A stretch of DNA of 64,000 bases from Massalongia carnosa (taxonomy: Eukaryota), in the NCBI GenBank assembly GCA_965645245.1, contig OZ287080.1, forward strand, positions 1,116,001 through 1,180,000. Direction: 5' to 3'. Made by a program: the position numbers and the translations under genes. Under the pieces are notes generated by a model. The model did not search any database. It was not told where the DNA came from and saw only the letters and a list, made by a program, of their open reading frames with translations. Below, one piece after another: positions 1 through 64,000 of the stretch. Position 1 is the stretch's first letter; every line of letters begins with the position of its first letter.

Positions 1-803
1 GCCAAAGGCTCCTAGTTAGATCCTCCCTAGACACGGTTTTGATATTATTTTCTTTTTCTCTAACTATTTTTAAAGAAAGATCCTTTTCAACAAGTCAGCA
101 AATAAAGTCCACCCAAAGTTCATAGACCAATTATCGAATATTCCGCTATCCTCTAAATTTCTGTTTTATTAATAAAGTATTTTAACGACGCGTAAGATAC
201 CTAGATCCTTCCGCTTAGCCTTGGAGTCTCGAACAAAATAGTCAATGATTAATCTGTCTCGCTGTCGGCCCATGGCTATCCCTTCCCAGCCGTCTATTTT
301 CTTTCGTTCAGCTATCGTGTGTCTTATAATATAGTTTCCTCATTCAAACACCATCCATATGACAACAAATGTGCGCAATACGGTGGAATTGCTTGTTTAT
401 TCCTTCATAGCACCTCTTATCTACAATTACTAATCACCATCACACTTCCTTCTGAACACATAAGCAAGGAAACAGGATAGTACAGCTTCAGCAAACAAAA
501 ACAGTGGCAAAGAAAATGATATGTCTCAAGGATTTAGGGTAGAAAAAGGTTCATGGGAAGAGTCACCATCCCGGAAAAAAGGTGCCGTGACTTAATCTAG
601 GTTTGTAAATTTGAAATGAAGAAACAGGTGGCTGCTCCCTTTACGTATTTCTATAGTCATGGAGAAACATAGGCACTTCTTTGGTTGGTGGATGGACCAT
701 ACTCTGTACTATTGCGGTTTGGTTGATGCTTTTGGCAGCAGCCGCGCGCTAGACATCAAAATGAGCCATCTTACTAAGCCCCTTCGGGTTAGCGTGATAA
801 CTA

Positions 804-2103
804 CCGTATTAATTGACATATAAGACCTTGGTTTTATAGGGGGGTGGTCCGTCAAAGGGTCAATTAGAACAGGGTTTTATAGGTAGGGGGGTTTTATAAG
901 TGGGTGAGGTTTTATAGGGGGGCTAGATATTAGTCAGCTGGAGAGACAACGCGAAAACGCATACTAATTTAATATTTCTCCCCGATTTTTCGACCTTTGG
1001 ATGGGACAAAAGGCTAGCCACATTGATGGTTTATGTTTCTGCTGATGGTGTGAATCGCTGCAAACCTCTTCTTATATTTCAGGGTCAAGATGTCGTCAAG
1101 AACAGTCGCATCAAAAAAAAATGCTGCAGTATGATTCAGGGGTGGTGGTTCAATGGAACGCAAAGGCTTACTGCAATACAAAAGTCATGATTCGATTGCT
1201 AAAACAGCAGTATAAATTCGCAACTACAGGATTTTCAAATATTAATACTCGACGATTTTTATCCTTAGATGTATTTGCGGAACAAAAAACCGACGAGGTT
1301 TGTAATTGAATTCAATGCTACTTCAGATTACTAACAAATTGACTGGTTAAACAAGTCTTTCGAGATTTGAATGTCACGGCATCGTTTATTCCATCCGGCT
1401 GTACCGGATTTGTGCGGGTTCTCGACGTAGCCATCAACAAACCTTTGAAAAATCGAATTTCCGAGCTGGCCGACATTCATTATGACGAGAATTTCGTGAA
1501 GTGGAACAAAGGCTCATACACGGTTGGTGAACGACGGATTATGCTAACACACTGGGTGGGTCAGGCATGGAGGGATATTCATCGCGAGAATGCCTCTCTG
1601 ATTCGTCAGACCTTTCGAAAGCTTGGATTATCTTTAGCTGTAGATGGTTCGGAAATAACGAGCTCTCAATCAAAGACATTCCAGACATAAAAGTCGGAGA
1701 ATAGAGGCTTTCGGCCGGTCAGGAGGCTATACAAGAGGTGGAAGAGCCCGACACGGTCGATAATATTCAGAAGGCCGGTGATGAGGTGCAGATAGAGGAT
1801 GGGAATAAGATTGTTTTGGAAGGTGAACAGGGTGCTCAATTGATTGTTTCAGACGATGAAACAAATGATCATGATGATAGCGAGATAGACGTAGAGGAAG
1901 ATTGATTTTCTGAGAATTAATGGGAGAACTCTGTTAGTTTTACATACAAATTGCCCTATAGCTTACAAATCATTACAAATTGTCCCAAATATGGTTTTAT
2001 AGGTCAGACCCCCCCTCGGTCAGAAAACAGTCATTTTGAACAAGGTTTTATAGGTTAGGAGGGTTTTATATAAAAGTAGGGTCTTATATGTCAATTAATA
2101 CGG
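804..2103 (+). mobile_element. Internally deleted pogo/Tc1-mariner-type DNA transposon (1.3 kb)
   Basis: Perfect 24-bp TIRs CCGTATTAATTGACATATAAGACC (804-827 / 2080-2103), TA on both sides (802-803, 2104-2105), repeated subterminal GGTTTTATAG motifs, internal transposase remnant. Confidence 0.9.
1015..1920 (+). pseudogene. DDE_1 (pogo-like) transposase C-terminal fragment, frameshifted, lacking the N-terminal DNA-binding region
   Basis: Fragments KPLLIF, QWNAKAY, LSLDVF, IPSGCTGFVRVLDVAINKPLK and THWVGQAW followed by an acidic tail resemble fungal pogo transposases. Boundaries approximate. Confidence 0.75.
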
Positions 2104-2359
2104 TACATAGTTATGGGGAATAAAGTTATTGCTTCGTAAGCCTTTTTTTTTGATTCATTATGCTATTTATATATAAATAAGAGTCAGTGGAAACCTGGTC
2201 ATCAGGATAATACCACTCCCTAATTTCACAGTTATCGCTTCGAAAACGTCCTTCTATCACGCTGTGCATACTTTCAGATCTTTAAGCACTACGAGTACGA
2301 GTCTTACAGACTCGATGAACTAAATAATGTATTTTCGCACGTTCGACGAACGTTGTTCC

Positions 2360-2691
2360 TGTTTAAAATAGGAGGGATGGATGGAGAATGATGGACCCAA
2401 TGCACAGAAAATAGGTGGCAGAGTGCCAGAAGTCTCTGGATAGTACAGAACTTCTATGAATGAAATAATTCAGATTATTGCGACTGATCTCTAAGCTATG
2501 CGTAGGAGTGATGTTATATACATGTTGATCATAGAACATTCGAGATTCTCCTCGAACGTCTATAGACCTGAATTTCTAAGCATCGAAGATACCAGAAATT
2601 CTCAGATGTAACTATTCCCATATCAGTAAAATACGCGAGGGCATTCGCATATTACGTCAGATATGATCTAGCTGGCTTGGCATTCGCAACA
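2360..2691 (-). repeat. 3' LTR of the Copia element
   Basis: Direct repeat of 7523-7854; no differences found by eye. Confidence 0.97.
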
Positions 2692-2873
2692 CTCCCACTG
2701 CAAAGTCAGCTGAGAAATTTTAACAGAAAAAATACCTGTATCCCTAACTCCTAAACCGTTTATCAATCTATGTCAATTCACCTCTTCCGTATGCAATTTG
2801 AATTTGGTTTGGACCTGTTGTGTGCAATCTGATTTGGTCCATTAGCTCCCACTGAGCCTGTGTTCCCCTTTTC

Positions 2874-5800
2874 TTATTCCACCTCTTGCACACCAAGCTT
2901 GGCTCGTAGTTCTTTGAACATGGTTGCTCCCAAGGGCTTGGTGAATATATCAGCTATCATCTCGTGTGTGGATACGTGACCAGTTGAAGCATAGCCATCG
3001 TTGATGACTTCGCGAAGGTAGTGGAGTTGGATGTCTATGTGTTTTGATCGGCTATGATGCTCGGGGTTTCTGATCAAGTCGAGGGTTCCCTGATTATCAC
3101 CGTTCAGCTTGATCGGGAAGTTCATATGCTTGCCAAATCCCAATTCATTCATCCACCTTGTCACCCATACGATATCCTTGCCTGCTTGGCACATGGATGA
3201 ATATTCTGCCTCCATTGTTGACGTAACCACTGATCGTTGCTTCTTGCTTGCCCAAATCACTGCCCCATTGCCCAATAACATTGTATGCCCGTAGGTTGAC
3301 TTGCGGTCATTGACGTCATCGCCGTATGCGGCATCCGCAAAGCTAATGAGATCACCGTTACGGTTATGGTCGTATACGAGGGCTAGGTCGGCTGTCCCTT
3401 TGAGATATTTGAGGACTCGGTCAAGGGCTGTTCGGTGCCTCATGGCTGGATCATGCGTGTACTGACTGAGTTTTCCAACTGCAAAAGCGAGGTCTGGCCT
3501 CGTGCTTACCATAGCGTACATGACACTGCCAATACGCTTCTGATATTCTAATTGATTGGTTCTGGGCTCGTCAGCCGTTGCAGGTGTAAGGCTTTCTTTC
3601 CCGTCTAGTGGTGTTAGTACTGGATTGGCGTTATCCATCTGGTAATCGCGAAGGAAGTTCTTGATGTAGTTGGATTGATCGAGGAAAACCCGTTTTCCTT
3701 CACGTCGAATGCGAATACCCAACACGTACTGTGCTGGCCCTAGGTCTTTCATTTTGTACTCACGATTTAATAGCTCTTTGACATCTTTGATCGCTGCCTT
3801 GCTCTTTGAGAAAATTAGTAAATCATCTACGTACAACGCGATGATTACGTGCGAGGTTTGGTTGACAAAGACGCAATTATCGCCTGTGAGGGTCTTATAG
3901 CCAATAGAACGCAGGAATTTAGATATTCTTTTGTTCCACTCTCGTCCAGATTGCTTCAATCCGTAAAGGCCCTTCCGTAGTCGTAATACGCAGTCTTCAT
4001 AGCCTGGTGGTGGCGTGAGGCCTTCGGGCATCTCCATGTAAATAATTTCTTCTAGATCCGCTTTAAGATAGGCATTCGGAACATCCATTTGCTCGATTTC
4101 AAACCCGAAGTATGCTGCGAGCGACAAAAGCATCCGCAAAGATTCCTGACGGAGTGTGGGTGAAAAGGTCTCCTCGTAATCTAGGCCGAATATTTGTGTA
4201 TATCCTCGTGCAACTAGGCGGGCCTTGTAGCGGTCTATGAAATTGTTGACCGTATATTTTATCTTGAATACCCATTTGGACGTCACGATATTTCTGCCAT
4301 GCGGCCGCTTACAATACTCCCATGTGCCATTAGCAATGAGGGCACAAAGCTCCTCGTCTATTGCTATTAGCCATTTACGCCAGTCAATGCATTTGATGGC
4401 TTCTTTATAGGAGCGGGGTTCGGATAGCTTGGGGGTTTGATAAACTTGCTTGTGACCACTCTGGTCTAGGTTTGCGTCCATGTCTGCTTTCCGAGCTATA
4501 TGCCCGTGTGCTTTATCGAAGCCGTACTTATCGAATGGCTTTCGCTCCCGCGTTGATCGACGAGTAGGCTTATTAGCAGAGGTTCGTATAGTGGAAGAAG
4601 AAGAATTGATGGTTGATGAAGATACGGAAGTGGAAGGGTTCGTAGGAGTGGAAGAGTTTCGATTATGATTTTGCGACCGGAATGTTGAACCATCTGGTCG
4701 CTGATAAGCATTAGGGGATGAATCAGTGATAACTTGCTGATTTTCAGGATTTGATCCTGAATCCCCTCCTGAATTTTCGTCTCTAACCTGATTTTGAACA
4801 CCCTCAGGCGCTCCCACTTGATCAGAATCAGGTTTATTTGTGTCATCCTCGTTATCAGTACTATTGTCGTCAGCATCATTAGTGACGCCGGACTGTACGA
4901 ATAACTCGCGATCCTCATTTGGTTTTGCTCCTCCTAGAATGATCCCGCCGGGTGTATTTTCTAGGAACTTAATTGAAGTATGCCATTCTACCTTGCTCGT
5001 TTTTGGATTATAAATGCGATATTGGTTTGAAGAGTGATATCCGACGAAAATTCCTTGCCAGGATACTTTATCCAGCTTGGATCGATTTTCCTTCGGGATA
5101 TGAACGTGAACCAAGCAGCCAAAGGTGCGTAGATGGCTGATGTCCGGTTTTTGCTGCGTCCATTTTTCTTCGGGTGACTGGTTAACTTTGGCGGTAGGGA
5201 GGAGGTTTCTGAGATAGTTAGCAGTCATTGCTGCTTCTCCCCAGAAGGAATGAGGCAATTTCGCCCATACGAGCATGGACCTAATCATTTGAACGATTGT
5301 TCGGTTATATCGTTCCGCAACTCCATTCTGTTCTGGAGTATACGGTGTAGTGGGTTCAGCGCGAATGCCATCGGGTCGAATAAGTTCCATGAATTTCTTG
5401 TACTCCTTAGCATTGTCGCATCGGAATTTGATTACCTGCTGATTCTTTTCTCTTTCAACGACATTGATCCACTCTATGATAGCTCCATAAATGATTCGTC
5501 GGTTTTTAAGGAGAATTAGCCAGGACTTCCGTGTAAAGTCATCAATCAATGAAATAAAGTACGAATGGCCTCCGAGGCTAGCCGTACGATAGGGGCCCCA
5601 GATATCCGTGTGAATCCTGGCCAATGGCCGGACTGTTTTCGAAAACGGCTCGTGACTGACCACTCGAGTTAACTTGGTAAAGTTGCAGATAGAACATGAA
5701 AGTTGTGTAACAGTTGGTGAAAAGGAAGTTATTCCAGACGCATAGCGGTATAAATCCTGGAGTCGTTTTGGGCTGGGGTGACCCATTCGGGCGTGCCACA

Positions 5801-7448
5801 GCCTGTATTCACGCTCTTCTGGCCTTTCTTGACCTACAGGTGATACCGATTTTTCTCGCGTGCAATCTCTTGCTGTTATTTTAGGCTTGTTCGACGATTT
5901 AGGATCTTCGGGGTTGGCTTCCTCGATATTTTCGCTGATTTCCGCGAATGCCTGTAAGGCAACCTGAGAGGTCCGCAAGAAATACGTACGTCCTCTAAGA
6001 AAACCGCTGGCCACTGAGGTACCCTTCCGCAGGATCTCCACACCTTTTCCATGAAACAAGACATTTAACCCCTTTTTGTTTAATGCCGAAATAGACAGTA
6101 GGTTTGCATCCAGTTGGGGTACGTATAAAACGTCGGTCATGCGAATGGCAACACCATCGATATCCACAGAAATATCACCCTTACCCTTGCTCCAAAGCCT
6201 CTGGCCATTAGCAATTCGAATTGGGGTGCGGTGGTATTCGAATTTCGTGAAGATATTTCGCATATAGGTCATATGACGTGAAGCACCAGAGTCTAGCATC
6301 CAGCCACTAGTTTTATCCTCCGCACCTTCACGGACTTCAAAAATTTCTTCTAATTTTTCAACTTTCTCATCAATAACCTCCTCTTTTATATCCACGGCCA
6401 TCCACCCCTCATCCTCACTGGCACCATCGTCAAAGTCCTCTTCATTGGCCGGCCGGGCAGTGCCTTTGCTTCGGCCACTGAAGTTGGAAGAACTGGTATT
6501 GCTCGTGGAGGTAGGCCTAGTGGTACTCCGTGATTTCAATTTGGGTACAGGTTTTGATGTTTCGGATTTGGACTTCGGTTTCCTCCGTTGCTCAGGATGG
6601 GTGCGTTCCCATTCCTGGCCTTCGTCGGTGTCATCGAGCCAGCTCCAGCAATAGATTCGGATATGTCCAAGTTTCCCGCAATGGTCGCACTTCTTTGGTG
6701 GCCCTTTACCCTTTTTTGCATTCGCTCGATGGGCATCCTCGACAGAGTCATCCTTTTCGAATTTTAGTCGCTGCTCCGTCGCTTTCAAGGCCTCCTTAGT
6801 TGCTTCCAAGGTAAGCTCGGGTTCCCGTTCCAATAAAAGCTTTGTTGTATCAAATGCAGGGTCCTCCACGGCACTCATCAGGGCTATGGCCATCAACGCA
6901 TCGTGAGGCTCAAACTCCGATTTTATGTCCGCAATCTGGACTCGTAAGGTCTCAAGGGCCCCTGCTATATCATCGATAGAGTCGCTGGATCCAGCCTTGT
7001 AGGTATAGAATCGCTTCAATAAATAGTTGATTCTTCCTCTGGCGTGGACTCCATGGACCTTCTTTAGAGCGTCCCAGGCGGCTTTGGATGTTGTTTTGTT
7101 TCGAAGGTGAGTCAATTGGCTTTTCTCACAGTTGGCCCGTATCCATTTCAATGCGTTGGTATCATCGTGGTCCCATTCGTCAAAGTCTTTTGGTCGGGTT
7201 ACTGTATCTGGTTGAGGGGTTTTTCCTTCTACTAACTTGAGGACTCTCATAGATTTAAGCTGAATCCACATCTCTTCCGCCCAGGTTAAATAATTATCGG
7301 CACCTAGCTTGGGCTCTACCCTTATATCCCCTTTCCTTACCGCTTTTGTATACTGCCCATCGGGGCCAGAAGATGAAGAGGAAGGAGGGGAAGGGCTGGT
7401 CATACTTGCTGGTGTATTAGGGTCTGTGGAGTCGCGTTGGTCCGTCAT
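2874..7448 (-). CDS. Copia Gag-Pol polyprotein (1524 aa)
   Basis: Uninterrupted ORF: zinc knuckle CDHCGKLGHIRIYC, protease WMLDSGASRHM, WHARMGH pre-integrase motif, integrase HTDIWG/DNAKEY/EQNGVAER, RT YVDD, RNase H DAAY/EAEY/DNQ/ADIFTK. Confidence 0.97.
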   Translation of the reverse strand: MTDQRDSTDPNTPASMTSPSPPSSSSSGPDGQYTKAVRKGDIRVEPKLGADNYLTWAEEMWIQLKSMRVLKLVEGKTPQPDTVTRPKDFDEWDHDDTNALKWIRANCEKSQLTHLRNKTTSKAAWDALKKVHGVHARGRINYLLKRFYTYKAGSSDSIDDIAGALETLRVQIADIKSEFEPHDALMAIALMSAVEDPAFDTTKLLLEREPELTLEATKEALKATEQRLKFEKDDSVEDAHRANAKKGKGPPKKCDHCGKLGHIRIYCWSWLDDTDEGQEWERTHPEQRRKPKSKSETSKPVPKLKSRSTTRPTSTSNTSSSNFSGRSKGTARPANEEDFDDGASEDEGWMAVDIKEEVIDEKVEKLEEIFEVREGAEDKTSGWMLDSGASRHMTYMRNIFTKFEYHRTPIRIANGQRLWSKGKGDISVDIDGVAIRMTDVLYVPQLDANLLSISALNKKGLNVLFHGKGVEILRKGTSVASGFLRGRTYFLRTSQVALQAFAEISENIEEANPEDPKSSNKPKITARDCTREKSVSPVGQERPEEREYRLWHARMGHPSPKRLQDLYRYASGITSFSPTVTQLSCSICNFTKLTRVVSHEPFSKTVRPLARIHTDIWGPYRTASLGGHSYFISLIDDFTRKSWLILLKNRRIIYGAIIEWINVVEREKNQQVIKFRCDNAKEYKKFMELIRPDGIRAEPTTPYTPEQNGVAERYNRTIVQMIRSMLVWAKLPHSFWGEAAMTANYLRNLLPTAKVNQSPEEKWTQQKPDISHLRTFGCLVHVHIPKENRSKLDKVSWQGIFVGYHSSNQYRIYNPKTSKVEWHTSIKFLENTPGGIILGGAKPNEDRELFVQSGVTNDADDNSTDNEDDTNKPDSDQVGAPEGVQNQVRDENSGGDSGSNPENQQVITDSSPNAYQRPDGSTFRSQNHNRNSSTPTNPSTSVSSSTINSSSSTIRTSANKPTRRSTRERKPFDKYGFDKAHGHIARKADMDANLDQSGHKQVYQTPKLSEPRSYKEAIKCIDWRKWLIAIDEELCALIANGTWEYCKRPHGRNIVTSKWVFKIKYTVNNFIDRYKARLVARGYTQIFGLDYEETFSPTLRQESLRMLLSLAAYFGFEIEQMDVPNAYLKADLEEIIYMEMPEGLTPPPGYEDCVLRLRKGLYGLKQSGREWNKRISKFLRSIGYKTLTGDNCVFVNQTSHVIIALYVDDLLIFSKSKAAIKDVKELLNREYKMKDLGPAQYVLGIRIRREGKRVFLDQSNYIKNFLRDYQMDNANPVLTPLDGKESLTPATADEPRTNQLEYQKRIGSVMYAMVSTRPDLAFAVGKLSQYTHDPAMRHRTALDRVLKYLKGTADLALVYDHNRNGDLISFADAAYGDDVNDRKSTYGHTMLLGNGAVIWASKKQRSVVTSTMEAEYSSMCQAGKDIVWVTRWMNELGFGKHMNFPIKLNGDNQGTLDLIRNPEHHSRSKHIDIQLHYLREVINDGYASTGHVSTHEMIADIFTKPLGATMFKELRAKLGVQEVE

Positions 7449-7510
7449 CTCATTGTGTATAACCTCGAAACTAACACAAGAAAATCACTCGGCAGCACTA
7501 TAGGCTAACC

Positions 7511-7522
7511 GGGCTCATAACC
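7511..7522 (-). other. Primer binding site GGTTATGAGCCC
   Basis: Immediately internal to the 5' LTR; matches the Ty5/copia-type PBS complementary to the anticodon arm of initiator tRNA-Met (from recall). Confidence 0.8.
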
Positions 7523-7854
7523 TGTTTAAAATAGGAGGGATGGATGGAGAATGATGGACCCAATGCACAGAAAATAGGTGGCAGAGTGCCAGAAGTCTCT
7601 GGATAGTACAGAACTTCTATGAATGAAATAATTCAGATTATTGCGACTGATCTCTAAGCTATGCGTAGGAGTGATGTTATATACATGTTGATCATAGAAC
7701 ATTCGAGATTCTCCTCGAACGTCTATAGACCTGAATTTCTAAGCATCGAAGATACCAGAAATTCTCAGATGTAACTATTCCCATATCAGTAAAATACGCG
7801 AGGGCATTCGCATATTACGTCAGATATGATCTAGCTGGCTTGGCATTCGCAACA
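7523..7854 (-). repeat. 5' LTR of the Copia element
   Basis: Direct repeat of 2360-2691. Confidence 0.97.
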
Positions 7855-7995
7855 GTTCCCTTTTCGACGCTTTGATTCAATGGAGAAAAGACAGACCGTG
7901 ATCGAGAGCAGATCGTGATATCTTTGTAAACAGAGTTGTGCTCGTTTCGTAATGAATAAACGCTTTCGATGTGATAAAAGGCTTTCCACCTGAAG

Positions 7996-9528
7996 CGAGT
8001 AGATTCGGGACAGACCCCATCTGGCAGACCCCTCGTAAAGTTCTACTGCTTATTAGGACTAGCTTAAGCCTCACCCTCACACTAAATTAATAGTCCATCT
8101 ACTAATGCAATGTCCCCCCGCAAGCTTCATACCTAGCTGATAAGTCGTTATATCCAGATTGACTGTATGAAAAAGTACTATTTCATTACTATTATATACA
8201 ACTCATTGCGATGACCTCAACTCTGAAAACTCATCAATCAGTTGCGAAACATCCTCCTTTCTAGGCTTCATAGTCCTAGCAATCTTCATAGCTGCCGCCT
8301 GCTTCTTCGCCTCGGCCCTAGCCTGTTTATCTGCTTGTTCAGCCTTTTGCTGAGACTCCAACTCCAACAGAACCTTTGATTTTTTGGCTACATCCCGAGA
8401 CCTTCGCGTTGTGGCAGACCAAGTAGGAGGCAACTGACTGAGGCGGAGGTTTGACTAAGATTATAAAGGGACGGGGCCGTTTGAGATAAGACTTTTGACT
8501 ATGTTTCGTCAACACTTCATCAATATCTTCAAACGAATCGGAATACGTTGAAGATGCATCGTTGTCATTCGAAGGAAGTGTGAGCCCCGTAGAAGGATCG
8601 GGAATCGGCTGAGTGTCTACATAATGCAGGTCATCGTCGTCGGAGACAATCACCGCATCTTCAGTCAAATCTACTACATCATATGTTAGCCACGCTGCGT
8701 CGATTTGCTTATATCGTGGGTTTTTACCATCGCTAATCACACTCTCGTTTTCATCGCTTTCACGCAGTTTATCATGCCGTCGCCTTCTCCCTTGTTCAAT
8801 CGAGTCCCTACGTCTAGCACGTCGCTGATTGGCCTCATCTGCCTCAGCTGCCTCGCGGCCAGTGTAAGCACGCCGACGACTTCCTCCCTTTTTCCACCTG
8901 AGGTTTTCCTTCGGTCGGATTTCATCAGGGAAAGTTGTGGAGATAAGAGATCTAGCCGACTCCCTTTTCAGCCATTGTTGATTGAATTTGGCGCTGTTTG
9001 CTACGTGTGCTCGAGCATACTCCTCATCTCGATGTGAATTTTCCATTGATTTGTGCAAATCCATTGACTCAAACGCTGCAGATTGCATCATATCAACTCC
9101 ACCGCGGCGATATCTATCACCGTCCTTCTTCACTTCTCCCCCTTCGCCTTTCCTTCTTCTCACCTCCTGCTCATCCTCCTCTTCCATCTCCTCCTCATCC
9201 TCCTCTTCCATCTCATCCTCACCCTCCCCCCATACCTCCTCCTTATCCTCTTCCTTATCCTCTTCCGGCTCCGCCCCTCTCTCTCCCGCAGCGTATATGG
9301 GATGATTACCCCTCATCAAATAATCCGAGGCTAGCTACGTGTGATGTTTGAATTGGCTACAGCAATTAGTAATCTTGCAAGTGACTGGGTATATGAAGCT
9401 TGCGGGGGGACGTTGCATTAGTAGATGGACTATTAATTTAGTGTGAGGGTGAGGCTTAAGCTAGTCCTAATAAGCAGTAGAACTTTACGAGGGGGTCTGC
9501 CAGATGGGGTCTGTCCCGAATCTACTCG
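7996..9528 (-). mobile_element. Non-autonomous Mutator/MULE-like element
   Basis: ~136-bp TIRs starting CGAGTAGATTCGGGACAGACCCC; 9-bp TSD CACCTGAAG/CACCTGACG (8/9 match); second family member at 54242-54766. Long TIRs plus 9-bp TSD are the MULE signature. Confidence 0.85.
8203..9319 (-). pseudogene. Frameshifted ORF inside the MULE-like element: acidic low-complexity start plus probable transposase C-terminal remnant
   Basis: ORFs 8339-9319 and 8203-8433 overlap in different frames; charged tail; no catalytic core visible. Confidence 0.45.
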
Positions 9529-9940
9529 CACCTGACGGGTGGTGTGACCATTCCGAATGAATGACCAAAAACGCATGTATTGAAATTCCCCCTGAGATAG
9601 AGCCATAGAGATATATAAGTTATCAATATATAAAGGCTCAGGTACTTTTCAGTGTGTTCTAATTCTTAACGTAAGTGTGCCGAGTAAAAGCTATGTACAT
9701 GTACAGCTCATAGTTTGTTTGAACGCTAGACCTTCCCAGAACTCGGATGAGTTCGGTAGAGGCTGAGACATTGTTGGTGAAACATTTGCCGGGGCCCCAT
9801 CACACGCCTGGTAGGATTCGCCTGGAGGAGCTTGACACTGATCGCTATAAGTGGATTTGGGTTTCCGGAGGGTGGGCACTTTGCATATGTAGCTGGTACT
9901 CAGCACTCAGTAAAAGACTACCGATATCAGAATAATTTCA

Positions 9941-10699
9941 TCATTTGCTTGCAATGTAAAGATCGTAGTTGGAGAAGTTGAGAGCTGATTCTGTTGAATT
10001 TAATGCCATACATTTTCTGATATCGTACACCTCAGCCCCGTTCTCCTTTCGATGATAGCCACTTCCGATGTACAGATGGAGGATCTCATGAAAAAGTATC
10101 ATAGTACAGGTTAGCACCATCAAACTGTGATTCGTATCGAACCGTATGCCTGTGTTATCGAGCGGAAAGCAGTCTTTAGGTGTCGGAGATTGGTCCCGTG
10201 AGAAGAACACTGGGCATAGGTACATGAACTTAGTGCTGGGCAAAGTAAAAGCTGTGTAATGTTCTGGACTTATGCAAAGTTTGTATTATTTGATAGTTAC
10301 TGAATTGTCTGCTGTGAGACAGTCTATTGTCGGAGGAAACTTAAGACTGAGAGATATGCTTACTTCAACGGTGATGTAATCGCCAGCCGCAGCTTGCTGA
10401 AGCAGGGCCTTGATTTAATAAGTTGGGAATCCATAAAACAGTGCTTCGAATGCTGAATGATTGTTTTGGTCGATCATTGGAAAAAGTGTCCTGAAGTATA
10501 GCCAAGAGAGTGTCTGAATCTTTCTTGATGCTATTTGCCTCCGAGTTGCAGAACCGTATGGAGTATTGCCCATGCTTTTCTATATCCAATGAAGCTATAA
10601 TTTATTCAGACTAGTTTCAAGGTATTGGATGTTCCTAACCTTCTTGGCTCAGTACCACCAAACCTACACAAGAAGAACTAGAGTAAGGACGATGTGCAT
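9941..10699 (-). pseudogene. Degenerate secreted HEXXH metallopeptidase-like gene (deuterolysin/M35-like)
   Basis: MYLCPVFF, LFHEILHL zinc motif and LNFSNYDLY tail; hydrophobic start MHIVLTLVLLV followed by a stop; fragmented frames. Confidence 0.55.
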
Positions 10700-10892
10700 T
10701 GCTAGAACATTCGAACTGTCAGATTTCTCTGGTGCCGAAAGATGAGCGCTTTCAAAGCTTCTAGAGTAAACGATAATGACAGTTTAGAAGTGGAAAGAAA
10801 GCGCTTGATGCAAAGGAACGGTTTTAATGTCCGTGGTGAAAAGGGATGCTTGTACGTCTTCAACGTAGTGAAGGCGCTAGAGGCTCCATCTT

Positions 10893-11073
10893 GATGTCGC
10901 CTTCAACAAGTTTGACACGAACTCTGGTTATCAATGAGTGCTCTCTTGTGACAAGCTCGTTTATTGCCTAATGCCTAGATGTCGCCCTTCAACAAGTATG
11001 ACACAAAATACGATGATCTCTATTTATCAATGAGCGCTCTTGCGACAAACTCATTTTGTTGCCTGATGCCTAT
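10893..11073. repeat. Imperfect tandem duplication of a ~85-95 bp unit
   Basis: GATGTCGCC(C)TTCAACAAG...TTATCAATGAG...GACAA...TTGCCT.ATGCCTA occurs from 10893 and from 10978. Confidence 0.75.
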
Positions 11074-11372
11074 ATTGAGAAGGCAAACGCTAATTAGGTA
11101 GTCTAGAGGATTTGAAACACCAACATTATGAACAATCTTATTGATTCTCTTGCACGTGTGATATCAATGATAATCCGTCTTGATATTCTCCTTAAAACGC
11201 AATAAAGAGTAAGCTGCAAAACTGCAAGAGAATAGAAGGTTGTGTTTGGCGAATACGAGGGTGGAATGAGCCGAACTACTATTTTGTAGTCTTATCGATA
11301 AGGCTCGCAATGGCATTCAAGATAAACGTTTGTTCTGCGGATAAGAAACATGAGTCTAAGGAAGACAGCTAT

Positions 11373-13514
11373 CCCTTCGTCTGGCAATTTGGCAGCCTCC
11401 TTAAATAGGCTTAGTGAGATACCGTCGGGCTGAGTCGCGAACTTCAAAACATTCTCCCCTTTTTTTGTAAATAAGAAGGTAAACATCAGTTGAAAATCAT
11501 TAAAACATCTACAATTTCTTTAGAATAATCATGAGAGGCATTAAGATAGAAGTTCCTGACCAATCAGACGCTTTGCCCCCCTCAATTCTGAAAGAACAGG
11601 CCAAAAAGAATAAACCCAGCGTACAAAGCATAATTGACTCCATGCCCCCTCCGTCATCAAATTATTGTCCAATTTCGATCCCATTTCGAAAACCACAGCC
11701 GGACGAGACGTTGCGCTTGATAAATCAGACTCCTTTCAGTTTAGTCTGCCTCTTCTTTAGCTTTGAAATGCTTGAAATCATAGCTAAAAACACCAATCTT
11801 AAAGCGAAAAAGAAGTATGCCCTAAACGACATCAAGAGACGTCAATGGCATGACACCTCTTCTTCTGAAGTAGGAGCTTTTCTGGGAATTCTGTTATATA
11901 TGGGGTATACACTGATGCCACGTCTTACTGACTATTGGAACACGTCTCCTAAATTTGCCATACATGACATGGTGATTCAAGCCATGAGTCTTCGAAGATG
12001 GGAGCAACTCAAGCGATTTTTGAAGATATCCAACCCCGACGAAGATGAGATCATTGATACTCGAGGCCCTGATTGGTGGAAAAAGCTGGAACCATTGGCC
12101 ACAGACTTTCGAAAAGCATCAAAGAAATACTGGATTCCTGGAAGTCATGTGTCAGTTGACGAGCAATTGATTTTATTCAGGGGTAGGAGCTGCCATACTA
12201 TGCAAATAGCCACCAAGGCGGCTGGTGTAGGCTTCAAAATCTATAGTTTATGTCAGGAAAATTATCTTTTTGACTTCTTATTTACCTCCAAGGTGAGTAG
12301 AAAAGGCCTCAATTTGCATCGTACTAATTGCAAGACAGGTGTCCAAAATTAGTGAGTTAAAAACGCCTGGACAATTGAAATTTCCGACAACCAAATGGGA
12401 TTTGTCTCCTTCCTCCCTAGTCGTCATTCAACTGGCTCGAAGTTTACCGTCTGATGAAGGCTTGAAATACGGCATCTTTCTGGACAACTTCTTCACAAAT
12501 ACGAAGCTATTCAAAGCTCTGAAAACCATTGGAATTGGTGCCTGTGGGACGGCTAAATCAGGATGCGGTTTTCCTGTTGATCTTCTACGTCTGAGGGTTG
12601 CAGCCACCAAGAATAAGGACTGGGGAAAGAAGGCATTGATGACGGTACCTGCAAATAAAAGTAAAAAATCAAACATTGATGACGGGGACATTCTGTGTAT
12701 GGCATGGGTGGATTTAAACACCGTGCAATTCATGACCACGGTTCATACAATTGAGGATTTGAAGACTTCTTTCTACAAGAATTCCCGTCGACGTCATGGA
12801 ATTCCTGCAAATTCCAGAGTCATCGTTGATGATGAAGAAGAAAAGCTTCCATTTCCCATGCCCATCGTGGAATATAACCAGCACATGGGCGGGTCAGATG
12901 GGAATGCTCAGCAAAGAGCATATTATTCACCTCAAAGATCTGATCGTCGCTACTGGTGGTCTATTTTCATCTTTCTTCTGGATGCAGCCGTTCTAAATGC
13001 CTTCAAATTGTGGAGAATTCTGTATCCGAATTCAACACTCAGCGATTTGGACTTTCAAAAAGAAATAGTAAATGCCCTACTATCCAATCAAGCCGGTGCC
13101 CTACGGAAACGTCCGACAGATGTCATAGTTACTACTAATCAAGACGTTAGTAAAGACGTCGAGTCAGCTTGCAAATGGGAGCATTTGAATAAGAAGGACT
13201 ATTGTTTGGCCTGCAAAAGGCAAGTGCCAAGACTCAAACGACGCCGACCACTTGCGGAAATTGATGAAAATTGCACCAAAAGACGACGTGCAAGTCAGAC
13301 CAGATGGCAATGTAAGAGCTGTGGACCATGTTGCAAAAAGGAGGCATGTTGGGAAATTTTACATATATCATGAGGGGTGATTGAGGTGTTGTACCCATTA
13401 TCGTTGAAAAGGGAAAATCTGATTGGCCAGATTAAAGTTATTAGTCATTACCCGGAGACGGCGCGTGTAAAATTGAATATTACCTAAATGGCTGCCAAAT
13501 TGCCAGACGAAGGG
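11373..13514 (+). mobile_element. piggyBac-like DNA transposon, copy 1
   Basis: 25-bp TIRs CCCTTCGTCTGGCAATTTGGCAGCC; piggyBac-type transposase; near-identical inverted copy at 28133-30274. Flanks are CTAT/ATAG, not TTAA. Confidence 0.93.
11531..13373 (+). CDS. piggyBac transposase, 598 aa after splicing (exons 11531-12292, 12339-13373)
   Basis: 46-bp GTGAGT...CTAAT...CAG intron joins the two ORFs in frame; SVDEQ, FLDNFF, YNQHMGGSD catalytic motifs; C-terminal Cys-rich domain. Confidence 0.92.
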
Positions 13515-14161
13515 ATAGACAGCACCTGGGTCGAGGCCTTAGCTAGCTCGGTGTTTCAAAGTGACTGGGCAGTAAGATTGCAAAGAGCAAGAAGGCAAAA
13601 AGAAAGATCAGGCTGAAAAGTAAAAGCGGCTGGCACGCGGCAGACCAATAGTAGCTGCTGCAGCTTCCTAACAGTACAAGGTTTGACCGCGTAGATAGAG
13701 CAAGCACATGCTTTAAAGTATTGCTACAAGAGAAAACGAAAGGATAAGAAACATTTCTTGAAGGTAAATCTAAAACATATGGAGGATGTTTATGAGGAGT
13801 AGAGGACGATTATTCAATGGTCAAAAGAATGAAACCATGAGAGGAAGATTGAAGTCTAATCCTAATCGACTCTAGCTACATATGCATGACACACGAGACC
13901 TAGTGTCCAACCCTAATCTAATCTAATGCCATTACCCCACGTTTCTTTGTCAGTCCGAAGTCGGATTCACTCCCATGCTCGACTTATTTTAAATAGCTTC
14001 AACTGGGAACACGAGAGAGGGGGAAACGTTAACAACAGATTCGGCTCAACGAGGAGATCACACCGAAATAAAAGCAGCTCTGCCGTTGCAAGCACCAACC
14101 GAGACGGCCTGAGACATCGACGAGAGCACCGGCCCAACTGGGCACAGCAGCGTGAGTCGCA

Positions 14162-16303
14162 ATGCCTATGTATGTATAATCTAGAACAGCCGCTCACAAT
14201 ATTTTAGCTAACAGCGTATTCGTTCAAGGCTCAAAGATCCCTCGACAAAGTACAAACCCTTCAAGCCACTTGACCTTCCAAACCGCCAATGGCCCTCGCA
14301 GACCATAGTCAAGCCGCCGCGCTGGTTGGCCACAGATCTACGCGACGGCAATCAGTCCTTGGTGGACCCTATGGTGCGTCTTGCCCTTCTTGTGAGATGA
14401 TGATATATGAAGAGCCTGTGCTGGTTTATGGCTATGCTGGCATACTGAGTCCACGGTATGTAGGACTCACATCAGAAATGGCGCTATTTCAAGATGCTGG
14501 TTGAGCTAGGCTACAAAGAGATTGAGGTCTCATTCCCATCGGCTTCAAATACTGACTATGGCTTTACGAGGCGCTTGGTGGAGACTCCAGGCACTGTGCC
14601 AGATGATGTGTGGCTTCAAGTCCTTTCGCCATGTCGACAAGATCTGATCCGAAGAACTGTTGATTCCTTAAAAGGGGCGAAAAAAGCTCTACTCCATCTT
14701 TACCTAGCTACGAGCGAATGCTTCCAGCGTATAGTGTTTGGCTTCACTCGGGAAGAGAGCATTGAACTAGCAGTCAACTGCACCAAATACGCTCGGTCAA
14801 TTACGAAAGATGACCCATCGCAGTCTGCAACGGAGTGGGCCTACGAGTTTTCCCCGGAAACCTTTTCAGATACCTCCCCTGAATTTGTGATTCGCATATG
14901 TGAGGCCGTAAAAGCTGCGTGGGAGCCATCAACCTCGAACCCACTCATATTCAATCTTCCAGCGACTGTCGAAATGTCCACCCCAAACATATACGCCGAT
15001 CAGATCGAGTATTTTTGCCGCAACATGACCGAGCGAGAGAAAATCTGTGTATCTTTGCACCCACATAACGATCGTGGGTGTGCCGTGGCAGCTGCCGAAC
15101 TCGCACAAATGGCCGGCGCCGACCGGGTCGAGGGAACTCTTTTCGGCAACGGCGAGCGAACCGGAAATGTCGATCTCGTTACCCTCGCCCTAAACCTATA
15201 CACCCAAGGCATCCATCCCAAAATTGACTTTTCCGACATCAACCCCGTTATCGATACCGTTGAGCAATGTACCAAGATCCCCGTCCATCCCCGCGCCCCA
15301 TACGGTGGTCAACTCGTCGTTTGCGCCTTCAGTGGTTCCCACCAAGACGCCATCAGAAAGGGGTTTCAGGCGCGGGAATCTGCTGGCGCCACCGACGCCG
15401 ATCGCTGGCAGCTACCCTACTTACCTTTAGACCCTCAGGACATCGGTCGTACTTACGAAGCCATCATCCGTGTAAATTCACAGAGCGGAAAGGGTGGTGT
15501 CGCCTGGATTATCCAGCGCTCCCTCAAACTTGACCTGCCGCGCGGCCTGCAAATCGCCTTCTCCAAAATCGTGAAGAAGCAAGCCGATACTTTAGGCCGA
15601 GAATTACTCCCGCGAGAAATTCAAACCTTATTCGAAGACGCTTATCACTTAAAAACCAACCCGCGCTTCATCCTCGTCGATTATGACATTACAATCGATC
15701 GCTCCGCTAGCCCGCTCCCGCTTGAAAAGGGTCGTGTGCAGAACACCCAGAATCTGAAGCGTAAGTTCGAAGGCGTCATCGCCATCGACGGTGAGGAGCA
15801 TCTAATCAAGGGGTTCGGCAACGGTCCCATCTCGTCCCTTGCAAATGCCCTGCATACCCTCGGCATTGACCTTGACGTTTCCGAGTATAAAGAACATGGC
15901 ATTGGCGGGACGCGCGATGTGAAAGCTGCTACATACATCGAGTGCACCGCTGCAGATAGCAGTCAACGGGTTTGGGGCGTGGGTATTAACGAGGATGTGG
16001 TCCAGGCCAGTTTGATTGCATTGCTATCGGCCGCTTCTTCAGTCAGTATCATCTTCCCTTCTATTCACTTTATGTATCTTCCACTCTTTTGTGTCAAAGT
16101 TAAAGCACGAAAACGACTCACCCACCCCGTTAAAACCCACACAGTTCATATCGAGCCGCCCCAACACGCCAATGCCTTTCCAGCCCAAACGCGTCGATAC
16201 CGCATCCTCAACTGATCTCGCAGCTTTCAACCTCAACGGCAGCCCCAAGCGCGAGCGGACGGAGGTGGTGGCAAGGTTGGAGGCTACGGTGAATGGAGCT
16301 TAG
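14162..16303 (+). CDS. LEU4: 2-isopropylmalate synthase (exons 14162-14169, 14229-14373, 14464-16041, 16145-16303)
   Basis: Spliced N-terminus [14 protein letters not shown]...[49 protein letters not shown] motifs. Confidence 0.96.
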
Positions 16304-19047
16304 CACGCTACTTAGGCTTGGGGCAAGGTTTTCTGGTAGAACTGATCGCTGATTATGTCTAGGGATGCTGGCGAGCATTTGGGTGGTGCCAGGGGGCGGG
16401 AGTTTTATAAGAATGTTTGACGGTTTAGCGCTAGGTGGATAAAAGTTGGAAGTTTGGGTTGAAAGGCGGAGTTCTTGACCTGAGGGGAAAGGGTTGGAAA
16501 AGTTGTATGAGTAGATTCACTCTATCTCTTCCTCTCTCGTTTCCTTACCTGTGCTATGCGGATATCCTGCAATGCTGCGCCAATCCCCGAGCTGGCATAT
16601 TCACCCCCTCCCCCTCCCTTGCTCTTCAGACAGGTCCCCTTTTATAAGCCCAGGAACATACATCATTCATGCTTGCTTACTCCCTTTGCTTGACTACTTT
16701 TCCTCCTTTCTCTCTTCTAGTTAATCACGCCCTACTCACTCACCTTCACGCCGACTCTCATACAGCTTTTAAAATATACTGCTCTACTCCACTCTCTCTC
16801 TAACTAACCTACCCCTCTTCCTGGCCCTTCTTACCCTTAATATCTGAGCCCCCGAAATCAAGTCTTCTACTACCCCACCCCCCCGCTATTCTTCCTTCCA
16901 TATTGGTTGACGGAAAGGTAGTGGTAAATCAAAATTTGCGTACCCGGAGGGGTTTGGTTAGGCCGAGTGAATGATTGCTGTTTGGTGCGGATGGGATGGG
17001 TTGGGTGGATGGATGTGTAGATATGTATGTAGGTACCTTGTTGCTTGTGGATATGGGTTTGATAGGCCCCTCGGATCATGCATTGATTTGGGGGGCTTTG
17101 GATGAATGGAGGCAGACCGGGAGGAAGCGTGGATCTGGAGGGTTCGTTGGTTGTAGGGATCTATTAGAACGGTGAGAATTGGATTTAGGGGGCCCCTGGG
17201 GGGGGGGTTGCGGGGTGGGGAAGGAAGGGGAGAGAATTGAGGGAAGAATATTTTAGTTGGGACGAGTTAGAGGGAGAAGGGGTTGAAAAGGAGAGGGGGG
17301 GGTGGTGAGAGGATTGAAGGGTTGGGAGATGATGGGTTGTTGGTATGTATGTAGTGGGGACACAGTTCTGAGGCTAGTGGGGTGGGATGGACACTTTTCT
17401 TGGAATGTATGAATTCCAAATGTTGATAAGCGGGGGATAGATAATGAAAGAAGTAGAAGCGAAGCAGCTGGAAAGTAAAAAGAATCTCGTGAAACGCTTG
17501 GTCTTTGATTTCTCATATCATCCGCCAGGCCTATATTCTTCCCTTATGGAGCAGACTTTGAAAAGCACAACAGACTTACAGTGTCTGTTAGCCAAAACCG
17601 GGCATTGGAAAAGGATAAAGCACCAGGATGAATATCTAGCTGTTCGGAGTTATTCCCCAGAATTAAGCCTGATAAAATAGCTGGAGAAATAATATCATAA
17701 TCATGTAGTCTCAGCATTGGCCTTCTGAATAAAGGATGAAATAGTGCGATGACAGTTCAGCAGGCTTGGACCGAGCACCTTTTAATGAATGACTACGCTT
17801 ATCTGAAGCCGTGTTGGCGAGGCCTGCATCCTTTTTAACCGGGCTACAGTTCATAAGGTGAAGCATTCTAGCTAGCCAGAGTAAGGAATATATCGAAAGG
17901 TATTACGTTAAAGGCTAGTTGATTCTTCTCCGCTTGTCGCTGCATTTCTCATATGAAGGATCCAGCCTCTATACTGTTAACTCAGTGTTTACAAGGTGAT
18001 TTTTTGGGGTCTTCCAGTGCATCATATCCAAATAGTCACATAATGATTATAGTCAATATTCATAGCCACCAAATATAATCTCTGCGGCTAAAATAAGGAA
18101 TGATGCCAAATATTCTTTCAAAGCCAAGCGGCGGGTGTCTCTTTGCTTTATATGAACGTAACGAAATGGAGCTTCGTTGAAACCTCTCTATGGTAGAAGA
18201 CGATATTATATCACTTACCTAGCTGATGTGGTTTCTTCTAGCCATGGAGAATGCAATATAAAATCTCCTCTCATAATACCAACATGCAGAATTCACCGAA
18301 GCTGCATTGTAAAGAAATCAAGCACGATGTATTGCATACAGGCTCTATTCTAGGTTTTCTATGCCACTTGAAGCATTGATACTCCTTGGAGAGCGGTGGA
18401 TTTCCACTAGCTGGGTTAATATTTGGAGCCTGAGGATACGCGTAACTTCAGCAATTCCTTCTGACGGCTAGCCCCTATTTCCAACAGCACCTCGCTAGTT
18501 TGATACTATCCACTGGTTGGGGGGAAAACGGAAAGGTATCATTGCCCGTAATCATCCGTGGTAGAAATCCTAGGCTGTTAACTTCAGGGCCTAGCCAAAA
18601 CAAGGCTATGAGGGAATGGAGAGGAGGTAAATGAAACCGTAACAGTATCTGTATGAGTTTTGCCAACAAAGATAGAAACTGCAAATGGACAGAAGAGTGG
18701 ATAGATATATCGTACCCACCTCAAGAAATAGGTAAATGATATGGCTAAAAGGTTTATGGATCGCAATTGTCGCTCTTTTCGCGTTTCTCACACGCTATTC
18801 ATCCTTTAAGGTCAACACTACCTATTCGTGCCAGTTGTGCTAGGTCCAGGAGTTTAGAGTGACATTAAGTGTCTAGAGTAAGCGCGAAGTTTGCCTCAGT
18901 ACCTCAGACCTGCCTTGCCCTCGCCACTAGGGCTCTGAAAATTTCGAAATTTTGACAAGGTCGCACGAAAATTTCATCACGTGTGCGCGCCAAGCATGAA
19001 ATTTTCGAAATTTATTACTAAGCACATATACATATCTTGTAGATAGA

Positions 19048-19729
19048 TTGCCTCAGTACCTCAGACGTGCCCGGCTAAGCCCCTTCGGGTTAGCCTTACA
19101 GAACGTTAAGCCCCTTCGGGTTAACAGGCTGACTACGCAGCACATCTGTAGCAAGTCTGAGCCCAAAACTCAAGATTACGGTCAGATATGGCTTAACGAT
19201 CATGACAAGAACGATTTCGACCTTATAGAACAACGTCACAACTTCATTGTTTTCATGTTTGTAACGTCGTCGTCGCTTGATATGATCATGATCAATGTAT
19301 TTTTGATTTTTTCGTTATAAATTTCAATCTTTATTTATGTTTATAACGTGCAGAGCAATTTTACATACATCTTGTTATTTTCGTTAAGTCGATTCTTGAT
19401 TTCTATGCGAAGTGCAATCAGATTGCCCCACATGAACTTTACAACGAACAGGAATTTCAGGAAACTTTCTATACAAATTCTACTTGAATTCTTTCGAAGA
19501 AATAGCCCGTGTCAAGCAAAAAAGCAAGACGTCAAAATGTCGAAAAATCGCTATAATACAGGCTTTATTACGAATATCTGACCGTAATATTTAGTTTTGC
19601 GCTCAGACGTGCTATCGCAGCCACGTTAGTCAGCTGGGACGCTAATCCGAAGGAGCTTAGCGAAATAGGCTAACCCGGAGGGGCTTAGACGGCTCCTAGA
19701 GCCCACGCACGTCTGAGGTACTGAGGCAA
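19048..19729. mobile_element. 682-bp non-autonomous MITE of the AcademH-like family, nested in the hAT
   Basis: 23-bp perfect TIRs TTGCCTCAGTACCTCAGACGTGC plus longer imperfect subterminal IRs; 8-bp TSD TAGATAGA (19040-19047, 19730-19737). Confidence 0.93.
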
Positions 19730-19798
19730 TAGATAGATCGATACCTCAATTTGATAGTCACTCTCATACATTTAAAGGTATCTTCCTATTTTATACTC

Positions 19799-21742
19799 AT
19801 GGCTCAACGCGGTGGAAGAAAGAAAAATTCTCTAATTGAGGAGAATTTCAAAGACGTGATCACCATGGGATCGAAAAAACCTCAGCATCAATGCATTCAT
19901 TGTGGTCATCAGACAACCAAGAATGCTGTAAGAGGACTATCACATTTAGATCAATGTGATGCCTACAAACAGAAGATAACAAAGAAGGAAGATGCCTCGT
20001 TCAGTTCTAGATCAATCCCACTGCCCATTACCACCATGATTCGTCCCCTTAGCCAGAGTCAAATTGCTCATGCTCATCGCGAGGCGGCGATGTCTGTTTA
20101 TATGACAAATCTTCCCTTCAACCACTTCGAGAATCCCTATGTTATTGCGGCATTTCAAGCTCTTTCTCCTGGATACAAGCCCCCTCATGCCAGACTGATG
20201 GCTGGACGATTGTTGGATGAAGCCTATGAGACAGTTAAATTCAAAATAAATCAAGAATTGAATGCTTGCAATCATCTCAGCTTTTTTACCGACGAGACAG
20301 CCAACATTCGAAAAGAGCGAGTAATAAATCTCTGCTGTCACGTTCCCACATCTGTCACTTCTAGTGGCGGAGGATTTCTGCTAAAAGCTGATGTCGGAGT
20401 GGCGGAAAAAATGACGGCAGTCGTACAAGCTGAATGGGTGATAAATGGATGTAGGGATGCTACCAACAATCAGCTTGAAAGGGTTAATTGTATCTGCACC
20501 GACACGTGCTCTACAATGAAAGCCATGTGGACGGAAATTTCGAAAAGTGCAGAGATGAAGCATGTTTTCTTCGTACCTTGCGATAGTCATGGTTTGCAGC
20601 TATTGTTAGGAGACATTTTGAAATTTCCTTATTTTACAGATGTTATAGAAAAGGCTCAGTTGATCGTCATCAGTTTTCGCGGATCAAATAAGGAATTAGC
20701 CAGTTTATGGAAATACCAAATGAAGGCATACAAACAGCGTCGTTCCTTGGTTCTCAACGTTCTCACCAGATGGGGTACGACGGTTGGTCTTTTAAATTCA
20801 GTACTGAATAATCAACAGGCCTTGTTGGATTATTTTCAGCAGAAGAATCCAGCCATAGATCAGGGAAGAAATAAACCTTTGGGAAGTTTCGTCAACGATT
20901 ATTCCTTTTGGAAGAAACTGACCATGGTCAAAAAGATACTGAATCCCATTCATAAACTTCAGTACATGTCCGAAGCCGAGGGATATAAGCTATACACCGT
21001 AACAAATAACTGGAATATCATTCGCTCTCATCTGTACTCGATGGCCGAAGAAGAAAGCGACAGTGAGGCGGATCTATATCACATTGCTCACGTCGTTTGG
21101 GAAGATAGATATCTCAGTCAAATAACAGAGCTTCATGTGGTTGCATCTCTTCTGCTTCCGCAAAATCGTACGATAAAGGTGGTCGGAGTTACTACAGAAC
21201 ATGCTTTTTCATCGATCATGCATAGATTCTTTGCTCGATATCTGAATGCTGAAGATAGCATCGTTGCCATGAGACAATGGCTTGCTTTTCGAGATCAGGA
21301 AGATGGATTTCATGCAAACTCAGAATGTTGGACTTATCAGATGACACCGGAGCTGTTTTGGAATTTTTGCAAGCATTTTGCATTGATTCTTAGCAAGCTG
21401 GCCAGAAAGGTAATGATGCTTCCTGGCAATTCAGTGCTGGCAGAAAGAAGTTGGTCGGTCATGAATTTGATCATGAACAAGACTCGAAATTCCATGGCAT
21501 CGATCAACGTGGATAAGCTGATGTTTATTTATCTGAATGAAAGAACTCTTAACCGACCGAAAGAAATCAAAAGGAAGCTACAATTCGCAGGCATTGACAT
21601 AGAAGAAGACGATCTATGTGAGATGGAAGACAGATTGTTGCAGGAAGAAATCTCTCTGCAAGAAACAGCGACAGTAAAATCGTTGAAACGACCAGCAAGT
21701 CAAGCGATAGAGGGAGATGCGGTCAGGCTCAGAGATACTTGA
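19799..21742 (+). CDS. hAT transposase (647 aa), intact ORF
   Basis: BED-like finger CIHC...HLDQC; TDETAN, CTDT, PCDSH, TRW and AERSWS motifs. Confidence 0.93.
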   Translation: MAQRGGRKKNSLIEENFKDVITMGSKKPQHQCIHCGHQTTKNAVRGLSHLDQCDAYKQKITKKEDASFSSRSIPLPITTMIRPLSQSQIAHAHREAAMSVYMTNLPFNHFENPYVIAAFQALSPGYKPPHARLMAGRLLDEAYETVKFKINQELNACNHLSFFTDETANIRKERVINLCCHVPTSVTSSGGGFLLKADVGVAEKMTAVVQAEWVINGCRDATNNQLERVNCICTDTCSTMKAMWTEISKSAEMKHVFFVPCDSHGLQLLLGDILKFPYFTDVIEKAQLIVISFRGSNKELASLWKYQMKAYKQRRSLVLNVLTRWGTTVGLLNSVLNNQQALLDYFQQKNPAIDQGRNKPLGSFVNDYSFWKKLTMVKKILNPIHKLQYMSEAEGYKLYTVTNNWNIIRSHLYSMAEEESDSEADLYHIAHVVWEDRYLSQITELHVVASLLLPQNRTIKVVGVTTEHAFSSIMHRFFARYLNAEDSIVAMRQWLAFRDQEDGFHANSECWTYQMTPELFWNFCKHFALILSKLARKVMMLPGNSVLAERSWSVMNLIMNKTRNSMASINVDKLMFIYLNERTLNRPKEIKRKLQFAGIDIEEDDLCEMEDRLLQEEISLQETATVKSLKRPASQAIEGDAVRLRDT

Positions 21743-22506
21743 GATTGTATGAAGATTAATAGCTAAATCAAGTATCTTCAAGTTGGCATGTCCTCGTTCC
21801 TATTTTCCGCTTTCCCCGCACCCCCCCCCCTGCCTACCCCCCCCCCTGCCTACCCCCCTGCAAAACATCCATGAAAATTTCACTCGTGAAAGTCGCAGTG
21901 AAACTTTCATCCCGATCGGGTTAGGCAAAATTTCATGAAAGTTTCATTTCAGAGCCCTACTCGCCACAGCTAAGCCTTTTCGGATTAGTATATAATTAGT
22001 CAGAAGCTAAGTCAATTTAGTTAAATGTTTAACTGTTTTAGGATAAGATTCTATTTAGCTTACTACGCATGCTTCGGGCGGCAGGTCAGGTTCTCGTTAT
22101 TTTGGTGACAACACACGTAAGTTTAGCGCTTAAGACTTAAAATCATCGTTTTTCACGTTTAAGACAAGATCAACGACAACGCATGAAAGTTGTATGTAAT
22201 ATAATACATTATTGTCGTCGCTACTTAAAGATATGCTTTATTAAATGATCTAAAATTTAAACATCCTGCGTGCGTTGCGCAGTTATCTTCATCATCGAGC
22301 AACATCGACTCAAACTGACTCTCAAATCTCGACGACAGCACAACAACTTCGAATTGAGTCTTGCTCTTCAATTCAACGATCGGCGCTCATATTCATCATA
22401 TTGCCTTGGCGGATCATGTTATCGTAGTTCTTCAGGACTTCAAACTCAAAAATATAGTCGTCGTCCTTGCTAGCGTGCTTTCTTGTTGTAGCGATATTAC
22501 ATCAAT

Positions 22507-22880
22507 ATGAGTGACGCGATACAGATGTTGACTTGTGAGAAGATCGAGAGCGTTGTTGATCAATATTTCGGATTTCGTCCAAAGAGGGAGCAGGTGGATG
22601 CGCTTCATCATCTGTTGTGTGATAGGATGGATTTGATCTTGATAGCAAAAACAGGTTTCGGAAAGAGCATACTGTTTCAAGCTGCTTCTTTGATGTTTTC
22701 GCGTTGCAAGTCAGTGTTGATAATCATGCCTTTGATTGCACTGGAAGAGGAGCAATGTGAAAAAACCCTCTTCAAACGCCTCGTCGACCTTCACCGGAGT
22801 TAACGTCTATCGCCTCAAAGGAGCTGCCCGATTCTCGCTAGGGGCGAAAAAGAAGGCGACCAGCTTACCTGGATGAGTGA
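22507..22880 (+). pseudogene. RecQ-like helicase remnant with a large internal deletion
   Basis: N-terminus FGFRPKREQV...AKTGFGKS...IMPLIALEEEQ is homologous to 58765 onward; fused near 22765 to a basic tail (GRKRRRPAYLDE*) resembling the end of the longer copy. Confidence 0.85.
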
Positions 22881-22943
22881 TGGCGGACAGCAAAGCCGCG
22901 CGGCGCGGATTTGCTCCTCCGGTGAGCGATGAATAGAACGGGT

Positions 22944-25629
22944 TTGATCAACAAACATACCGCCTGAGGGTTCCAGCGTACTTGCTGGAAGGGTGGGGCT
23001 TTCAGGTGCTTCACTGGTTTCGTTTGTAGGCGCGAGTCCAAGTTCAACATCCTTTTCATGATCGTCAAGGGGTACCGTTTCACTTATGTAATGTCGATTG
23101 TACTTCATCGAGCTCTCACCCAAGCGAGCGAGGCCTTCCATATAAAGGTTAACTGTCTGATTCATCGAAAATCGATCCCCATTGACCTCAACGAGCGACT
23201 TAGAGGCCAGTTGCAAAGCCATACTCCATATGTCCTCGGCGGCGGATTTTGAAGAATTAGCCCTTCCGAACGTAAATTCGACCGCGGCTTTAACTTCCAG
23301 TAAATAAGGCCCGTTCATTGCCCAGTCTTCCAGTAACTTATCGCTATTCTTCGAAAAATAAGATCGTTCTCGCTGAAATGTCTTAAGATTATTGTTTAAT
23401 AATTCCAAAAGCCGATCGGTTTCAAAATTTGAATCCTCGTTGCCTCGTAGATTGACTAAACTGTTAGCCAAAATTGCATCTTGCAGCTCCAGGGTCGCAG
23501 CTGGTGAATCGGTCATGTGAAGAACCCGTAGCAACGCCTGCGCGTAATTGGGAGTTCCAGCCGACTCTGCTTGAAACATCATCGTCACCTGACGCAGGGC
23601 CCGTCGAAGCAGTCCAATATCCGCATGTTTGATGGCATATCGAAGAGTCAAATACAGTTCCACATGGGCGCAAAAATTCTGATGATTACGAAATTCTTGA
23701 TCGAGCGCTGGCGGTTCGGCATCAGCTGTCGTCGACGGAGGCGGCGCGTGGATTTGTTCATTTATTCGACTCAGGGCATTCATCCATGACCTTGACACGC
23801 TGAAACACTGTGCCTCAAACCAAGCTATAGTATCTTCAATTCGTGTGAATGAACATATCTCACGTCGGGCGAGCCGAATCCACGTGCCAACGATGCGAGC
23901 TTGATAACTGTGAATGATCAAATCCTCCAGCGCCTGAAAGTCGTTTGGTTGGACTACCCGAGAACGGTCCCATCGATCGGCGGCGTACTGAAGTGTGGAG
24001 GGGTCGGCAGGTCGGGCCTGACCCCAATGTATGCTATGGATAAGCTGAAGCATATTATAGCGAAGATGCCAAAGGCCGATGCTCGGCAGCAACCAGTCAA
24101 ACCGATCGAAAGCCCGCGCAGAGATGTCCCGACGAAGCGCTTTGACAACCTCGATACGCTTCCACGTCTTGAGGTCGCCATAAATGAGCCGGATAACTGA
24201 ATCAAAGGCGGGATCGCTATCTTTCATCTCAAATTGCCTGCCGTAAAGATGCTCTAAAATATGCAGATTGTTCGTTGTTGTGCTTTCGTCTTTCATAATC
24301 GGCTTCAACGGATGATACTTCGTTCGAAGACAGTCCAGCCTTTTCAGCACAGGCATGGATGTAACCCGAGGAAATTTGAAGTCGCTGAATTTAGCGTTGT
24401 AAAGGGCTTGAATTGCCGACTCAATATGATGAATTTGAATCTTGATTCACATTTCATCAGTTTCAAGTAAACAGTTTGAAAGAATGGTCGATGCTTACCT
24501 GCGCATCTATGTCGTCTGGTTTTAATCTTAATGCGAGTTCCATGGCGGACAAAGGATAATTATCAGGTTGCCACATATCCTGTCTCAAGGTCGTTGCCCC
24601 AAGGCCCTGTCCTTCAAACATTAAGGCGGTCGTAATTGATCGAAACTCTCTTACGTCACCGATTCTCTCGCCTCTTCGACCTTCCGCATAATCAAAATTA
24701 TCATAGGTTACAACTGTAGTTGAAGCCCGCCCTATCGTCCTTACCTTTCGCGCCGCTTCGTCGCTTAAGGTTGACATGCGCCGTTGAAGGGTGGGTTACG
24801 ACATTGTCAAGCCAAGTTGACATAAAGTATCCAGAACCCTGCGCCTGGCGCCACCCTGATAGATATAAAGACCCATGATGCTCTGAAAGTTTGTTGACGT
24901 ATTGGGGCGCAACATGTGACAAAGAAGGGACAGTATAGTCAACTGCCGTCCGGCCGGAATAGCGCGCTGAGAATAAATGGACTCGTCTCGGTGAACATCG
25001 CAACAGGCGCGCTGAATGAGATCTAGCCATCGTGGCGCCTTACTCGTGATAACCGCCGCGGCGCCCTTGAAGCTATTTAAGGTGCCCAGCTCGTCGGTCT
25101 CCGAATGCGGGTGAAAAACCCCAAAGGCGGCCGTAGCAATCAGTGCATTAAGCTCCGCTCGAAGGGCCTGCACGACCCAAGTCCAACCCTGTTCATGAAG
25201 AATGACTGCTGCTCGATCCTTCCCAATAAGCTCACCTAGTCCTTCGTCTTTCATCATTTGAACATAGGCGAAATCCATAAATTGAGCCTGTCCAGCCCGC
25301 ATGCGGTGACGCCCTCGATATTTTAGCAATGTAGAGAGAAAATCCTTGATTGTCCATTTCAGGTTACGAATATGCTCCATCAACTCAAGAAGTTTACCCC
25401 AATCATCCAAACGACGTCGTGATCGTCCTCGTCGTTTTCGGCGTTCCTTAGATCGCCTTGAGGACGACGAACGGAGGAAGGAATCAGAATAATCATGACC
25501 GCTGGAAGTTGATTGAGGGCGCCTTAAAGGAGTTTGGCTTTCTGGCAGTGAAGGGGTTGAAACTCTCGAGGTCAGGGGACTTGTCAACAGGTCAGGGGGC
25601 GAGGAGGCGCTGGCTTCGGGTGAGGCCAT
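22944..25629 (-). pseudogene. Transposase-like gene of AcademH-like copy 1
   Basis: Colinear with 61002-63680 (TYDNFD, YGDLKT, GLWHL, FETDRLLE); in-frame TAA at 24796-24798; intron near 24440-24500; CAA where the other copy has its stop. Confidence 0.85.
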
Positions 25630-25862
25630 GATGTTTTTTTTTGCGCAGGGATCGCTCGATGAAGGCAAACTTCTGTGGACAGGGTGACCTTTCCTTTGTT
25701 TACATACCTATCTACTCCGTACAACTGCAGGGTATAGCCATGTAAGTTTATGCCGCGCTAGGTCGAATCCGCGCGGCGCGGCTTTAAGTTCACCATTAAC
25801 ACAAGAGACTAGCTCAAAAACAGGCACGCTAACTAAACAGGCTTGACGCAGGCATCGACTGC

Positions 25863-27314
25863 TTAATTATTTACGAAAAAACTATCCTCTCCAAACATCA
25901 ATCTCTCCGCCATTTTCACTCTTCCATACGCGGCCTTGAAACTGCGCAAAGCGTTCAACCTATGGTTCTGTATCGCCTCTTGCTAACTTGCGATCTTCTC
26001 CCAGTATTACGTTTGCCTGCGCTTGAACGACAGGGTCCTCCCAGCTTGTCCGACAGACGAGCGCGTGACTGATAGGAGAATCAAGCCAGAGCTGAGTGGA
26101 TGGTGGAAACTTATGGGATAGGCCCAAATCGATTCGCGAGTCCTGAAGGAGTGACTCTGGGTGCTGTTTGACTAGCATGCGCCCTTGCGAGGTCACTCCA
26201 TTTATCGGACTCGACATTGTCCAGCGTCTCGCCGTCTTCTTGCACGCCGACGTACCAAGGCAGAACCGTCCGACGCGGGCCGTTTCCTTTGTTTGGAGTC
26301 GAACCATGAAGGATTTCTCGCTTCGTGACTCTTACGTCTCCTCTTTTGCAGGGAACAGGAATAAAGTCTCCAAACTGAGCGGCATCCTCTTTGATCCATA
26401 TTTTTTCAAGGCCATGTACGTGTCCATCCGGGACCTCTCCACGAGCGCACATGTTATTCCACCACTGGGCAATGTGTAGATGAAAACCAGGGACTATTTT
26501 AGTGCACCCCTCGGCGGTCTCATCATCAAGCGACACCGAACCTTGAATGATGTTGCCCCCATGACCATTATCCAGATATTTTGGTACGTTAATATCAATA
26601 TGGCGAAAAATAGTTGGATCTCCCTCCCGTGTATACTTCGCGTAATACGGATATGCTACCAATCGAATATTGCGATCGGGACGGAGGCACGCGTACAGTG
26701 CCCAGTATTCGATGTCTTGACGGATCAACTGTTGGGTTAAAGAGTAATACATAGTTCGTAACCATCCACGATTTGACTGACCATTCCTCTCCCGCTGATG
26801 CCACTGATAGATGTCGAACTCTTCGAGTATCAGATCTCCGATTCCGGTCTCTACTTCGTCTTTGGATTTTATCCCTTTCCACAACCAATCAAACATGTCT
26901 TTAACAATTAGATTTTCATCTTTCATCCAGAGATCCCAAGCGAACTCTCCTCCAATCTCGTCGACTATGATTTTAGCTTGCTCCTCATTGAGCCCTCTTA
27001 TCAGAGATGATCTCGTTGCTCGTTTGTAATAGACGCCAAGAGCATCATCATCAACCCTCGGTCTAGCACATAAATGAAACCAGAAGCTTGTCTCCCGTCC
27101 TGTTTTCAGATCATCGAGGTTGGAACGATGATGATGACAAGACTTGAGCCTCTGCCTTAACTCTTCTGCATTTAAATTATTGACTTGAAGACCGAAATGA
27201 CCGCCTATCTATAGCTAGAAGATGACGATAGCAGACGTGAGTAAACTCCTCTCCGTGGATAAATGCAGACATTATTTTTCTAATAGTGCCTAGATACTCT
27301 GCGTCACCTTTCAT
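25863..27314 (-). pseudogene. 2OG-Fe(II) dioxygenase-like (PhyH-like) cargo gene, frameshifted and 5'-truncated
   Basis: FRHIDIN (HxD), IQGSVSLDD, CTKIVPGFH, GDVRV...ILHGST (distal His) and a downstream Arg; reading continues across frameshifts near 27208, 26110 and 25975 to ...FGEDSFFVNN*. Confidence 0.72.
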
Positions 27315-27357
27315 TCCTGCCGCTGAGGCAGTCTTTTACAATCCGGCCTTCCTTTGA

Positions 27358-27600
27358 AGAATTAAGTGTGAAGGATTTAGCTTCAAGATAGACTACAAAG
27401 CCGAGGTCCAGCTCCCGGCTGGCGATCCAGAAGACCCGACAGATTTTTCAGGTTCTAGCGAACGCGGCAAAGCTGCAAAAACCTCCAAGGACATCAAGAC
27501 CCCGAAGGCCGCCAAAATCAAAAGCGCCAAATCCAACCTTGGACCGGTAGAGGCGGCCAATAAATCAGCGAAAAAGGCAGCCAAGGGAAGAAAGAGGTAG
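27358..27600 (+). pseudogene. Start-less Lys/Ala-rich C-terminal fragment of a possible fourth element gene
   Basis: 80 open codons ending ...SAKKAAKGRKR*, followed 20 bp later by the element's GC hairpin. Confidence 0.4.
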
Positions 27601-28132
27601 AGACCACATGTCATGTGGCAAATCCGCGCAGCGCGGCTTTGCCGTGGATAGTCTAGCTATAGAGATGCACTAGCTAATTATGAATCAATGACCGACTGCA
27701 ACCGACTTTCTCTTACTATTCTCGTGACCCAAATCGATGTCCATTGTACACAGTAGACTGAGACCCGGGCTTTTTGTCCAGCTTGCATCGAGTTTAAAAA
27801 GCATGCTCGCCATCCCTTGATGTCGTTCTTTAGTGCACATATTCGACCGCGCGGTTCCAAAACATAAAAATAACACATATAAAAAACGGCGGTATGGTAT
27901 AACATGATATTTTACGCTCAATCGGGGAAGAACGCTCGATAGTAAGCACAGCGAACTTAGTAAACAAGGCTAACTTTAAAGGGTTAGGCACATAGTCTAA
28001 ATAAGTTAGCGCCGAGCTAACCGAAAGAGGTTAGTGCAGGTGAAGGCTGTGCCACAACACGTCTGAGGTACTGAGGCAACGCGAAGTCTGACATTTGGAA
28101 ACTTCTGGACCTCGGCAACTTCGCATCTCTAT

Positions 28133-30274
28133 CCCTTCGTCTGGCAATTTGGCAGCCATTTAGGTAATATTCAATTTTACACGCGCCGTCTCCGGGTAAT
28201 GACTAATAACTTTAATCTGGCCAATCAGATTTTCCCTTTTCAACGATAATAGGTACAACACCTCAATCACCCCTCATGATCTATGTAAAATTTCCCAACA
28301 TGCCTCCTTTTTGCAACATGGTCCACAGCTCTTACATTGCCATCTGGTCTGACTTGCACGTCGTCTTTTGGTGCAATTTTCATCAATTTCCGCAAGTGGT
28401 CGGCGTCGTTTGAGTCTTGGCACTTGCCTTTTGCAGGCCAAACAATAGTCCTTCTTATTCAAATGCTCCCATTTGCAAGCTGACTCGACGTCTTTACTAA
28501 CGTCTTGATTAGTAGTAACTATGACATCTGTCGGACGTTTCCGTAGGGCACCGGCTTGATTGGATAGTAGGGCATTTACTATTTCTTTTTGAAAGTCCAA
28601 ATCGCTGAGTGTTGAATTCGGATACAGAATTCTCCACAATTTGAAGGCATTTAGAACGGCTGCATCCAGAAGAAAGATGAAAATTGACCACCAGTAGAGA
28701 CGATCAGATCTTTGAGGTGAATAATATGCTCTTTGCTGAGCATTCCCATCTGACCCGCCCATGTGCTGGTTATATTCCACGATGGGCATGGGAAATGGAA
28801 GCTTTTCTTCTTCATCATCAACGATGACTCTGGAATTTGCAGGAATTCCATGACGTCGACGGGAATTCTTGTAGAAAGAAGTCTTCAAATCCTCAATTGT
28901 ATGAACCGTGGTCATGAATTGCACGGTGTTTAAATCCACCCATGCCATACACAGAATGTCCCCGTCATCAATGTTTGATTTTTTACTTTTATTTGCAGGT
29001 ACCGTCATCAATGCCTTCTTTCCCCAGTCCTTATTCTTGGTGGCTGCAACCCTCAGACGTAGAAGATCAACAGGAAAACCGCATCCTGATTTAGCCGTCC
29101 CACAGGCACCAATTCCAATGGTTTTCAGAGCTTTGAATAGCTTCGTATTTGTGAAGAAGTTGTCCAGAAAGATGCCGTATTTCAAGCCTTCATCAGACGG
29201 TAAACTTCGAGCCAGTTGAATGACGACTAGGGAGGAAGGAGACAAATCCCATTTGGTTGTCGGAAATTTCAATTGTCCAGGCGTTTTTAACTCACTAATT
29301 TTGGACACCTGTCTTGCAATTAGTACGATGCAAATTGAGGCCTTTTCTACTCACCTTGGAGGTAAATAAGAAGTCAAAAAGATAATTTTCCTGACATAAA
29401 CTATAGATTTTGAAGCCTACACCAGCCGCCTTGGTGGCTATTTGCATAGTATGGCAGCTCCTACCCCTGAATAAAATCAATTGCTCGTCAACTGACACAT
29501 GACTTCCAGGAATCCAGTATTTCTTTGATGCTTTTCGAAAGTCTGTGGCCAATGGTTCCAGCTTTTTCCACCAATCAGGGCCTCGAGTATCAATGATCTC
29601 ATCTTCGTCGGGGTTGGATATCTTCAAAAATCGCTTGAGTTGCTCCCATCTTCGAAGACTCATGGCTTGAATCACCATGTCATGTATGGCAAATTTAGGA
29701 GACGTGTTCCAATAGTCAGTAAGACGTGGCATCAGTGTATACCCCATATATAACAGAATTCCCAGAAAAGCTCCTACTTCAGAAGAAGAGGTGTCATGCC
29801 ATTGACGTCTCTTGATGTCGTTTAGGGCATACTTCTTTTTCGCTTTAAGATTGGTGTTTTTAGCTATGATTTCAAGCATTTCAAAGCTAAAGAAGAGGCA
29901 GACTAAACTGAAAGGAGTCTGATTTATCAAGCGCAACGTCTCGTCCGGCTGTGGTTTTCGAAATGGGATCGAAATTGGACAATAATTTGATGACGGAGGG
30001 GGCATGGAGTCAATTATGCTTTGTACGCTGGGTTTATTCTTTTTGGCCTGTTCTTTCAGAATTGAGGGGGGCAAAGCGTCTGATTGGTCAGGAACTTCTA
30101 TCTTAATGCCTCTCATGATTATTCTAAAGAAATTGTAGATGTTTTAATGATTTTCAACTGATGTTTACCTTCTTATTTACAAAAAAAGGGGAGAATGTTT
30201 TGAAGTTCGCGACTCAGCCCTACGGTATCTCATTAAGCCTATTTAAGGTGGCTGCCAAATTGCCAGACGAAGGG
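28133..30274 (-). mobile_element. piggyBac-like DNA transposon, copy 2 (inverted)
   Basis: Same TIRs and length as copy 1; about 7 substitutions seen by eye; flanks CTAT/ATAT. Confidence 0.93.
28274..30116 (-). CDS. piggyBac transposase (exons 30116-29355, 29308-28274)
   Basis: Two amino-acid differences from copy 1 (SDRR/SDRL, ILHIS/ILHRS); same intron. Confidence 0.92.
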
Positions 30275-31050
30275 ATATTCTATGACCCTTATCGGTGCCG
30301 TTACCTTCGCTTGCGCTGGGGGGGCTTTTAATTGGATGAATTGATTTGAATGCTTGAATTTGATTGGGCATGGGAACGACACAGGTCAGCCCGGGCAGGC
30401 CTAGGCACGTGACTCGGGGTCGGTGCTGAGGTGAGAACCTCATCTTCTAGGCCCGAGGCGTCTGCTGACGCTCAACGATCCGATAGATGATGCCCGACGG
30501 CAGTGCCCGACGGCGATGATCTAGATGGAGGTGCCCGGCGGCGCTCCGGATCGATGCCCTGGTTGACCTGTACGCCCATCGCTCACTTAAGGTGGCTTCT
30601 AACTAGCTATGAATCTCGGGTGGCCGAGGGTGGGGAAAAGCAGCAAGCACTGACAGCGAGGTAGGGGCACCGAGACAACGTGGGGTCGACGACGAGTCAG
30701 TGAGATGGATGAGGCCGAGTGAGAAGAAGTGGATGAGGAAAGAATTTTCAGAGGGTGATTCTTAATTTACTTTGACTCAGGGGCCTCACGTGACATAGAA
30801 CCATCTCATCTATGACCCTTATCGGTGCCGTTACCTTCGCTTGCGCTGGGGGGGCTTTTAATTGGATGAATTGATTTGAATGCTTGAATTTGATTGGGCA
30901 TGGGAACGACACAGGTCAGCCCGGGCAGGCCTAGGCACGTGACTCGGGGTCGGTGCTGAGGTGAGAACCTCATCTTCTAGGCCCGAGGCGTCTGCTGACG
31001 CTCAACGATCCGATAGATGATGCCCGACGGCAGTGCCCGACGGCGATGAT

Positions 31051-32214
31051 CTAGATGGAGGTGCCCGGCGGCGCTCCGGATCGATGCCCTGGTTGACCTG
31101 TACGCCCAATGGAATGCCCAATTGAGTAGGGGTAGGAGTTTGTAGGATTCGTCTCGGCGACGACAGCACGTGGGACTGCTAGAGGGATGCCTTTTTGAAA
31201 ACTGAGGTTCAAATTGAATAGTGAGGCCTGGGACGTCTGAAAGTATAGCTGAAACGCGTTTGATGACCATCTTCCGAGTCTCTGAATACTCTCATCCAGC
31301 ATCCCGTGGTCGGCGGCGTGTTGTGCTGCTCCTTTTCTGAAGCTGTGTCCCGAGTATGCCGAGTCGTTGATGCCGACGGCTATCAGTCTCTTTTTCAGGG
31401 ATGCTATGACGGAGGCTCTGGTGAATGCGGTGCCGAGACGAAAAAGCGGGGATGTAGATGGCTGAGGATCATTTCTGAAAAGACGCCGTAGTGCTGTCAC
31501 GGGGCAAGTGCTCTCATTGGTCGCTGCCAGCACTATCTGAACTCCTGAGTGATTTGTGTCTGTTTTGCTTCTTTTGAGACGTAATGTCGCGTATTGATCG
31601 TTCTCGGCGAATGAGATGTCACCTCGTGTAGGTTTCAATCTCTGAAAAGATGTCTTCTTACGATCAGCGACAGTGTAGGTGATTTCCCCGAGTCTGAGGA
31701 ACCCTGCCCATGCAACTTTGAATGTCGCGTCGATGTTGAGGTCTTCGGCCGAATGAGCGGGAATACTGGTGATTTTTGTCAGTAATTCTTTTGAAATGGG
31801 TAGGCGTCTTCTTTTTGTCTGAGAAAAGATCCTTTTTCCCCCTTTCAGCATCAATTGAAGTCTCGGCCCCTCGAATGGGGTGAGGCCGTATCCTCGGTCT
31901 ACATGGTATGATCTGAGGCCGGCGAGGTAGCTCGCTGCCGTCTCTGGTTTTATCTTTCCCTGCTTGGGTGTGCCGCCCCCGTATAGTCGACCGGCTAGCC
32001 ATTCCTCGAGGGACTCGGTTGTTGCAGGCCACGACGTGCGTCCCGTCGTCGCGCAGAATGCCTCGTATGAGTCGATCGCCGTCCCGTACCCTTTTCTCGT
32101 GTCCGCCGAGTGTCCGTGCCAGACGAGACGTTTTACCAGGGCTGACCCTGGTGTGGAGGATAGGTAGGTGGAGGGAGGTTCATCGAATTGTATGGGTTCT
32201 GCCAATGAGGGCAA
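31051..32214 (-). CDS. Tyrosine recombinase of the Ngaro element
   Basis: GFLRLGE, SKTD, GHSFRKGAA, LGRWSS and Y catalytic pattern; N-terminal YLAGLRSYH core-binding region. True start uncertain (overlaps pol). Confidence 0.93.
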   Translation of the reverse strand: MPSLAEPIQFDEPPSTYLSSTPGSALVKRLVWHGHSADTRKGYGTAIDSYEAFCATTGRTSWPATTESLEEWLAGRLYGGGTPKQGKIKPETAASYLAGLRSYHVDRGYGLTPFEGPRLQLMLKGGKRIFSQTKRRRLPISKELLTKITSIPAHSAEDLNIDATFKVAWAGFLRLGEITYTVADRKKTSFQRLKPTRGDISFAENDQYATLRLKRSKTDTNHSGVQIVLAATNESTCPVTALRRLFRNDPQPSTSPLFRLGTAFTRASVIASLKKRLIAVGINDSAYSGHSFRKGAAQHAADHGMLDESIQRLGRWSSNAFQLYFQTSQASLFNLNLSFQKGIPLAVPRAVVAETNPTNSYPYSIGHSIGRTGQPGHRSGAPPGTSI

Positions 32215-33836
32215 AAGTTAGCCAATCTTTCATCATCAAAACGTGACAGGGCATCTGCTAGTCCATTGGAAGTGCCACTGATCCATTGACAACGTAGTAC
32301 GATGTCCCACTTTGCAGCTATGGACAGTATTTCTCGTAGAGGCGCGTTGGCCGGTCCCTTGAGGGTTAGATTCGTGAATCCTGTGTATGCTGTGTTGCTG
32401 TCGGTAAAGACAAGGATCTGTCGATGTCGCCATGTCGGCGCCCATTTCTGAAGGATTAGAAGGATAGCTTCGACTTCTCGGACGTTTATGCTCGGTGATC
32501 CTTCCTGATTGAGGACTAGGACTCGGGCCCTACATGCGTTTTTTTGATTCACGAGCTCGTTGTCTTGTTGAAAATAGCCTCCGAGACCCGTGAGGCATGC
32601 ATCCGTATGCACCTTGATCGTGTCTCGTGTTGACGTCTCGAAGAAGACAATACCGTTGAAGTCCACTAGAAGTTTGTTCCACCAGATGAGATCCTGTCTG
32701 ACCCATGTGGGAATTCTTCTTTTGACCCGACGATGACTGCCCGAGGGAAATGAGGCTATAAAATTCCAGAATAATCGTAAGAAGACTCGGCCCAATTTGA
32801 CTGCCTGTGCGCAGAAGCTTAGGAAGCCCGCTATTGACTGCATGTCGCCGAGGCTGATTGTCGTCTCGTTTAGTGCCTTTGTAGTGATGATTCTCGCTTT
32901 TTCCAGCTTGTCCGCTGGCAGACGAATAAGACTGTTGATGGTGTCGACCTCGAGTCCGAAGACTGTCGCTGTCGTTCCCTCGGCGTCTTTTGAGTCGTTT
33001 CTCGGGATGCCAAGAATGTCGGTGAGAATGTTGTAGGCTTTTGTTTCTTGGTGCAATCGTTCTGACGATGTCTCGGATGGGAAAATTGCAACGAAGTCGT
33101 CTAGATAGTGATGTAATCTCCATTGTAGAAAGGATTCCAAAATCCAATGAAAGCCTTCCGCAAAAAGATTGAAGATGAACGGGGCCGTCGACAGTCCGAA
33201 CGAAAGGCATGTCTCGGTGTAGAATTCGTCATTCCATCCGAAACCCAGAAGCCATTGATGATGAGGTGCGACGGGAAAGTTTCGAAAGGCGTCTTTGACG
33301 TCTCTTTTCACTATGACAGCACCTTTGCCCGCTGACAGAATCAATTGAATAATGTCGTCGAGTCTGGCGTATTGTAATTTGGATGCCTCTTCTGGAATGT
33401 TGTCGTTGACTGATGTTTGATTGGGATGAGACAGATGATGAATGCGTCGCCATCCTCCGTCATGTTTCGGGACCAAGCCGAGGGGGGAGGCCACAAATGG
33501 CTGACTCGGGGCGGCTATTCGTCTGACTCGGCCCTTCCTGAGGTCCTCTTGGAGCTTATTCTCGATCGTTTCCGGGTCCTCATTCGCTGATGTCAGATTT
33601 TTTTCGATCCGAAGGATGTCTGTGGGGCCTTCGTATCCGATTTGTACTCCGAAACGAAGGATCATGGGCAGATGGACTCGGAGGGGGCCCGGATACTCTT
33701 GAAGTAGAGTTGCCCATGCGGACGGTACGAGGGGAGATGGGCTGTCTTTCAAACGCTGACGAGATGCGTCTACGAGTTGAAACGAAGGGATTGTATTTGG
33801 TCTGATTGGTGCAGGTAAGCAGGGATGGGACGTCAT
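32133..33836 (-). CDS. Reverse transcriptase / RNase H of the Ngaro element
   Basis: SPLGLVPK, RRIHHLS, KRDVKDAF, LSFGLSTAP, YLDDF; RNase H TDAC, TDS, NGLADALSR. Confidence 0.95.
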   Translation of the reverse strand: MTSHPCLPAPIRPNTIPSFQLVDASRQRLKDSPSPLVPSAWATLLQEYPGPLRVHLPMILRFGVQIGYEGPTDILRIEKNLTSANEDPETIENKLQEDLRKGRVRRIAAPSQPFVASPLGLVPKHDGGWRRIHHLSHPNQTSVNDNIPEEASKLQYARLDDIIQLILSAGKGAVIVKRDVKDAFRNFPVAPHHQWLLGFGWNDEFYTETCLSFGLSTAPFIFNLFAEGFHWILESFLQWRLHHYLDDFVAIFPSETSSERLHQETKAYNILTDILGIPRNDSKDAEGTTATVFGLEVDTINSLIRLPADKLEKARIITTKALNETTISLGDMQSIAGFLSFCAQAVKLGRVFLRLFWNFIASFPSGSHRRVKRRIPTWVRQDLIWWNKLLVDFNGIVFFETSTRDTIKVHTDACLTGLGGYFQQDNELVNQKNACRARVLVLNQEGSPSINVREVEAILLILQKWAPTWRHRQILVFTDSNTAYTGFTNLTLKGPANAPLREILSIAAKWDIVLRCQWISGTSNGLADALSRFDDERLANFCPHWQNPYNSMNLPPPTYPPHQGQPW

Positions 33837-33881
33837 GAATTCAGCTATTGAAGCTATTCTACTGCCTCCTGCACCAACCCC

Positions 33882-34895
33882 CTATTTCTTCGTTGGGCAT
33901 GTCTTCTGGCCATGCCCAGCCGCGCCGCACGATTTACATTTGTGCTGTCGGTAGCACGACGGCCAGGTGCAGGTGCCGCTGTTGTACTTGTCGCAGATTT
34001 CCCCCGCTGCCTTCTCGGCCCTATCGGCCCTGTCTCCTCTCGGGGTCGGTCGCCGGGACGGCGGGGATCGTGAGCGGCGACGGCGTAGGACTGTGAGGGG
34101 GGTGCAGAATCGAGCTTGGAATTCGTCGGGCATTTTCCATTGGGATGCGTCGGATGGCTGAGACGCGATGATGTGAGTGTGGGTTTCGATGGCGAGGGGG
34201 AGGACTGCTTCCTGCCACTCGTACACCTTGGCCAGCGTGAGGATTTTTCCGTGGAATGCCGACATGGTGGCGTGAAGCTGTTGACTCGATTTCCCGAAAA
34301 GACTGACCATGATCGAGGTGTAGTTGATGAAGCTCTCGGTCCAGACGTCATGAACTGTCTTTCCGAAATCTTTGTAGGTCCCGGATGCCTTTCTCAACCT
34401 CAAGGCGCCGTCTTCGATGCCGATGCGGTCCTGATCCTTGTAGGACTCGTATTGCATGCCGTGCATGTGTCGGAGGCGGGAGAGGTTGATGGCTTTGAAT
34501 TTATTTGAAAAGATCTTGATGATCTCGTCCTGTGGTAGGCCCGCGAAACGGGGTGCTATACTTCTTACTTCGAGAGGGATCTCACCTAGGTCCTCGTCGT
34601 CATCGCCGACGACACGACTCGGCTTGCCAGCAGGAATGACGGCCGCTATTCGGGCGTCAGATTCTCGGCGCATGCAGTCGATTTCTAGCTGCATTTTTTC
34701 CACCTCCTTCTCGGCGACCAATGCCTTGGACTCGGCAATTCTGGCCTCAGCCTCGGCCGCCTTCGCTTCTGCCTCGGCTTTCTTCTTTTGTAGGGCGAAG
34801 ATTTGATTGGACTGGGCCTGCGTCAATCCGACAATCTCCTGGGAGTCGGGGACTATGTCGTCCATCGGGGTGCTTTGGGAACGGGTGTTCGTCAT
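33882..34895 (-). CDS. Gag-like ORF1 of the Ngaro element
   Basis: Coiled-coil N-terminus, C-terminal Cys/His finger (CDKYN...CYRQHKCKSCGAAGH..C), position upstream of RT. Confidence 0.8.
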   Translation of the reverse strand: MTNTRSQSTPMDDIVPDSQEIVGLTQAQSNQIFALQKKKAEAEAKAAEAEARIAESKALVAEKEVEKMQLEIDCMRRESDARIAAVIPAGKPSRVVGDDDEDLGEIPLEVRSIAPRFAGLPQDEIIKIFSNKFKAINLSRLRHMHGMQYESYKDQDRIGIEDGALRLRKASGTYKDFGKTVHDVWTESFINYTSIMVSLFGKSSQQLHATMSAFHGKILTLAKVYEWQEAVLPLAIETHTHIIASQPSDASQWKMPDEFQARFCTPLTVLRRRRSRSPPSRRPTPRGDRADRAEKAAGEICDKYNSGTCTWPSCYRQHKCKSCGAAGHGQKTCPTKK

Positions 34896-35189
34896 TGGGA
34901 AAAAGCACCGACAGCGAGGTAGGGGCACCGAGGACAACGTGAGGTCGACGACGAGTCAGTGAGATGGGAAAAGCAGCAAGCACTGACAGCGAGGTAGGGG
35001 CACCGAGACAACGTGGGGTCGACGACGAGTCAGTGAGATGGATGAGGCCGAGTGAGAAGAAGTGGATGAGGAAAGAATTTTCAGAGGGTGATTCTTAATT
35101 TACTTTGACTCAGGGGCCTCACGTGACATAGAACCATCTCATTATGATGAAGAACCCAACAAACTTGTTTCGATGTACTTCAGTTAAGA

Positions 35190-36726
35190 ATGACTCGTTC
35201 AACACTTATAAGAAGCCCTGCGGTTGACACGTCCAAGTCTCCCATTGAAAATGTCCTTGAACTGACGCCCCTTTCTGACCTTGGTCCTGTATGCTCTTTG
35301 ATTTGCCTATTCAGTATATTTTCTAGCTAACACCTTACTTGGAGGATATATTCACCAATACACGGTCAGCCCCTTTTCAGTCGTAACAACATATTTTGTT
35401 CCCCTAACCTGATGGACTCAGAGAGCTTTGGCACCCTCCAGGCGCTCGTGGCATCTATGGCGGAGCCGTTATCGCCCAATCCCTCGCTGCGGCCCAGAAA
35501 ACAATTCCTCTACCCTCGACCTCCACTGGCAATGCCACATTTCTTATTCACAGTATGCACTGCTACTTCGTACTGGCAGGGGACTCTACGATCCCCATCA
35601 TATACTACGTGGAGCGGGTACGTGAGGGGAGGAGCTTCATGACGAGGACAGTACAGGCGCGGCAGAAGGGTAAATGTATATTTACCACTACCTGCAGTTT
35701 CGTGAGAGAAGGAAGCGGGGGTGAAAAAGTCCTCGAGCATGAATGGGGGATGCCAGAAGGTGCTCGTGAAGAGCTGGAAGCTTTGCTAGCAAAGACGACT
35801 CTGAGCTCAGATCGAGAGAATCCAGTGATGGGAATACAGGCATCAGGACCGTTTATGATGGAAAGCGGGGGGATAATTAACAGTATGTCTGCATCCTTCT
35901 CTCTGCTCAGTCAAAGAAATCAGCATCGTATCCTAACCCTGTTCAACAAATCTGCCAGAACTTTCTCCAAATCCTCACTGTAAAAAGACTCGCCAATGGG
36001 GCCGAGCCCGTGGTAAAATCTCTTCCGCTGGTGGTCGAGATGCTCATCTTAGTGCGCTGGCCTATATGTCCGATAGCTGGTTTGTCGGTACCATACCTCG
36101 CGTGCACGATCTATGGCCGTTTCCACAAGTTCCTTCTCGAGCACCGTTCTCTGATAAACCTGTACCATTGGCTCGACCTTCCTCCTCATCTAGCAACCCT
36201 AGTCCTCCAAGCGTCCCCACTTCTAACCTTGCTGCGCCAGAAAGCACCAAAGGTATCCCCTCCTCCCTCCCCAGCAAACCAGTACTTGGAATGATTCTGT
36301 CTCTCGATCATATTATCTATTTTCACCGCCCGCGAGAGATTGTCGCTGATGACTGGGTTCTCTCGGAGAAGGAGAGCCCGTGGTCAGGCGAAGGGAGAGG
36401 GCTCGTGATGCAGAAGATTTGGAGCCGGGAGGGGCAATTGCTGGCAAGTTGTTTCCAGGAGGTGAGCTTGTTTTCCTTTTTGTGCAACTCACACAAGATC
36501 GTTCTCCAACTGCTACGTTATCCATATTTTTATATGACTTATGAGTGGAACTGTGTATGTTGAAAAAACAAGAAGGGCGCAAGACAGATTGAAGGCATTG
36601 TCGGTAGAGGCCAGCTCGCGCCGAAAACTAATCCGAAGCTGACCTGAACTTGATATTCTTTAGGGCTTAGTGAGATTAAAAAAAGATGCTATTGACTTAG
36701 AAGTTATAGGAAAGAGTAAATTGTGA
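35190..36726 (+). CDS. TES1: Peroxisomal acyl-CoA thioesterase II (TesB/ACOT8 family), multi-exon
   Basis: ARGIYGG, HSMHCYF, VREGRSFMTR, AYMSD, SLDHIIYFH, QEGLVR motifs; C-terminal SKL peroxisomal signal. Confidence 0.9.
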
Positions 36727-37326
36727 TTTGCAACTGCGCTTATATGTTCCTACCTTCGAATACGCGTTAAGGTTTACCTTTCAAATTTTTTTTTTTGGTT
36801 TATCCCGATACATACGAGCTTGGAGATGTTTTTAAGCGTCGAAAATCTAAGAGCCACGCGGTGGCCCCTTCCACATTCTAACTATTGATAAAATCGTTGA
36901 CAGAACGTAATGTGCGGGACAGACGAGAAATGTTAGAACCTCCTACATCTTCTTCTCCGGTTTCATTTCCCCTTGCTATAGCTTTTACATCAGTTCTTCT
37001 TAACTACCTATTCTTTACTACTTCTTCCGCTACCTGGTCAAGTCTCCGTCCATAAACTCGACTACCCTATCCATATCCTAGATTCCTACATTCGTTACTC
37101 GATCGCTAGCACACAACTTCCAGTTTTCAGTTATCAGAAGGTATTGAATGAAAACGATTCTGGGCATCCTTTACTAGGAAAGCATCGGCTTGCGTGTTGA
37201 GCCAAAGCAGATTTTTCTCCAAGCGTGACTTTTTGTAATTGCACTTGGTGGGGATTGAGAACTCTACGCGGAGCTCTGGGGGGGGAGGGGTCTGGCTAAG
37301 TTGCGTCCACTTTTGAACTCTTCCAA

Positions 37327-38798
37327 ATGCCTGGGTTTCACGAATTCCCTAGGCAGCAATGCCGCTCGAGATGGCCAATCCCCAGCTTCTCAATCCGCCA
37401 GATCTTGCTCCTGGGCCTCCTCCAGACGACAACTGCATTGCATCATATGAAACGGAACCCGGCCAATTTTCTCCGCCAGCGAGGTGACGACGATAACGAT
37501 ACCCGGCCGCTGAGCATCACAAATCTCTGCAAGGAAACCATCTACCCAGGCATCGCCACGCAATCCGGGGAACCTCCACCGGTTTCGGGCTTCGAGCTCC
37601 AAAGCGGCGAGACGAGCAATTTTTCCGTGGGTGCGGACTGGCAGGGGCGTGTTTGGGGCCGGACGAATTGCAGCTTTAACTACGATGGTACTGGACCGAG
37701 TAATAACGGGGGGTACAATGGTGGAGGACGCGCGTGCGCCACGGGGGATTGCAACGGGATTGTGAACTGCAAAGTTACGGTATGCCTGAAGTGGTCGGCC
37801 CTTAACTATAGATGAAATGTCACTCGAGTACCCAATTAACTGACAATCGAACAAGGGCGAAACCCCGGTCACGTTGGCCGAGTTCACGCTCGCCTCGTCT
37901 AGCGGGCAGACATTTTACGACATCTCCCTGGTGGACGGATATAATCTCCCCATGGGTATTGTTTCCCTATATCCCGAGTCGGGAAACTCTACCCTGACGC
38001 GCATTCCGCCCAACCTCACAAATCCCATCTGTATCGGCACCGCCGCCCTGCTCGCCGCCGAGGGTTCCACGGACGACGCGAACCTAGGCACCAACTCATC
38101 GTTCCCCATCCCGCTCGATCAAAGCCAGTCGTACGCTGACGTACAGCAGTGGTGTCCGTGGGACTTGCAGCTGAACCCGCCTACGGCGCCCTCGGATGGG
38201 ATTTATCCTTACCCAGACGACAATATCCAGCGGCCGTTGTTCAACCCGTGTTACTCCGCTTGCGCTAAGTATAACCATCCACCTGACTGCTGCACGGGGA
38301 AATACGATAGCCCCAACATCTGCAAGCCAAGCATGTATAGCTCCGAGGCGAAAAAAGTTTGTCCGGATGCATATAGCTTTGGTAGGTCTTGAAACCCATT
38401 TTGGCAGACGAGTTCAGGTGCTGACGGCCGTGCAAGCGTTCGACGATCAATCTTCCACCTTCATCATCCCTTCCGGCGGAGGGTTTCAAGTCATCTTTTG
38501 TCCGCCCGGACGCTCATCGACGATCCTCGCCACCATGGCTGCGCAGCTTTATCAACTTGCTGCGACGGGATACGTGACGGCGCAGCTGATTGCCGACTCC
38601 ATGAACGTAACTGTCATCCGACAGACGAGCTTGGGCGTTGGGATCGGTGCGCCGCCGTGGGCGCTTCCGAGCACGATGACGTTTCTGGGAGCATTGGTGG
38701 TGCTTCCGTTGGCGGGCATTGCGGGGGCGGGGCAGGCGGGGCTGATGGAGTTTTGGATTGGAGTGTTGGTGTTGGGGGTTGGTTGGCGCTGGCGCTGA
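37327..38798 (+). CDS. Thaumatin-like protein with hydrophobic C-terminus (3 exons)
   Basis: WQGRVWGRTNC, CATGDC, TLAEFT, FYDISLVDGYNLP, CPDAYS.AFDD thaumatin motifs; introns at 37780-37855 and near 38382-38436. Confidence 0.92.
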
Positions 38799-39355
38799 TG
38801 CCGATGCCGTAGTAGCGTGCGGTTGGTTTTTCTCGTTATCCATGAACTCCACTCGCAACGGACGTGAGTGATTGCTGCAGCAACGCGGTCAATCATGGTA
38901 TGAACGAGGTGGCATGGAGAGACAGAGTGTCCGTGTGTGTGTGTGTGTGGAGTAGGTATTCCAACAAAGCAAGCAAACATGTCACCTATCGCGGCACGAG
39001 ACTTTGTTCAGCCTGTGGGAAAACATAAGTGTCTCGTTCACTGCTCCCTATTCTGTACAAGGTGAAAAACTCAGCTGCAGCAAAAGGTACTTGGTACACA
39101 CTTGCAATGGAGTAGGCGCGTCGTGCAGGACTGAAAATGCCTTGCTCTGGAGGTGCTTTGTACCGAGGTACAGAGTACTCTGTACAGAGCATTTAGTTAT
39201 GGCTGTGCAGGACTGCAGTTGTAGAGTAGCAAGAACCCTCGTGACATTTCAATTTTTTTTTCTCTTTTCGATTTCGCCTTGTCTGGCTGCGGCTCGTTCT
39301 GTCCTGTTCTGTCCTGTCGGTGTGGGTGGGTGGCGTGGCATGCATGCTTGACGAG

Positions 39356-39597
39356 CACGCGAGTGACAAAATTAAATTTACACTGAAACTTTTTCCTCAC
39401 CAAAATCACCGGATTTTCTATCATAAACCGTTGTGTTTTTTAGTTAATTTCATGATTTTTTGAACTTCAATAATTAAATCAATAATCTGCCCTTCGGCCT
39501 TCATCATCAATCACTGCTTGCAAACTTTTAGGCATTAAATCACGATGATTTGGTGGGGGGGAAATTTTGGTGTAAATTTAATTTTGTCACCTGTGTG
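39356..39597. mobile_element. 242-bp MITE with CAC...GTG termini and 5-bp TSD
   Basis: Imperfect ~50-bp TIRs with perfect core GTGACAAAATTAAATTTACAC; ACGAG at 39351-39355 and 39598-39602. Confidence 0.8.
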
Positions 39598-39970
39598 ACG
39601 AGGTACGCTGTACTGGTGTATGTACAGAGTACATAGGTACCGACGCTATGCAAGTATCCTTGATCGATACAGAGTACTTCGTAGAGAGAGCGGATTAGAA
39701 AATCAAGCGGCTGGATTTGGACGGGTGGCGTGCTTGCGGCTCGGTTTTTTTGGGGGGGAGTTGGGGAATGGGGATCTGAAGGGACCTAAACTAACCAATA
39801 ACGAGGTACTCTGTACAGAATCGGTATCTAGATAGATATTCTTTGCAGGATTATTGGAGGGGAGGGGGGTTTGGGGAAGAGGTTTTACTTCTGGTGTTTT
39901 TTTCGATGTTGAGGAATCTGGACTTTTAAATGGTGGCTTTTTAGATGTCACTACGTAGTTGTTTCCGCTC

Positions 39971-40015
<45 letters not shown>
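39971..40015. repeat. (TGA)15 microsatellite
   Basis: Directly visible. Confidence 0.97.
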
Positions 40016-40016
<1 letters not shown>

Positions 40017-41057
40017 GAGATCGAGCTGAAGAACTGATGAGGAAACTTCTCTTTTTCCTTTTCCTTATCGTTCTCCAGCTAACCGGGCGTGCCGGGGTTC
40101 GCGGTGGCGTGAGCATGTGCCGCAAAGGAACCGGCAGTTCCCTAGCTGATTACAACTAGGCTCCTCTCCTCAGGCTCAGCTGTGTGGCACAACGATCCAT
40201 CCACGATCCCGAGTCCTCCTTGTTACCTACGCTTTGTTCTCTGTGATCGCAAACTCAACTGGACTTGACCCGTCGTAACGGATAATCATTGTTCTAAGTA
40301 GCGAGATGCTTTGGACATTCTCTCAAGTCCTGAAGTCCTGAAGTCCTGTAGAGATATCTCATCGTCTAACTGCTCTGTACTCCGTCATAGCTTGAATCGT
40401 CTAATCCTAATCATTCGCCATCGGTTACAAGACTACCCTAGATTACCAACCATTAACCCCGTTAGCCCCGTTGGCCCGTTGTCCCCGTTGTCCCCGTTGC
40501 CCCTGTTGCCGTTTGCAGTTGCATCGACAAGGCATCAAGCGATGAGCCTCGAACAGGCAAGGATTCCATCGAGACTGACTTTCCTCCTTCCCGTACAGAG
40601 CACTCTGTAGTTACTCGGTACACAGGAAGTGTACGGAACTACTCCCGTACCGAGCATCGAGTACAGAGTACAAGTACAAAGGACAAAGGTACTCTTCAAG
40701 TATAGATTACACGATACAGAGTACACGGTACGGAGTACACCGTACAGAGTAACCCTCCCTAGGCTACGCCTTATGCCTTAAACTTACCAGTGAACTTGCC
40801 CACCCCAGCCCCGAGGTCATCCATCGACTTCCTCTCTCCGTCCATTCATTGCTTTCGTCACACTTTATCGTCATCTACTGCATTTTCCTGTCCTTTGCCG
40901 TTCGTCATTGATCGCTCGCAGTTGTCTCGTGCGTACAACGGAAACTAGAATACAACGTTTGCTAGCATTCTGACCTCCGTCCAATCGCAGAGTGTGACGG
41001 ACCCCCCCCCCCCAAAAACTCCGGGTCCGGCGGAGCTGGCATCGCAACAGTGATATC

Positions 41058-42415
41058 ATGGCTCCGTTGCCGAAATGGAGGCCACGACGGACACTGATAG
41101 ATTTGTACAACGAGCGAGATCGAACGAGATGGTATTGGAGAGCTTTGGCGACTTTATCAACCTTCATGATCATGACCGGGTATGCGCTGCCTGTCCATCA
41201 CTGGATCATCACCGGATGAGCCAAGTTAACAGCGTGCGATAGCTTTCTCGTCTTTCCCTCGTCCTTCTCCAACAACACTAACCTCACCATCGACCAAAAC
41301 ATCGCTGGCATCGTGGCGATCATCGTCTTAGCCCTAGGATACACGCTTTCCGTTGCCTTGTGGTTCATTTGCACCAGTTCGCTCTTCCAGCTCGATGCCA
41401 TCTTTCTGTACGCCCCTCCCCACCCAATCGTCCCGCCGTCCAAGCTAACCACTCCCTCCCCCCTTTTCGCAGGCCCTGTCTGTTGACCTGCGTCTTCGGC
41501 CTCTTTAATATCATCTATAATCTCAACATCCACCGATCCAACAACCCGCAATGGACCTCCTCCTCCATCTCCGCCCTCGCTCTCGCCGCCATCTCCACCC
41601 TCATCTACGCCGTGCTGGCCCTCCTCACCTTTCGCAAGATTCACATGGTCCGCGCCCGCGACGCCATGCACCGCCACACCAGCGACAGCGAATCCATCAA
41701 CCTGCTCCCCGAAGACGAGCAGCAACGTCAGCAGCTTCTCCGGCTCCTCCTGCAGCGTGAATCGGGGAAACAAGTCTCCCCCGAAGCGTCACAGGCCACG
41801 TTTCGCATCGACCTCCCCGACAGCCTCCGCCGCTCCGACACCCACCTCTCCACCCCGCAGCACGCCTACGGGTCCCGCTCGCGGGACTCCCTCACCATCC
41901 TCGATCGCAGCCCGACGTTCCCCGCCACGTCCATCCCCGTGCCCAACCCCGCCACCCTGCCACACGACCCGATGCACCACGCGCAACCGCTTGACGCGCC
42001 CCTCAACCCGCACGTCGCGCACATGCCGCGTCACGCGGGCAGCGGCCCCGACCGTGCCGTCCCCAGCATCGTCAACACGCACCACTACCCCAACGAAAAG
42101 GCCGAGGAAGCGTACGGGCTCTCGTCGCCGCATGGCGCGAGGGCGGGGGGACCCTCCAAAGGGCTGTTGCTCGTGGGTGGTGAGCGACATCCGTTGGAGC
42201 GCGAGCGGGTGCAGTATCGGATGGAGACGGAGGAGGAGCAAGAGCGGCGGCGGAGGAGCGCGAGCCGAGAGAACCGGAGGGCGGAGATTGAGATGGGTGG
42301 AGGACGGCAGGCGGGGAGAAAGGCGCGGGCAGAGATCGAAGGGGTGGAGGTGGTGCCGAGGATCGCAAGGGTGGAGACGGATGGGTGGGGGCGAAGAATG
42401 GGCGGAGGGAAGTGA
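41058..42415 (+). CDS. Uncharacterised multi-pass membrane protein (3 exons)
   Basis: MAPLPKWRPRR start; introns with CTAAC/TTAAC branch sites near 41180-41241 and 41408-41472; about four hydrophobic segments then LLPEDEQQRQQLLRLL and a disordered tail. Confidence 0.7.
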
Positions 42416-43796
42416 GGCGAGGGGTGGGACGGAAAATGGAAGAAATCTTGGTATGAAATGGCGTTTTGTATTGGGGGGGGGGTTTTTTTTTTCTTCTGGA
42501 AAAAGGGTTTGATGGTACGATAAGAGAAGGAAAAGAGAGATGCGATACGGCCTGTTCGGTTCGGTGTGGAATATACCGGCCATCTCACTCTCGCCGTTTT
42601 GGATCTCTCGATTCTCTCGCAGGTTTGTTTTACGTTACGGACGAGGTGGGGGAAGAAATTAACCCGATAGCATAATGTAGGTATGTACGTAATCGCTAAT
42701 CTACTTCAATCCAACTCTTTGCCTATCTACTTGTCTACCTACCCGCCTGCCCGCCTGCCCTCCTGGGGGAAACAGAAAGAGGAGGAGGGGGGAGGGAATC
42801 AAAGGTTCGGTGGGGGGAGGGTATTTGCAAGTCCCGTTATCGATTTTTTTTTATAGTTTCCGGTTTTGTGATTATATGCTATGGGTTGGTCTTTTCTGCT
42901 GTGTGGGTATTTCCTTCGGGCCTCTTTTGCTCTATTTATCTATTACAATATTTTTCCCTCTTTTTCTTCTCTCTTGCCATTTTTTTCTGAACAGAACTTC
43001 CCGAAGACATTGTGAGTGATTACACGAGAGATGACGAATGGAGGAAATGGAGGGGTAAAAGCGTATATAGTGGGAAGGAAGAAGGGAAATTTAAAAAAAA
43101 AAAGACGATGAAGAAAGGAGTGAAGAAGTACGTAATCGGTCAAAGGGATAGTTGTAGGGACGGAGTCCTCCCCCCCCCCCCCAAAGAATCGCTCCGCATC
43201 ACACTGTATTCGGATCTACTTGCTTGCTTGCGAACGCATAGACGTGCATGGAAAGAAAAACGGAAGAATGGAAGAACGAAAGGAAGGAAGCTGCCACCTC
43301 TCCTCCATAGTACATACCTGCACTACAATTTCTTTCCGCCCTGGTACTTTTTCCCTTTTTTTAAAACAAAGAAATAAAGAGGGGAGGGGGGGAACTAGAA
43401 AGGGGAAGAAAAAATGATTCAAGTTGTTGTGGAGCGTTCACGTACAATTGGATAGATAGGGTTGGGGGCCGAGGAAGAGATTCGTTAGGACTAGTAGTTA
43501 ATAGCGCTTCATGTGTGGGCGTGAGATTGTCGAATGAGGAATCCGTTCGGCCAGCAAAGGTCTGGTCGCTTCATCGACTTTAGTACATTTGGATTGGTGC
43601 AATGAGTGTCTGGATGAAGAAACATCTAAATATGGTTCAAAGAGGCACAGAGGTAACTACCTGTTAGCGCCCACACACTGAACAAGGCTAAGCGAGAATC
43701 TCAAATCTTTTGATTTCGAGCTACCAACATACGTTTGAAGCACTCTACGACTCATTTTTCCACCGAAATTCGTCAGAGCACCAATATCCCATCACC

Positions 43797-44734
43797 ATGT
43801 CTGACAGTGGTGAAGTTGAGGTTGAGAATCCAAGCGGCTACCAGGTGCTACCCAAGGACGTCACCGAAGAAATCGGCACCATCAAGCTTTTCAATAAATG
43901 GTCCTACGAAGATGTTGAAGTCCGAGATATTTCCTTAACGTGAGCCGCTCTTAACCCCCAAGTCCTTTAATGCGTCAAGAATATTTCCAAAACCAAAGCA
44001 GTCCTGCTTGGTGCCCAGGGGAGTTACTGTGCATTAGAAACTGAGCTACGCAGGAAACTGCTGGGATTTTTTCGCAATACCACCATCTGTATACTCAACT
44101 AATGTAGCTAACAAATCTTCCATCATGGCAGTGATTACATCCAAATCCGCTCCCCAGTCTACATCTCTCATTCTGCTGGCCGCTACGCAGTGAAGCGCTT
44201 CCGCAAAGCCCAATGCCCCATAATTGAGCGCCTCACGAATTCCCTGATGATGAATGGCCGCAACAATGGAAAGAAGCTTATGGCCGTCCGGATTGTCGCC
44301 CACTCGTTTGAAATCGTACGTACCCCCCATAACTTTTCCCGATGATCCTTCTCTATCCTGAAAAGTTTCCCAAAAATTACTCCCAATGTCCCTACTGATA
44401 CCGTTCACCTACCTAGATCCACATAATGACTGACCAAAACCCCATTCAAATCGCCGTCGACGCCATCGTCAACTGCGGCCCGCGAGAAGACTCCACCCGT
44501 ATCGGCAGCGCCGGCACCGTGCGCCGCCAAGCTGTTGACGTCTCACCTTTGCGCCGTGTCAACCAGGCTATCGCGCTGCTCACCATTGGCGCGCGTGAGG
44601 CCGCCTTCCGCAACGTTAAGAGCGTCGCGGAGTGCTTAGCTGAGGAGCTGATTAACGCTGCGAAAGGGAGTAGCAATAGCTATGCAATTAAGAAAAAGGA
44701 TGAGCTGGAGCGGGTGGCGAAGAGTAATCGGTAG
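43797..44734 (+). CDS. RPS5: 40S ribosomal protein S5 (uS7), 3 exons
   Basis: [53 protein letters not shown]. Confidence 0.98.
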
Positions 44735-45295
44735 ACGGTTAGCTGGAGATGGGGGCCCGAAGGGTGGGTTAGAGATGGGAATGGAATTATTAGTGGGTAT
44801 GAAGGATTTTTGAAAGCTCACTGTTGAGATTTCTTGATGCACGTTACAAAGGTTATATGCATGGTCAACGATTCCCTGCAAGCCATCGACGCCCACTCCT
44901 GAGCTGTCGGACAATTTGAACCCATAACCCCCATTCTACAGCATGCCTTGTTCTATTCCTCGCCAGTTTTCCATCCAGCCCCATCCTCTTCCTTGTACAT
45001 TCGCACCCCTCCCTGCCTATTCAGAACATCCTCAAGCTCTACCAGATCACAGCCATCCATATTCCAGAGGCAATCCGTGCGATTCCAACAGAGCCAATGC
45101 TATGAGCCATCCAACCGTTCATCCACAACGAAAGACCGCCGCACTCCTGGCATAAGGCCTCCAAGAAGGGTTTCTGTTCAAAAGAACCCCCCCCCTCACC
45201 TCGTGGGGCGACAATCCCTCTAGTCTCACATATCACCAACTCAATTCTCATCACCCCCACTTTCCACATAATCTTAGCCCCTTTTACCCCCCCAA

Positions 45296-45881
45296 CTACT
45301 CCTGCCCCAAAACCCCTCCCACAGCAGCCCTCACCCCTTCCACCTCCTCCTCTAACCCCTGAAAGCTAACACTGCAACCCACATACGCCGGCCGCCCTGT
45401 TTTCAGCGCCAGGATACGCGCCACGCGCGTGCAGAAATCGATGCTGCCGGACGAGGTGTAGAGCGCGGTTGTGAGAGGGGAGGCGAGGGAAAGGCGCTGT
45501 AGGGAACGGAACGGAATGGGAAGGAGGTGTTAGCCTTTTTGTTTCTTTCTTTTCCGATTTGAGGGGGAGGGGAGGGGGAGGATGAGGACGCGAAGAATCG
45601 GGAATGGGGAGACAAACGTTCGGGATCGCGTACACGAAGGAACCGAGGGGACTGAGCGTTTTCGCGGAAGGCCCAGAGGAAGAGGAAAAACCGCCGGTAG
45701 TGGTTGTGGTGAGGAAGGTGAGGGTGCAGGCCTCCAGGCGAGAGGTTTGGATGTGGAGCGTAGTGTGCGGGGACAGGGGGAGGGGGAGGGAGAGTTCGGT
45801 TGGAGGGGTGGGGTGGATGGTTGCGGTGGCTGTGGTTGTGGTGGTGGTGGTGGTGGTGGAGAGGGGAGGGGAGGTGGGCAT
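45296..45881 (-). CDS. Proteasome assembly chaperone 4 (PAC4/Poc4)-like protein, 2 exons
   Basis: LGSFVYAIP | PLSTALYT...DFCTRVARILALKTGRPAYVGCS...EEEVEG pattern after removing one intron; family assignment from recall. Confidence 0.65.
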
Positions 45882-46207
45882 TGTGGGCGATATGATGTAT
45901 GAGAATAGTTGGGTGGAGGGGGTTCGGTGAATAGGAAATCTGAAAGTTCTTGGCGCGGGTGCCATTCCGGCTAGAGGCTGCAAGGCGGAACCCTGCATTT
46001 CCCTACATCCCCTCTCTCCACCTTACATACGGAGTACTGTACTCCGTACGTGCCTAGATACTCGTACAACATCAGCAAATTTTACCTAAAACCCCCCCCA
46101 CTCCGGATCAAAACACTCAATCTCGCAGATTTTCTGTCCAAGCAACGCCTTCCAATCTCGAATTCTTAAGCGGGGGTAGTTACATAAGCAAACTTGCCTG
46201 TTCCGAG

Positions 46208-47720
46208 ATGATGGCGGAGGAGGACGAATCGAGTCCAGGCGGGTGGAGCGGGGGGTTTGATCCGTTTTCGGATGAGGAGGAGAAAAGGGTTCTGTTCGCG
46301 GCGGTGGATTCATTTTGGTGAGTTTGGGAGAAGAGACGGTGTGTGAAGTTTTTTTTTGGTATTGAATAATATTCATTGGAATTTCCTGTTTCTCTTTTTT
46401 TTTTTAAAAAAATAATGTTACTTCGTGAAAAATGAACCCAATCGGAGCTGGCATGAGTGTTCGACGGCATGAATGACACTGGAGATCTTTGTTCAAGGGT
46501 GCTATGCCTTCAAATTATATACATGTTGAAAACCTGTCTTGTACGGAAATATTTTGATCGTCACACGCAGATCGGTTTCCACCGTTGACATGCATAGCCA
46601 ATACCGCAAGACGGCTCATTTCAACGTTACTCACCGTCGTCGTCAAAACTTCTATGCCTTGCCTACGTTGCAATGGCAAATGCTCGCCGACCCGCCGTTT
46701 AATTTCCTTGCCACGCTCGACCGTATCGACGACGCCATCGACACGAACGCTGACATCGCGGCCGCAATCCTCACTGCAGGTCTACAGTCTTTTGGTCTCG
46801 ACCTGCATCCCACGGAGCCAGCCATGGACTGGCGAGGTGCAGCTACACAATCGGACATGCACAAAGCTCGAACTACCGTTCGTCAGCTTTATCGGGACTG
46901 GAGCGCCGAAAGCGTGAGCGAGCGCCGCGCTTGCTATGACCCTGTGATTCAAAATGTTGCTGCCGAGTTCGCTGACTGCCAGGACAAAGGCTTTGTGAAG
47001 ATTCTAGTTCCTGGCGCGGGGCTCGGTCGGTTGGTTTTTGAGCTTTGCTGTCGGGGCTATACGGTCGAAGGAAATGAGATCTCGTACCATCAACTCGTCG
47101 CCAGTAACTGGGTGCTCAATCACGTTGAACATGCCCGGCAGTTTGACCTTTACCCATTTGCTCTGGAGTTTTCCAATGTGGTGGGTCGAGAGCATCAATT
47201 GCAAGTCGTTAAGATCCCTGACGTTCACCCCGGCAATGAGTTAGAGAAATCCAGTCATGGGAAGCAGACGCATGCTTTTGGGAGGATGACCATGACGGCT
47301 GCCGATTTTGCGGTTCTTTACGGCGATCAAAATCACCAGAGCATGTTCGATGCCGTGGTGACTGTGTTCTTCATTGATACCGCACCTAATGTCATTAGAT
47401 ACATTGAGGTCATTCACAATTGCTTACAGAGCGGTGGCGTTTGGATTAACCTTGGGCCATTATTGTGGCATTTCGCCGATCGAGGTCCCTCAGTAGGGAC
47501 TGAAGAAATCGATAGGGAGGTAAAGAACCACAGAGGTGGAATCGACGAGCCTGGAGGCGTCGAGCTGACGAACGAAGAAATTCTGATCTTAGTCGAGAGG
47601 TTGGGGTTCACGATTGAAAAGCATGAAATCCGAGATGACCGAATGGGATATATTTATAGTCGTGAAAGCCTATTGCAGAATACGTATCGAACGCCGCACT
47701 GGATCGCAAGAAAAACATGA
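46208..47720 (+). CDS. Carnosine N-methyltransferase / N2227-like SAM-dependent methyltransferase, 2 exons
   Basis: RQLYRDWS, LVPGAGLGRL, GNEISY, VTVFFIDTA, WINLGPLLWH motifs; intron about 46318-46597. Confidence 0.9.
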
Positions 47721-48579
47721 CGAATCGGGGAAGGACAGTTAGTTGTTGGACTGTGCTGACATCGAGGCTGAGATTTCTTCTTGCGCAGGCGCATATCCAG
47801 CCCAGCACCGGATGATTACGGGACAGTACCAGCCGTGTTTCCAATAACAGTGATCAGCGTGGGCTGCAAACCAGAGGAAAGCTCCCAGTCCTATGCTTCA
47901 ACGTTAACTAGTTATGTTCTCGTCCCCTCGATCGATACCAGCCATTATGACCGTTTGGCGTCCAGAGGCTCTTCTCCTTCTCAAGAACGTAGTCGAAGGG
48001 TTCGGAAGCCAAGGCCCGCCTTATGTCAGATTCAAAGATGAATCGTTCATTGTAGACTCATCTGTTCCATGGGGGTTTGATACGGAACCAGAACATGAAA
48101 CAGACAATTCGACACTCTCATCGATGAGAGTTGCCATGAATTGTAAATACAAGCCTTACAGAGTATATAGTTGCTCTGTCCATGCCTTTTTCCTTTGCTG
48201 TTTGCCGGCTACTAGCCACCGCCTCCTTAGTCCATCCCACGCCCATGCACTTACTAAGTAACAACTCAGCCCCACCACGCGCTGTATCCTGTAACTAAAG
48301 TTGATGGAAAAGTAAAAGCACCGCCGATACTTCAACTGACCTGACCGTCTCGTCGCCAAGTCCTCCAGGAGGACTGTTCGATCTGCTCTGTACTCTGTAG
48401 GTGATCTCATGGTGCGCACTTAAGGCTAGATCATCTACGGTTACTGCCAGGGGCCTTCATACTATCCATCACTCCACACCCACACACCGTTCTGTCCATT
48501 TACACTTTAGTGGGCTCTTGCTGGGCTTATTGCAAACCCCCTAAATACCTACCTTTCCCCTCCATCCTCAACCTCGCAT

Positions 48580-51145
48580 ATGGACCTCATGAACTCTCGA
48601 TTCAAGCAATTCGGTGCTTCGTTCGGGTCCAAGCGCAATTCCAACAGAAACGGCGCAACCCATCAAAATTCCTCGTCCCTCATTCCATCCACCAACGGAA
48701 TCAGTCATACCCCGACCCCCAGTGCTTCATCCACCACCAGCCTGCCCATGAATCCGCCACAGAACGGCCTTGGTCGCCCTCCTAGCTACACATATAATCC
48801 ACATGCCCGCTCAACCAGCCCTCTACCACCAGCACCCCAGCAACAGACTATGGCGCATCATCCGCCGCCCATCAACACCGGCGCTTACCAACAGGGCCAT
48901 CCGGCGTTGGGAGGTGCGGCCCAACCGCCTGGATACGGAGGTGGATACGCTCAACCGAATGGAATGCACAATGCGCCACAGCCAACGTTAGGCCAGTATG
49001 GAGCTGCAAGAGGCCAGGCCGTGGAAGTGGAAGGTGCAGGCAGGAGTAAAGCGCAATTGATTGTTGGGATCGATTTTGTGGGTAGTTTGGTACCGGCAGG
49101 CTTCTCTGAGTGCTAACGAGCGCAGGGAACCACATTTTCTGGCGTCGCATTTGCTTTTGCAACGAATACGGAGGCCAAGGAGGATATCATCACCGAATGG
49201 CCTGGAGCGGGGAATTTGACAAAGCAAAAGGTACCACTTCTTATATGGATCAACCCCGCTGAGTGCTGACATTGTAGATACCTACCGTGCTTTACTACGA
49301 TCAATACCAGAAAGTCGTCGGGTGGGGACCAGACATTGCAGATGCTCTGGCGCCAACCGGATACCCGAAACCCGGGGTGCAAAAGGTCGAATGGTTCAAG
49401 CTGCAGCTCATGCTGTCGGGAAACACGTACATTGACCCTATTAACCTCCCACCGCTACCACCAGGAAAATCCGAGATAGATGTTGCTGCGGATTATCTCT
49501 TTAAGCTACGACAGGCTATGCGGAATCAATTACAGAAAACATTAGGAGAGGTTTTCAATCGCGAAGAGCGAAACATACGATATTTCTTGACTGTCCCTGC
49601 CATTTGGAACGACGCCGGCAAGGCCGCAACACGAGCCGCGGCGATTCAAGCAGGCTTCCTACGAGATGAGAATGACAACCGACTTACTCTGATCACTGAA
49701 CCCGAGGCTGCCGCTATGTTCTGCTCCAAAACTGGCCTTCTCAATCTCAAGATTAGAGATGCGGTTCTGATCGTAGATTGCGGGGGTGGCACCGTCGATC
49801 TTATTGCGTACGAGGTTGAGGAGGAAACACCGTTCACGGTAGCAGAGTGCACGGCGGGATCGGGCGATTCGTGCGGGTCGACCGCGCTCAATCGGAATTT
49901 CAGCAACATCCTCCGCGCCAAGATTCGAAAAATGAAACTCCCGGACGGATCCAAGACGGCCGGCAAGGTATATGCGAAATGTATCATGGACTTTGAAAAT
50001 CGAATAAAGGCAGACTTCCGCAACAATGGTCAGAAGTGGGCCGTTGATGTGGGGATTGAAGCCGAATTTCCCGAGGCTGGCATTGAGGAGGGATACATGA
50101 CATTCACTAATGAAGAGATACTTCAGTGTTTCGAGCCAGTCGTCAATCGAATTTTGGAACTCGTCCGCAACCAGATCATCGCCATCCAAGCTCAGAACAG
50201 AATCCTACAGGTACATGTCGCACCCCCGACGCTGCTATTTTCAAGCTAACTCTGTTTTTCTTGTATAGAATGTTCTCGTCGTGGGCGGCTTCGGTGCTTC
50301 TGAATACCTCTTCCAACAAATCAAACTCCATGTTCCCCCACAATTCCAAGCCAAAGTTGTCCGTCCCATGGACTCGGTCGCCGCCATCGTCAAAGGCGCC
50401 GTCACGGCCGGCATTACCGAGCGAGTCATCACCTCCCGCGTCGCGCGCCGTCACTACCTGATGGCGACGTTGCAGCCGTTCAAAGAGGGTCATCACCCAG
50501 AACAATACCGTGTGCCAAGTCTAGATGGGAAGGATCGCTGCAAATATACGCGGCAGATCTTCGTGCAGAAGGGGCAGAGGGTGAAGATTGGGGAACCAGT
50601 CAAAGTGAGCTTTTTCCGACAGGTGGCGCCGGGTGCGACTTTGATGTACGAGGACATTTTGTACGCATGCGATGAGGATGTTTGTCCAGAGTATACCAAG
50701 GATCCACGTAAGTGCTAGCCTTCTTTCGACTTGCAGTTTGCTTGTACGGTGGAGTTCAAGGCGATGCAAAGGTTTGGAGAGCAGAGACTAATCTCTACGT
50801 TTGACAGGCATTAAGGAAGTTGTTACTCTAACCTCAGACCTCTCCCGCAAGAACCTTGAGAAGGACTTTGAGCGCATGGATACCCCGCAAGGAACTTTTT
50901 ACCGTAAGCATTTTCTCTCCTTTATCTAAGCCTTCAAGCTTCTCTACTACACGACACAAATCTCCCTCCTCTCAGCTTCCAATGTTCCCACTTTCTCCTC
51001 CGTCCAAATAAAAACTGTGGCTAACCTCCCTTTTCACAAAGGCGTGTATTTCGACATTCTCCTCGCCCTCGACGGCTCCGAGTTCAACGCCGAGCTGGTC
51101 TGTCAAGGCGAGGTGATGGGAAGGTGCACGGCGCGGTTTAGGTAG
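48580..51145 (+). CDS. Fungal Hsp70-family (atypical, HSPA12-like) protein, multi-exon
   Basis: VGIDFGTT (across an intron), TVPAIW, TEPEAAA, DCGGGTVD, VGGFGAS actin-like ATPase motifs; P/Q-rich N-terminus. Confidence 0.9.
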
Positions 51146-53466
51146 TTAGCTAGGTTGAGTTTGGGGGATAGGATTGCAGGGTTGTGCAAGCAGTGTGTTG
51201 TGGGCGCAGGGCCAGGAGCATCATGAACAGAGGCAAGGAGCAAATGCCCGATGATGTGAAGCTGGAACTGGAGGATCAAAGGTTTTGGAATGATGTGCGT
51301 GGGTGCCATCGATGGATTTATTGCTTTTTCTTTCATTTCGCGTGCATGCGCGCGTGCAAGAAGGAATGAACAGAGGAGAGCGGAGAAAGCGGGCAGCGAG
51401 GAAATGGGGCTTTGCAGCTGGTAACCGATCTATCTACTAACCAACTAGCTGAGAGGGATAGTTACCTATCTAGGCCTGTCTTTTTCTTCTTTATTTATCT
51501 GGGGGAAAAGTTCAAGCCAAGTAAGGAAGGACCTAGATAACAAGTTAGTGAGAGGAGGGGGATGTGGTTCCTGATAGCGGTATGGAGAATCAATATAATC
51601 ATATTAGATCATATCATTCTTTCCGGGAATCTGAAGATTGGGTTTGTGCGGGTACAGTATGTAGGTGGGCAGTAAATATGTGTGGTAAATTGTGGCGAAT
51701 GGCTCTTGGAGGGGAGAAGAGGGAAGAATATAGAGGGTATGGATGAGTAGATAGATAGATTAGATGCTACCTACTGTATATAAATATACCATTTCCAGGA
51801 TGGATGGATATAGATACAGCCCGTACGAGTATTGGAGTGTGCCCGTGGATGGAAGCGAATTAACGAAACGAGCGAAAACGACGAGAGAAGAAAGGAGGAG
51901 GAAAGGAAAAGGGGGGGGAAGGAAGGAAGGGAAAAGGGAAGGGAATGGGTACAGCTATATGCGGAAGCGATAGATGAGCAAATGTGTATGATGAGTAGGG
52001 GTTTGAGCAAGGGATACGGAGGGAAGTAGGTAGGTATATAACTAGATACTTAGGCTAGATCGTACGTATGGCAATGACTTTCTCTTTCTCCATTCTCCAA
52101 TCTCCTTTCCTTCTTCTTATTGTGCTTCTTTTGCTTCTCTATGCCGATGCGCGATTCTTCCCGATTCCTTTGACCATAGGGATAGAAATGATGGGGTGAC
52201 CGAAAGGTAAGAAACCGGGGGGGTGAAGTGGAAATGCTGGGTATGGCGGCTTTTTTTGGTTTTTTTTTGGTTTTTCTTTTTCTTCCTCCGCATTCAAGAA
52301 ATGGTTGTATATATATATTGTATGATGGGCAAAGAGGATCAGGTTTGGATAAACGACGAAAGCAAAAGAATAGTGATGATTTACTTCGTTTAAAACCTCG
52401 CTTTTACCTCCCAAGCTTATATTCTGATGATGGAAAATCCTGTTTCATCTCTGTTGCTTTTTCTATTCTTTTGTCGGTTTTCTAACCTACCTACCTACCG
52501 GTCAAGGTGCATAAATGTCGTCCGTTATGCTTCATCATCTTCCTGCCTTACTACCAAACCTCCCTTGCCCTCGTCGGGTATTTCTGTCTCCTTCCTTTGG
52601 CCCTTTACTTGCCTCCTCATCTCCGATCCCTCTTTCTTCCCCCCCCCTTTCTCTCTACCCGCGACGATGGGAAAATGAGGTAGATAAGAGCAGTTGGAAA
52701 AGACGGTTTGAAAAGATTGATACATAACTCAAATAATTCGGAAAGGAACAAGATCTGTTGATTTGCAAAGGTCCAACGAGAAAGCAGAAAAAGAGATAAA
52801 ATAGGTATGAGGGTAAGAAATCAGGATTTGGGGATTTCAGATTTTTGTTACTAAAAGGTTGCATCATGGCTCTTCCCTGGTTGATGCTCTTGCGCGTTTA
52901 CTGACTGGTAGCAAGAATCAACCCCCATACCCGAGTTATTCATCGGGGAAGGTGTATTGAAAAACTTTCGATGTTTCATATAAGTAAATCTTTATGTGAG
53001 GAGTAACACCAAGGCCTCTTAGTAGAATATGTTGCCGTTTTCTGGAAAGAAATTAAATCGCCAAATTCATCCTCTATATTGTTAGGTTGAAAGGATGAAA
53101 TGCACCTCCACCCAGCAAAGGGCTGGTCTAAACTGAGCTATGCCTTGTAGCGTTCAAACGACTAAACTGAGGATCCAGATCAATCACCTCAGAACGCACA
53201 TTTGGCCACGGGAAGTTTAAGGAGCCATGGACTGGGAATTTAAACAATTCTCTTGAAACAAGGATCAACGACTTAGATGTCAGCCTGGATCGGTTCCTCC
53301 GGCCGAGAATGCAGATTCGGTCTCCAAGGCGCGAGGATTCGAAGCAGACTTTCATGGAAGGGACGTGGAGAGCGCACCAAGATGGCTTGCGACTTGGAGG
53401 GTTCGTATTTGTTTGGTAGAGCAAGAACATCGCAAGATCTCCGTAAATCAACCATCACACTGTAAA

Positions 53467-54170
53467 TCAATCGACACACTTCCGGGGCAGAGAACTATAT
53501 GCCCGATTTTCTCGCAGGCCCGGATCATGGCTTTGTCGATTAAACGGGGTATAGAAACTGATCCAACTTAGGTTTGGTAGTCGTTCCTCTTTCAGTTCCG
53601 GGATATTGGAAAACATGAACATTAATGCTCCGGCTGATGTGTCTCCCTCTAGAACTAGCGTTTCGACCGATGGAGGCAACATGTCTACCAGTCGCTGGAC
53701 TTGGGCTTTTTTTAATCCCACGCCCTCCTCGATCTTTTCCGTGAGAGCCCTGGGCTGGTAATTTTCGTGGACAAATATGTCATCGTGGATTGTATGCGGG
53801 TTAGATGATTAAGAATCAGCTGCCACTGTCCTGGTCCTCTGCATCAGCATTTTCTTCGGGCTTGAAGAACATGACAGGGTGCACGCAGATGTTTTTCAGC
53901 TTGTGGAAACCTTGCAGCGATCCTATAAACGGCTCATTCGTTGCTTCTTTGTTTAGCCTCTCGAGGTTAGCGTGAGACTAAAAATCCGTGAGACTATGTT
54001 CTGCGTAGTCCAAAAGACCAGCGACCACGATGTGAGGCAAGAAATCAGCTCCGGTGACTCCAGCGCAAAATTCGAAAGAGAATTCCTCGAGCGCCTTGAT
54101 GCCTCGGACTAAGTTCACAATGGCTTCTGCGGCTATCTCGTTCCGCGTAATGTAAATCCTTTCTCGATAA
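53467..54170 (-). pseudogene. Degenerate gene fragments resembling fungal F-box/LRR-like proteins
   Basis: Fragments IKALEEFSF, SLQGFHKLKNICV and LVDMLPPSVETLVL in broken frames; MULE MITE adjacent. Boundaries approximate. Confidence 0.4.
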
Positions 54171-54241
54171 CAAAGCCACAGCGAATGTAACGAGCCATTC
54201 AGGATTTCTTACTCCGCTGTGTGTTGCATATCATCAACATG

Positions 54242-54766
54242 CGAGTAGATTCGGGACAGACCCCATTCTGGCAGACCCCTCGGAAAGTTCTACTACTTAT
54301 TAGGACTAGCTTAAGCCTCACCCTCACACTAAATTAATAGTCCATCTACTAATGCAGTCCATCTACTAATGCAACATATACCTAGCTGATAAGTCGTTAT
54401 ATCCAAATTGACTGTATGAAAAAGTCACACCTATGACACTCTACTATTTCATTACTATTGTTCAATTTTCTGATCTAGGGAAAATAAGGCGGAGGCCATG
54501 ACTGAGAGAAAGAATATAATCGAAAAGATGATAAACGTTGGGTATATGGGATGATTATCCCTCATCAAATAATCCGAGGCTAGCTACGTGTGTTGTTTGA
54601 ATTGGCTACAGCAATAAGTAATGTTGCAAGTGACTGGGTATATGAAGCTTGCGGGGGAACGTTGCATTAGTAGATGGACTGTTAATTTAGTGTGAGGGTG
54701 AGGCTTAAGCTAGTCCTAATAAGCAGTAGAACTTTACGAGGGGTCTGCCAGACCCGAATCTACTCG
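54242..54766. mobile_element. 525-bp MULE-like MITE, same family as 7996-9528
   Basis: Same TIRs and subterminal sequence; perfect 9-bp TSD ATCAACATG (54233-54241, 54767-54775). Confidence 0.9.
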
Positions 54767-55939
54767 ATCAACATGCGCTTTGCGTAAAACTTGTGGGTTC
54801 AAAAGACGATGTTATCTGTGAAGTGTGTGTCTGATGGTAAGGTACTACTAAGCAGTTAGCCTCCACCGAACGCCATACCTCGGAGTGCCACCTGGAGAGT
54901 CACCCGGTGGTTTGGTTGCAGTTCAAGCACCAATGGTCTATATCGGTCAGCCCCTATATATGATATAGCCAGCGTCACCGCTAAACAAACTCGTAGATAG
55001 CCTACACGAATGATTCACCTTCAATGATAATCATACTATCATGCCTATACGTGAATGAACAACTCAATCGTGCATGAGATCAAAATAATGAATGTATCAT
55101 TATAGTCCCATTATAGTATCCTTAATCTACATCCTCGTCTCGCGCTGAAACTCGGTCTACCCGTGCTGCCTAAATGGGAAACATTATTAGCTAATACGTC
55201 AGCAGAAATTTCACTTATCACATCGTCTGCATTCCCTCACTCTTCTTTGAGGCTTTAGATGGCGATGTGAGATTCATCGTAAGACTCAGCTAGTTATCGC
55301 ATCAGTGCCATGGCTCCGATACCTTTTAGTTAAACTAACCGACCCGCGCTAGTAAGCCATCATCCATCAAACGACGGATCCATTCTTGAATAACAGTCTA
55401 GCATTCCGCGAGATCCTTTCCTTGCCTAGGAAGTTATGGATAAGGAGCATCCTAGCGAGAATATTACAGTTCTCCGCTATGTGAAATACTCAAGGAGCTT
55501 ATATGGAAAGAGACATATTCTTGTTAAGTTATGGTTCAAGGTGATCGAAATTCAACAGCAAGTTTCGTCGTATAACATTGGATTTTGATGAGAAAATGAA
55601 ACCAACAATCGTTCAATCAAAGAATAATGCTATTTATAGGTGAAGAAAATGACGGAATAGATGAAGCCATGGGTTAACTCCGCTCAGCAAAATCAAGCCA
55701 AGAGAATGAAGCCTTTGGAACTTGGTTTTGTTTAGGGTTGAAGTTCATCAGAATTGATAAAGATCAATACGCTGAGAGCTGTTTTAGTTGAAGATATCTA
55801 GTTGCAACTGTTGATATGATGAGGTGTTTGGTCTAGCGTTTTCTTATTGTATAATATTTCCTCCTAGCTGTTCATCGAAATATGATAACGGGCAGTCATC
55901 ACACATCCTATGAAATACGAAAGAATCTGTACTTGAGAC

Positions 55940-56560
55940 ATGGCGGAAATCGGTCTCGTAGCCTCGGTCATCCAGATTGCGAGTACAGGCCTAAAGCTAT
56001 CTATTACGCTCTACACCTTCGCCGAAACGGTGTTCGTCGTGGATAAGAGCATCAAGCACATCGCGAGAGATGTGTCGCTGACTTCCGCCGTCTTGAACGA
56101 ACTAGGCGATAATTTCAAGCAGGGCAAACAGGCTAGGATCGCGAGCGAGAATTGCATTAAGACGACAATGGATGTGGTGCAAGAATGCTCCGAGGTTTTC
56201 TATAGACATTGAAAATACGCTGCAGAAAGCGATGAAGAAGACTCATGATGGGAAGCCCGGGATGATGAAACCGTCCTTGGATTAGTTGAAATGACCGTTT
56301 CTTCAGCCGAGGATGGAACTGTTATGAAGCGACCTCGAGATACCAAAGAGTACCCTGGTTTTGATACTTCATGTGTTAACCTACGTGACGAAAGCAAACG
56401 CGTAAGCAATGCCTGTAAAATGTTTGAAGCGCGGCTGACACTGTTTTAGAAAGAAAGAAAAATGATACGATGGGTCGTGAATTCGATCGCCGATAGATCG
56501 AAAAGCTTGATCGCTGCAAATCAAAATGCTGCTGCACACTCTGAGATGATGAGCAGAAGA
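55940..56560 (+). pseudogene. Degenerate gene with a fungal N-terminal HeLo-like helical domain
   Basis: MAEIGLVASVIQIASTGLKLSITLYTFAETV...IARDVSLTSAVLNEL start; frame breaks after 56200; 3' extent not resolvable. Confidence 0.55.
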
Positions 56561-57668
56561 CTTAAACCCACGACTAAGATTGGAGATGAGGCCTTAACAA
56601 GAGATTCTGCTATGAGGTTTTTATAATGAACCATGCTCTCTTTTGAGCAATGAGAATACCAGTAGTATGCGAGTCATGTCTGCACTAGCTCCGAGAGCGC
56701 TGACAGCTTGGTTGCGAACGGTGGGTATCCTTGTGGACAGGGTTGAGGAAGCTCGATCAACCCTTATAGCAAGAGGCGTCAATATTGAGCCATCCGAGTG
56801 GCCAGTTAGCGTGGATGTAGACTCTCTAGAGCCTCTAAGTCTAAGATTTAGTAAGCGTGAATGACCTATGCGTACGATCGAAATGAAAAAGAACCAGCCA
56901 CGTTTGAATCGAGTAACTAAAAGAACTGAGTCTTCAAGAGTAGCACGGAAATCGAGAATTTCTGAAGCTATTCAGACTTCGAGCATAGCCTTGGCGCTAA
57001 ATCCGCCAAATTTGCATCAAGAGATTATTCAGATGGGGAAGATCAAATAGAGCAAAAATGTACACACCGAGATGAGAGCTACAGTTTACACAACAGAGGT
57101 CGTCAGAGATCATTGGGAAGAGACTGATAATAGTGCTTGTGAAGAAACGGCTCTTGGACCAAGCAGAGACCAAGCCATCGAGGCTCATATGAAGATGCAT
57201 CTTCTTCATGCCGAAAAGACCGCACTAGAAGGAATCACGGATGAGAACATACAGAGTTTCCTTCGCAGGATAATGAAAAATACTAAACCACGCGAGCCGA
57301 ACCTTTTAGATATCGAGGCTGTGAAGGCTATAATGCAAGTGATGAGCTTGGCGAACATGATGGTGCTGCTGAAGCTGTTCTAAACACATAGGCCGAACTT
57401 TCAAGGCCTCGCAGCGACCATCAATATCATGATGTAGATGCACGTACCCCCGCTCTAACTAGCCGTAGGCAGCTCACAAGACTCCGGTCGACGAGTCGGG
57501 GCACAGAGCAAAATTGATCAGAACGAAGTAGACAAAAGGGAGTTGGAGAGAGAACAATTAAAGCAAAAACCCTCAGCCGAGCAGACAGAGCAGGACACAA
57601 AGAAGAAGCAAAAATCATCATCTCAAGGGAATTTTCAGCGAGTATATCCGCCCCTATTTGCGCTCTTC

Positions 57669-57864
57669 CGATGAACAGTTGGCAAATCGCAACGAACTCA
57701 AGGTGGAGAGGCGGCATCATAATTATTATGCTCACTGAAGCCTTTCTTCTAATGAATGCCTAACGATGAACAGTTGGCAAATCGCAACGAACTCAAGGTG
57801 GAGAGGCGGCATCATAATCATTATGCTCACTGAAGCCTTTCTTCTAATGAATGCCTAACGATGA
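57669..57864. repeat. 95-bp tandem duplication
   Basis: 57669-57763 repeated at 57764-57858 with one substitution, bounded by CGATGA microhomology. Confidence 0.92.
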
Positions 57865-58085
57865 TCAACGGGAATTTCAACTTGGCACCTCTCATTATAA
57901 TGACATGGCGAGATCTCAGGATCGAACAATAGTAGAATGGGGCCACAAAACATCATTTATGCTTCTTCAGATAATGTTTGAGAAGCACGCCCCAAATGCA
58001 TCCTACGTGCTCCTCCAGAAAGATCATCCATCGACCCAGTACCGATACGCGAAGGGATTGCGCATCTCAAGGATGCCGGTGCAGT

Positions 58086-58150
58086 TAGGGCTCTGAACGA
58101 AATTTTGACAAGGTCGCACGAAAATTTCATCACGTGTGCGCGCCAAGCAT
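58086..58150 (+). mobile_element. Left end of a second copy of the hAT element, interrupted by AcademH-like copy 2
   Basis: Matches 18928-18998 (TAGGGCTCTGAA...CACGTGTGCGCGCCAAGCAT) with a small deletion. Confidence 0.9.
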
Positions 58151-58764
58151 TTGCCTCAGTACCTCAGACGTGCGTGGCTCTATGAGCCGGCTAAGCCCCT
58201 CCGGGTTAGCCTATTTTCGCTAAGCCCCTTCGGGTTAGAGTCGCTAATTCCCTTCGGGTTAGCGGCCCTTTAGCTGACTACGCATGCTACGGGCGGCACG
58301 TCTGAGCGCAAAACTCTGTATTTTTGTCAGATCCGGCTTATTTTGGTGCGCGCTCATACAAATTTTTGGCTTAACCTCAAAAATCATCAAGAATCAAGTT
58401 GACGGCGGAATCAACAACGCGCAACGACATTTCATAAATTATGTAATAATAGAAATGATGCTTTGATATACATTCTATCGATTAATCAATATTTTAATTA
58501 CATATCGATGCAAAATTGAGTCGCAATATCGATCTCGCGACGAGGACTCGACTTTGACTCGAAATTTCGACACCACCACAGCAGACTCAACGGGTCACTA
58601 GCTCCAGTTTTTCATTGTCGGCGCTTCTGATCATTAATCTGATCCTCCGAGCGTTGTTTTCGAAAGGCTAAAATCGTTGAATGTGATGAACTTGCTTGAT
58701 GTGCGTTTTGCGGGCTAAGAATCCAACTCGCGAATCGTCGAATATCGCTCGCGAACACATCGAA

Positions 58765-60942
58765 ATGGACGATCCTATAGCGTCGATAACTCGCGAGCAG
58801 GTGACGACCGTGATTTTAAGTAAATTCGGCTTTTATCCAAAGAATGAGCAAGTTGACGCTATCATGACTTTAGCACAAGATCAAAAGGATCTGATATTTA
58901 TCGCCAAGACTGGATTTGGAAAGAGTATTATCTTTCAAGCTATGCCATTAATGTTCTCTTGTCTTAAGATCGCTTTAATTATCATGCCTCTCAAGACCTT
59001 AGAAGCTCAACAGTGCAAGAAATTGAGCGTTATCGAGGGATGCAAGCCTTTCGTGTTGGACGGTGATAGTAATAATTCTTCTAATTTAAAGTTAATTCGT
59101 GAAAACAATTATACGCATGGTGTATATTCAAATTATGATTGAGATAAATATAAAAACTTACTCGTTAATATGAATAGTTTTTACTAGCCCAGAGATAGCG
59201 ACGTCAAAGCTGTTTAATCAGGAGGTTCTGAGGCATCCAAGTTTCTTCTTGAATTTATGTCTTTTAGCTCTTGATGAGATGCATCTTGTATCCGAATGGC
59301 GAGATTTCCGGCCCGAATACTTCAATCTCGGTGTGCTTCGTACACGATTACCAGATGGTATTCCTTTTCTGGGTGCGTCTGCAACGCTGGATCCAAGAAC
59401 CCTAGAGAGCGTTAAAGATCGCTGTGGCTTTGATAACGAAAGTACTGTTATTCAAACAGCGCTTGATCGTCCAGAGATATACATACAGACAAGCAGTCTA
59501 CAGCGGCCTATGAACAGCATGATCGATCTTCAACATCTTTTACCAACACGGGCTGAGAGTCCTTTTGATATTCCGAAAACGATTATCTTCATGGATTTTC
59601 AATTTCATCTATCAAAAAGGCGTGTGCGCTAATGAAAGTATGGATGAATCAATTGTCCTATCCAATTGAGGCTGCTAGTTGGGTCGCGCCTTTCTTTTCC
59701 GACATGGCCACCCAAGACAAAGAAAGGATTGCGGCTCGCTTCGAAATGCCCTCGAATCAATGTAAATTTCCTCGAATCCTGATCGCAACGGATGCATACG
59801 GGCTTGGTATTGATAATCCAGACGTTATGAGAGTTACGCAATGGCTGCTACCCTCGTCAATGGCGAAGCTATACCAACGTTTAGGTCGTGCTTTGCGTTG
59901 CGGTCGAGGACAGGCGCATTTTACTCTTTTGCATCCTTCTTGGTGCATGGGTCCAAGAAGCGGATCAAAAATGGACGAACAGGACGGATATGACGCGGGA
60001 ATCGAGATTGAATCCAAGGCCAGTAAACGCCGCATCAATCAAAAGGATGCTGATCGGCGACGAGATATGCCACCGGGTCTTTGGGAGATAATCAATGTGC
60101 CTTCAGATGGTTGCGTTCGAGGTATTGGCTTGAATTTCTTCAATGATAAAGTGTATCCAACGTCGGCCTATGTTAAGCCGCAACCTTGCTGTTCAATTTG
60201 CGATCCAAGTTTTCAGACATCAACAGCCGCCAATGAGATGTTAAATAGAACGGCCGAGCGTGACTCGTCTAGGCGGCCTTGGTTCACCCTTAAACTTCGA
60301 GAATGGAGGGAGGCCAAGGCGCAGGAAAAGTTCCCAAATTCACATATGCGATACTTCCCATCATTGATAATGCCCGATGAGGTACTGAATTCTTTGACCA
60401 CTTGGGCGGATCAGATTGTGGACGAGCCCACCATGCGGCGATGGATTGGTAACACATGGACTGGTATTAGGCCCTACGGCGCCGAGCTTTTAGAAATTTT
60501 AAAGCGGGGTCAAGCAATGAGATTAGATGAGGGAGACATGTTCGAGGAATGGAAACGACACAACGACATAAAGAGAAAACGATTACCCAGCCTAACATGC
60601 AACTCCGCCAGTATTGAATTTGAGGAACGGAGGAAAAACTGGATGATCAAACAAGGATATATGTCGAGAAAGGTTTTTAAAAAGCGAAATGCGGTCAAGA
60701 AGAAAGTCTCGAAGGAAAGCGAGAGCACGGAGCCATCGGGCGAGAATCCTGCGCCTAATCACAATATCTCCGATGCGGCGCTCGTTGTTGACAATGTTGA
60801 TGCTCTTAAATCATCGATGAAGGCATCAAAGACCAAAAAAGCGCCTCGAGATCCTATGGAAGCGTTGTCGCTGAATGTACCCATGGCCCTTCCTCCGACA
60901 CGATCTAGACAAGAAAGAAAGTGCCCCGTCCGCTACCTCTGA
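58765..60942 (+). CDS. RecQ-like superfamily 2 helicase; intron 59120-59177; one frameshift near 59595
   Basis: AKTGFGKS (Walker A), VFTSPE, DEMH (Walker B), FRPEY, SATL, ATDAYGLGID, QRLGRALR, Cys cluster (CVR...CCSIC) and HRDC-like LREWR region. Confidence 0.88.
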
Positions 60943-61001
60943 CTCTGTAAAGCCGCGCGGCGCGGATTTACATGACTAGGCTATCTCGTGGTATCGATGA
61001 T

Positions 61002-63680
61002 TTAATCAAAAAACATACCGCCGGATATCTCGAGACGGGCCATTGAAATGACAGGGCTGTCGGGGACCTGCTTTGTTTCATTGACAAAATCGGGCTCGGC
61101 TTCATACTTACCCTCAAGGTCGTCTGTTGAAATTTCTTTTGAAATTTCTTCGGAAAGATACTGCTGATTGTATTTTAATACATTTTCTCCAAGTTTCTTC
61201 AATCCCTCAACATAAAGATTAGCTGTTGGATTAGTTGAAAATCGATCATAGCTTCTTTTACAGAGTGAATTATGCGCTAGTGCCGTAGCCATGCCCCACA
61301 CATCCTCTGCGGCCGATTTTGCTGGATGCCTTGAAGAGTTGACTCTTCCAAAGTAAAACTCAACGATTTCTTTGAGCTTCATAAGATATGGACCGTTGAG
61401 TGCCCAGTTCTCGAGCAAGGTGTCACTATACTTTGAAAAATAAGATCGCTCGTGCTGGAACGTCTTGAGGTTATTGTTTAGTATCTCTAAAAGCCGATCA
61501 GTCTCAAAACTCGACTCTTCGTCACCGCGTAAATTGACAAGACTATTCATTAAAATACTTTCCTGTAGCCTTATGGTCGCTGCGGAAGAATCAATCGCAT
61601 GAAGGGTGTATAGAAGAGCTTGCGCATATTTCGGGGTGCCAGCTACGCTTGCCTGAAAGATCACCGTTGCGTGGCGCAATGCGTGACGAAGTAGTCCAAT
61701 ATCCGCATATTTGATTGCGTATCGAAGTGTTAGATACGATTCAACGTGATCACAGAAGTTCTGATGATTCTGAAATTGTTGATCAAGCGTTGGAGGAAGC
61801 ATATCTATTGACGTTGAGGGTAATTCCGCGTGAAGTTTGCGAGATATCCTGCCCAACATATTCATCCAGGTGCCATCCTGCCCGCAAGTCTGCGCTGTGA
61901 GCCACGAAATAGTTGCTTCGATTCGCTGCGGAGCATATCCATCCTTTCGTAAAAACCTAATCCACGTCCCAACGATTCTAGCTTGATAGCTCTGAATGAT
62001 CAGATCCTCTAAGGCCTGGAAATCGTTCGGCTGCACGACACGAGCGCGGCCCCACCGATCGGCGGCATATTGAAGAGTCGAAGGATCAACCGGCTGGGCC
62101 TCTCCCCAATGTATTTTATGAATAAGCTGCAGCATGTTAAAGCGAAGATGCCATAACCCTAATCCCGGTAAAATCCAGTCGAACCGATCGAAAGATTGCT
62201 CCGATATCCCACGACGTAATTCCTTGACAGATTGCATTCTCGACCATGTCTTGAGGTCACCATAGATAAGCCGAATGACGCTCGCAAACGTCGAGTCATC
62301 CTCCTTGAACTTGAACTGTCGCACAAATATATCCTCCAATATTTGAATATTATTAGATGTTGTGCTCTCATCCTTCATGACTGGTTTGATAGGAATGTAA
62401 TTGGTCTTGTATTTTTTCATCTTATTCAGCACGGGCATTGCAGTCGACCAAGGAAGTTGAACGTCGCCGATCTCTGGGCCATAAAGCGCTCGAATCGCTG
62501 ACTCTAGATGATGAAGACGAATCTCGGTACGCGGTGCATTAGCGATTGAGCGCGGTATATACACCTCGTCCTGTATTGAACTCACCTGCATCTCGAGATC
62601 ACCAGTCTCCAGCTTTCGCGCAATTCTTTCAGCTGATAAAAGATGCGTGGCGGGGCGCCACATATCCTGCCTCAAAGCGCCGGCATCGAATCCTTGCCCC
62701 TGGAAAATTAGAGCGGTAGTGATTGATCTGACGTCTCTATTATCCCCCGTGCGCTCTCCTCGTTTACCTTCTGCGAAGTCAAAGTTATCGTATGTCAAGA
62801 TCATGTTTGAGCCTTGTCCTAGCATCTGAACCTTTCGTTCGGCCTCCTTAATCAAGGACAACATGCGCCGCTGCAGGGTAGTATATGACATCGTCAGGTC
62901 AAAATGACAGAGTGTATCTAGAACTCGCCGCCTCGCCCCACCTTGATAAATATAAAGGCCTAAGACGGACTGAATATTGGTCGCCTTATTTGGTCGCAAT
63001 TTGTGACAAAGCATTGCCAATATAACGGTGTGCCGGCCGCTGGGAGAATCCAACGTCACATCGAGAGGTTCCTGCGGGCGAGCCTCGCGACAAACACTAT
63101 CAATTAGCTCAAGCCATCGTGGCGCCAACTGCTTGGCGGCAGATGCAGCAAGTTTAATAGCCTCCAAGGTCCCAAACTCGACTGTCGCAGAGGGCGGCTG
63201 GAAAGGGCCAAAGGCTGCGTGATCTGCCAAAGCTTTGATTTCTTCACGAAGCACATCCGCGGCCCAAACCCATCCTCTCTCGCGAAGGATAGTGGATATT
63301 CTACCAGGCCCAATGAGGCTTGAAAAGTCTTCTTGCCGCACAATATCGACATAGACAAAATCGAAGAGCTGGCCTTGCGCCTTTCGCATACTATGACGGG
63401 CTCGATTCTTACAAAGTGTTGATAAAAAATCTTTTACCGACCAATTTAGAGAGCTCAGAAATTTAAGCACCTCAACCAGCTTGTCGTAATCTGATATGCG
63501 CCGGCGGTGGCGTTTCGCGCCTCCATTTTTTTCAGGTAAGGCAGGAGGGGAGGAGGAAGAGGGTGAGCTATCATTACTGCCTGACAGCGATGGGTGGGGC
63601 CGCTTGAGCGCACCGGCGGGAGTCAAGGGACTTGTCCGTAGGTCGGTAAGTGGCGAGGAGGGGCCCCCGACAAGAGCCAT
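61002..63680 (-). CDS. Putative transposase of the AcademH-like element (892-aa ORF including a probable 63-nt in-frame intron)
   Basis: Open ORF inside the TIR element; candidate catalytic motifs TYDNFD, YGDLKT, GLWH and ETDRLLE conserved with copy 1. Resemblance to DUF6589-type fungal proteins is from recall. Confidence 0.8.
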   Translation of the reverse strand: MALVGGPSSPLTDLRTSPLTPAGALKRPHPSLSGSNDSSPSSSSPPALPEKNGGAKRHRRRISDYDKLVEVLKFLSSLNWSVKDFLSTLCKNRARHSMRKAQGQLFDFVYVDIVRQEDFSSLIGPGRISTILRERGWVWAADVLREEIKALADHAAFGPFQPPSATVEFGTLEAIKLAASAAKQLAPRWLELIDSVCREARPQEPLDVTLDSPSGRHTVILAMLCHKLRPNKATNIQSVLGLYIYQGGARRRVLDTLCHFDLTMSYTTLQRRMLSLIKEAERKVQMLGQGSNMILTYDNFDFAEGKRGERTGDNRDVRSITTALIFQGQGFDAGALRQDMWRPATHLLSAERIARKLETGDLEMQVSSIQDEVYIPRSIANAPRTEIRLHHLESAIRALYGPEIGDVQLPWSTAMPVLNKMKKYKTNYIPIKPVMKDESTTSNNIQILEDIFVRQFKFKEDDSTFASVIRLIYGDLKTWSRMQSVKELRRGISEQSFDRFDWILPGLGLWHLRFNMLQLIHKIHWGEAQPVDPSTLQYAADRWGRARVVQPNDFQALEDLIIQSYQARIVGTWIRFLRKDGYAPQRIEATISWLTAQTCGQDGTWMNMLGRISRKLHAELPSTSIDMLPPTLDQQFQNHQNFCDHVESYLTLRYAIKYADIGLLRHALRHATVIFQASVAGTPKYAQALLYTLHAIDSSAATIRLQESILMNSLVNLRGDEESSFETDRLLEILNNNLKTFQHERSYFSKYSDTLLENWALNGPYLMKLKEIVEFYFGRVNSSRHPAKSAAEDVWGMATALAHNSLCKRSYDRFSTNPTANLYVEGLKKLGENVLKYNQQYLSEEISKEISTDDLEGKYEAEPDFVNETKQVPDSPVISMARLEISGGMFFD

Positions 63681-64000
63681 GGCTTTCGTCAGATAGCTTC
63701 AATCTAGATAAATCATACAATACCATTGATTGGCCGTCGTTATTCATATCATCATGATCTTTGTAACTCAATGTAATCGCGCCACATGAAAATAATCAGT
63801 TCATCAACCTCAAAATTGAGCGAAAGCGAACAATTTATCACTTAATCGACTTTCACATCGCTTTTCTTAGCCTGACAGTAGTTATAACACATGATTATCG
63901 AGTCATCCATCTTGAGAGGTGCGTTTTTGGTATAAAATACAGTCTCTGGTAAACTAATACGACCCTAATCATTGTATTAAATCCATAAAAGGAATGGTTG

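Follow-up and report, generated by a model that had tools for sequence, protein, structure and literature searches.

The window that we analyzed, a stretch of 64,000 nucleotides from the genome of Massalongia carnosa, carries between positions 18891 and 28079 a mobile element (the outer element) whose terminal inverted repeats (TIRs) begin with TTGCCTCAG, measure 22 nt, and are 95% complementary. The left TIR, TTGCCTCAGTACCTCAGACCTG, lies at 18891–18912 on the plus strand and the right TIR at 28058–28079 on the minus strand; an 8-bp target-site duplication (TSD), CGCGAAGT, flanks them at 18883–18890 and 28080–28087 and is not extendable. A 19-nt core of the TIR occurs five times in the window, against 0.01 occurrences expected by chance. 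Both the repeats and the duplication had been proposed for this interval from the sequence alone (the original prediction), together with a RecQ remnant and a transposase between them, and these genes are indeed present: an N-terminal fragment of a RecQ-like SF2 helicase with a DEAD domain (22456–22764, plus strand) and a gene for a DUF6589 protein, the putative transposase (22815–25707, minus strand; Pfam DUF6589, 2.7e-65). The left subterminal region and the region upstream of the helicase (21968–22455, plus strand) contain GCTAAGCC..TTCGGGTTAG subterminal repeats in common with two other members of the TIR family in the window, an element that begins at 58151 and a miniature inverted-repeat element (MITE).

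The third gene, predicted at 25863–27314 on the minus strand, was traced by tblastn with homologues from 27335 to 25875 on that strand, and it encodes the C-terminal 490 or so residues of a PhyH-clan Fe(II)/2-oxoglutarate (2OG) dioxygenase. Its central open reading frame (26111–27208, 365 aa) matches Pfam PhyH (PF05721) with an E value of 2.3e-8 and 35.0 bits against a cutoff of 22, and it holds all of the PhyH-like strands that had been picked out by eye (FRHIDIN, IQGSVSL, IVPGFH, and ILHGS) as well as the HxD...H motif; the full HxD...H...R set is intact. Dioxygenase and DUF6589 genes are tightly packed, with a spacing of 50–170 bp, and a GC-rich palindrome found by motif search, AATCCGCGCGGCGCGGCTTT, lies between them at 25766–25785. 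Further copies at 22892–22912, 27620–27640, and 60949–60969 contribute to the seven matches of this motif on the two strands, against 0.01 expected. A fourth element gene, orfX, is represented by a 3′ remnant (27358–27600, plus strand) that aligns, with a pairwise E value of 2e-4, to residues 361–383 of the orfX product at a metagenomic locus, L002.

That this copy is decayed, as had been suspected, is evident in every large gene. The dioxygenase gene has three frameshifts, located by tblastn with homologues near 27210, 26115, and 25978, and has lost some 370 N-terminal residues; the DUF6589 gene has one in-frame stop near 24796 (TMS*PTL) and one frame change at 24446–24493 that may be an intron; and of about 750 helicase residues only roughly the first 103–111 are left, the rest having been deleted. 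A loose contig end at 22764 in public sequencing run X1 indicates that other copies continue beyond the helicase break.

Nested insertions and the identity of the outer element

Part of the interval does not belong to the outer element proper. A complete hAT transposon occupies 18926–21959 (plus strand), with 13-nt TIRs (TAGGGCTCTGAAA / TTTCAGAGCCCTA), an 8-bp TSD (CTCGCCAC) at 18918–18925 and 21960–21967, and a 669-aa open reading frame at 19733–21742 (transposase, 19799–21742) that contains DUF659 (4.2e-11) and Dimer_Tnp_hAT (1.9e-8) Pfam domains; transposase domains, short TIRs, and 8-bp TSD are thus all those of a hAT. Inside it, at 19048–19729 on the plus strand, sits a MITE of 682 bp that belongs to the outer TIR family and is flanked by the TSD TAGATAGA at 19040–19047 and 19730–19737; this duplication is 8 bp long, and reaches 9 only if the two TIRs may start at different bases. 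The original prediction mentioned neither of these insertions. With the hAT removed, the sequence of the outer element runs from 18925 directly into 21968.

Duplication of 8 bp at the target site is a hallmark of hAT transposons, and given that the outer TSD is of this length and that a hAT transposase (DUF659 plus Dimer_Tnp_hAT) is encoded within the interval, one could suppose that the outer element is itself a hAT, whose transposase at 19799–21742 mobilizes captured helicase, DUF6589, and dioxygenase genes. We consider this extremely improbable. The hAT has TIRs (TAGGGCTCTGAAA) and a TSD (CTCGCCAC) of its own; at 58151 and in two metagenomic relatives described below, TTGCCTCAG TIRs adjoin helicase and DUF6589 genes or dioxygenase genes, and no hAT gene; and in a contig from run X1 the outer TIR continues straight into 21960, so that a copy of the outer element without the hAT exists.

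The element at 58151 belongs to the same TIR family, in a diverged subfamily, and extends on the plus strand from its TIR to position 64000, where it runs off the window. It encodes a RecQ-like helicase (58690–60942, plus strand) with DEAD and Helicase_C domains, whose best sequence matches in the PDB are WRN (3.7e-5), RECQ4, RECQ5, and BLM, and an intact DUF6589 protein of 898 aa (61002–63698, minus strand; Pfam DUF6589, 3e-62). No dioxygenase 3′ end was found within 300 bp upstream of its DUF6589 gene. The DUF6589 protein is the only candidate for a transposase in these elements and is best called a putative one, for none of the checks identified it as a DDE/RNase H transposase: a profile search of PDB sequences gave 0 matches, an AlphaFold2 (AF2) model reached a pLDDT of 34, and Pfam lists the family as one of unknown function.

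We conclude that the copy at 18891–28079 is dead and internally deleted, and that it belongs to a family of cut-and-paste DNA transposons marked by 22-nt TIRs, a TSD of 8 bp, and an abundance of MITE derivatives. In its full-length form, best seen in the metagenomic locus L002 and in the second copy in the window, the element has four genes, which encode the DUF6589 protein, a convergent RecQ-like helicase, an Fe(II)/2OG dioxygenase of about 860 aa, and the product of the small, divergent orfX. Through two internal deletions the window copy has lost the greater part of its helicase gene together with the 5′ portions of the orfX and dioxygenase genes; it afterward took in the hAT, itself with its MITE, and suffered point and indel damage.

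The original prediction assigned this element to an AcademH-like group. A TIR-bounded fungal cut-and-paste element with a large transposase-like protein and a RecQ-related SF2 helicase, low in copy number and accompanied by nonautonomous derivatives, is indeed what the AcademH passages of PMC10799480 and PMC10045372 describe, and the TIRs (22 nt, 95% complementary) and helicase agree with the assignment. The TSD does not: it measures 8 bp in both of the two complete insertions, whereas that of AcademH is given as 9–10 bp (PMC10045372, citing Kojima 2020, Mobile DNA 11:15). The Academ transposase is a DDE (RNase H-like) enzyme, and the putative transposase here is a Pfam DUF6589 protein. The dioxygenase gene and orfX are additional genes, the same passages making no mention of dioxygenase or orfX-type genes. 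Membership in AcademH is unproven.

The dioxygenase gene in related elements

Two metagenomic loci carry the dioxygenase gene behind the same family of TIR. L002 has an exact 19-nt TIR core at 5939, followed by orfX (6563–8113, minus strand), an 879-aa dioxygenase open reading frame (9053–11692), and, directly after it and on the same strand, the DUF6589 gene (11742–14586). The window copy is collinear with this locus, the orfX remnant included, and the palindromic motif occurs at the same intergenic positions in both. L001 has a variant of the TIR at about 2541, then orfX, the dioxygenase gene with the motif again on its 3′ side, and a Helitron; at both loci orfX is divergent from the dioxygenase gene. 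The dioxygenases of L001 and L002 have diverged from that of the window to approximately 63%–65% protein identity, and the three proteins form a single clade (support 100/99). Nonsynonymous differences (pN) are 0.17–0.26 and synonymous differences (pS) 0.81–0.87 for the dioxygenase, compared with 0.24–0.28 and 0.75–0.84 for DUF6589; dS is saturated, and for that reason no dN/dS ratio was estimated. By these values the dioxygenase is under constraint like that on the candidate transposase.

There are also signs of further copies. A second one, on a different contig of 2.26 Mb, is 94% identical across the portion aligned by tblastn. Summed contig depth rises from 26 in the flank to 249–297 over the dioxygenase gene in run X1, and from 821 to 5,036–7,835 in run X3, these being depths of contigs, which are not to be read as numbers of copies. 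In the high-depth contigs 1, 1, and 4 nt are missing at 25948, 26115, and 27205, at or near the three frameshifts of the window copy, which suggests that several near-identical copies free of those frameshifts are present. Other contigs show internal-deletion derivatives, for example a joint of 22073 to 27942.

These observations bear on the possibility that a host PhyH-family gene came to lie between the TIRs of a single copy by chance. Several facts could be cited for such a one-off capture: the second element in the window has no dioxygenase 3′ end directly upstream of its DUF6589 gene; 59 of the 62 metagenomic loci in our sample show no TTGCCTCAG-type TIR end in the available sequence, and 61 have no exact match to a 17-nt core of the TIR (L001 having its variant); and the dioxygenase is accompanied by DUF6589, in searches with tblastn and the DUF6589 HMM, at L002 only. 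The same order of genes nevertheless recurs behind the same TIR family in two diverged relatives, with DUF6589 following in one of them; the palindromic boundary motif is common to the window, L001, and L002; the window is collinear with L002 down to the remnant of orfX; contig depth is multicopy-like, with near-identical copies that lack the frameshifts; and the flanks of the three loci do not align to one another. Capture in a single copy is thus largely refuted, and we regard it as very unlikely. Homologues are multicopy and linked to transposable elements (TEs), not single-copy syntenic host genes without such a link, and the dioxygenase is a genuine, stable, and selected component of this element lineage. 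Since DUF6589 is found with the dioxygenase at only one of the 62 loci, and since the second element in the window shows no dioxygenase end within 300 bp upstream of DUF6589, the gene is lineage-specific within the transposon family.

Fold and distribution of the dioxygenase family

The fold was modelled on a homologue, P0002, that is 65% identical to the window open reading frame, and not on the broken gene itself. In the full-length protein a PhyH-clan double-stranded beta-helix is accompanied by an N-terminal domain, an acidic linker, and the conserved motif CxC...CxxH; the AF2 model of P0002 has a pLDDT of 85.9. In VIA-align comparisons its best structural matches are the DUF1479 proteins YbiU (4rgk, 7twe; Z 20.2) and Candida Gig2 (6akz; Z 19.1), with about 280 residues aligned, followed by other PhyH-clan enzymes at Z scores of about 14–16 (EctD 15.6, human PHYH 14.3), by prolyl hydroxylases and OGFOD1/Tpa1 at about 10, and by NgTET1 (8.8) and ALKBH (about 8.5); Foldseek agrees with the PhyH-clan placement at an E value of about 1e-7. 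The original prediction depended on a double-stranded beta-helix, and the model of the homologue contains one. The predicted fold is that of the PhyH clan, nearest to DUF1479/YbiU/Gig2, and apparently not that of TET/JBP, AlkB, or JmjC enzymes: Pfam Tet_JBP gave no match in the window at E ≤ 0.01, and NgTET1, which scores well below the PhyH-clan structures, shows similarity in the superfold only. With YbiU, Gig2, and the PhyH family PF05721 the protein has the HxD...H...R set in common, along with a Pfam PhyH match above the cutoff. It differs from YbiU and Gig2 in a sequence identity of only 12%–16%, and the TE-borne proteins differ from all of these in an N-terminal extension of 300–500 aa, the CxC...CxxH motif, and a C-terminal helical tail.

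The family to which this protein belongs is large: it comprises 2,182 clusters (50% identity) when the threshold is E ≤ 1e-3 and 575 when it is E ≤ 1e-30, and lengths of 750–1,000 aa are common. Those hosts that have a name are Ascomycota, for the most part lichen-forming or Leotiomycetes. Many relatives match Pfam PhyH weakly or not at all (8/52 long representatives). In an alignment of 35 sequences, the window open reading frame included, H336, D338, and R445 show no variation, and at least 90% of the sequences have H434; the HxD...H...R pattern occurs in 133 of 149 family members, and CxC...CxxH in 75 of the 87 long enough to score.

The 62 metagenomic loci that we sampled include 25 of less than 5 kb and about 11 short, decayed fragments, and a carrier can be defined at only ten of them (L001, L002, L005, L013, L017, L022, L023, L026, L034, and, doubtfully, L024). 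Several are Ty3/Gypsy retrotransposons with a gag-PR-RT-RH-IN order and the dioxygenase open reading frame on the same strand. Pairs of LTRs surround gag-pol and the dioxygenase in L005 (1289/11654), L026 (1504/11479), and L013 (538/11181), the gene being ORF3 (8638–11595) in L005; L023 is a wrap-around contig with Ty3/Gypsy pol and dioxygenase; and in L034 pol lies directly upstream of the dioxygenase, no LTR being seen because the contig is short. The pol sequences of these five loci are related (46%–72% identical), and L005 and L026 align at 81%, from LTR to LTR. Two further carriers are TIR elements: L017 has 72-nt TIRs, the TSD GAAGA, and an rva_4 integrase-type open reading frame beside the dioxygenase, and L022 has the dioxygenase inside 70-nt TIRs with the TSD ATTAGG. 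All five intact TE-borne open reading frames that we checked retain both the HxD...H...R and the CxC...CxxH motif.

The enzyme family, then, supplies the 3′-most open reading frame in a lineage of Ty3/Gypsy elements and also occurs within TIR transposons of at least two further kinds. It constitutes a large, undescribed group of dioxygenases that quite different fungal mobile elements have repeatedly carried, much as they have TET/JBP. The independent transposon–dioxygenase partnership envisaged at the outset is real, and it is wider than proposed because the same family occurs in Ty3/Gypsy retrotransposons and other TIR elements.

Possible roles of the enzyme

The explanation that we favor joins a dead, deleted TIR transposon, a dioxygenase that is a stable and selected component of its lineage, a large family found also in Ty3/Gypsy and other TIR elements, and a role for the enzyme in the service of its element; taken as a whole, we think it probable. 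Such a role would be directed against a host control common to RNA-based and DNA-based elements, and we consider this the most likely interpretation because elements of both kinds keep a catalytically intact copy. We infer any action on nucleic acid or chromatin from this context, since the predicted fold is of the PhyH clan and apparently not TET/JBP, AlkB, or JmjC, and we word a counter-silencing role with the same caution. The chance that the enzyme oxidizes a macromolecular mark seems to us not far short of even; within that reading, a residue in chromatin or another protein has a modest chance of being the substrate, and a modified base in DNA or RNA a slightly smaller one. Proteins of the TE or of the host that transposition requires are a less probable target, and we judge a small-molecule substrate no more probable than these.

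Most PhyH-clan enzymes are metabolic or small-molecule oxygenases, and the dioxygenase could be cargo of this type, useful to the host or simply easy to capture, that TEs have picked up repeatedly. The nearest solved folds are compatible with this, being small-molecule oxygenases or DUF1479 proteins of unknown function and not nucleic-acid or histone demethylases, and one fragment (L035) sits among ordinary host genes. A TE-typical architecture is nevertheless found throughout the sample, in which the N-terminal region is long, an acidic stretch is present, and 75 of 87 sequences have CxC...CxxH; the Gypsy lineage has kept the position of the gene while its pol diverged to 46% identity; and no member lies in a biosynthetic cluster among the 55 neighboring open reading frames that were scanned. 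We think host-benefit cargo distinctly unlikely.

Slightly less unlikely, in our estimation, is a part in the mechanics of transposition in place of antisilencing, the enzyme hydroxylating, for example, proteins of the element itself or a factor for repair or translation in the host. Many 2OG oxygenases are protein hydroxylases, of which prolyl hydroxylases and OGFOD1/Tpa1 align with the model at Z scores of about 10, and the dioxygenase gene lies a mere 50–170 bp from that of the putative transposase. It is difficult, however, to identify a mechanical target shared by LTR retrotransposons and cut-and-paste transposons, which have almost no mechanistic proteins in common, and the abundance of MITEs and deletion derivatives without the gene indicates that the dioxygenase is dispensable in cis.

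Transposon-borne TET/JBP is the textbook case of mobile elements equipped with an enzyme against epigenetic silencing. If a macromolecular mark is what the dioxygenase described here oxidizes, its function would be analogous to that of these enzymes, although it comes from a different 2OG clan. As a more tentative extension, we propose that this unrecognized, very large PhyH-clan family (about 900 aa, with CxC...CxxH and an N-terminal domain) might be a general enzyme of the fungal mobilome, exchanged among LTR retrotransposons, helicase-encoding (AcademH-like), integrase-type, and other TIR transposons, and kept to erase or block by oxidation a mark that the host places on chromatin, DNA, or RNA for silencing. 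Were this true, the TET/JBP strategy would have been invented a second time, independently, and for the first time in a form common to class I and class II elements. An enzyme that acts on a silencing mark would point to an unrecognized modification or pathway in fungal genome defense, and its substrate could be sought by ordinary biochemistry. Even without a function, the family supplies a name and a context for the "hypothetical proteins" of more than 2,000 clusters, its gene can serve as a marker in the annotation of several TE lineages, and a full four-gene architecture is now defined for the DUF6589/RecQ transposon family with an 8-bp TSD.

The fungal TET/JBP genes have been reported from Kyakuja/Dileera/Zisupton, hAT, Harbinger, IS3EU, EnSpm, ESTA, Plavaka, and Helitron elements (Kojima 2025, PMC12730594). 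As far as the accessible text of that paper extends, the resemblance is as follows: an Fe(II)/2OG dioxygenase is kept as an accessory gene by heterogeneous lineages of fungal transposons, there are signs of exchange between lineages, and escape from silencing is the role proposed; the terms "Academ," "PhyH," and "phytanoyl" are absent from the same text. The enzyme described here differs in its clan, PhyH/DUF1479-like, with a Z score of about 20 to YbiU against 8.8 to NgTET1 and no Pfam Tet_JBP match, and, relative to that text, in having LTR retrotransposons among its carriers and named hosts that are Ascomycota, mainly lichen-forming or Leotiomycetes. A TET/JBP-like pattern is thus seen with a different 2OG clan, in Ascomycota that include lichen fungi, its carriers being both DNA transposons and retrotransposons. 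The acquisition of a 2OG-Fe(II) oxygenase by Ty3/Gypsy LTR retrotransposons also has a parallel in orchids, in elements that carry an AlkB-type m6A RNA demethylase domain (PMC9289625); there the hosts are plants and the AlkB-clan enzyme is a domain, whereas in the fungal elements a PhyH-clan protein is encoded by a separate open reading frame of about 950–1,100 aa downstream of pol.

Nested elements and their genes

Transposable elements abound in the window, which is eukaryotic; it contains polyproteins of the copia and gypsy types, two copies of piggyBac and a few host genes. The original prediction had placed a transposon at 18891-28079, and that interval is indeed bounded by terminal inverted repeats (TIRs) and a target site duplication (TSD), but it is really a nest of three elements. 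The left TIR of the outer element is the 22-nt TTGCCTCAGTACCTCAGACCTG (18891-18912), its right TIR (28058-28079) is the complement of the left one (95% complementary), and a perfect 8-bp direct duplication, CGCGAAGT, lies on either side (18883-18890 and 28080-28087). The 19-nt core of the TIR occurs five times in the window, as against 0.01 by chance. Thirty-five bp in from the left end, the outer element is interrupted by a complete hAT element (18926-21959) with termini TAGGGCTCTGAAA and TTTCAGAGCCCTA and an 8-bp TSD of its own (CTCGCCAC, 18918-18925 and 21960-21967); its 669-aa transposase ORF (19733-21742) matches DUF659 (4e-11) and the hAT dimerisation domain (2e-8). Within the hAT sits a 682-bp MITE carrying the outer family's TIRs (19048-19729), with TAGATAGA on both flanks. 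The TIR and the GCTAAGCC..TTCGGGTTAG subterminal repeats are common to the left end of the outer element, the MITE and a second element at 58151. In a contig of sequencing run X1 the outer TIR sequence runs directly into position 21960, and copies of the outer element free of the hAT therefore exist; with the hAT removed, the element measures about 6.1 kb.

The two piggyBac-type elements (28130-30277 and 11369-13519) have identical 29-nt TIRs and encode DDE_Tnp_1_7 in two frames each. The former lies to the right of the outer element, 42 bp beyond its TSD, and the contig depth over this piggyBac copy in run X3 is roughly 200-300 times that of the flank. An imperfect inverted pair is made up of long G-rich and C-rich tracts, one outside the element (17198-17234) and one in the nested hAT, at its 3′ end (21810-21846).

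Read from its left end, the outer element encodes the first 100 or so residues of an SF2 helicase with a DEAD domain (22456-22764, plus strand), followed by a large DUF6589 gene (22815-25707, minus strand; 2.7e-65), the family's only transposase candidate. The latter is interrupted by a single in-frame stop and a single change of frame; the frame change is also present in L002, a metagenome locus discussed below, and may be an intron. Upstream of DUF6589 on the same strand lies the dioxygenase gene, which homologue alignment traces from 27335 to 25875 (minus strand) and in which the reading frame changes at three points, near 27210, 26115 and 25978. The third gene of the original prediction is confirmed by this alignment and by its central 365-aa ORF, which gives a Pfam PhyH match above threshold and contains the strands quoted in that prediction along with the HxD, the distal His and the Arg. 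A short ORF at 27358-27600 (plus strand) is the 3′ remnant of a small fourth gene, orfX. Relative to L002, about 3 kb are missing from the interior of the window copy through a single deletion, and with them the beginning (5′) of orfX and some 370 codons at the start of the dioxygenase. OrfX is found on the minus strand in L002 (6563-8113) and in a second metagenome locus, L001 (3423-4502); its conserved domain of about 200 aa, 53% identical between these two loci and accompanied by lysine-rich and acidic tails, matches no Pfam family.

The second element, whose left TIR is at 58151, is only about 66% identical to the first copy in DNA and about 63% in protein. It has a full RecQ-like helicase (58690-60942), whose best matches among the sequences of solved structures are WRN, RECQ4, RECQ5 and BLM, and, convergent with it, an uninterrupted 898-aa DUF6589 gene (61002-63698). 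The dioxygenase ends 50-170 bp upstream of DUF6589 in the first copy and in L002; no dioxygenase C-terminus is found in the 300 bp between the start of the second copy's DUF6589 and the end of the window, so the gene is not found there in every subfamily. This second TTGCCTCAG element sits in the left end (58088-58150) of another copy of the nested hAT's family and, since a hAT of this family lies in the first element, each of the two families has inserted into the other.

Conservation and predicted fold of the dioxygenase

An AlphaFold2 model of P0002, a homologue 65% identical to the window ORF, was obtained with a pLDDT of 85.9 and a pTM of 0.77, its first 74 residues being disordered. Foldseek and a Foldseek-independent scan agree in assigning the model a double-stranded beta-helix of the PhyH clan, the general fold on which the original prediction had depended. 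The closest structural matches are YbiU (DUF1479; Z 20.2) and Gig2 (Z 19.1), followed by ectoine hydroxylase, EvdO1, AsqJ, KanJ and similar enzymes (Z about 15) and human PHYH (Z 14.3); prolyl hydroxylases (Z about 10-11), NgTET1 (Z 8.8) and ALKBH3 and ALKBH6 (Z about 8.5) score lower. As modelled, the enzyme is of the PhyH clan and not of the TET/JBP, AlkB or JmjC kind.

In an alignment of 35 members of the family, HxD and Arg never vary and the distal His is kept by at least 90%, and the HxD...H...R pattern recurs in 133 of 149 representatives. A CxC...(25-70)...CxxH motif stands upstream of the core in most representatives long enough to include it (75 of 87). The family is large: with the cutoff at E<=1e-3, a profile search of 1.84 billion representatives returned 2,182 clusters, and with E<=1e-30 it returned 575. 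Many of these clusters are 750-1,000 aa long, with the dioxygenase confined to the C-terminal 480 or so residues. The N-terminal parts, which match no Pfam family in 52 long representatives, form a few conserved groups, one of which accounts for 33 of the 54 examined. For the N-terminal domain, a word search found one homologue only, and the ESM Atlas gave generic PhyH clusters, below 0.9.

The dioxygenase as a gene of the element family

A word-index search identified 96 dioxygenase homologues, and the named hosts are lichen-forming and other ascomycetes: Caloplaca, Pseudocyphellaria (three genes), Lichina, Blastenia, Geoglossum, Pseudogymnoascus and Monilinia. One homologue, P0026, is a second copy of the gene on another contig, of 2.26 Mb, and tblastn puts its identity at 94% in the aligned part. 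A scan of metagenome contigs added 62 dioxygenase loci, of which the closest two, L001 and L002, share 63-65% protein identity with the window gene and have the outer family's end upstream of it. In L002 the exact 19-nt TIR core at 5939 is followed by orfX, by an uninterrupted 879-aa dioxygenase ORF and then, on the same strand and running to the contig end, by DUF6589; in L001 a TIR variant at about 2541 is followed by orfX, the dioxygenase and, directly after it, a Helitron. The three dioxygenases form one clade (support 100/99). Between them pN is 0.17-0.26 and pS 0.81-0.87, the corresponding values for DUF6589 being 0.24-0.28 and 0.75-0.84; we give pN and pS only, because synonymous sites are saturated and the NG86 and YN00 estimators fail.

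The copy number of the gene was judged solely from the depths of contigs of four public runs over window positions 17000-30500. In run X1 the summed contig depth is 26 in the single-copy flank and 249-297 in the dioxygenase bins, and in run X3 it is 821 and 5,036-7,835, sums that are not copy numbers and that we read only as "several copies." The contigs of high depth match the window at about 99% identity; relative to it, they are short of 1 nt at 25948, 1 nt at 26115 and 4 nt at 27205, at or beside the window's three frameshifts, so the breaks look private to the window copy. A loose contig end at 22764 indicates that the helicase goes on in other copies, and joints such as 22073->27942 represent MITE-like derivatives formed by internal deletion. 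The core of the original prediction, a transposon-dioxygenase partnership independent of TET/JBP, is supported, the partner being a PhyH-clan enzyme that stands apart from TET/JBP.

MITE derivatives of the TTGCCTCAG family seem very abundant, with a summed contig depth in X3 of 170,000-278,000 against 821 in the flank, and they show many different internal-deletion joints.

The boundaries between the genes of the element are marked by a 20-nt GC-rich palindrome, AAnCCGCGCGGCGCGGnTTT, found in the window at 22892-22912, 25766-25785, 27620-27640 and 60949-60969, in L002 at 6411, 11745 and 14590, and in L001 at 7476 and 7547, after the dioxygenase gene. Its intergenic positions are conserved among the window's two copies and L002 (about 63% diverged). 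The palindrome may serve as a terminator in both directions or as a binding site for a protein.

The identity of the DUF6589 protein bears on the classification of the element. An AlphaFold2 model built from a 9-row alignment reached a pLDDT of 34 and was kept out of the fold searches. A profile search of PDB sequences gave 0 matches at E<=10, the ESM Atlas returned DUF6589 clusters only, and a word-index search found four homologues, with low-complexity words dominating. The Pfam entry has no functional name. DUF6589 entered Pfam after 2017, a year in which nothing in Pfam matched the Academ transposase, and for this reason the two may be the same. The 2017 status of the Academ transposase is that given in PMC5751038, whose supplement contains an HMM instead of sequences. 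The motifs YDNFD and GDLKT do not occur in it, and DUF6589, PF20231, Academ and PF05721 are all missing from the supplements of PMC10799480. AcademH, the name originally proposed for the outer element, denotes Academ elements with a helicase, described in PMC10799480 as low-copy and present in Basidiomycota, Ascomycota and Mucoromycota. According to PMC10045372, AcademH elements produce a TSD of 9-10 bp, against 3-4 bp in AcademX, whereas the TSD here is 8 bp. The label holds as a resemblance, one that departs from AcademH in a defining feature.

Other carriers of the enzyme family

The same enzyme family occurs in elements of quite different kinds. In five loci (L005, L026, L013, L023 and L034) the dioxygenase ORF is preceded on its own strand by a Ty3/Gypsy pol. 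In three of them, L005, L026 and L013, both genes lie between a pair of LTRs, and those of L005 are 100% identical as far as they are seen; L023 is a wrap-around contig, and L034 is too short for LTRs to show. The alignment of L005 with L026 (81%) spans LTR to LTR and stops there. The five pols are 46-72% identical, and the association with the dioxygenase is therefore old within that lineage. Two further loci are TIR transposons: L017, a 6.4-kb element with 72-nt TIRs and the TSD GAAGA, encodes a 952-aa dioxygenase along with an ORF of the integrase type (rva_4), and L022, a 5.2-kb element with 70-nt TIRs and the TSD ATTAGG, surrounds a 1,082-aa ORF. Both motifs of the family are kept in all five intact transposon-borne ORFs checked.

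Differences between the L013 LTRs (538-894 and 11181-11537) are nearly all C/T and G/A transitions, a pattern that looks RIP-like and suggests an ascomycete host. L024, a further candidate TIR carrier, is counted as doubtful because its "TIRs" are G/C-rich and its TSD is ambiguous.

TET/JBP genes have been described in a dozen DNA-transposon lineages (Kojima 2025, PMC12730594), and that paper makes no mention of Academ or PhyH. The only retrotransposon case in the literature searched is an AlkB domain in orchid Gypsy elements (PMC9289625). That literature, whose scope left aside the original AcademH paper, Repbase Reports and subscription journals, held nothing relevant on PhyH-type dioxygenases in transposons or on DUF6589. 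The occurrence of one enzyme family in LTR retrotransposons and in other TIR transposons is an unexpected addition, and we therefore infer, as the best working hypothesis, that the dioxygenase has a role in conflict between element and host.

Among the 62 loci, 25 are under 5 kb, about 11 are short decayed fragments, one (L035) lies between host genes, and DUF6589 stands beside the dioxygenase in L002 only. Helicases (L014, L015, L036), Plavaka genes (L009) and large ORFs without a Pfam match (L006, L011) are neighbours of the dioxygenase with no demonstrated common boundary. In L014 (12550-16944, minus strand), L015 (10990-14495) and L036 (3897-5249) a large SF2/SNF2-type helicase gene, which in L014 carries an OrsD zinc-finger domain, is convergent with the dioxygenase and directly downstream of it; these loci may be further helicase-encoding carriers. 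The ORFs of L006 (644-4480) and L011 (3275-7138), upstream of the dioxygenase genes, are related to one another (about 1,280 aa, 24% identity); they match no Pfam family and may encode unrecognised transposases.
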